Shown: in pieces, positions 1 through 32,000 of the stretch
How the letters are laid out: every line of letters begins with the position of its first letter
How positions within the stretch are numbered: the first letter of the stretch is position 1
Assembly (NCBI RefSeq): GCF_002006355.2
Contig: NZ_CP096980.1
Span: 3,828,814-3,860,813 of the forward strand
Reading direction: 5' to 3'
DNA: 32,000 nucleotides
Origin: Clostridium felsineum DSM 794
GTDB lineage: Bacteria; Bacillota; Clostridia; Clostridiales; Clostridiaceae
The notes under the pieces: generated by a model
The model's database searches: none
Told to the model about the DNA's origin: nothing
What the model saw: only the letters and a program-made list of their open reading frames with translations
Position numbers and translations under genes: made by a program

Positions 1-943
1 TTATTTCATAAGCTACAATTGCAAAACTTTCAATCATTGTTTTAATATCTTTTATCGGTACAACTCTTAAAACCGAACCTATATTTATAATATTTTTATC
101 TTCCTTTTCAGTATCTACATCAGAAAAGTCTTCTACTGATATTCCATTCTCAACTATTCCAATCTTATTAGGATTACATCCAAGTTCAATTTCGATTTCT
201 TTATTTTTATTAAACAAAGTTATAACCTTATCAGCCGAAATATAAGAACATCTTGAAAGCGTATAGAAAAACTCAATCCACATATCCTTTAAGTAGCTTT
301 TTATCCACTTTGATTTTATTATTTCTTCTTCTCTTTCCCTCGTATATATTCCATGTTCAGTTATTATAAATGGTTTTTTATATAAAATGCTAGCTAAACT
401 TCCTGCTGCTCCTGCATATCCTGTAGATACACTATGATACAAATCTGCTTTTGGCATCTCATTACTTATAATATAGAATAGAGGAAGCAGCATAGCACGA
501 ACTCCCCAAAAAAATTCATTGAAGGGTATGTCTGGATACTTCTCTTCATAAGCTGAAACTACTATATTAAAAAAGTTCTTACTCATAAAAAAATCAGTTG
601 TTTTTTTTAATTTTTCACTTCTCAAAAAATCATATAAAAAATTAAACTCTACCTTTCCTCCAATAATAAGATTTCTTATGGATGCTTCTTCCCTTTCACT
701 TATATCATAACTTTTTCTCAAGGATGATTTTTGTTTCAATATATAATCTAAAAATATTTCTTTTACCTCTACAACATTTTTAGGCAGCTCATATTTATAC
801 TTCCCTTTTAACTTTTCCTCTGCAACAATGCAGTATAATACAAATTGATGCTCTGGCATTTGTCTTATAAGCATATGAACCCAACTAGAGACTCCACCTG
901 TAATATGAGGATAACTGCCTTCACAAATCAAACAAATCTTCAT
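1..943 (-). CDS. pelF: PelF-like glycosyltransferase (DUF3492-type N-terminus + GT4), N-terminal ~314 codons only; CDS runs off the window start
   Basis: Hand translation of the minus strand from ATG 943-941 (AGGTGA SD 7 nt upstream) gives MKICLICEGSYPHITGGVSSWVHMLIRQMPEHQF. At the window edge the same frame reads GSVLRVVPIKDIKTMIESF. The CxxEGxYPxxxGGVSSWV N-terminus is the PelF/DUF3492 signature. It is absent from the ORF track because no stop lies inside the window. The interior of the frame was checked only at both ends. Confidence 0.75.
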   Translation of the reverse strand, partial: MKICLICEGSYPHITGGVSSWVHMLIRQMPEHQFVLYCIVAEEKLKGKYKYELPKNVVEVKEIFLDYILKQKSSLRKSYDISEREEASIRNLIIGGKVEFNFLYDFLRSEKLKKTTDFFMSKNFFNIVVSAYEEKYPDIPFNEFFWGVRAMLLPLFYIISNEMPKADLYHSVSTGYAGAAGSLASILYKKPFIITEHGIYTREREEEIIKSKWIKSYLKDMWIEFFYTLSRCSYISADKVITLFNKNKEIEIELGCNPNKIGIVENGISVEDFSDVDTEKEDKNIINIGSVLRVVPIKDIKTMIESFAIVAYEI

Positions 944-953
944 AAATAATCAC

Positions 954-2765
954 CTACTTAAAATTAATAGAAAACTTATCTTTATTTGCAGTTACAAGAT
1001 ATGTTCCAGTATCTATTTTTTCAATTGCACAGTTATCATCAGTATAAATTTTCTTATTAGTTCTTAATATAAATTTATCTCCTTTTTGAAAATTTCTACA
1101 ATACACATCTATAGCGTTTGATTTATATTTCATAAAAGGTTCTATTTTGGTATAACTTTTCAACAAATTAGCTCCTTCTGATGCTGTTACTGGAGATAAC
1201 CATGTGAATTTTTTATACACATCTTTCATAAAATCACCGTATCCTTTAGAAAGTTCTTGCCAACCCTTACCTCCACTTCTTTTTATATCGAGGACATCAT
1301 CTGGATGAATAAAATGTGAAAATACTCCTACAGAGGTTATACCATTATAAGCTGCCCAAATATTTTCTTCATTATCTTCATACCCTGATGTTAATCTAGG
1401 GAGCTCATAAATCCCATCTTTTATTTCAAATTCTTGAACATAACTATCCTTGTAATAATCATCATTATATACTGAAGAAATAATTTTAAGGTCTGGCATA
1501 GCTTTTAAAAGTGCCTTCCTTCCTAAAGGACTTAAAATATTTGATGGTGGTACATAAACTCTAAGCTTATATTTTTTTAATAATGAGCTAGAATACCTAA
1601 TTGCCTCTTCAATTGATCTCTCCATATTCTTTTCATTTGCCCAAGAATTATATCCTAGGGGCTGCTTTATATAATTTTTAGGTGCCAAAGATTGATGATT
1701 ATAACCATGTAAACCCAATTCACCATTATTTTTTAAAAGTTCTGTGGCATACAATAAAAAATCATTGCTATTGCTTGTTTTTGTTATAAATGGTGGAGTT
1801 GTTCTATTATTATAATCTTCAATTATTAATCCTGTATACTTCAAATTATAGAGTTTTGAAATCTTTAATACATCGGGCCACCAAACCTTACGATAAAAAT
1901 CCGCTGTACTAATCCCATATTCCTTATACAAAGTACTATTAGTCCCACCAGGTATAGGTGCCGGAAAATCATCTATGTAAGTTAATTTTGCATCTATAAC
2001 TGGATAAATATAATCTGGGATTAGCATTCCTATAGCACCTGCTATAATTCCTCTAGCATTCTTTTTAGCTAAAATAGTTCCATTATACATCATTATTTTT
2101 CCAGTTCCATAATTAGTCTGCCATAACATTGGAATTTTATTGTCCGAAACTAATAACATCTGTGACGTATCTTTTAGTTCCACTTTAAGTGATGAATCTG
2201 TCAATATTTTTTTACTAAAATTACTGCCCTTACCTTTTATCAAAACATTAGATGTAAGTTCAATTCCCTCAGCTGCTTCAATATCATATACATTTTTCAC
2301 ACCAATTTGACTTAATATACTAGGCAAAACATCACCAATTATAGGTCTTTCAGCAAATAGTACATAGCCACCATTTTTAGCATAATCCATTAATGATGAT
2401 ATTCCTTTAAAGCCGTCAATATTTTCAAAGGTCAAAACAACTCCCCTATAGGATGCATCAACATTTTGAATATCATTTCTTTCCTGTACTACAACCCTTT
2501 TTTTCATATATTTTAGAACTTCTTTGATATTTTGGGTTATATCACTACTGTTTTGTTCAGTTTTATCGAACAATATTAAAAACTTCTCTTGTTCAACATT
2601 AGCAGGTATTTTAGATGAACTATAAACGTTTTTATTCTTGATATTATTGTTATTTTCCAAAAAATTCATTACAAAATTAAGACGTACCACTTGAAAAAAT
2701 ACAGCTATGCCTAGTACTAAAGCAATTATGATTTTAATATTTCTTTTAACGTTCATTTTTCTCAC
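954..2765 (-). CDS. pelA: Membrane-anchored PelA deacetylase-like protein (DUF2194-type), Pel polysaccharide modification
   Basis: 603-aa ORF with one N-terminal TM helix (IKIIIALVLGIAVFFQVV) and a large extracytoplasmic body. His/Asp motifs (LHGYNHQS, FSHFIHPDD) fit a metal-dependent polysaccharide deacetylase-like fold. It sits in the pelA slot between the pelE-like and pelF genes, overlaps the upstream gene by 20 nt, and ends 10 nt before the pelF start. The family name is recalled from memory, not searched. Confidence 0.55.
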   Translation of the reverse strand: MRKMNVKRNIKIIIALVLGIAVFFQVVRLNFVMNFLENNNNIKNKNVYSSSKIPANVEQEKFLILFDKTEQNSSDITQNIKEVLKYMKKRVVVQERNDIQNVDASYRGVVLTFENIDGFKGISSLMDYAKNGGYVLFAERPIIGDVLPSILSQIGVKNVYDIEAAEGIELTSNVLIKGKGSNFSKKILTDSSLKVELKDTSQMLLVSDNKIPMLWQTNYGTGKIMMYNGTILAKKNARGIIAGAIGMLIPDYIYPVIDAKLTYIDDFPAPIPGGTNSTLYKEYGISTADFYRKVWWPDVLKISKLYNLKYTGLIIEDYNNRTTPPFITKTSNSNDFLLYATELLKNNGELGLHGYNHQSLAPKNYIKQPLGYNSWANEKNMERSIEEAIRYSSSLLKKYKLRVYVPPSNILSPLGRKALLKAMPDLKIISSVYNDDYYKDSYVQEFEIKDGIYELPRLTSGYEDNEENIWAAYNGITSVGVFSHFIHPDDVLDIKRSGGKGWQELSKGYGDFMKDVYKKFTWLSPVTASEGANLLKSYTKIEPFMKYKSNAIDVYCRNFQKGDKFILRTNKKIYTDDNCAIEKIDTGTYLVTANKDKFSINFK

Positions 2766-3651
2766 CTGCTATCCAAAATCTCACCATATTCAAAGCCTCA
2801 TTACTAAATCGTATATTTGAATTCATTAAATTATCTAGTGCCCTACTAAAACTTACCTGATCCCTAAGTATATAAAAAATTTTCATAAACATAATATATG
2901 GCTCTTCATCATCTTTATAATTCTCATAAAAAATTTTGCAATATCTTCTTGCTGAATTGAAATCCTCCAGTTTAATATCCAAATTTATTTTCTCTATAAA
3001 ATATCTAGCTTCTACTTTGTACTTAGCTAACAATTCCTCAAGTTTATCTGAATATAGTTGTTCATATTTTTTTAATTGACGTCCTTCTAAAAATCCACTA
3101 TCTATATACTGCTTAATAGTATTTAAATAAGATATAAGAACTTCTATATTCTCTTTATCTTTTTCATATTTTACAGTTTCTTTTTGAATATTTTCCATAA
3201 AATAACTTTTTAATTCTGTTATTGCACTTGCTGCATAATGTGAGACTTCAGTATCCTCGTTTTCTAATGCTTTTTCTAAAATATCAATATGCTTTAACGG
3301 ATTGGATTTAACTATATTAATTATTAGTTCCCTTTTAACACTATTACTGTTTAAAATAAAAGCTTCACTTATTGGTACCAAATTTCTTTCTTTTTTTAAA
3401 TTATTAATTTTTAAGTTTGCTGAAGATATGGTATTTTTTATATACTCCTCATAATCTGATAACACATTCTCATCTTTATATTTTCTTTTGTCTAAAATAT
3501 ATATAATTCCAAAATACGCAAAACCAAAAATAGGAATGAGCAAAACCATTACAATCTTATATATAACTTTTTCCAGAGAATTCTTATTTTTACGTAGGTA
3601 TATATAGAATATTAGACAAATTAAAAGATGAACTATCAATAATTTATACAT
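2746..3651 (-). CDS. pelE: PelE-like inner-membrane helical-repeat protein
   Basis: 301 aa. Two N-terminal hydrophobic helices (LLIVHLLICLIFYIYL; IVMVLLIPIFGFAYFGIIYIL) are followed by an all-helical, TPR-like region. Size and topology match PelE. It lies 1 nt after the pelD-like stop. The call rests mainly on synteny. Confidence 0.45.
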   Translation of the reverse strand: MYKLLIVHLLICLIFYIYLRKNKNSLEKVIYKIVMVLLIPIFGFAYFGIIYILDKRKYKDENVLSDYEEYIKNTISSANLKINNLKKERNLVPISEAFILNSNSVKRELIINIVKSNPLKHIDILEKALENEDTEVSHYAASAITELKSYFMENIQKETVKYEKDKENIEVLISYLNTIKQYIDSGFLEGRQLKKYEQLYSDKLEELLAKYKVEARYFIEKINLDIKLEDFNSARRYCKIFYENYKDDEEPYIMFMKIFYILRDQVSFSRALDNLMNSNIRFSNEALNMVRFWIAGEKNER

Positions 3652-3652
3652 G

Positions 3653-5842
3653 TTAACTCAAATCCTCCATTACTTCAGCATTTAATCCACTGGCAGCAAT
3701 TCTACCTAATACCTTCTGTGACTTAGACTTATCTGTATTTGATAATATTACATAAACACAATTATCCTCTCCTATTCCAACTGAATCATTATCCCTTATA
3801 TTTACCGAAAGTTTATTAAAAATATCTTCATAAGAAAGATTATTTTTTCTTATCTTTAAAAGGGTGAAGTTTATGTCTGAAGTTTTTAAATCTCTATTTT
3901 TATCGGCCAATACTTTTTTAAATTCCTTACTAATTAAAATTTCTGTATTAGGTATATATTTATCTTTACTAGCTACTTCATCATACTTTAATGCCTTTCC
4001 TATAGCATTTGAAATTAAGTCTACTAAAACTTTAAATAAATTTTCATAATATAGATTTAATTTTTCAAACTTAACATCATATATGGAAATAACAGCCTTT
4101 ACGTTGTCATTAATTATTACAGGCGCTGCCATCGTAGGCAATTTAGGTTTTAGATCCTTATTAACAAAAATCTTTTTACTATCTATAGCCTTTTTTATTT
4201 CCTGTGTTTCGTTTAAGCTAATAGAATAGGGTAACCTCAAATCTACATTGCTAGATTTAGCTTTTAATCTAAGATATTTACTATCCCTATTTAATATATA
4301 TATTGATGATTTTGATGTATCTAAAAGCTTATCAATTATCTTAATAGCTCCAAAATATATATCATTTACCTCTAAACTATCCAATGTTTTTGTTGTATTA
4401 TAAATATTTACAAAGCTATTCTCTGAACTTATAATTTGTTCTTGTAACTCTTCTTTTATATCTACTGTTTCATTGTAAATTAACTCTAAAAATTTATATT
4501 TTTCATTAAGCTTATCTATTTCTAGTTTATTCATATATAATTTTCTCTTATATACTTCTGAAACATATCCAGAAACCAATCCAATAATAATATAGCTTAT
4601 TACCTGAGGTAAATTTAATGGATCATATAAAATTGTAACCGCACTATAACCTGAATTTATTAGCAGATAAAAGTAAAGTGCACAAGAAAAAATTATAGCT
4701 ATTCCCGCTTGCCTCATTCCATACATAATTGCCATAACTATTATGTATATATAACAAAGCTGTGCAAAACTACTTGAATACGGATTACTTATCTTAAAAA
4801 TATCTAACACTAATAAAGCAATTACTAACATAAAAATAATATTTTCAATATAAGGCAAAGCTTTAAAAAATAAATTTTTTTTATCATATTCTTCATTTTT
4901 AGTTGTGTAATTCACTGATTCATCAAAGCTGTAATTTTCTTTGTACCATTTATAAGTTTTTTGTATTCCCTCTTTGAAAGAATATTTTACATTAAATCCC
5001 AATTGTGTTTTTGCCTTTGAATTATTAAGTGAAGATTTTTCTACATCTCCAGAACGATTTGATTTATTATTTATCTTTTTTATAGGCTGAATTTCTTCTA
5101 TAATATTAATCAATTCATTTATTGAATGTTCCGTATTAGTAGAAATATTAAAAACTCCTGTGTGTTCACTTTTTAATGCTCTATATATAGCATCAACTGC
5201 ATCTTCAACATATATAAAATCCCTTGTCTGCGTACCATCACCGAATACATCTATTTCTTCATCCTTTAATGTTTTAGTTATAAAATTTGCAACTACACTA
5301 CTCTCACCTTTTACATTCTGCCTTGGTCCAAATACATTTGAAAATCTCAAACATATTGTTTTTAATCCATATAAATCAAACCATTTTTGACAATAGTATT
5401 CACCCACATATTTATTTATTGCATAAACAGACAAAGGTTTTAATTCCTCATCCTCTGAGGTTGGAATTTTGTTACTATCTCCATAAACCGCTGCCGAAGA
5501 CGCAAATATAAATCTTTTAACACCATATTTTCTTGAAAGTTCAAGTAAGTTAACAACTCCTGGAAAAGTCGATATTGCTTGATTAGAATCTTTCTTAGCA
5601 AATGAATTTATATCTATCTGTGATGATAAATCAATAACAGCCTCAAATTTATTTGATTTAAATATTTCCTCGCATCGCTTACTTTCAACAGATAAATCAT
5701 AAAATTTGTGTGGAACCTTTACGTTTTCCATGCTTCCTGTTAAAAGGTTATCTATTATGTATATCTTATGACCTTCTTTATAGAGCCTATCAGCAACATA
5801 GGAACCTATAAATCCACAACCTCCTACTATTAGTATCCTCAT
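3653..5842 (-). CDS. pelD: SDR (UDP-hexose 4-epimerase-like) fused to PelD-like TM-GAF-degenerate-GGDEF c-di-GMP receptor
   Basis: 729 aa. Residues 1-~305 have the Rossmann motif GGCGFIGS and the YxxxK motif (YAINKYVGE) of extended SDR epimerases. About four TM helices follow (res ~325-430), then a GAF-sized region. The C-terminus aligns to a GGDEF domain with RDND (RxxD I-site, nt 3796-3785) five residues before EDNCV in the GGDEF position. Confidence 0.65.
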   Translation of the reverse strand: MRILIVGGCGFIGSYVADRLYKEGHKIYIIDNLLTGSMENVKVPHKFYDLSVESKRCEEIFKSNKFEAVIDLSSQIDINSFAKKDSNQAISTFPGVVNLLELSRKYGVKRFIFASSAAVYGDSNKIPTSEDEELKPLSVYAINKYVGEYYCQKWFDLYGLKTICLRFSNVFGPRQNVKGESSVVANFITKTLKDEEIDVFGDGTQTRDFIYVEDAVDAIYRALKSEHTGVFNISTNTEHSINELINIIEEIQPIKKINNKSNRSGDVEKSSLNNSKAKTQLGFNVKYSFKEGIQKTYKWYKENYSFDESVNYTTKNEEYDKKNLFFKALPYIENIIFMLVIALLVLDIFKISNPYSSSFAQLCYIYIIVMAIMYGMRQAGIAIIFSCALYFYLLINSGYSAVTILYDPLNLPQVISYIIIGLVSGYVSEVYKRKLYMNKLEIDKLNEKYKFLELIYNETVDIKEELQEQIISSENSFVNIYNTTKTLDSLEVNDIYFGAIKIIDKLLDTSKSSIYILNRDSKYLRLKAKSSNVDLRLPYSISLNETQEIKKAIDSKKIFVNKDLKPKLPTMAAPVIINDNVKAVISIYDVKFEKLNLYYENLFKVLVDLISNAIGKALKYDEVASKDKYIPNTEILISKEFKKVLADKNRDLKTSDINFTLLKIRKNNLSYEDIFNKLSVNIRDNDSVGIGEDNCVYVILSNTDKSKSQKVLGRIAASGLNAEVMEDLS

Positions 5843-5947
5843 AATTCCTCCTTAAATTTGAGCAAAGAGTATACTTCTAGTATGTTCATTTAAAGAAATT
5901 ATATAATGCTTATATAGAATTTCTTTATTATTTGATTTATTATATGT

Positions 5948-5988
5948 AAAAAAACTCTATATTCGCCTATCATTAGGTGAATATAGAG
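5948..5988 (-). terminator. Rho-independent terminator of the AI-2E transporter gene
   Basis: On the minus strand the stem is CTCTATATTCACC / GGCGAATATAGAG (13 bp, one G-U pair) with an 8-nt loop, followed by a T7 run (plus-strand A run 5948-5954). Confidence 0.7.
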
Positions 5989-6038
5989 CTTAACTGTATT
6001 GTTATGTATAGTCTAATTATAAAAATCAAATAATTATC

Positions 6039-7190
6039 CTATTCTATCTTCAAAGATTTTTTTTCTAATCTAATATATACCTCTCTGCGAATTAGTACAT
6101 ATGCTACCGAAAACAGAGGAATTGACATAATCATCCCTGCAACACCAAAAACCTTTCCTCCTAAGGTTATTGCAACTAATACTAGTATAGCTGGAAGTCC
6201 TACAGAGTTTCCTACAATTCTTGGATAGATTAAATTATCTTCTAATTGCTTAATTGCTATGAAAACAAATATGAAAATACCCGCTTTTATAGGACTAAAC
6301 AGTAATAGCAGTAATACACTTAAAACAAAGCCAATAACTGAACCTATCATAGGTATAACCGAGAAAAAAGCTATTATTATACTAACTTCAATAGCATATG
6401 GTAATCTTAAAATAGTCATCACAATAAAAAATATTGCTCCCAATATTACAGACACGGTACATTGACCAGTTATAAAACTAGAAAAAGTACTACTAGTTAA
6501 TTTCGTCATCTCTAATATTGAATCTACACTTTTCTTTTTCAAAAAAGCATATAATATCTTTTTTACTTGCAGCCCTAACTTTTCCTTTTGCGCAAGTACG
6601 TATATTGAGAATATAAATGCTAATATGAATTCTATAGTTGTACTAGCAAAGCTTGTTGCTGCTCCTAAGCTTGACATAAGAACTGAACTAGCTCCCCTTA
6701 GAACAATTACCTTTATTTTATTTAAAATACCATTCCAATCTATGTTCATGCTGTTTATTATACTCATAACATTCTTAGATAACCAGTTGTTTTCATTAAT
6801 GAATTTTTGAAATGCAGTAGATGAATTGTCAAAAGCACTAGGTATTTTTTGTACCGTCTGAATGATATTCGGTATAATTATAGCTAATACAAGTGCAAAT
6901 ACACCTAATATCAAAATACATGAAACCAATATACTAATACTTATGTTATATTTTCTAATTATCTTTCCAATTCCCTTGGCCCTACACTTTAATAATAGTC
7001 TTGAAAAAAAGCTAACAGGTATATTAAGAATAAATGCAATACAGCCGCCTAATATGAATGGAAAAAACATGCTGTACACACTATTTATTATTCCTTTGAA
7101 ATCACTTCCATAATTAAGCAGAAAATACATCAAAATTGCTATAAATATTAAAAGAGTAACTTTGCTTTTAATTTTTTCCTCTATTTTCAC
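6039..7190 (-). CDS. AI-2E family transporter (PerM/UPF0118-like permease)
   Basis: 383-aa polytopic membrane protein. It carries the family-typical C-terminal segment QLEDNLIYPRIVGNSVGLPAILVLVAITLGG. Confidence 0.8.
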   Translation of the reverse strand: MKIEEKIKSKVTLLIFIAILMYFLLNYGSDFKGIINSVYSMFFPFILGGCIAFILNIPVSFFSRLLLKCRAKGIGKIIRKYNISISILVSCILILGVFALVLAIIIPNIIQTVQKIPSAFDNSSTAFQKFINENNWLSKNVMSIINSMNIDWNGILNKIKVIVLRGASSVLMSSLGAATSFASTTIEFILAFIFSIYVLAQKEKLGLQVKKILYAFLKKKSVDSILEMTKLTSSTFSSFITGQCTVSVILGAIFFIVMTILRLPYAIEVSIIIAFFSVIPMIGSVIGFVLSVLLLLLFSPIKAGIFIFVFIAIKQLEDNLIYPRIVGNSVGLPAILVLVAITLGGKVFGVAGMIMSIPLFSVAYVLIRREVYIRLEKKSLKIE

Positions 7191-7359
7191 TATGGTATTC
7201 CGTCTCCTTTGAACTATTATTTTTTATCATACTAATAACTATATCATTATTTAAGTTCTAAACCAATAATAAAAAAATTAAACATATGTACTTGCAGAGC
7301 TTTCCATTGAACACTATACTATATTAAGTAATATATTCTCATGAATGTGGGGTTTGAAT

Positions 7360-8721
7360 ATGAATAAAAAAGAGATATTAGAATTAAAAAGACGTTTTAA
7401 AAAGGATGAGTGTACCTTTACCAGAATGTGCGGTTGTTACGTAGACGCTCAAAAAAATATTGTATTAAAACTTAAAGAAACTTTTCTAAATCTACAGGAT
7501 GAAGAATTTTTCAAATACTTAGAAATAGCAAAAAAAACCTTATCAGGTACAGTAGGAAATAACCTTTTGGAGCTTGAATTTCCTCTTACAGAAGAAGCTG
7601 ATAATAATAGACAGCTTTCTCTTTTAGGTCTTAAAAAAAGTGCATTAAAAGATGATGGACTACTTGATAGCTTTTATAACTTAATTATAGATAGCTATGA
7701 TTATGCTGGTAATTTTTTAATACTTATTTTTCATGATGCTTATAATGTTATGACAAAAACTACAGATAATGCAAAATTAGATGAGTCTGAAGAAATATAC
7801 GAATATATATTATGTGCAGTATGTCCAGTATCTCTTTCAAAAGCAGCACTTGGATATCTTGAGGATGAAAATAGAATTGGAGCGCGAAATCGTGACTGGA
7901 TTGTTGGACCTCCTGATGTTGGATTTGTATTTCCAGCCTTTACAGACAGAAGTAGTGATATACACTCTATTATGTACTACACTAAAAATGCCAAAGATAC
8001 TCACCCTGAATTAATGGAGGGAGCTTTAGGCTGCTCTTCTAAACAAAGTGCTACTCAAGAGAAGGAAAAATTCAATACTATTATTCGTAAGGCTATTGGC
8101 AGCGATGATAAGAAATCAGAGCTTTTATTTATGGATATTCAAGAAACTCTCAGTAACGTCATAGATGATAATTCTACTATTAACGGTGATGATGCTGAAC
8201 CTGTAATTTTAACTAAAGACAATATTCAAGATATTTTAGTTGAAAGCGGACTCTCTGAAGAGATTACTGAAAAAATACAGAAATCTTATGAAGAAGAATT
8301 TTCTGATACACCACCTGTAGTAGAAAATTTAATAGATAAAAAAGCACTAAAAGTAAACGAACAACGAAAAAAAGAAAGAAGACTTGAAGAAAAGGTTCAA
8401 ATGTTAGAGGAAAGACTTGACCAAACAAATAAAGAGACAATAAAGGATTCAGAAGAGGCAGCTTTAGAAACTGATACTACTGCATCTTTAGGACAAGAAA
8501 ATAATATTGAACTAGAAATTGAAACGCCTTCTGAAACTGATATTGATACTAACACTGATATCGATACTAAAGCTTCTTCAAATTATGATATAGTACTTCA
8601 AGTAAAACCTGAAAAAGTACCGGAAATAAAATCGCAAATCATTGACGGTAAAAAATGCATTGTTATACCAATAGAAGATAATGAACAAGCTAATGTTAAT
8701 GGTGTAGATACTTCACTTTAA
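7360..8721 (+). CDS. DUF4317-like cytoplasmic protein with acidic low-complexity C-terminal tail
   Basis: Long ORF. I prefer the ATG at 7360 (GTGGGG 7 nt upstream) over the ORF-track ATG at 7345, which has no SD. The N-terminus MNKKEILELKRRFKKDECTFTRMCGCYVD resembles the clostridial DUF4317 family from memory. The C-terminal third is E/D/K/T-rich. Confidence 0.6.
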   Translation: MNKKEILELKRRFKKDECTFTRMCGCYVDAQKNIVLKLKETFLNLQDEEFFKYLEIAKKTLSGTVGNNLLELEFPLTEEADNNRQLSLLGLKKSALKDDGLLDSFYNLIIDSYDYAGNFLILIFHDAYNVMTKTTDNAKLDESEEIYEYILCAVCPVSLSKAALGYLEDENRIGARNRDWIVGPPDVGFVFPAFTDRSSDIHSIMYYTKNAKDTHPELMEGALGCSSKQSATQEKEKFNTIIRKAIGSDDKKSELLFMDIQETLSNVIDDNSTINGDDAEPVILTKDNIQDILVESGLSEEITEKIQKSYEEEFSDTPPVVENLIDKKALKVNEQRKKERRLEEKVQMLEERLDQTNKETIKDSEEAALETDTTASLGQENNIELEIETPSETDIDTNTDIDTKASSNYDIVLQVKPEKVPEIKSQIIDGKKCIVIPIEDNEQANVNGVDTSL

Positions 8722-8726
8722 TGATA

Positions 8727-8758
8727 AGAGCTCGTTTTTGTGGACGAGCTCTAGTTTT
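8727..8758. terminator. Hairpin terminator between convergent genes
   Basis: Perfect 9-bp inverted repeat AGAGCTCGT (8727-8735) / ACGAGCTCT (8744-8752) followed by AGTTTT. It lies between the convergent stops at 8721 and 8761. Confidence 0.7.
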
Positions 8759-8760
8759 AA

Positions 8761-9537
8761 TTACTCTTTTCTAAGAATGTCTACTGTATGCGCACTTGCT
8801 CCAAGTAGCTCCTGTCTTTCACAAGTTGATAAATGATACTTGATAAAAATCTTAAAGGTCTCTTCGTCCATGGCATTTAGAACAGGTCTCATATAGTCTG
8901 CTGGTCCATCTGCAGCGATTATTTTTATTCTTTTTAATTTCACTTCATCTTTTAGACTATTAATATCTTCAAGCCTTACATAATCATACAAATCCTTTGG
9001 TTCAGCTACAACATGAAAATCCTCATTAAGCTTTCCATCCTGTATACACTGACGAATATTGTTTTCTTTAAATCCATAAGTTATTATGCTATATTCATTC
9101 ATACAATAAGCTACTAATATAACTCCATTTACTTTTGTTACTCTTTTCGCCTCTTCTAATGCCTTAACTTTATCCTCAAAAGTATATAAATGATACATTG
9201 GTCCAAACACTAAAGTCATATCGAAAGTATTATCTGAAAATCTTGATAAATCTAATGCTGTTCCTTGATAGGCTTTTACAGCACTCTTCTTAGATTTTAA
9301 AACTCCTAAATTATGCTTCACAAGTTCAACTGCTGTAACATCATAACCTTCGTTTGAAAGCTCTACAGAATATCTACCTGTCCCCGCACCTACATCTAAA
9401 ATTTTTGCATCATTCTTATCCTTTAAATATTTATGTATATATTTCATTGAGGTAATGTATTCAACTTGTCCATGCCTTCTTGTTAATCTTTTATCTTCAC
9501 AAAACTTATTGTAGTATTTTTCTAATTCCATTGACAT
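8761..9537 (-). CDS. Class I SAM-dependent methyltransferase
   Basis: 258 aa with motif I ILDVGAGTGRYS and an acidic post-I residue (VTAVELV). The size is typical of small-molecule methyltransferases. Confidence 0.8.
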   Translation of the reverse strand: MSMELEKYYNKFCEDKRLTRRHGQVEYITSMKYIHKYLKDKNDAKILDVGAGTGRYSVELSNEGYDVTAVELVKHNLGVLKSKKSAVKAYQGTALDLSRFSDNTFDMTLVFGPMYHLYTFEDKVKALEEAKRVTKVNGVILVAYCMNEYSIITYGFKENNIRQCIQDGKLNEDFHVVAEPKDLYDYVRLEDINSLKDEVKLKRIKIIAADGPADYMRPVLNAMDEETFKIFIKYHLSTCERQELLGASAHTVDILRKE

Positions 9538-9697
9538 ACTTTTATCTTCTCCATCTATTAAAAAATTAGTTCAAATTTATAGTTTAATAATGTATATAAA
9601 TAAAATTTGATTTCTGTTTTCATTTACTTATTAATTTTAATATTATTCAATTCATAAATCAATGAGAAAGACATAAACTATCTAAATACCAAACTTA

Positions 9698-9726
9698 TTT
9701 ACAATAAATATCATATATGATATACT
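9698..9726 (+). promoter_or_regulatory. Sigma-A type promoter for the T-box leader/metG
   Basis: TTTACA (9698-9703), a 17-nt spacer, then TATACT (9721-9726) preceded by TGA (extended -10 TGn). It lies about 15 nt upstream of the start of T-box stem I. Confidence 0.5.
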
Positions 9727-9741
9727 GCATTTATATAAAAG

Positions 9742-10011
9742 CTGTGAAGAGAAGAGTAATTTTATCGATAGTTTTCAGAGAGTCTGCGTTGGTGTAAGCA
9801 GATAACTTCTTTAAAATGAAGCAAGTCTTGGAGCTACATATTGGATTGCTTTGCTTTTTAAGTATGATACTATGTCGTTTGTCTGCGTTATTAGACTTTT
9901 TAGAGTATTTAATGTACTTACTGAGGCTTTTATGGTGACGTAAAAGTGAATTAGGGTGGTACCGCGATTTTAATCGCCCCTTGGAATATTATTATTTCAA
10001 GGGGTGTTTTT
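9742..10011 (+). promoter_or_regulatory. T-box riboswitch leader, methionine specifier (AUG)
   Basis: Stem I elements are present: GA/K-turn motif TGTGAAGAGAAGAGTA, then CAGAGAG, then GGTGTAAG. A candidate specifier AUG at 9816-9818 is followed by a purine. The canonical T-box AATTAGGGTGGTACCGCG covers 9949-9966, and its UGGU would pair with an A73 discriminator. The terminator is CCCCTTGGAA (9977-9986) / TTTCAAGGGG (9995-10004) plus TGTTTTT. Confidence 0.85.
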
Positions 10012-11985
10012 ATGATTTCGAAAAGATTAATGCCAGGAGAACGTCCTACCTTTCCAAAAAAAGCAGTAGTTACTGCTGGTATGCCTTATGGTAATAAAAA
10101 TCTTCACTTTGGGCATGTTGGAGGTATGTTTGTTCACGCTGACGTTTATGCAAGATTTTTAAGAGATAGAATTGGAAAAGAAAACGTAATCTTCGTTTCT
10201 GGAACAGATTGTTACGGTTCGCCAATTTTAGAAAGCTACAAAAAACTTAAAGAAGAAGGTTTTCAAGGAACTATTGAAGATTATGTAACAAAAAATCACA
10301 ATAGTCAGAAGGAAACTTTAGATAAATATGATATTAGTCCAAATCTTTTTGGAACTTCTGCTCTAGGAAGATGTGGAGAAATTCATCAAGAAGTCTCTAC
10401 TGAAATTTTTGAAGAACTTTATAAAATGGGCTACATAAAAAAGATTTCTACTCCCCAATTTTATGACGAAGAATTTGGCGTTTTCTTAAACGGACGTCAG
10501 GTACTTGGAAAATGTCCAATTGCAGGTTGTACTTCAGAACATGCCTATGCAGATGAATGTTCACTAGGACACCAATATATGCCAAGCGACTTATTACATC
10601 CTGTCTCCGCATTATCAGGAAAAACTCCAGCCTTTAGAGATGTTACAAACTGGTATTTTGTTCTTGATGATTGCATAGATGAACTCGCCGAAAGAGTTAG
10701 TTATCTAAGAAAAAACAGTAATACTCGTAAATATCAACTGAATATAATTGATGAGTTCTTGAAAAAACCAATGCTTCATGTACCAAGAAAGTATTTTTCA
10801 GATTTAGCAGATTTAGAATCAAAATTGCCAAAGCACACAACAATAGATGATGAAAAGAAAAAATCTGTAACTTTTGAATTCGAATCACTTGAAGTAAGAG
10901 ATGAAGCAAGAAAAGCCTTAGAAGGTTTAGGTATTTTTTATACTGCAGGTAAAACTTTAGTTCCATTTAGATTATCAGGTAATGTTGAATGGGGAGTAAA
11001 AGTTCCTGAAAAAGAAGATTTAAAGAATTTAACTTTTTGGGTATGGCCAGAATCCTTATGGGCTCCTATTTCATTTACTAAAGCATACTTAGAATCAATA
11101 GGTAAAGATAAAGATGCTTGGACTAAATGGTGGTGTGATGATGAAGCATTAGTTTATCAATTTATTGGAGAAGATAATATATATTTCTACTCAATTGCTG
11201 AAATGGGAATGTTTCAGGCTCTAGCCAAAGGTGATACAAAAATCAATTTACCTCATATAATACCAAATCGCCATATTTTATTTATGGATACAAAAGCTAG
11301 TAGCAGTTCTGCAATTAAGCCACCTATGGCAGATGAACTTCTTAACTACTATACTGCCGAACAACTAAGAATGCACTTTCTTGGTCTTGGTCTTTCTAAC
11401 AAAAGTACAGGATTTAAACCACAAGTATTCATGAAAGAAGAAGATAGAGTTGGAGTTGACATGGTTCTTAAGGATGGTAATTTATTAACTAATGTATACA
11501 ATAGATTAATACGTTCTTGTTTCTATTCTGCTCAAAGTTATTTTGATGGAAAACTTTTAGTAGGAACTGTAAGTGACCATATTAAGGATTTAATAGAGAA
11601 AAAAGTTCTTGAATACGAAAAGCATATGTATAATCATGACTTCCATAGAATTGCATATGTGATGGATGAATTAATAAGAGAAGTAAATAAATACTGGTCT
11701 AGCAAAAGCCGCAGCGCAAATGATAATGATGATGAAGCTTTGAAAAAACAAACTTTAGTAGATTGTTTTTATGCTTGTAAGGTAATAGCCATATTGCTTC
11801 ATCCGATAGCTCCAAAAGGCTGTGAAATGTTCGCTGATTATTTAAATATTGGTGAAGAGCTTTGGAACTGGGATACTATATTTGATCCAATAGAAAACTA
11901 CAATAATTTCAACTCCGATCATAAATTAAAGTTCTTAGAACCAAGAGTAGATTTTTTTGCAAAACATGAAAATCAATTTAATTAG
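10012..11985 (+). CDS. metG: Methionine--tRNA ligase, divergent form (HFGH / KASSS motifs)
   Basis: 657 aa. MPYGNKNLHFGH is a HIGH-type motif. A zinc-knuckle-like CPIAGC...DECSLGH sits in the connective peptide. KASSS occupies the KMSKS position (nt 11293-11307), followed by a MetRS-like P..ADELLNYYTAEQLRMHFL. The gene is preceded by a T-box with an AUG specifier. Confidence 0.8.
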   Translation: MISKRLMPGERPTFPKKAVVTAGMPYGNKNLHFGHVGGMFVHADVYARFLRDRIGKENVIFVSGTDCYGSPILESYKKLKEEGFQGTIEDYVTKNHNSQKETLDKYDISPNLFGTSALGRCGEIHQEVSTEIFEELYKMGYIKKISTPQFYDEEFGVFLNGRQVLGKCPIAGCTSEHAYADECSLGHQYMPSDLLHPVSALSGKTPAFRDVTNWYFVLDDCIDELAERVSYLRKNSNTRKYQLNIIDEFLKKPMLHVPRKYFSDLADLESKLPKHTTIDDEKKKSVTFEFESLEVRDEARKALEGLGIFYTAGKTLVPFRLSGNVEWGVKVPEKEDLKNLTFWVWPESLWAPISFTKAYLESIGKDKDAWTKWWCDDEALVYQFIGEDNIYFYSIAEMGMFQALAKGDTKINLPHIIPNRHILFMDTKASSSSAIKPPMADELLNYYTAEQLRMHFLGLGLSNKSTGFKPQVFMKEEDRVGVDMVLKDGNLLTNVYNRLIRSCFYSAQSYFDGKLLVGTVSDHIKDLIEKKVLEYEKHMYNHDFHRIAYVMDELIREVNKYWSSKSRSANDNDDEALKKQTLVDCFYACKVIAILLHPIAPKGCEMFADYLNIGEELWNWDTIFDPIENYNNFNSDHKLKFLEPRVDFFAKHENQFN

Positions 11986-12003
11986 TCTTTAATGATTTAA
12001 TAA

Positions 12004-12043
12004 AATGTCAAGCTAAGTGTATTTTAGCTTGACATTTCTTTAT
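12004..12043 (+). terminator. Rho-independent terminator of metG
   Basis: Perfect 13-bp inverted repeat AATGTCAAGCTAA (12004-12016) / TTAGCTTGACATT (12024-12036) followed by a T-rich tract (TCTTTAT). Confidence 0.75.
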
Positions 12044-12078
12044 GACAACTAAACTATTGTAAGTTTATTACCACGATA

Positions 12079-12087
12079 TGCTATAAT
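12079..12087 (+). promoter_or_regulatory. Extended -10 promoter element for the 102-aa gene
   Basis: TGCTATAAT (TGn + TATAAT) about 34 nt upstream of the ATG at 12121. A possible -35 TTGTAA has a long 19-nt spacer. Confidence 0.4.
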
Positions 12088-12120
12088 ATTCTTATTAATG
12101 TATATAAGGAGGCTTTAAAC

Positions 12121-12429
12121 ATGAAAGTTAATGCAGCATTTATTTTTGTAGCACCAGAGGTTGATTATAAAAAACATAGAACCGCTATTGATACTCCTGT
12201 TGTTCATTTAAATGTAGTAGGAGTAAAGAATTATAGTGAAGCAGTTGAAGTAGCTAAAGAATTAGTAGCTGACGGCGTTAAGGCTATTGAACTTTGTGCA
12301 GGTTTTGGAAATGAAGGAATAGCACTTGTTTCTAAAGCAGTAAAGGGACAAGCTTCTGTTGGTGCAGTTAAATTTGATCATCATCCTGGGTTTGATTTTA
12401 AAAGTGGTGATGAATTATTTAATAACTAG
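12121..12429 (+). CDS. Small conserved hypothetical protein (possibly DUF6506-type)
   Basis: 102-aa ORF with a strong SD (AGGAGG 8 nt upstream) and its own terminator. The composition is globular and alpha/beta-like. The family name is recalled only tentatively. Confidence 0.6.
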   Translation: MKVNAAFIFVAPEVDYKKHRTAIDTPVVHLNVVGVKNYSEAVEVAKELVADGVKAIELCAGFGNEGIALVSKAVKGQASVGAVKFDHHPGFDFKSGDELFNN

Positions 12430-12437
12430 AATTTTCT

Positions 12438-12480
12438 TTCTGCACATAATAGCGAATTTTTATTATGTGCAGAAAATTTT
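12438..12480 (+). terminator. Rho-independent terminator of the 102-aa gene
   Basis: Perfect 14-bp inverted repeat TTCTGCACATAATA (12438-12451) / TATTATGTGCAGAA (12461-12474) followed by AATTTT. Confidence 0.7.
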
Positions 12481-13552
12481 ATTCTTTTATTTTTATAAAT
12501 TCTTTAATAGCTTTATCAAAACTCAAATCTTCTAGGTTGTCTAACCAATCATTTAAAATAACCATATACTTTCCTACACTATCTTTACTTTTTAAATAAT
12601 TATATATTATATGAATCTCATCTATGTCATTCTTATCAATATTGATAATTTGTTTTAAAGAATTATTAAAATACTTTTTAATCTTTAATTTTACTTCATA
12701 AACATTCAGCTTACTAATTTCATATTTCTCTGTAAATATAACTTTATTATATCTTATCAAAAATAATTTAATTTCTTTATCATTTAAAATTTCTATAAAA
12801 GCAATATTTATATTATTTTTTATAAAATTAATAATCTTTGTACCATCAATTAAATACTTTATTGCCTTTATATCATCTCTACACTTAACCGCTGCTTCAA
12901 AATCAAGATTTTCAGATGCCTTCTCCATTCTCTCTTCAATTTCTTTAAGTATAGTTAAATCTGTTCCATTAAGCATTTTTATAACTTTACTAATCACACC
13001 ATCATAATATTCTTTAAAAGCCTCATTCTCACACATACCTATACACAAATTCATAGAATATTTAAGGCAACCAGAAATCTTTCTAGCAGCATTTGTACAT
13101 AAAATTTTATTATGCTCTTTTATCCCTAAGATTGCTTTTTCTACAGTATTTTTGCTTGTATATGGTCCAAAATAAAGATTATTATCATCATTATTAGTTT
13201 CAATACACATATCAATACTTGGATATTTTTCATTCATTTTTATTCTTATATAGCAATAACCTTTTGGAGTTTTCATTTGCCTATTATATCTCGGTTTAAT
13301 TTCTTTAATTAATCTGCATTCAAGAAGTAATGCTTCAAATTCTGTATCTGTTAGTATATACTCAAAATCCTTAAGATTTTTCAATAATTTTATAACCTTT
13401 GGAGAACGTGTCTTGGAATTCATAAAATATGATCCAACTCTACTTTTTAAATTCTTAGATTTTCCTACATAAATAGTTGTACCTAATGAATCTTTCATTA
13501 TATACACTCCTGATGATAAAGGTAACTTTTTCACTTTTTCTCTTATATCCAA
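12479..13552 (-). CDS. Stand-alone UvrC N-terminal-half homologue (GIY-YIG nuclease + UVR domain; lacks the C-terminal endonuclease/HhH half)
   Basis: 357 aa with a TTG start at 13552 (AGGAGGG 6 nt upstream). The GIY-YIG region is SGVYIMKD...TIYVGKSKNLKSRVGSY...R..E.LLI. The UVR-like helix hairpin is LDFEAAVKCRDDIKAIKYL. Full-length UvrC is about 600 aa, so the 5'-incision half is missing. Confidence 0.7.
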   Translation of the reverse strand: MDIREKVKKLPLSSGVYIMKDSLGTTIYVGKSKNLKSRVGSYFMNSKTRSPKVIKLLKNLKDFEYILTDTEFEALLLECRLIKEIKPRYNRQMKTPKGYCYIRIKMNEKYPSIDMCIETNNDDNNLYFGPYTSKNTVEKAILGIKEHNKILCTNAARKISGCLKYSMNLCIGMCENEAFKEYYDGVISKVIKMLNGTDLTILKEIEERMEKASENLDFEAAVKCRDDIKAIKYLIDGTKIINFIKNNINIAFIEILNDKEIKLFLIRYNKVIFTEKYEISKLNVYEVKLKIKKYFNNSLKQIINIDKNDIDEIHIIYNYLKSKDSVGKYMVILNDWLDNLEDLSFDKAIKEFIKIKE

Positions 13553-13583
13553 AGCTTTCCCTCCTAAGGACTATTAATTCTAT

Positions 13584-13623
13584 AAAAGCACCATCATAAG
13601 CTAATACTCATGATGGTGCTTTT
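13584..13623 (-). terminator. Rho-independent terminator of the amino-acid permease gene
   Basis: Inverted repeat AAAAGCACCATCAT (13584-13597) / ATGATGGTGCTTTT (13610-13623). On the minus strand the stem is followed by TTTTATAG. Confidence 0.75.
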
Positions 13624-13630
13624 GAAATTT

Positions 13631-15013
13631 TTAATCTTCAAGTTCTCTTTCTTTCGGAATCTTTCCCTTATTTATACCAAAAGCAAAATAAGCTATGATA
13701 ACTATAATGCAGAACACAGCACCGATAAGAAGTGGCATCTGTGTTGAAGAATTAAAGCACATACCCCCTAAAACTAAGCAAAGATATGCTACTACAATAT
13801 AATTTGCATATGGAAAAAGCTTTGATTTAAATGGATGTGTTTTCATTTGCTCTGCATGTTCTTTTCTGAATTTTATTTGACTAATACATAATACAAACCA
13901 TGGAGCCATTCCTGGAAGTACACTTGCACTATAAATATAAACAAACAGCTTTGAATTTGGGTATATATAATTTAAGACTACACCTATTAGTAAACAAACT
14001 AAAGTTGTCCTTATACCATTAGCTGGAACCCCTTCTTTATTTAATTTACCTAAGAATTTAGGTGCTTGACCATTTCTAGCCAATGTATACAGCATACGTC
14101 CACAGCTATAAATTCCACTATTACAACCAGACATAGCTGCTGTAAGAACTACAAAATTTATTATTCCTGCTGCTGCCGTAATTCCAATCTTGGCAAAAGT
14201 CAAAACAAAAGGACTGCCAAGTGAACTGATCTTATCCCATGGATAAATAGTCACAATTACGAATATAGCACCAACATAGAAAATGAGTATACGCCAAATT
14301 ATATTTTTAGTTGCTTTTCTTAATGTATTTTTAGGATCCTCAGCTTCTCCTGCTGTGATTCCAATAAGCTCTACGCCTTGATATGATGCTGTTACCATAC
14401 ATAAAGCAAATAACCAGCCTTTTAAGCCACCAGCAAAAAATCCGCCATGGGCTGTAAGATTTTTAAGCCCTATAGGCACACCATGATTACCAACACCAAA
14501 GAAAATCAAAGAAACTCCAACTATAAGCATAACTACAATAGTAACTACCTTAATTAGTGAAAACCAAAATTCAAATTCACCATAAAACTTAACTGAAGCC
14601 ATATTGGCTGCTGCTAAAATAGCTACACCAATTAGTGCTGGAATCCAAGCCGGCACAGACGGAAACCAAAACTTTACGTAGATTCCAATGGCTGTAATCT
14701 CAGACATACCAACTGCTATCCACATAAACCAATAGCACCATGCTGTAATATATCCTGCTAAGGGAGATATATACTTATTTGCATAATTTGCAAAGGAACC
14801 AGCTAAAGGTTCTACATAAAGCATTTCTCCCATAATTCTCATAATAATATACATAGCAATACCGGCTACGCCATAAGCTAGAAGTACTGATGGTCCTGCC
14901 CATTTAATAGTACTTGCTGATCCCATGAACAAGCCTACCCCAATTGTACCACCTAAAGCTATTAACTCAATATGACGAGCTTTTAGCCCTCGTGATAACT
15001 CTTTTTTTTCCAC
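13631..15013 (-). CDS. APC-superfamily amino acid permease (AAT family, CycA/AroP-like)
   Basis: 460 aa with about 12 TM helices. The N-terminal signature is [38 protein letters not shown]. The start is GTG at 15013 with AAGGGGGA 8 nt upstream. Confidence 0.85.
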
Positions 15014-15318
15014 CTGAAATGTCCCCCTTCAGAAATGTCCATCTAAAAATGTTTTTTTTATGCAGACACTTGTTTGTTATTCTAATATTATATTATCACA
15101 ATTTTTTGTTTTTTTCATTTTTTTCTACAAACTTTTCTGCATTTTTTTATATACACTTGAGTTAAATTTTATATTTTATATCAGCACAAATACACTTAAA
15201 ATCTATACTTTATCCATTTTGTAGTGTTAATTATAAAACATTTTAATTTTATAATTAACTAATAAATTTAATTCAATTTTCTTATACTATATTTAAAAAA
15301 TAAAGGGGGAAATACTAA

Positions 15319-15789
15319 ATGAAAATTGTTATTGCTAGCGATCATGCTGGTTTTTCTTTAAAGGAAGAAGTAAAACAATTTCTCCAAAGTAAAAATCATG
15401 AAATTTTAGACCTTGGAACACACAATAGTGATGCCTGTGATTTATCTGATTATATTTATCCTGCGGCATTAGCTGTAGCTGAAGGAAAAGCAGAACGTGG
15501 AATTTTTATAGATGGTGTCGGTTATGGTAGTGCTTTAATTGCAAATAAAATATATGGAGTGTATGCAGCTGTTTGTCAAGATCCTTTTTGTGCTAAACTA
15601 GCTCGTTCACATTCTAACACCAACGTTCTTTGCATTGGTGCAAAAATAATAGGTTCTGCAATAGCACTTGAAACTATAGATAGCTGGATGAATACCGACT
15701 TTTTAAGTAATACACCAAAATACAAATTGCGTGTGGATAAGGTAACTAATATATCTGAAAAACATTTAAAAAAATTATCTGAAATTTAA
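15319..15789 (+). CDS. RpiB/LacA/LacB-family sugar-phosphate isomerase-like protein (LacA-like, Asp at the catalytic Cys position)
   Basis: 156 aa with SD AAAGGGGGA. MKIVIASDHAGFSLKEEV and GIFIDGVGYGSALIANK...RSHSNTNVLCIGAKIIG align with E. coli RpiB GILICGTGVGISIAANK...RQHNDTNVLAFGSRVVG. Confidence 0.75.
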   Translation: MKIVIASDHAGFSLKEEVKQFLQSKNHEILDLGTHNSDACDLSDYIYPAALAVAEGKAERGIFIDGVGYGSALIANKIYGVYAAVCQDPFCAKLARSHSNTNVLCIGAKIIGSAIALETIDSWMNTDFLSNTPKYKLRVDKVTNISEKHLKKLSEI

Positions 15790-15795
15790 ATGTAC

Positions 15796-15833
15796 AAAAG
15801 GCTGTAAATTAATTTAAAAATTTACAGCCTTTT
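15796..15833. terminator. Bidirectional hairpin terminator between the isomerase gene and the RtcB operon
   Basis: Perfect 15-bp inverted repeat AAAAGGCTGTAAATT (15796-15810) / AATTTACAGCCTTTT (15819-15833), with A/T runs on both sides. It lies between the convergent stops at 15789 and 15836. Confidence 0.8.
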
Positions 15834-15835
15834 AA

Positions 15836-17416
15836 CTAATCCCATCTATCTAACTTATATACTACTGCTCCAGTACTGTTTGTAACACGAAATATAGCAT
15901 CAAAGTTATTTCCATATTCTAATTTTATACCACAGGCTGAAGAATTATCATAATCCTCTATTAATGCACTTTTTGAATAAGCTTCAATTGTTGAACGTAT
16001 TTCTCTTAATTCACTTTTAAGATTAGCTGGAAATATTGCATTTCCTGCATCCATATATTCAGTATCTTTAGCTCCTTCTAAAATAAAAAATACACTTTTA
16101 CTTTGATTAGGATAATCGCCAAACCACATAGAAGGCTGCATACAAACTGTATTTACTGTGCAATAACCTAAAGAAAGATTCCATTTTTTATATTCTGATC
16201 CCCCTTGATAAACATACCATGAAAAAGGATTTCGTTTTTCTTCTCTATCCCACTGAAGAATAGGTGGTGCATCGCTATAAGAAGCTGTTAATATTGCTGA
16301 ATAATTTCTTTTTTTATTTTCAACAAGATATTCAATTTTTTCTGCTAATGGAAGAACTGTTTCAGAAAATTTCCTAAATGTAATTGTAATTGGTAGCATT
16401 TCTATATTCTTCTCTTGGCTACTTTTAGTTTTTATATGTGCAAATACTCCACCTTTTTTAGCCTGTTCATTTTTAATCTTAGGTACCCAAACTTTTTCAA
16501 GTTCCTCTACTCTTGCAAATCTACGGACCAAAGATTTTTCAATTCCTAACTCTTTTACTATTTTTTCAGCTCTAGCTATATTTCCTTCTGTTGGTAACGC
16601 CTTAGGACGTTGATAGTTTAATGGGTCCATTTTTTGATTAAATCTATTTCTAATTGTCTCAAATGGCAGATTTAGAACAATGTCATCCAATAAAGTTCCA
16701 ATCATAGAGCTTTTAATATGACAATATCCATTAGGAGCAGTAGCTACTGTCTTCCATAGAATATTATCACTGTTTTTATTATTAGCACATTTATTATGCA
16801 CATCCATTAGCCATTCTGCAATTGATAAACACTTTTCAAATCCATAAAGTGATTCACTTTTTAAAAGCGTAACAGCTTGTTTTACAGTTTCAATTTTATA
16901 CTCTTTTAAGCCTTCCTTTAGTATTCTAAAATCTTCTAATTTCTCTGCACTAACTTGCTTTGCACTAAATAACCTTTTATGATAAACCATTTTAGATGGT
17001 ATATTTACAGATAAATGCTTCCATTTTCCTGTAGCGGGTTGTCCTAGAATTTCTATCTCTGATATAAAAACGCCTTCAACTTTTGAATTTAATACAATAT
17101 TTTTCATAGCTTTAACTGATTCTTTTAAAAAATCCGGTGCAAAACTTTCATTCCAAATAGCAGATTTTATTTTTCCAGCGTCACAAATAGTCACTAAAGC
17201 TCCATATTTTTCAATAAAACTTTTGCACGTTTTACAATTATAATGCTGACGTGATTTTTCTGGTAAATTGCTTAAATACGCATCAAATAATCCTTCAGCA
17301 TTAGTTACAAATAACTTCTTTTCTTCTTTAACGATAGACTCAAATTGTTTTTTAACAGCTTCTAAAAAATATTTATACTCATAACTGTTTTCCCTCATCA
17401 TTAGTTTTTCGCACAT
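15836..17416 (-). CDS. 526-aa protein of unknown function, third gene of the WYL/RtcB operon
   Basis: Long ORF. The ATG at 17416 has GGGGAG 6 nt upstream, placed directly after the RtcB-fusion stop (TAG 17434-17432). There are no TM segments. The protein has a single CxxC (HYNCKTCKSF, C61/C64) and a conserved-looking C-terminal segment FPANLKSELREIRSTIEAYS. I see no catalytic motif I can name. Confidence 0.8.
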   Translation of the reverse strand: MCEKLMMRENSYEYKYFLEAVKKQFESIVKEEKKLFVTNAEGLFDAYLSNLPEKSRQHYNCKTCKSFIEKYGALVTICDAGKIKSAIWNESFAPDFLKESVKAMKNIVLNSKVEGVFISEIEILGQPATGKWKHLSVNIPSKMVYHKRLFSAKQVSAEKLEDFRILKEGLKEYKIETVKQAVTLLKSESLYGFEKCLSIAEWLMDVHNKCANNKNSDNILWKTVATAPNGYCHIKSSMIGTLLDDIVLNLPFETIRNRFNQKMDPLNYQRPKALPTEGNIARAEKIVKELGIEKSLVRRFARVEELEKVWVPKIKNEQAKKGGVFAHIKTKSSQEKNIEMLPITITFRKFSETVLPLAEKIEYLVENKKRNYSAILTASYSDAPPILQWDREEKRNPFSWYVYQGGSEYKKWNLSLGYCTVNTVCMQPSMWFGDYPNQSKSVFFILEGAKDTEYMDAGNAIFPANLKSELREIRSTIEAYSKSALIEDYDNSSACGIKLEYGNNFDAIFRVTNSTGAVVYKLDRWD

Positions 17417-17431
17417 TACTATCTCCCCAAT

Positions 17432-19687
17432 CTAATTGCTAGCTTTAAAGTTATAAATAGGTTTTAAAATTTTATATACTTCTACTGAATCTTTAATATT
17501 TTCTATAATTTCTTCTATTGGTTTATATGCCATAGGTGCTTCATCCAATGTAGAATAATTAATCGATGTAGTATAAATTCCTTCCATTGATTTTTTAAAT
17601 TCCTCTAAACTTAATTCTGCTTTTGCCCTATTTCTACTCATAAGTCTGCCAGCACCATGTGGCGCAGAGTAATTCCAATCAGCGTTACCTTTTCCAAAAG
17701 CTAATATACTTCCATCTCTCATATTTATAGGAATTAAAAGTTTTTCATCCTTATATGCTGAAATACTTCCTTTTCTTATTATGTTATCCTTGAAATTTAT
17801 GTAATTATGCACTGTATTAAAATAACTAAAGTCTTTAAGACTTTTTCCCATTAACTTTTTTAATATTATATCTGCCATAGTTTCTCTATTTAATGCAGCG
17901 TATTCTTGACATATATTCATATCATTTAAATATTTTTCTCTATATTTTCCTGTCAAAAAACATAACTCTTTTGGGTATGATGGCTTCATATCATCATACT
18001 CTTTTTTTAGTTCTTTTAATTTAGCTTCTATAAGTTTTCTTTTCCCTTGTCTTTTGTATTCTTCTATAAGCTTATCTTTTTCCTTGAAATAATCTTCTTT
18101 ACCAGAACATAAATCAATGGCAATATTTTGATATATCTCTGCAACTTGCTTACCTAAATTTCTACTTCCTGAATGAATTACAAGATATATATTATCTTCA
18201 TCATCCTTATTAAGTTCAATAAAGTGATTTCCTCCGCCTAAAGTACCAATACTTTTTTCAATTCTTTTTGTATTCTTTAAATCCCTGTAACAGTATAATT
18301 CTTTAAGTTCATTAAACTTAACACTTCTCCCCTCATGTACTGACATTCCTGAAGGTACATATTTTCTAATAATCTCGTCTAGCTTTTCTAAATCTATATT
18401 AATTTTTCCAAGCTCAATTGTTGTCATTCCACAACCTATATCTACTCCTACTATGTTAGGAATAACCTTATCACCTAAATCAGCAGTAAAACCTATAACG
18501 CAGCCTTTACCTGCATGAGTATCTGGCATTATCACAATTTTACTATTCTTACAAAAGTCTTGATTACATAGTTCAACGATCTGTGCCACTACTTCTGGCT
18601 CTAATTTACTTGTATAAACTCTAGCTGTATTATATTTTCCTTTTACTTCTATCATCTTGTTATCATCCTTTCTACAAACATTAAATCCATTTATATCGAG
18701 AGCAACCCTTATTCTCCTTATTATTTCGTTTCTTATTTTTTCAGGTTCTAATACCTTAACATACGGTCCTAAAGCTAATATTTTTCTTATTATTTCTTCT
18801 TCCTCAAAAGTGTAATAAAAAAGTTTCAATTCATATTTATCTTTTGAAATGCACCTTGAATACCTCTCCAATTCTGAAAAGCTCATGAAACATCTTTCCA
18901 TAGCAAATTTTTTATCAATAACTTCCATAATAATAGGTTCTTTAGAATATTTTTGAGATCGCAATTTCTTTAAAATATCTTCTCTTTTTATATTAGAATT
19001 GATATTTTCATATATTTTAATATCACTCATACTAAAAATATCAGACATTACAAATCTATTTTCATCTGTAGAATACATTGAAACTCTGAACCTTTCATCC
19101 CTAAGTGAATACTCTAGTCTTATAGGAAAAGCACTTTTATCAAAATATCCATTCCCATATTTATTCATGCCCCTGTACCTTACACTTTTTTCTTCTGAAA
19201 TTGCCTTTAAAAGTTTCCTGAAATTTTCTTCAAATTCTTCAGTGCTTTTAACACTATATGCCTTAGATTGGTTAGTTATATGGACAATTTCATTTATTAT
19301 AGGTGCATCAACATCACAAATAGCATTTTTAAGCTTTTCTATTGTAGAACTTCTTAAAATATTTTTTATATCTTTATGCTCTAGCATATTTTTAAGCCAC
19401 GCCTTTTCTAAATTTGTAAATCTAACAGGTATAGCTTTATCTATTTTTATATTGGGATAATAAACACCGTTTTTTTCTTTAAGCAGATTAAAATTCTCAC
19501 TATTAGAATATTTATTAAGGAGAAGCCCTTCAAAACTCTTTTGATCATTTCCTATAACTTTTTCTTCAAATTCTTCTTCATCAATTATTTTAATTATATC
19601 TTGTTTAAATATTCCTCTTTTACACTCATTAAGTACTTTAAATACAATATGCATGTATCTATTTTTTCTTTCATCAAAGAGCTCCAT
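17432..19687 (-). CDS. rtcB: WYL-WCX sensor-like N-terminal module (res 1-~340) fused to full-length RtcB 3'-phosphate/5'-hydroxyl RNA ligase (res 345-751)
   Basis: RtcB motifs are all present: PDTHAGKG, VGVDIGCGM (D416, C419), GGGNHFIEL (H488), IHSGSRNLG (H505), TVHNYI (H627), APHGAGR (H677, guanylylation His). The N-terminal part has a WYL-like strand block (FPIRLEYSLRDERFRVSMYSTDENRFVMSDIFSMSDIKI). A WCX-like block follows (KYELKLFYYTFEEEEIIRKILALGPYVKVLEPEKIRNEI). Confidence 0.85.
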   Translation of the reverse strand: MELFDERKNRYMHIVFKVLNECKRGIFKQDIIKIIDEEEFEEKVIGNDQKSFEGLLLNKYSNSENFNLLKEKNGVYYPNIKIDKAIPVRFTNLEKAWLKNMLEHKDIKNILRSSTIEKLKNAICDVDAPIINEIVHITNQSKAYSVKSTEEFEENFRKLLKAISEEKSVRYRGMNKYGNGYFDKSAFPIRLEYSLRDERFRVSMYSTDENRFVMSDIFSMSDIKIYENINSNIKREDILKKLRSQKYSKEPIIMEVIDKKFAMERCFMSFSELERYSRCISKDKYELKLFYYTFEEEEIIRKILALGPYVKVLEPEKIRNEIIRRIRVALDINGFNVCRKDDNKMIEVKGKYNTARVYTSKLEPEVVAQIVELCNQDFCKNSKIVIMPDTHAGKGCVIGFTADLGDKVIPNIVGVDIGCGMTTIELGKINIDLEKLDEIIRKYVPSGMSVHEGRSVKFNELKELYCYRDLKNTKRIEKSIGTLGGGNHFIELNKDDEDNIYLVIHSGSRNLGKQVAEIYQNIAIDLCSGKEDYFKEKDKLIEEYKRQGKRKLIEAKLKELKKEYDDMKPSYPKELCFLTGKYREKYLNDMNICQEYAALNRETMADIILKKLMGKSLKDFSYFNTVHNYINFKDNIIRKGSISAYKDEKLLIPINMRDGSILAFGKGNADWNYSAPHGAGRLMSRNRAKAELSLEEFKKSMEGIYTTSINYSTLDEAPMAYKPIEEIIENIKDSVEVYKILKPIYNFKASN

Positions 19688-20960
19688 AACTATATAGCAT
19701 CTCCTTCCAATCTTCTGTAAGCTTATTTATTATGTCTCTTCCTTTAATAACCTTAATGTATCCTAAATATCCTCTTATCCAAGGAACCATCTCAATACTG
19801 TCATTTACAATCATATCTAAATGATATATTCCCTCTTCTATTTTAGTAATTTTTCCATTAGGTACTTCACTTTTTATTTTTTCGATAATATATATCTCTC
19901 TAGTTTCATCAATTTTTATCTCTAATTTAATTTCTTCTTTAACTTTACCTCCACTCAAATTTACACTTGACCAACTATATTTAAATTGTTTATCATAAAG
20001 CTTTTTAAAATTATTATCTTTATAAACTTCTTTTGAAATTTTAATCTCTGCTATTCTATCAAGTCTTAAAGTAACACAACTATTATTGTCTGAAAATGCT
20101 ACTAAATAGAACCTTCCACAGGATGAATCATATCGAATTTTATAAGGTTTTAATTGCTCTTTTGAAGTTTTATTAGTACCTTTACCACTCCTATATTCAA
20201 GCTTAATATATCTTTTTCTATGTATAGCTCTTAAAATTTTCCAAAGTATATCTTCTTCAATTACTGGATGAAAATATAAACCTTTATACTGAAAATAGTC
20301 TTTTTCCTTTACTTCTATTCCTCTTTCATACAAAGCGTAATCTTTTAAATTTTTCTCAAAATAATACCCAGCAGTTACAGGTAGTATAATATTTTTAAAC
20401 AAAGCTACTGAATCAATTAAATTTTCTATTTCTTCTAAGCTAAGTTCTTTTAAAATATCATCTTCTATACTATAATTCTTCGTTCTTTTTATTGTGTCAC
20501 ACTTTACTATACCAAGCTTTTTTACCATTTCATTAAGCTTTCTTTCTACTGTTTTGCTACTTATATCATCATAAGATATAATACCTTCATTAATTAAACC
20601 ATCTTCTATTTCTCTAAAAGAACATGGTTTATTTTTTGCATTCAAAAACATCAAAAGATTAAAATATAAAATCAAATCTGCCTTTGTAAAACTTTTTGTC
20701 ATATATGTATTAACCAGAAAATTCTCCGTGTTTGTTATGGAATCATATGTTAAAGCTAATAGCTTATTTCTTCCGTCTCTATCTATTCTAATAAACTCAG
20801 ATTCTATGTACTGTTGTATTCTTCTCATTTCATAGCTTATCTTTCTAGAACTCATATTTCTTTTTTCTTCAAGATCTTCTCTTGAAAAGCATCCATATAG
20901 AAAAACATCTCTTAGTATATCTCTAATTATATTGTAGTGCTTTATAAAATCGTTGAACAT
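19674..20960 (-). CDS. HTH-WYL-WCX domain protein (PafB/PafC-, BrxR-, CapW-like architecture), probable regulator/partner of the RtcB fusion
   Basis: 428 aa with SD AAGGAGAG 7 nt upstream. HTH-like segments are MSSRKISYEMRRIQQYI and CSFREIEDGLI...SSKTVERKLNEMVKKLG. The WYL-like block is YKIRYDSSCGRFYLVAFSDNNSCVTLRLDRIAEIKI. The WCX-like block is IYHLDMIVNDSIEMVPWIRGYLGYIKVIKGRDIINKL. The stop overlaps the next gene's start by 14 nt. Confidence 0.75.
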   Translation of the reverse strand: MFNDFIKHYNIIRDILRDVFLYGCFSREDLEEKRNMSSRKISYEMRRIQQYIESEFIRIDRDGRNKLLALTYDSITNTENFLVNTYMTKSFTKADLILYFNLLMFLNAKNKPCSFREIEDGLINEGIISYDDISSKTVERKLNEMVKKLGIVKCDTIKRTKNYSIEDDILKELSLEEIENLIDSVALFKNIILPVTAGYYFEKNLKDYALYERGIEVKEKDYFQYKGLYFHPVIEEDILWKILRAIHRKRYIKLEYRSGKGTNKTSKEQLKPYKIRYDSSCGRFYLVAFSDNNSCVTLRLDRIAEIKISKEVYKDNNFKKLYDKQFKYSWSSVNLSGGKVKEEIKLEIKIDETREIYIIEKIKSEVPNGKITKIEEGIYHLDMIVNDSIEMVPWIRGYLGYIKVIKGRDIINKLTEDWKEMLYSYGAL

Positions 20961-21010
20961 TGAATGCTCTCCTTTTCTGTTTTAGATTACATTAAGTATA
21001 ACTTATGAAG

Positions 21011-21039
21011 AACATATTTCACAGACAAAAAGCTTGCAA
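21011..21039 (-). promoter_or_regulatory. Candidate promoter of the WYL/RtcB operon
   Basis: On the minus strand: TTGCAA (21039-21034), a 17-nt spacer, then TATGTT (21016-21011), about 50 nt upstream of the ATG at 20960. The -10 matches the consensus at only 4 of 6 positions. Confidence 0.3.
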
Positions 21040-21047
21040 GAATATTT

Positions 21048-21085
21048 AAAAGGCCGTAAATCCATTTAAGAACTAACGACCTTTT
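21048..21085 (-). terminator. Rho-independent terminator of the serine hydrolase gene
   Basis: On the minus strand: AAAAGGTCGT / ACGGCCTTTT (10 bp with one G-U pair, 18-nt loop) followed by TTTTAAATATT. It insulates the WYL/RtcB operon from upstream transcription. Confidence 0.55.
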
Positions 21086-21100
21086 ACTAAACTATATATT

Positions 21101-22978
21101 TTAAAACTTAAGCAAATTCCAATTTAACACACTAAAAACAAAGGCATATAGTACCAAAATCTTAAGTATTGCTATAAGGTTATAATAAATTTTACTTTTT
21201 TCTTTTATAATAACTATTAAAGACAATATACTATAAAACACAGTAAGAATAATTGAAATTATTAAAAATAATGATGCTGTTTTTATATACCAGGTTATAC
21301 CATAATACATCTCATAGGATACTATCCAGTATAAAATTCCAAATAAAGACACTATATTTAATAAACCTATGAAAAATATTGTACGTTTAAGAACTTTTTT
21401 AATTATATTTTTTTCTTCTTTTCTTTTAAAAATACTAATAAACCCTTTTAATATTTCCATTACAAAAACTAATAATGAAACTATAAAAATAATTAAACTT
21501 AATGCATAGTTATCCTTAACTCCTACCTTTTCAAAGCTATCATAAGGCGTATTATTAAAGAAAACATATTTTATCTTTGCATTATTTTCTCTAAAAGCCA
21601 CCAATTCATTATTATCAGCTCTTCTAAAAAGATTATTAGAAACCTTTATAAGCCTTGCTGTTTCCTTTTGTTTTAAATGACTTACACCATGATAAACTAA
21701 ATTATTATCATCATATGTAATTTTCACATCCTCATTTTCATCAATCGCCCCTAAAAAACTGATAAACTTTAAAATATTACTTTTTGCATTATCATGGTAA
21801 GACCTATAAGTACCAACATACCTTAAAGCCTCTTTTGAACTTATAACTTTAGTAGACTCAACTTTTTTATTACTATTTTTATCAATATATTTATTAAAGA
21901 AACTATTTTCTATATTGTTTATAGCAGGTGCGGCTCCAGTTAGATTATTTGATACTATATAAATTCCAAGATTATCTTCAGTATCTAACAGCATATCATC
22001 AAAATATCCTATAGCCAGTGCTCCCTCATGTCCGATAAGTCTTTTGCCCTTAATATTTTTTTCAAAAAATCCATACCCAATTCCAGATAAATTTTTATCA
22101 TTTGAAAAGTGATGCTGCTGCATTAATTTTATTGTCTTTTCATTTAAAATTTTATTATTTTTATAGGTTCCCTTCTGTAATTGTGCTATCATAAATTTCC
22201 CCATATCCTTTGGCGAAGCATTTATACCTCCAGCAGGATTATCATTATAATAATAGTAGTCCTCTTTAAATAATGAATTATAGTTTTTTGCCAAATTATT
22301 TATTGGTAAGCCCACAGTACTATTTTTCATATTTAAAACATCAAAAATATTTTTTTGTATATAATCTTCATATTTCATTCCAGATACGTTTTCTATAATT
22401 CTTCCCAATAAGTCTATACCAATATTACTATATAAACATACCTTACCTGGCTCATTTACAACTACTGGTGGATGCTCTTTTAGAAATTCCTCTAAAGACA
22501 TTACCTCCTTTTTATTTCTTGCTGAATCATATGACATTGTAGCTTCATCGATTCCAGAAGTATGAGTAAGCAAATCTTCTATTATTACTTTTCTTTTGAA
22601 ATCATTTTGAATCTTAATATCCTTTAAATACTTATTAGCATCGTCTTTTAAATCAATTTTTCCCTCTTCATAAAGCTGCATAATTGCTGTTTCAGTAAAT
22701 AATTTTGATGTAGAACCTATTCTGTAGACACTAGTATTTGTATCTGCTTTAATTTTATTTTTAATATCCTGATATCCTAAACTATTTTCATAAACTACAT
22801 TACCATCCTTAACAACCACAACACATAGACTTGGCAACTTATATTTATCAAAGTTTTTTTTAGTTACATCATCTAAAAATGGCTTAATATCCTTTGCCTT
22901 TGTATTATAAGAATTAAATAAATTTAAAAATGTAAAAATGCAAATTAAAAAAAATAAGAACTTACTAATAGTTTTCAT
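21101..22978 (-). CDS. Membrane-anchored serine hydrolase of the beta-lactamase/PBP (class C / EstB-like) fold with a C-terminal multi-TM domain
   Basis: 625 aa with SD GGGAGGA 7 nt upstream. It has an N-terminal signal/anchor, SxxK (GSTSKLFT), YxN (LYSNIGIDLLG) and H-x-G (IGHEGA) in the KTG position. The C-terminal ~140 residues form about 4 hydrophobic helices. Confidence 0.8.
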   Translation of the reverse strand: MKTISKFLFFLICIFTFLNLFNSYNTKAKDIKPFLDDVTKKNFDKYKLPSLCVVVVKDGNVVYENSLGYQDIKNKIKADTNTSVYRIGSTSKLFTETAIMQLYEEGKIDLKDDANKYLKDIKIQNDFKRKVIIEDLLTHTSGIDEATMSYDSARNKKEVMSLEEFLKEHPPVVVNEPGKVCLYSNIGIDLLGRIIENVSGMKYEDYIQKNIFDVLNMKNSTVGLPINNLAKNYNSLFKEDYYYYNDNPAGGINASPKDMGKFMIAQLQKGTYKNNKILNEKTIKLMQQHHFSNDKNLSGIGYGFFEKNIKGKRLIGHEGALAIGYFDDMLLDTEDNLGIYIVSNNLTGAAPAINNIENSFFNKYIDKNSNKKVESTKVISSKEALRYVGTYRSYHDNAKSNILKFISFLGAIDENEDVKITYDDNNLVYHGVSHLKQKETARLIKVSNNLFRRADNNELVAFRENNAKIKYVFFNNTPYDSFEKVGVKDNYALSLIIFIVSLLVFVMEILKGFISIFKRKEEKNIIKKVLKRTIFFIGLLNIVSLFGILYWIVSYEMYYGITWYIKTASLFLIISIILTVFYSILSLIVIIKEKSKIYYNLIAILKILVLYAFVFSVLNWNLLKF

Positions 22979-23025
22979 ATATTATTCCTCCCAAACTTAA
23001 CTTTAAAATAAGCTTATAAGAAACA

Positions 23026-23064
23026 ACTTACAAAACCTTAAATAAATTCTTACGAAAATCTTAC
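23026..23064 (-). promoter_or_regulatory. Phased direct repeats GTAAGA / GTAAGA / GTAAGT: candidate OmpR-family response-regulator binding sites upstream of the hydrolase gene
   Basis: On the minus strand the hexamers start at 23064, 23053 and 31-bp-downstream 23031, giving 11-bp and 22-bp spacing (whole helical turns). A TATAAG -10 candidate (23018-23013) has only a weak -35 (TTAAGG). Confidence 0.35.
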
Positions 23065-24182
23065 AATTTTATATTTTCTTTAGGTAACAACACTTGAAAC
23101 ACCGTTTCATTATCATCACTAGCTACTTTCAGTTCTCCCCTATGAACCTCCACAATACTTTTGGCAATAGCAAGTCCCATACCTTTACCACCAGTATTTT
23201 TATTTCTAGATTTTTCACTCCTATAAAACCTTTCAAAAATATATGGCTGCTCTTCTATTGGTATCTTATTTCCATAATTTATTATCTTCACAGAGACTCT
23301 ATCCTTTATTATGCCAATTTCAATACTAATTTTCTTACCTTCTTTACCATAAAAAATGTTATTATTAATAATATTTTCAAAGAGCCTTACTATTAAATTT
23401 ATGTCTCCAACAATAAATGGCTTTTCATTTTGGCAGTTAATATTAAAGGTCATGTGAAACTTTTCAAGTGTTGGAATAAATCCAACCATTATCTGTTCAA
23501 TTAAATCCTTTATACTTATAGCTTCTTTTTTTATATCAATACCTTTAAAATTTATACTTGTATATTCTAATAAATCCTCTACCAAATTCTTCAATTCATC
23601 ACATTTTTTTAATACTACATTAATACAATTATTACATAAAGACTTGTGTTCACATTCTACTTTTTTAATTATCTCCATGTATCCTATAACGGAAGTTAAT
23701 GGCGTTCTTAAATCATGAGAAATATTGCTTATCATATCATTTTTTAATTTTTCACTTTCGCGATCCTTTTTAATCAAATCTTCAAGCTTTTGTGACATAG
23801 TATTAATGTTTTTGGCTATTTGCCCAATTTCATCATCTGTATTTACCTTTATATTGATATTAAAATTACCCTTAGAAATTTCATTTATGTTTTTATTTAT
23901 ATCATTGATATTATAAATTGTTTTTCTTGTAAATATGTAAAAAAATACAGTGGTAATACAAATAAAAATTAAGAAAGCTATCATCAAAATACATGCATTT
24001 AAATTTAAATGTTTATTACACCAGTCACTCCAGTTAGCATATGTAACATCATACATTACTTTTAAAAATTGAAATAATAGAAAAGTGGTTAAAATAACTG
24101 ATAATGTAATACTTCCTGCAAATGCTCTTAATAACTTAAATCTAATTCCTTTAGTTATACTAGTCTTCAATTTTGTAACCAA
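23061..24182 (-). CDS. Sensor histidine kinase (2 TM, HAMP, HisKA, HATPase_c)
   Basis: The H-box is ISHDLRTPLTSVIGY and the G-box is GGKGMGLAIAKSIVEVH. A HAMP-like DEIGQIAKNINTMS is present, with two N-terminal TM helices. The ORF-track start is TTG at 24182, directly abutting GGGGAG. TTG at 24170 (12 nt from the SD) is the more likely true start. Confidence 0.85.
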   Translation of the reverse strand: MVTKLKTSITKGIRFKLLRAFAGSITLSVILTTFLLFQFLKVMYDVTYANWSDWCNKHLNLNACILMIAFLIFICITTVFFYIFTRKTIYNINDINKNINEISKGNFNINIKVNTDDEIGQIAKNINTMSQKLEDLIKKDRESEKLKNDMISNISHDLRTPLTSVIGYMEIIKKVECEHKSLCNNCINVVLKKCDELKNLVEDLLEYTSINFKGIDIKKEAISIKDLIEQIMVGFIPTLEKFHMTFNINCQNEKPFIVGDINLIVRLFENIINNNIFYGKEGKKISIEIGIIKDRVSVKIINYGNKIPIEEQPYIFERFYRSEKSRNKNTGGKGMGLAIAKSIVEVHRGELKVASDDNETVFQVLLPKENIKL

Positions 24183-24861
24183 CTCCCCAAACAGTTTTTA
24201 TTATCTTAGGCTCTCTAGGGTTGTCCTCTATTTTTTCTCTAATCCTTGCAATATGAACCATAACCGTATTATTTCCCTGAAAATATTTTTCCTTCCACAC
24301 TCTTTCAAAAATTTCTTCTAGTGGAAACACCCTATTGGGGTTTTCAGCCATAAGTAATACAATTTCATATTCCGTTTTTGTTAAATTAATTTCTTTTTCA
24401 TATACTTTAACCTTTAAAGTTTCCTTATTAATTTCAAGACCACTTACTTTTATTAAAGAATCCAAAGAATTTTGCTTACAATTATCATTTAAATAAATAT
24501 ATCTTCGAAGCTGCGCTTTAATTCGTGCTATAAATTCCATGTTGCTAAAGGGCTTTACTATATAGTCGTCTGCACCGGTACTTAAAGCAACAACTTTATC
24601 TACTTCAGAAGCTTTAGCACTTAAAATTATAATTGGTATATTTTTAGTCATCCTTACTCTTCTACAGACCTCCATGCCGTCAAGCTCCGGCATCATTATA
24701 TCTAAAACTATTAGATGAACCTCATTTTTTTCTACAAGCTGAAGTGCTTCTTTTCCATTATAAGCTTTTAATACACTGTATCCCTCGCTTTTTAAATTAA
24801 ATTCCATAAAATCAATTATTTCTTTATCATCATCTACTATTAGAATTTTTTCACTACTCAT
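24160..24861 (-). CDS. OmpR/PhoB-family response regulator
   Basis: The receiver domain has ILIVDDD, a phospho-acceptor D in LIVLDIMMP, and K in VKPF. The winged-helix C-terminus reads TVWGVGYKIE. I prefer the ATG at 24861 (GAGGT 9 nt upstream) over the ORF-track TTG at 24867. Confidence 0.9.
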   Translation of the reverse strand: MSSEKILIVDDDKEIIDFMEFNLKSEGYSVLKAYNGKEALQLVEKNEVHLIVLDIMMPELDGMEVCRRVRMTKNIPIIILSAKASEVDKVVALSTGADDYIVKPFSNMEFIARIKAQLRRYIYLNDNCKQNSLDSLIKVSGLEINKETLKVKVYEKEINLTKTEYEIVLLMAENPNRVFPLEEIFERVWKEKYFQGNNTVMVHIARIREKIEDNPREPKIIKTVWGVGYKIED

Positions 24862-24949
24862 TAACAAAATACCTCATTATAAATTATTCATTAAGCATCT
24901 ATTATAGCATAATTTAATCTGTATATAATTGGAGTATCTTTGATTACCA

Positions 24950-24993
24950 ATAAAAAAACTCACGAAAATCCAAAATCAGGTTTTCGTGAGTTT
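24950..24993 (-). terminator. Rho-independent terminator of the GPH transporter gene
   Basis: Perfect 13-bp inverted repeat AAACTCACGAAAA (24956-24968) / TTTTCGTGAGTTT (24981-24993). On the minus strand the stem is followed by a T7 run. Confidence 0.8.
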
Positions 24994-25093
24994 CAAAGTA
25001 GAGTTGAGATTATCCTTTAAAAACACAAACACATCTCAAGATATTGCATATTAATATCTTCATTAACTATACTTTAATTAACTAAAAATTATT

Positions 25094-26599
25094 TTAAACT
25101 CCAGTTTCTCTCCAAACACTTTCATATTTATATCCAGTAAGATTTTCAACAATTGCTCTTGTTTCTGGAGTTACATCTTGTTTTATCCCATTATTTTTTA
25201 GACGTTCTACTTCATCTACTAATATACCATGTGTTTTCTTGTTAAGTTTGAAAGTTATAGCACAAATTAAAGCTATACCAAGCAATGCTATACATCCAAT
25301 GGTTAATAAACCTGCTATAGTTGATACTACTTGTGGTGATTGAGTTGCTTGTCCTTTTACAAATCCGCTTTCTTGTAATACAACACCTGTAACAAATGTA
25401 GCTAAAGCAACACTGCTCTTTCTAGTGAAGGTCATAACTGCTGCATAAAGACCTTCTCTTCTTTGCCTTGTAACCATTTCATCAACATCAGGGATGAATG
25501 GAAATACATTCCATGGAGTAAATTCTAATAAACTTCTTCCAACCTGATAAATGGTACCAATTACAAATAATAAAACAATGCTTGATCCTAATTTGCCTAC
25601 ATAAAGCCCATAAAATGCTAATATACATACAATCATTATTGAGTAAGACATCTTATACAAATTACTTGGTCCAACTTTAATCATTAAAAATCCACCTAAG
25701 ATTGTTACAGGTATACCAATTATACTAAGTGAAAGTACATTAGCTGCAACAGTAGATGAAACACCCAAATTAAACACACAGAAATATACGAATACTGAAT
25801 TAAATAAATCTTTAGCAGTAAATGAACATATATAAATTGCCAAATGCTTTCTAAAAGCTTTAATTTTTAAGGTAGATACATAATCTCCTGCTACTTTTAT
25901 AATTCCTACTATTCGCTCACCTAGCCCCTTACTTTGAGAGCCTTTTAATAATTCTTCTTCCATTTCAGGTGTAATATCTCTTTCCCAAGTTACTCTATGT
26001 GATATTAATATACAAATTGCATATATAATAGCAAAAATTAATCCATTAATGAAGTATGCTTGTGCACTCTTTTCTCCAAAGAAAGCTATTAATCTTCCTG
26101 GAACAAAGGTAGCTAAAAATGTTCCTGTTGCTGATATAAACATTCTTGATGCTGATAACTTAGTTCTATTATTAAAATCTTTTGTCATTTCAGCAGGCAA
26201 TGTTTCCCATGGAATCAATACCATTGCTGCAATTATTTCAAATAGTAAATAAGTAACTAAATAGAATATATAACTTCTTCCTGTTACCCATAATAACGCA
26301 TAATCTGCCATTAAAGGTGCTCCAATTAATAAGAAGAAACGACGTCTTCCAAAAAATTTTCCAAGCTTAGTTTTATAAAAATTATCGGATATACTTCCTA
26401 TAAATAAACTGGCAACTGCATCTACAACACGGGCAATAGCAATAATGGAGGCACCTTGAATTGGTGTTAATCCTGCAAATGTTGTATAGAAAAAGAGTAA
26501 AAAGGCTCCTATAATGGTGAAAGCACCACCACCCATTAAATCAACTAATCCATAACCAACGCCTCTGGCAATTGTAATCTTTCTATTCTTATTTGACAT
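25094..26599 (-). CDS. Glycoside-pentoside-hexuronide (GPH):cation symporter family transporter (glucuronide/hexuronide-type)
   Basis: About 12 TM helices. The N-terminus is ITIARGVGYGLVDLMGGGAFTIIGAFLLFFYT and a GRRRFFLL loop motif is present. The ATG at 26599 has GTGAGGA 8 nt upstream. The ORF-track start (TTG 26665) adds 22 non-hydrophobic codons with no SD. Confidence 0.8.
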   Translation of the reverse strand: MSNKNRKITIARGVGYGLVDLMGGGAFTIIGAFLLFFYTTFAGLTPIQGASIIAIARVVDAVASLFIGSISDNFYKTKLGKFFGRRRFFLLIGAPLMADYALLWVTGRSYIFYLVTYLLFEIIAAMVLIPWETLPAEMTKDFNNRTKLSASRMFISATGTFLATFVPGRLIAFFGEKSAQAYFINGLIFAIIYAICILISHRVTWERDITPEMEEELLKGSQSKGLGERIVGIIKVAGDYVSTLKIKAFRKHLAIYICSFTAKDLFNSVFVYFCVFNLGVSSTVAANVLSLSIIGIPVTILGGFLMIKVGPSNLYKMSYSIMIVCILAFYGLYVGKLGSSIVLLFVIGTIYQVGRSLLEFTPWNVFPFIPDVDEMVTRQRREGLYAAVMTFTRKSSVALATFVTGVVLQESGFVKGQATQSPQVVSTIAGLLTIGCIALLGIALICAITFKLNKKTHGILVDEVERLKNNGIKQDVTPETRAIVENLTGYKYESVWRETGV

Positions 26600-27259
26600 A
26601 TATTTATCCTCACTTTCTCCTTTTAGAGATATACCATGCGAAACTTCAAAATTAATTTGTATCAAAACGCTATCTTCAAAGCATTATGATGCAAATTGAT
26701 TTTGGTCGTTGAGCCGGTATATCCATAATCATGTCCATACTTATCTTTCATTAAATTGAAAATATGTTTTTGAATTTTCGTAACATATATCTTGAACAAT
26801 CTTTAGATATTTATCCATATATATATCTTTACTAGTAATTAAATTGAAATTAATTCTTCTAAAATATTTGTGTCTTATATATGAACAGAACTACAAGTAA
26901 ACCTTTACATTGAGATTAATAACTTCTTTAGCTTTATGTGATATTCTAATATAACTATAAACTCATCATTTTCTACATTTTATTTTAAAATCACATCTCT
27001 TATCGTAAATGCATCATCCATAGGTATTTATAATTTTAAAAATACAGCTAATTTACCTTCCTTAACTTAATCATGTTCCAAACCTCTCTTATTGTTTTAA
27101 TACTCTAATGGAAGTTGTAAATTAGCATGTTTTGTGTTATAATTTGCTTCATGTTATTTTTCTTAAACATTTCTATCATTATTTGTTTATATTATTTGGC
27201 AGAGTAAATACATGAATAATGATAAAATGTTTATTTTTTATATATCTAATTATCCTAAA

Positions 27260-28873
27260 TTATTTACCCTCTAAATACTTTTCTAAAGTTGACCTTACAG
27301 CACCTACTCCTGAAATCATTTCATTGAAATAACCAACGATTTTTTCTCCTAAACCTACATTATAAAGATTCACACCAAAAATTTCTTCATTTATTAGTAT
27401 AGGTTTTAAATCATCTTCAACTAATTCTTTAGTACATAATTTTATATTACTTACATATTTCTTTAGTTCATCTAATAAAGGATCTGGACTTAACTCCATT
27501 GTATTACCATTATCATCTATTCCCATTAAATATCTACACCAACCTGCAAGAACAAGAGGAACATATTTAAGTTCTCTAGGATTCAAATCTTCTCTCTCAC
27601 TGTAAGCTTTAATTGTTTCTCCAAATCTTATACCAACTTTTTGAGATGTATCTGAAGCAATTCTTTGAGGGGTATCAGGTATATATGGATTTGGAAGTCT
27701 AACTTCAACTACCTCTTTAATAAAATCTTCAGGATCTATTATTCCAGGATTTACAACAACAGGCATCCCTTCTTCGTATCCAATCTTTTCAACTAATTTC
27801 TTTAAGGCTGGATCTTTCATTTCGTCTGCGATTAAATTAAATCCAAGAAGACATCCAAATACTGCTAAAGAAGTATGTAATGGATTTAGACAAGTACAAA
27901 CCTTCATTGTTTCAATTCTTTTTACAGTCTCTCTGCTTGTTAGAAATACACCTGCATCTTCTAGAGGCATACGACCATTGGGGAAGTTATCTTCTATTAC
28001 GAGATATTGTGGTCCTTCTGCATTAACAAAAGGTGCTATATAAGTATTTTTATTAGTTGTTATAATCTTAGTACTGTCAAAGCCATCTTTTTCTAATGTA
28101 TTCTTAACGCTTCGAGATGGTCTAGGTGTAATTTTATCTATCATACTCCAAGGGAATGATACCTTTTCATTATTATTGATATACTTAAGAAAATCTTCTT
28201 CTACAAGTCCATTTTCAATCCATTTCTTTATCATTGTTTCCATTGCATTATGAAGCTTCTCACCATTTTTTGAACAGTTATCCATACTTACAAAAGCTAT
28301 TGGAAGTTGTCCGTTTTGATATCTTACATATGCTAAGGATGCAACTTTAGCAATAATACTTACAGGATGTTCTAGTCCATCTGTTATATCTTCTTCTAAT
28401 AAGTTCTTCACACTATAACCTTTTTCTGTTATTGTAAAGCTTGCTATTTGCAAAGATGGATTTAAAAATATTTCTTTTAATCTATTCCAGTCTTTTTCTC
28501 TTGAGTAATCACCAGCCAAACTTTCCCCTATACTTCCTACTACTTTTTTTTCCAAGTTTCCATCTGGTTTCATAATTACTAACAAACTTAAATCATCACA
28601 AGGAGAATAAATTTTATCTATAATTTCATAATCATATCCTTCTACAGCAATAATGCCCGTCTCTGTTTCTCCATTATTTAGAAGTTCTTGTTCTAGCATT
28701 GCTATAAAACCTCTAAATATATTTCCTGCTCCAAAATGAACCCATGTAGGATTTTTCTTTGTTAACGCTAACATTTTATCATAATCAAATTTGGGAAGCT
28801 CTATTCCAGCCTCTTCCCAAAGTTCCCTCTTTTTAATAGATTCTTTGCTTAGTACCAATCTGGCATTATTCAT
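27260..28873 (-). CDS. uxuB: Mannitol dehydrogenase-family oxidoreductase, probable fructuronate reductase (D-mannonate oxidoreductase)
   Basis: The N-terminal Rossmann motif is VHFGAGNIFRGF, and the long-chain mannitol-DH family length fits. It lies immediately downstream (24 nt) of uxuA. I prefer the ATG at 28873 (GAGGTG 9 nt upstream) over the ORF-track GTG at 28885. Confidence 0.7.
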   Translation of the reverse strand: MNNARLVLSKESIKKRELWEEAGIELPKFDYDKMLALTKKNPTWVHFGAGNIFRGFIAMLEQELLNNGETETGIIAVEGYDYEIIDKIYSPCDDLSLLVIMKPDGNLEKKVVGSIGESLAGDYSREKDWNRLKEIFLNPSLQIASFTITEKGYSVKNLLEEDITDGLEHPVSIIAKVASLAYVRYQNGQLPIAFVSMDNCSKNGEKLHNAMETMIKKWIENGLVEEDFLKYINNNEKVSFPWSMIDKITPRPSRSVKNTLEKDGFDSTKIITTNKNTYIAPFVNAEGPQYLVIEDNFPNGRMPLEDAGVFLTSRETVKRIETMKVCTCLNPLHTSLAVFGCLLGFNLIADEMKDPALKKLVEKIGYEEGMPVVVNPGIIDPEDFIKEVVEVRLPNPYIPDTPQRIASDTSQKVGIRFGETIKAYSEREDLNPRELKYVPLVLAGWCRYLMGIDDNGNTMELSPDPLLDELKKYVSNIKLCTKELVEDDLKPILINEEIFGVNLYNVGLGEKIVGYFNEMISGVGAVRSTLEKYLEGK

Positions 28874-28897
28874 CCTTATTTTCACCTCTTCAAAATT

Positions 28898-29959
28898 CTA
28901 TTTATTTTTTTCTAATGAATCCCATATTCCCCATAAGTACATAATTCCAAGTGCTCTATCATAAAGTCCATAACCTGGTCTACATTTTTCATTCCATATA
29001 TGTCTTCCATGATCTGGTCTTACATATCCAGTAAATCCAATTTCATGATAAGCTTTTACTATTTCACATATATCTAAGGAACCATCACAAGTTCTATGGG
29101 ATGTTTCCATGAAATCACCATTCTCATAAATCTTTACATTTCTAATATGAGCAAAAGCAATTCTATTTCCAAATTCTCTTATCATAGCTGGTACATCATT
29201 ATTAGGATTTGAACCTATAGCTCCGCTGCAAAGGGTTAAGCAGTTATAAGGGCTATCAACAAGCTTTAATAATCTTGCTAAATCATTTCTATCCTTAACA
29301 ATTCTTGGTAGTCCAAAGATTGACCAAGGTGGGTCATCCGGGTGTACTGCCATCTTGATATCATTTATTTCTGCAATGGGTATAATTTGTTCTAAAAAAT
29401 ACTTTAAATTATTCCATAAATCCTCTTCTGTTACATCCTTATATGCCTCAAAAAGCTGTGATAAATTTTGAAGTCTTTCCGGCTCCCAGCCTGGCATCGT
29501 AAGCTTTGGATTTGATGCTATTTTATTAACTAATTCCATTGGATCTATATCTTTAATCTTTGCTTTTTCATAGAAAAGAGCTGTAGATCCGTCTGCTGCC
29601 TTCTTATATAAATCTGTTCTAAGCCAATCAAATACAGGCATAAAGTTATAGCAAATAACCTTTACTCCAACTTTAGCTAACTTCTCTATTGTTCTTTTAT
29701 AATTTTCAATATATTTATCTCTAGTTGGTAATCCTAGCTTAATGTCTTCATGTACATTAACACTTTCAACAACATCTATGTTAAAGCCATGTTTATCAGC
29801 TATTTTTCTTACTTCTAAGATTTTTTCCATAGGCCATTCTTCACCTGCTGCCATATCATGAAGAGCCCAAACAATTCCTTCTACTCCAGGAATCTGCTTA
29901 ATTTGTTCAAGTGTGACGGTATCATTTCCTTCTCCATACCATCTAAAAACCATTCTCAT
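28898..29959 (-). CDS. uxuA: Mannonate dehydratase
   Basis: Strong colinear similarity to E. coli UxuA: FRWYG, VESVNVHEDIK, VICYNFMPVFDWLRTDL, MAVHPDDPPWSIFGLPRIV, RPDHG. SD AGGAGG lies 9 nt upstream. Confidence 0.9.
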   Translation of the reverse strand: MRMVFRWYGEGNDTVTLEQIKQIPGVEGIVWALHDMAAGEEWPMEKILEVRKIADKHGFNIDVVESVNVHEDIKLGLPTRDKYIENYKRTIEKLAKVGVKVICYNFMPVFDWLRTDLYKKAADGSTALFYEKAKIKDIDPMELVNKIASNPKLTMPGWEPERLQNLSQLFEAYKDVTEEDLWNNLKYFLEQIIPIAEINDIKMAVHPDDPPWSIFGLPRIVKDRNDLARLLKLVDSPYNCLTLCSGAIGSNPNNDVPAMIREFGNRIAFAHIRNVKIYENGDFMETSHRTCDGSLDICEIVKAYHEIGFTGYVRPDHGRHIWNEKCRPGYGLYDRALGIMYLWGIWDSLEKNK

Positions 29960-30109
29960 AGTTGTATTCCTCCTGTCTTTTTTGTGTATTCTCTTAACTT
30001 TAGTTTAGCTATATAATTTCAATAAGAACATAAAAGTTCTAATTTCATATTTTATATAAGCCTCACCTCCCTTAATTACTTACTAATTAAATAATCTATA
30101 GTTAATTTA

Positions 30110-30781
30110 TTATTTAAAATAATTCGGATAGATTTTTTTCACTTCGTTTTTATCAAAAGTAACCATATTTAAATGTTCCTTCATAACTTCTTCTGCTTTC
30201 TCTGAATCTCCATTTTTTATAGCATTAAATATTTCTTCATGCTGCATGTAGATATTATCCCAGTTAGGGTTAACTTCTAATCTGAGCATACGGATTCTTT
30301 GAAACTCTAAACTACCATCATTTATGCTCTCCCATACTCTTTTTTTATTACTTCCTTCAAAAATTATCTTATGAAATTCTTCATCTGCTTCAAACAATTT
30401 TTTATTATCATGATTTTTAATATACATTTTTTGCAGTTTCAAATTCATTTCTAGTGATAATATTTTTTCTGGAAAGAATTCCTTGCATGCTTCCTTTACT
30501 ACAGCTCTTTCTACATGCTCACGTAAAAATCTACCATCCTCAACAGCACACAAATCAATTAAAGAAACAACTGTACCTTTTTGAGGATAAATATTAACTA
30601 ATCCTTCTTGTGCTAAACGAACAAGCGCTTCTCTTACAGGAGTTCTACTTACACTATATTTTTCTGAAAGTTCTTTCTCCGAAATGCTAGTTCCAGGTTC
30701 AAGGTATAAATTGATAATTTCTTCTCTAATCTTATAATATATAGTTTTACTTGTAGTATTTTTTCTTATATCCAATGTCAT
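30110..30781 (-). CDS. GntR-family (FadR/FCD subfamily) transcriptional regulator of the hexuronate locus
   Basis: The winged HTH is ISEKELSEKYSVSRTPVREALVRLAQEGLV. The helical FCD-like C-terminal domain contains His residues (EFHKIIF, MQHEEIF). I prefer the ATG at 30781 (GGTGAAGAAG upstream). The ORF-track ATG at 30814 has no SD and lies inside the operator palindrome. Confidence 0.8.
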   Translation of the reverse strand: MTLDIRKNTTSKTIYYKIREEIINLYLEPGTSISEKELSEKYSVSRTPVREALVRLAQEGLVNIYPQKGTVVSLIDLCAVEDGRFLREHVERAVVKEACKEFFPEKILSLEMNLKLQKMYIKNHDNKKLFEADEEFHKIIFEGSNKKRVWESINDGSLEFQRIRMLRLEVNPNWDNIYMQHEEIFNAIKNGDSEKAEEVMKEHLNMVTFDKNEVKKIYPNYFK

Positions 30782-30808
30782 TATCTTATTCTTCTTCACC
30801 TTTCTATT

Positions 30809-30826
30809 TACCATACTTGTATGGTA
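30809..30826. promoter_or_regulatory. Palindromic operator TACCATAC-TT-GTATGGTA (proximal copy) in the gntR-like gene leader
   Basis: Perfect 8-2-8 inverted repeat with a GT...AC core typical of GntR/FadR-family operators. It lies 28-45 nt upstream of the preferred start codon. Confidence 0.5.
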
Positions 30827-30910
30827 GTTTGATTTATATTACATATATCTTACTATTCTTATAATATAAAGTAAATAATTAACAACTAAATTTTTTCAAC
30901 ATATATTAAA

Positions 30911-30950
30911 ATAGAAACTACTACCATACTTGTATGGTAGTAGTTTCTAT
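30911..30950 (-). terminator. 19-bp perfect hairpin that embeds a second copy of the operator core; probable terminator of the decayed upstream gene plus distal operator
   Basis: ATAGAAACTACTACCATAC-TT-GTATGGTAGTAGTTTCTAT, with T-rich flanks on both strands. The inner 18 bp (30922-30939) are identical to the proximal operator at 30809-30826. Confidence 0.5.
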
Positions 30951-30972
30951 TTTATCACAACCGTTTACAATG

Positions 30973-31296
30973 TCAAGTATACATTTTATTCTTATCTTTA
31001 TAAAATTCAATATACTCAGTTAAAATAGTGAATTCAATAAAATCTCTATTTTTGTTTTGAAGCAAAACATGTAACTCATATTTATCATTTACTTTATATA
31101 TTTCATCATAAATTCACCATGAATTTTCTAGTGACCCATCCTGTTTTATTATATTATAATTTTTAAAAATGACTTTCTCTATATTCGTAAATTTACTATT
31201 ATTATCAAAAAATAATACTAAAAATTTATCTCCTTCATTTGATTTTACAATCATGGAAATTAATATTTCCAACTATATTTTTATAATATATTTCAT
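30973..31296 (-). pseudogene. Decayed small gene (108 codons) with in-frame TAG and TGA
   Basis: One continuous minus-strand frame reads MKYIIKI*LEILISMIVKSNEGDKFLVLFFDNNSKFTNIEKVIFKNYNIIKQDGSLENSW*IYDEIYKVNDKYELHVLLQNKNRDFIEFTILTEYIEFYKDKNKMYT*. The internal stops are at 31275-31273 and 31116-31114. Protein-like sequence continues across both stops, and the frame ends just before the hairpin at 30950. Confidence 0.4.
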
Positions 31297-31314
31297 ATTC
31301 TTTAATGGCTTTTA

Positions 31315-31643
31315 TTACATTTTTTTATTTTGCTCACAAAATTGAGTTACAAAATCTATTACCCTACACAATGCCTTGGCTAATACAAAAACTCTAATAT
31401 CTGGTATCTCATTTAATATGTTTTGAGGTAATGTCTTCTTAATATAGTCTTGCTTTAAAATATATTGATTATGAAATTTTTCTTTCTGAATCAAGCCATA
31501 TATAATTGTTGAAAATATTCTTCCGAAAAATTTTCCGCTTGTTTTTCTTCTTCTAAATCTAAATGAAAACCTATCTTTTGACACAACTCATGCCGTGCTT
31601 TTGTAAAATATTTAATTGTTTGTATTGCTTCTCTCTAGTTCAT
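31315..31643 (-). pseudogene. Frameshifted gene remnant (includes the 89-aa track ORF)
   Basis: The frame from ATG 31643 reads MN*REAIQTIKYFTKARHELCQKIGFHLDLEEEKQAENFSEEYFQQLYMA*. The protein-like continuation LIQKEKFHNQYILKQDYIKKTLPQNILNEIPDIRVFVLAKALCRVIDFVTQFCEQNKKM* lies in another frame. The basic FRFRRRKTSGKFFGR start of the 89-aa ORF looks like an off-frame reading of LDLEEEKQAENFSEEYF. Confidence 0.3.
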
Positions 31644-31897
31644 ACAAATATATCGTTAAACTTCACTTAAATTTTCCAAGTTTAATATAAAAATATAGTT
31701 TAATTATCAAACCAAAATAATATTCTTATTTTCCTATCCCTCTCAACTACTTCTATATATTCCTCTTCTCAACCCCAACCTTTTAACCTTTTATATATGA
31801 CCAATCATCTTCCCAATACCAATAGTCACTATTAATCCACTTTTTTTATCATTTAATTTTAAAGTAAACTTCTGTATTTTTAAAAGATTCTATATGC

Positions 31898-32000
31898 TTA
31901 GTTAATTCTCTCCAATTTTATCAGTACAATACCCTTGTTATAAAATAAATCAGGGTCTTGAGGGTTGCACTGTATTACTTGATGAAAATAATCTAATGCT
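31898..32000 (-). pseudogene. C-terminal fragment of a TPR-repeat protein (partial at window edge, possibly truncated or decayed)
   Basis: The minus-strand frame from 31999 reads ALDYFHQVIQCNPQDPDLFYNKGIVLIKLERIN*. It fits the TPR consensus (A..YF..xIxxNPxxxxxxYNKGxxL), but the stop falls in the middle of a repeat. Confidence 0.3.

Follow-up and report, generated by a model that had tools for sequence, protein, structure and literature searches.

A putative WYL-controlled RNA-repair operon in Clostridium felsineum with a WYL-RtcB fusion and a DUF8224 protein

Introduction

What does a three-gene operon do when it encodes two regulators of the WYL type, one of them joined to an RtcB RNA ligase, together with a large protein of the DUF8224 family, and how might such an operon be controlled? 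Among characterised WYL proteins, PafBC is the actinobacterial heterodimeric activator of the DNA-damage response, with DriD in Caulobacter; BrxR and CapW are both repressors and regulate BREX and CBASS, respectively, and WYL1 binds ssRNA and stimulates Cas13d.

RtcR senses damaged tRNA (PMC7790460), and the general idea that WYL factors control RNA repair is already in the comparative-genomics literature, which predicts that transcription factors of the WYL and CARF types act as sensors of cyclic-phosphate RNA and control its repair (PMC9503650). As cited there and in PMC7824862 from Burroughs & Aravind 2016, the RNA-repair operons predicted to be under WYL factors contain RtcB, Rot/TROVE and Y RNA, or SPFH/Band-7 and a tRNA-like RNA. 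Our analysis of Clostridium felsineum DSM 794 suggests that the operon probably responds to RNA damage and repairs it, and is of a clostridial type in which a WYL pair takes the regulatory place of RtcR and acts by the mechanism proposed below.

Operon structure and genomic context

The window, i.e. the whole stretch of 32,000 nucleotides that was analysed, harbours three co-directional genes, all on the minus strand, with the following features:

15796-15833, minus strand: operon-terminating hairpin, 14-bp perfect stem (-20.6 kcal/mol, z -6.6)
15836-17416, minus strand: gene 3, DUF8224 protein (ORF, 526 aa)
17432-19687, minus strand: gene 2, WYL-B::RtcB (ORF, 751 aa)
17432-18655, minus strand: C-terminal module of gene 2, RtcB RNA ligase, residues 345-751 (Pfam RtcB, phrog_1075)
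18656-18691, minus strand: fusion linker of gene 2, approximately 12-16 residues, ALDINGFNVCRKDDNK (alignment of 33 fusion proteins)
18692-19687, minus strand: N-terminal module of gene 2, WYL-B, residues 1 to approximately 332 (AlphaFold model, Foldseek)
19674-20960, minus strand: gene 1, WYL-A (ORF, 428 aa)
20995-21022, minus strand: promoter-like site GTGAAA, 16 nt, TATACT (promoter scan)
21023-21039, minus strand: motif TTGCAAGCTTTTTGTCT, candidate operator of WYL-A/WYL-B (kept in the upstream-region alignment)
21048-21085, minus strand: 5' boundary hairpin that terminates the beta-lactamase-family gene upstream (-18.1 kcal/mol, z -5.5)

The coordinates and junctions given in a preliminary description of this DNA were verified. 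Specifically, gene 2 starts inside the end of gene 1 with an overlap of 14 nt (ATGGAGCTCTTTGA), and the 15-nt gap between genes 2 and 3 (ATTGGGGAGATAGTA) contains the GGGGAG Shine-Dalgarno sequence of gene 3, while that of gene 1 is AGGAG at 20969-20973. A simple terminator scan gave no hit in the gap that separates gene 2 from gene 3. The scan passed over both flanking hairpins because their loops exceed 8 nt; their strong folding agrees with the earlier proposal that they bracket the unit. The hairpin at 15796-15833 is common to the operon and the convergent rpiB-like gene (15319-15789, plus strand; Pfam LacAB_rpiB), and the upstream gene (21101-22978) matches Pfam Beta-lactamase.

The neighbours (rpiB, an amino-acid permease, the beta-lactamase-family protein, a histidine kinase and a MetRS-like gene with a T-box) are housekeeping genes and represent neither a defence island nor a prophage. 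This bears on whether the operon might be an anti-phage defence or counter-defence cassette, with a WYL regulator controlling an immune effector. WYL regulators do often control defence systems, PADLOC WYL profiles match genes 1 and 2, DUF8224 is phage-rich and, in phage-host conflict, RNA repair works against anticodon nucleases (PMC7824862), but the PADLOC matches cover WYL domains only, genes 2 and 3 match no effector model, and the related loci carry repair and quality-control machinery, not toxins. We consider a defence function highly improbable, and the suggestion of a counter-defence module is not upheld.

Domain organisation of WYL-A and WYL-B::RtcB

The WYL-A protein consists of a conserved N-terminal region, an extra of approximately 100 aa, followed by WYL (residues ≈239-307) and WCX (≈343-422). 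The WYL- and WCX-like blocks noticed earlier were recovered with Pfam WYL (5.7e-10), the PADLOC WYL profile (3.9e-23) and, weakly, Pfam WCX, and in an alignment with nine orthologues (A2) the mean column identity was 62%.

For gene 2, the HTH-WYL-WCX assignment of residues 1-340 was borne out by the AlphaFold model of WYL-B (pLDDT 79.7), since all 32 significant Foldseek matches in the PDB were regulators of this type. The best were PafBC bound to RNA polymerase (7.4e-11) and DriD (1.4e-9), and WYL1 (6oaw), an RNA-binding accessory protein, was also among the matches. The predicted winged HTH (≈6-78) is followed by a helical linker, the WYL beta-barrel (≈169-225) and WCX (≈235-332), and the alignment to PafBC and DriD spans approximately 270-370 columns, HTH included, with a sequence identity to PafBC of ≈15%. 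In addition, gene 2 matches Pfam WCX (2.1e-5, above the gathering score) and its residues 143-328 match PADLOC WYL (1.2e-9). The model thereby shows that WYL-B has the complete predicted fold of the PafBC-/DriD-type WYL transcription factors; free-standing homologues (325-350 aa) form approximately 80 clusters. Similarity between WYL-A and WYL-B was not detectable by BLASTP (E 0.18), and therefore the earlier view of gene 1 as a paralogous partner stands at the level of shared domains only.

The C-terminal module of gene 2 matches Pfam RtcB (4.7e-62), and residues 337-750 match phrog_1075 (2e-136); M345 is the counterpart of the ancestral RtcB start. As judged from the alignments, the module keeps every metal-binding and guanylylation residue, as had been claimed: D416 and C419 in VDIGCG, H488 in GGGNHF, H505 in IHSGSR and H677 in PHGAGR, plus H627. 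These canonical motifs align to the Pyrococcus and Thermus RtcB structures, except the motif with H627.

Origin of the fusion

The uninterrupted reading frame through WYL-B and RtcB is not an assembly artefact, because the C. felsineum DSM 794 annotation includes a 100% identical fusion protein, and ≈33 further fusion clusters (748-768 aa) derive from other, independent genomes and metagenomes. Across 33 aligned fusion proteins the linker region varies in sequence and is nearly fixed in length. This clade apparently has a single origin, and comparison of gene orders indicates that the fusion is the derived state, with relatives carrying the same genes unfused. In seven loci A, B and RtcB are adjacent with stop codons between them, and in others (L002, L012) the arrangement is divergent, the A+B pair adjoining rtcB-DUF8224 in Clostridium sp. 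JS66 and DUF8224 alone in C. muellerianum. Neutral read-through between neighbouring genes, and not adaptation, could also account for the fusion.

According to the preliminary description, a sensor is fused to the ligase and could license ligation. The WYL/WCX part of gene 2 would then be mainly an allosteric RNA-ligand sensor for the attached RtcB and gene 1 its dimer partner, with the complex working on RNA, not DNA, like WYL1. The fusion and the WYL fold were confirmed, and the conservation of the fusion in ≈33 clusters with near-constant linker length, as well as the RNA-binding WYL1 among the fold matches, are in keeping with licensing. Moreover, other WYL-enzyme fusions are known, the 2014 catalogue listing Cas3, nucleases and helicases (PMC4012209), but RtcB is absent from this list and a WYL-RtcB fusion is therefore without precedent there. 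Against licensing, WYL-B retains a complete winged HTH with DNA-bound activators as its best matches, it is free-standing in at least 70 related loci, often away from RtcB or divergent, and a conserved DNA motif is present at the promoter. Because the DNA-binding domain is retained, simpler readings than licensing are available, and although it is possible we consider it unlikely. The regulator and licensing roles of WYL-B are not mutually exclusive.

The wider WYL-A/WYL-B family

A metagenome scan with the WYL-A alignment as query gave 372 WYL-A relatives, and 80 loci were kept. WYL-B is adjacent to WYL-A in 71 of the 77 loci examined, which shows at the sequence level that the two form a conserved, overlapping gene pair and extends the PafB/PafC-like tandem layout, noted earlier for the window, to its relatives. 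At least one RNA-repair marker is present in 48 of the 57 related loci with ≥3 kb of flank: RtcB in 36, Band-7 in 16, Ro60 in 14, the HEAT protein in 8, DUF2828 in 4 and PrfH in 3. For example, the A+B pair is accompanied by Ro60, RtcB and RlaP in C. saccharoperbutylacetonicum, by Band-7, HEAT, PrfH and RtcB in Desulfosporosinus youngiae, and by Band-7 and ABC-F in an Acetivibrio genome. Given the pairing of A with B and the repair cargo, the C. felsineum operon is, on gene content, a variant of a broad clostridial family of WYL-controlled RNA-repair operons. It had been suggested to be an undescribed WYL-RtcB system; with free-standing A/B pairs beside varied RNA-repair cargo in its relatives it is not a one-off, and PMC9503650 already points to such operons. 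In the literature searched we found no experiments on any family member. What is unusual here is that WYL-B is fused to RtcB and that the accessory slot holds DUF8224 without Y RNA.

In the window, L013 and L256/L257 the fusion is followed by DUF8224 as third gene, such that all three genes co-occur outside the C. felsineum genome, as had been questioned; the third gene is Ro60 in L005, L006, L258 and L259, and DUF2828 in L007. This gene is interchangeable, not fixed, and can be Ro60 with Y-like RNA, DUF2828 or DUF8224. In L256, DUF8224 precedes the HEAT protein that comes after Ro60 in L097, L101, L104 and L108. Together, the gene orders show that DUF8224 fills the slot that sister operons give to Ro60 with Y RNA, DUF2828, or Band-7 with a tRNA-like RNA. 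YrlA-like matches adjoin Ro60 or Band-7 in sister loci, including most Ro60 and Band-7 loci, and a custom covariance model for the tRNA-like RNA identified 44 copies across 65 related loci; with filters off, this model found none in the window, L013, L002, L012 or L256.

The proteobacterial rtcBA and rsr-yrlBA-rtcBA operons of E. coli and Salmonella, with the CARF/sigma-54 activator RtcR, likewise place RtcB in a stress-inducible operon under a dedicated ligand-sensing regulator (in our case predicted), and the sister loci resemble rsr-yrlBA-rtcBA in carrying Ro60 and a YrlA-like tRNA-like RNA by rtcB. In contrast, the window encodes an HTH-WYL-WCX pair as regulator, with RtcB joined to one member, and has DUF8224 as accessory protein; neither RtcR, RtcA or a regulator of the sigma-54 type nor Ro60 or a Y RNA was found there.

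Candidate operator and promoter

The 17-nt motif TTGCAAGCTTTTTGTCT is conserved in the aligned upstream regions of the window, L005, L006 and L013, and with ≤2 mismatches it is present in L098, L105, L109, L112, L113, L129 and L130, in each case on the strand of the genes and at a distance of 81-276 nt ahead of WYL-A. In the window and ten related loci it abuts the -35 edge of the A/B pair promoter, and we infer that it is the operator of the WYL-A/WYL-B regulator. A -10 element, TATACT or TATAAT, lies at the same alignment position in four of five close loci, while the -35 hexamer GTGAAA, just downstream of the motif, is poor, a feature that hints at an activator mechanism like that of PafBC and DriD.

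PafBC shares with the C. felsineum operon tandem genes for two HTH-WYL-WCX proteins, and both PafBC and DriD are top structural matches to WYL-B; the candidate binding site here abuts a weak -35, as expected of an activator. However, the cue sensed by PafBC and DriD is ssDNA and their targets are DNA-repair genes, whereas the cargo here is RNA repair; they also differ from WYL-A with its N-terminal extra and from WYL-B with its C-terminal 407-aa enzyme. The general idea is shared with the WYL regulators of Burroughs & Aravind 2016, which, as cited in later papers, are predicted to sense RNA fragments with cyclic ends and to switch on RNA-repair operons.

DUF8224

Gene 3, first described as a protein of no known family, belongs to Pfam PF26675 (DUF8224), which is recorded on all homologues, and matches phrog_1735 (1e-114); no mention of DUF8224 or PF26675 was found in the literature searched. 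The AlphaFold model (pLDDT 88.3) has three predicted domains and gave no fold match in the PDB, Ro60 included, and hhalign probabilities against Ro60, DUF2828, Band-7 and the HEAT protein were <1%; DUF8224 is not homologous to Ro60. It resembles Ro60 (TROVE + vWA) with Y RNA, and DUF2828/DUF7788, in its operon position by WYL-B::RtcB, sometimes before the HEAT protein, but has neither a fold match to Ro60 nor an associated tRNA-like RNA that we could find. Even at 22-26% identity, phage homologues retain C61-x2-C64 and H134 without exception (alignment A6), and the large number of invariant polar positions would equally be compatible with an enzyme.

The role of DUF8224 is the weakest link of the RNA-repair explanation. 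The family comprises ≈4,000 clusters at 50% identity and is present in 542 phage genomes or records, with the phage copies in early or replication regions. A repair neighbour is missing from most loci, cellular or viral, no conserved neighbour was detected among 80 GTDB and 80 viral loci, and only ≈8 of ≈165 loci link DUF8224 to RtcB or the WYL pair. These data would fit a passenger, i.e. a mobile phage-derived gene without an RNA-repair role, leaving WYL-A and WYL-B::RtcB as the unit. Yet the short junction between genes 2 and 3 has a Shine-Dalgarno sequence and no terminator, the RtcB-DUF8224 adjacency is repeated in L013, L256/L257 and L002, DUF8224 adjoins the WYL pair alone in L012, and it holds the exact Ro60 slot ahead of the HEAT protein. 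Moreover, RtcB lies immediately upstream of DUF8224 on viral contigs L226 and L233, with only 24-26% identity to the clostridial RtcBs, and in L077 DUF8224 is followed by an RtcB fragment. We find the passenger reading doubtful, and the RtcB adjacency in three independent lineages represents the first functional lead for DUF8224. In Stenotrophomonas phage QDWS359, DUF8224 adjoins a polynucleotide kinase/phosphatase and a ligase.

Proposed mechanism

For an RNA-repair operon, our preferred reading, analogy with PafBC and DriD leads us to infer that the two proteins heterodimerise and bind DNA, as well as what their ligand is and in which direction they regulate. WYL-A and WYL-B may form a PafB/PafC-like heterodimer that binds TTGCAAGCTTTTTGTCT. 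An RNA ligand is presumed in view of the RNA-repair cargo, and the WYL domains would bind broken RNA, e.g. tRNA or rRNA fragments with 2',3'-cyclic-phosphate, 3'-phosphate or 5'-OH ends. With ligand bound, the dimer would switch the operon on and RtcB would then seal the breaks, and sealing would remove the inducer and turn the response off. The fusion might fix a 1:1 sensor:ligase ratio and bring the ligase beside the RNA-binding sensor. DUF8224 could be a non-homologous, RNA-independent stand-in for the Ro60/Y-RNA or Band-7 scaffold that binds damaged RNA or presents it to RtcB, possibly via a Cys2-His metal site and invariant arginines.

Finally, with a bearing on the direction of regulation, the repressors BrxR and CapW also match the WYL-B model (Foldseek, ≈1e-6).

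Operon layout and chromosomal surroundings

The three minus-strand ORFs announced in the preliminary description were found exactly where it had placed them, and correspond to gene 1 (WYL-A, 428 aa), gene 2 (the WYL-B::RtcB fusion, 751 aa, 100% identical to CLFE_036160) and gene 3 (a DUF8224 protein, 526 aa). Genes 1 and 2 overlap by 14 nt in the sequence ATGGAGCTCTTTGA and genes 2 and 3 are separated by the spacer ATTGGGGAGATAGTA. The hairpins said to bracket the unit are indeed far more stable than shuffled controls (-18.1 and -20.6 kcal/mol; z -5.5 and -6.6).

The G+C content is ~28% across the whole window with no compositional break at the operon, and the neighbours are ordinary chromosomal genes (rpiB-like, amino-acid permease, beta-lactamase-family, histidine kinase and a T-box-controlled MetRS-like gene). 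The PADLOC models recognised no effector or system-specific defence component in genes 1-3; matches were confined to genes 1 and 2 (generic WYL profiles and the profile of a WYL-containing Cas3c region) and gene 3 was without any match. An origin of the locus as prophage or defence island was ruled out on gene context together with PADLOC. Other features predicted in the window are:

7345-8721 (+): DUF4317 gene, ~7 kb from the operon
9735-9984 (+): T-box leader (Rfam RF00230, 128 bits, E 2e-28), upstream of ORF 10012-11985
10012-11985: 657-aa class I (Met-type) tRNA-synthetase-like gene behind the T-box
12479-13552 (-): 357-aa protein with a GIY-YIG nuclease domain and a UVR motif, much shorter than UvrC
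18999-19460 (+): 153-aa ORF antisense within gene 2, leucine-/serine-rich and of low complexity, almost certainly not a gene

Another DUF4317 gene lies at the edge of one related fusion locus (L007), which may be a coincidence.

The WYL-A and WYL-B proteins

WYL-A matches the WYL profiles of Pfam (5.7e-10) and PADLOC (3.9e-23), its WCX match is below the cut-off (0.0047), and a putative HTH is hinted at by a weak profile match to the wHTH protein 2d1h (E 0.076). For WYL-B, i.e., gene 2 residues 1 to ~332, the Pfam WCX match is above the cut-off and the PADLOC WYL profile matches as well. No similarity between WYL-A and WYL-B is detectable by BLASTP. PDB profile searches using the WYL-A and WYL-B alignments gave PafBC matches only, all sub-threshold, and a structure comparison was needed. 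The AlphaFold model of WYL-B (83 homologues as input, pLDDT 79.7) consists of a winged HTH, a helical linker, a barrel of five strands and a WCX domain of alpha/beta type. Foldseek gave 32 significant matches for it in the PDB, each of them an HTH-WYL-WCX regulator (7.4e-11 to 5e-5), with PafBC on RNA polymerase (7.4e-11) and DriD (1.4e-9) at the top followed by BrxR, CapW and WYL1. On this model, WYL-B is predicted to have the three-part architecture of these regulators, with an N-terminal winged HTH, a WYL SH3-like barrel and a C-terminal WCX domain. The earlier WYL/WCX domain calls are borne out by the Pfam/PADLOC matches and by the WYL-B model compared with the PDB, and the analogy to PafBC by the WYL-B fold and the pairing of the WYL genes.

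The RtcB part and the origin of the fusion

RtcB ligases catalyse GTP- and Mn2+-dependent joining of 3'-P or 2',3'-cyclic-P ends to 5'-OH ends, and hallmarks of the class are the metal ligands Asp, Cys and three His and a GMP-accepting His in an HGAGR motif. Residues 345-751 of gene 2 match RtcB across the entire catalytic domain (PF01139; 4.7e-62, 211 bits against a cut-off of 27) and residues 337-750 match phrog_1075 (2e-136). D416, C419, H488, H505, H627 and H677 are all present; the motifs with D416/C419, H488, H505 and H677 align to the P. horikoshii and T. thermophilus RtcB, while H627 was assigned by position only. By profile and motifs alike the module is predicted to be an RtcB RNA ligase.

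Gene 2 is a genuine WYL-B::RtcB fusion, common to ~33 clusters of 748-768 aa with 66-75% identity to the window protein. Within this clade the linker is variable in sequence and nearly constant in length, and roughly two thirds of the proteins retain Met at the ancestral RtcB start, which suggests that the fusion arose once. Unfused relatives include Clostridium sp. JS66, where a divergent A+B pair lies beside rtcB-DUF8224, and C. muellerianum, where A+B lie beside DUF8224 alone; moreover, seven metagenomic loci have A, B and RtcB as three separate adjoining genes. A second, independent WYL-B::RtcB fusion in a 36%-identity clade was considered and rejected, as stop codons part the two genes in L140, L145, L147, L150, L155, L161 and L173. 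In the metagenomic fusion locus L258, WYL-A (5505-6793) was called as two genes of 117 and 316 aa; this may reflect a frameshift or a regulator pseudogene, and the fusion gene there is intact. A natural fusion between one regulator subunit and RtcB offers a ready handle for pull-down of the sensor with its RNA ligand.

WYL pairs mostly lie beside RNA-repair genes

Free-standing WYL-B homologues (325-350 aa) form about 80 clusters, and in the genome examples WYL-B is always behind WYL-A, with the same short overlap, and ahead of RNA-repair cargo. In C. saccharoperbutylacetonicum this cargo is Ro60, RtcB and RlaP, in Desulfosporosinus youngiae it comprises Band-7, a HEAT protein, PrfH and RtcB, and in an Acetivibrio genome it is Band-7 and ABC-F. 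Scanning one metagenome collection with the WYL-A alignment gave 372 relatives; from the 80 loci kept, WYL-B adjoins WYL-A in 71 of 77, and of the 57 loci whose flanks reach 3 kb or more, 48 have at least one repair marker (RtcB 36, Band-7 16, Ro60 14, HEAT protein 8, DUF2828 4 and PrfH 3).

Comparative genomics has described the same module types, i.e., RtcB, Rot/TROVE with Y RNA, and SPFH/Band-7 with tRNA-like RNA, and has proposed that WYL and CARF transcription factors are probably sensors of cyclic-phosphate RNA and regulators of RNA repair (PMC7824862, PMC9503650). In the literature that we searched, none of these WYL proteins had been studied experimentally. While the preliminary description was right about the domains and the likeness to PafBC, the WYL-RtcB combination is not a categorically new system and represents instead a lineage-specific variant of a broad, computationally predicted RNA-repair operon family. 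What the analysis adds is the rule that A and B come as a pair, a candidate operator for this pair, the clade of fusion proteins, the occurrence of YrlA-like RNAs in Clostridia and the link of the orphan, phage-rich DUF8224 to RtcB.

In two loci with the WYL pair divergent from DUF8224, a ChrB_N-like gene (~179 aa) directly follows WYL-B (L002, 3570-4106; L012, 4596-5135). Immediately downstream of the Desulfosporosinus RtcB (L093) we noted a Hol_Tox peptide gene and a BsrG-type toxin-antitoxin small RNA (12335-12567; Rfam RF01412, 60 bits, above the gathering score).

A candidate operator

Regulators of the HTH-WYL-WCX class bind a specific operator close to the promoter of their target genes. 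The window and 10 related loci share a conserved 17-nt motif, TTGCAAGCTTTTTGTCT, at the -35 edge; in most of the more distant loci a motif of this type was not detected. It abuts a poor -35 hexamer, GTGAAA, and the -10 hexamer TATACT is conserved. We consider this sequence element a candidate operator of WYL-A/WYL-B.

The accessory slot and tRNA-like RNAs

The third gene of the fusion loci varies. It encodes DUF8224 in the window, in Clostridium sp. C8-1-8 (L013) and in L256/L257, Ro60 accompanied by a Y-like RNA in L005, L006, L258 and L259, and DUF2828 in L007. The HEAT protein that comes after Ro60 in other loci follows DUF8224 in L256.

The window operon differs from the Rsr (Ro60)/Y RNA/RtcB operon in that Ro60 (TROVE + vWA) is missing, with none of the three window proteins matching it, and in that its YrlA-type tRNA-like RNA was not found; Ro60 beside rtcB does, however, occur in the sister loci L005, L006, L258, L259 and L091. 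In related loci, the Rfam YrlA model gave sub-threshold matches in gaps adjoining Ro60 or Band-7, and a custom covariance model (R1) built from five YrlA-like matches detected 44 copies over 65 related loci, on the same strand as the adjoining Ro60, Band-7 or RtcB genes.

YrlA-like RNAs in related loci
L005, 9396-9516
L006, 9552-9674
L091, 10165-10289
L093, 7141-7244
L095, 7176-7284
About 35 further loci

These RNAs, from clostridial and other Firmicute loci, carry the T-arm GGTTCGAnTCC and the D-arm TAGCTCAGTTGGTAGAGC, and score 36-42 bits against an Rfam gathering threshold of 69; the Band-7 type has a second T-arm-like hairpin at the 3' end. The sister loci thereby carry YrlA-like tRNA mimics into Clostridia, below the Rfam threshold.

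Rfam (gathering and E-value modes), ARAGORN and the custom model ruled out that the window hides a Y RNA or tRNA-like RNA: the E-value mode over 15000-21400 gave nothing relevant, ARAGORN found no tRNA-like RNA in the window, and the best window match to R1 with filters off had an E-value of 0.86 and lies elsewhere in the window. Nor did the DUF8224 loci contain any tRNA-like RNA, even by the custom model without filters.

DUF8224, an orphan family linked to RtcB

By its similarity over the full length, gene 3 belongs to DUF8224 (PF26675) and phrog_1735 (1.1e-114), and PF26675 is assigned to all 120 homologues among the matches listed; gene 3 has no direct Pfam match because the Pfam copy used lacks this model. 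Profile search (E <=1e-3, 50%-identity clusters) gave 3,994 cluster representatives, with hosts among Clostridia, Bacilli, Myxococcota, Burkholderia, Thiothrix and others, and 542 phage records, roughly 1% of sequenced phage genomes. The structural model of gene 3 is confident (pLDDT 88.3), yet Foldseek found no PDB match better than E 0.5, and its matches in BFVD are all uncharacterised proteins of phages and giant viruses. A PDB sequence search with DUF8224 gave nothing, and no domains of NCBIfam or of Pfam (in the copy without PF26675) were detected in DUF8224 or its longer phage homologues.

That DUF8224 is itself a divergent Ro60/TROVE-vWA or DUF2828 protein was ruled out, with no Foldseek match below E 0.5 and an hhalign probability <1%; hhalign gave no homology to Ro60, DUF2828, Band-7 or the HEAT protein.

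Residues invariant in homologues down to 22% identity include C61, C64, H134, R56, Y268, R270 and R298, and suggest a Cys2-His metal site and a basic surface; this pattern fits nucleic-acid binding but may also allow catalysis.

DUF8224 stands alone in most loci, and clustering of ORFs in 80 GTDB and 80 IMG/VR loci revealed no conserved neighbour in more than eight loci except spurious antisense ORFs. RtcB is immediately upstream of DUF8224 in two ~120-kb viral contigs (L226 and L233; 24-26% identity to the clostridial RtcBs), an RtcB fragment lies downstream in one uncultured bacterium, and in one Stenotrophomonas phage DUF8224 is beside a polynucleotide kinase/phosphatase and a ligase. Adjacency to RtcB recurs independently, in three RtcB lineages. 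This adjacency and the substitution for Ro60 constitute the first functional lead for a sizeable orphan family.

A possible damage-sensing and repair circuit

RtcR accounts for RNA-damage sensing in the proteobacterial case only; for Gram-positive bacteria the WYL-A/WYL-B pair is a concrete and widespread candidate sensor, directly testable in genetically tractable solventogenic clostridia. By analogy with PafB and PafC, WYL-A and WYL-B would heterodimerise, and the dimer may bind the TTGCAAGCTTTTTGTCT element. The pairing of the genes in 71 of 77 loci and their 14-nt overlap lend indirect support to such a dimer. Broken RNA on the WYL domains would switch the dimer, as ssDNA does for PafBC/DriD and damaged tRNA for RtcR; RtcR responds to damaged tRNA (PMC7790460). 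The pair would then activate the operon; repression is an alternative, as BrxR and CapW, which have the same fold, are repressors. RtcB would seal the breaks and, through its tether to the sensor, may remove the RNA that induced the operon, and DUF8224 would stand in for the Ro60/Y-RNA scaffold.

A possible, if rather unlikely, joint reading is that DUF8224 is an RNA-repair cofactor of new fold and that WYL-B::RtcB with WYL-A constitutes a bifunctional transcription factor-enzyme. DUF8224 would here act with RtcB and take over, as protein alone, the function of the Ro60/Y-RNA or Band-7/tRNA-like-RNA scaffolds, and WYL-B::RtcB with WYL-A would sense broken RNA, induce their own operon and seal the inducing RNA, i.e., a self-extinguishing feedback loop. 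If so, bacteria, hundreds of large phages and some giant viruses would use DUF8224 to rescue tRNA or rRNA that ribotoxins have cut.

Viral DUF8224 homologues

The long phage homologues (659-687 aa) have an insertion of ~150 aa with a DLDxH...GGxLDVD...VENI motif that is missing from the clostridial proteins; one record notes COG4676 (YfaP), and the Pfam copy used gave no match. They are located as follows:

L261, 3998-6034
L262, 3998-5977
L263, 3971-6034
L008, 5959-7989

In the viral contigs L226 (6419-12341) and L233, the genes after RtcB-DUF8224 encode a NadR-like NMN adenylyltransferase-Nudix protein and a NAMPT, an arrangement that brings an NAD+ salvage module next to RNA repair.
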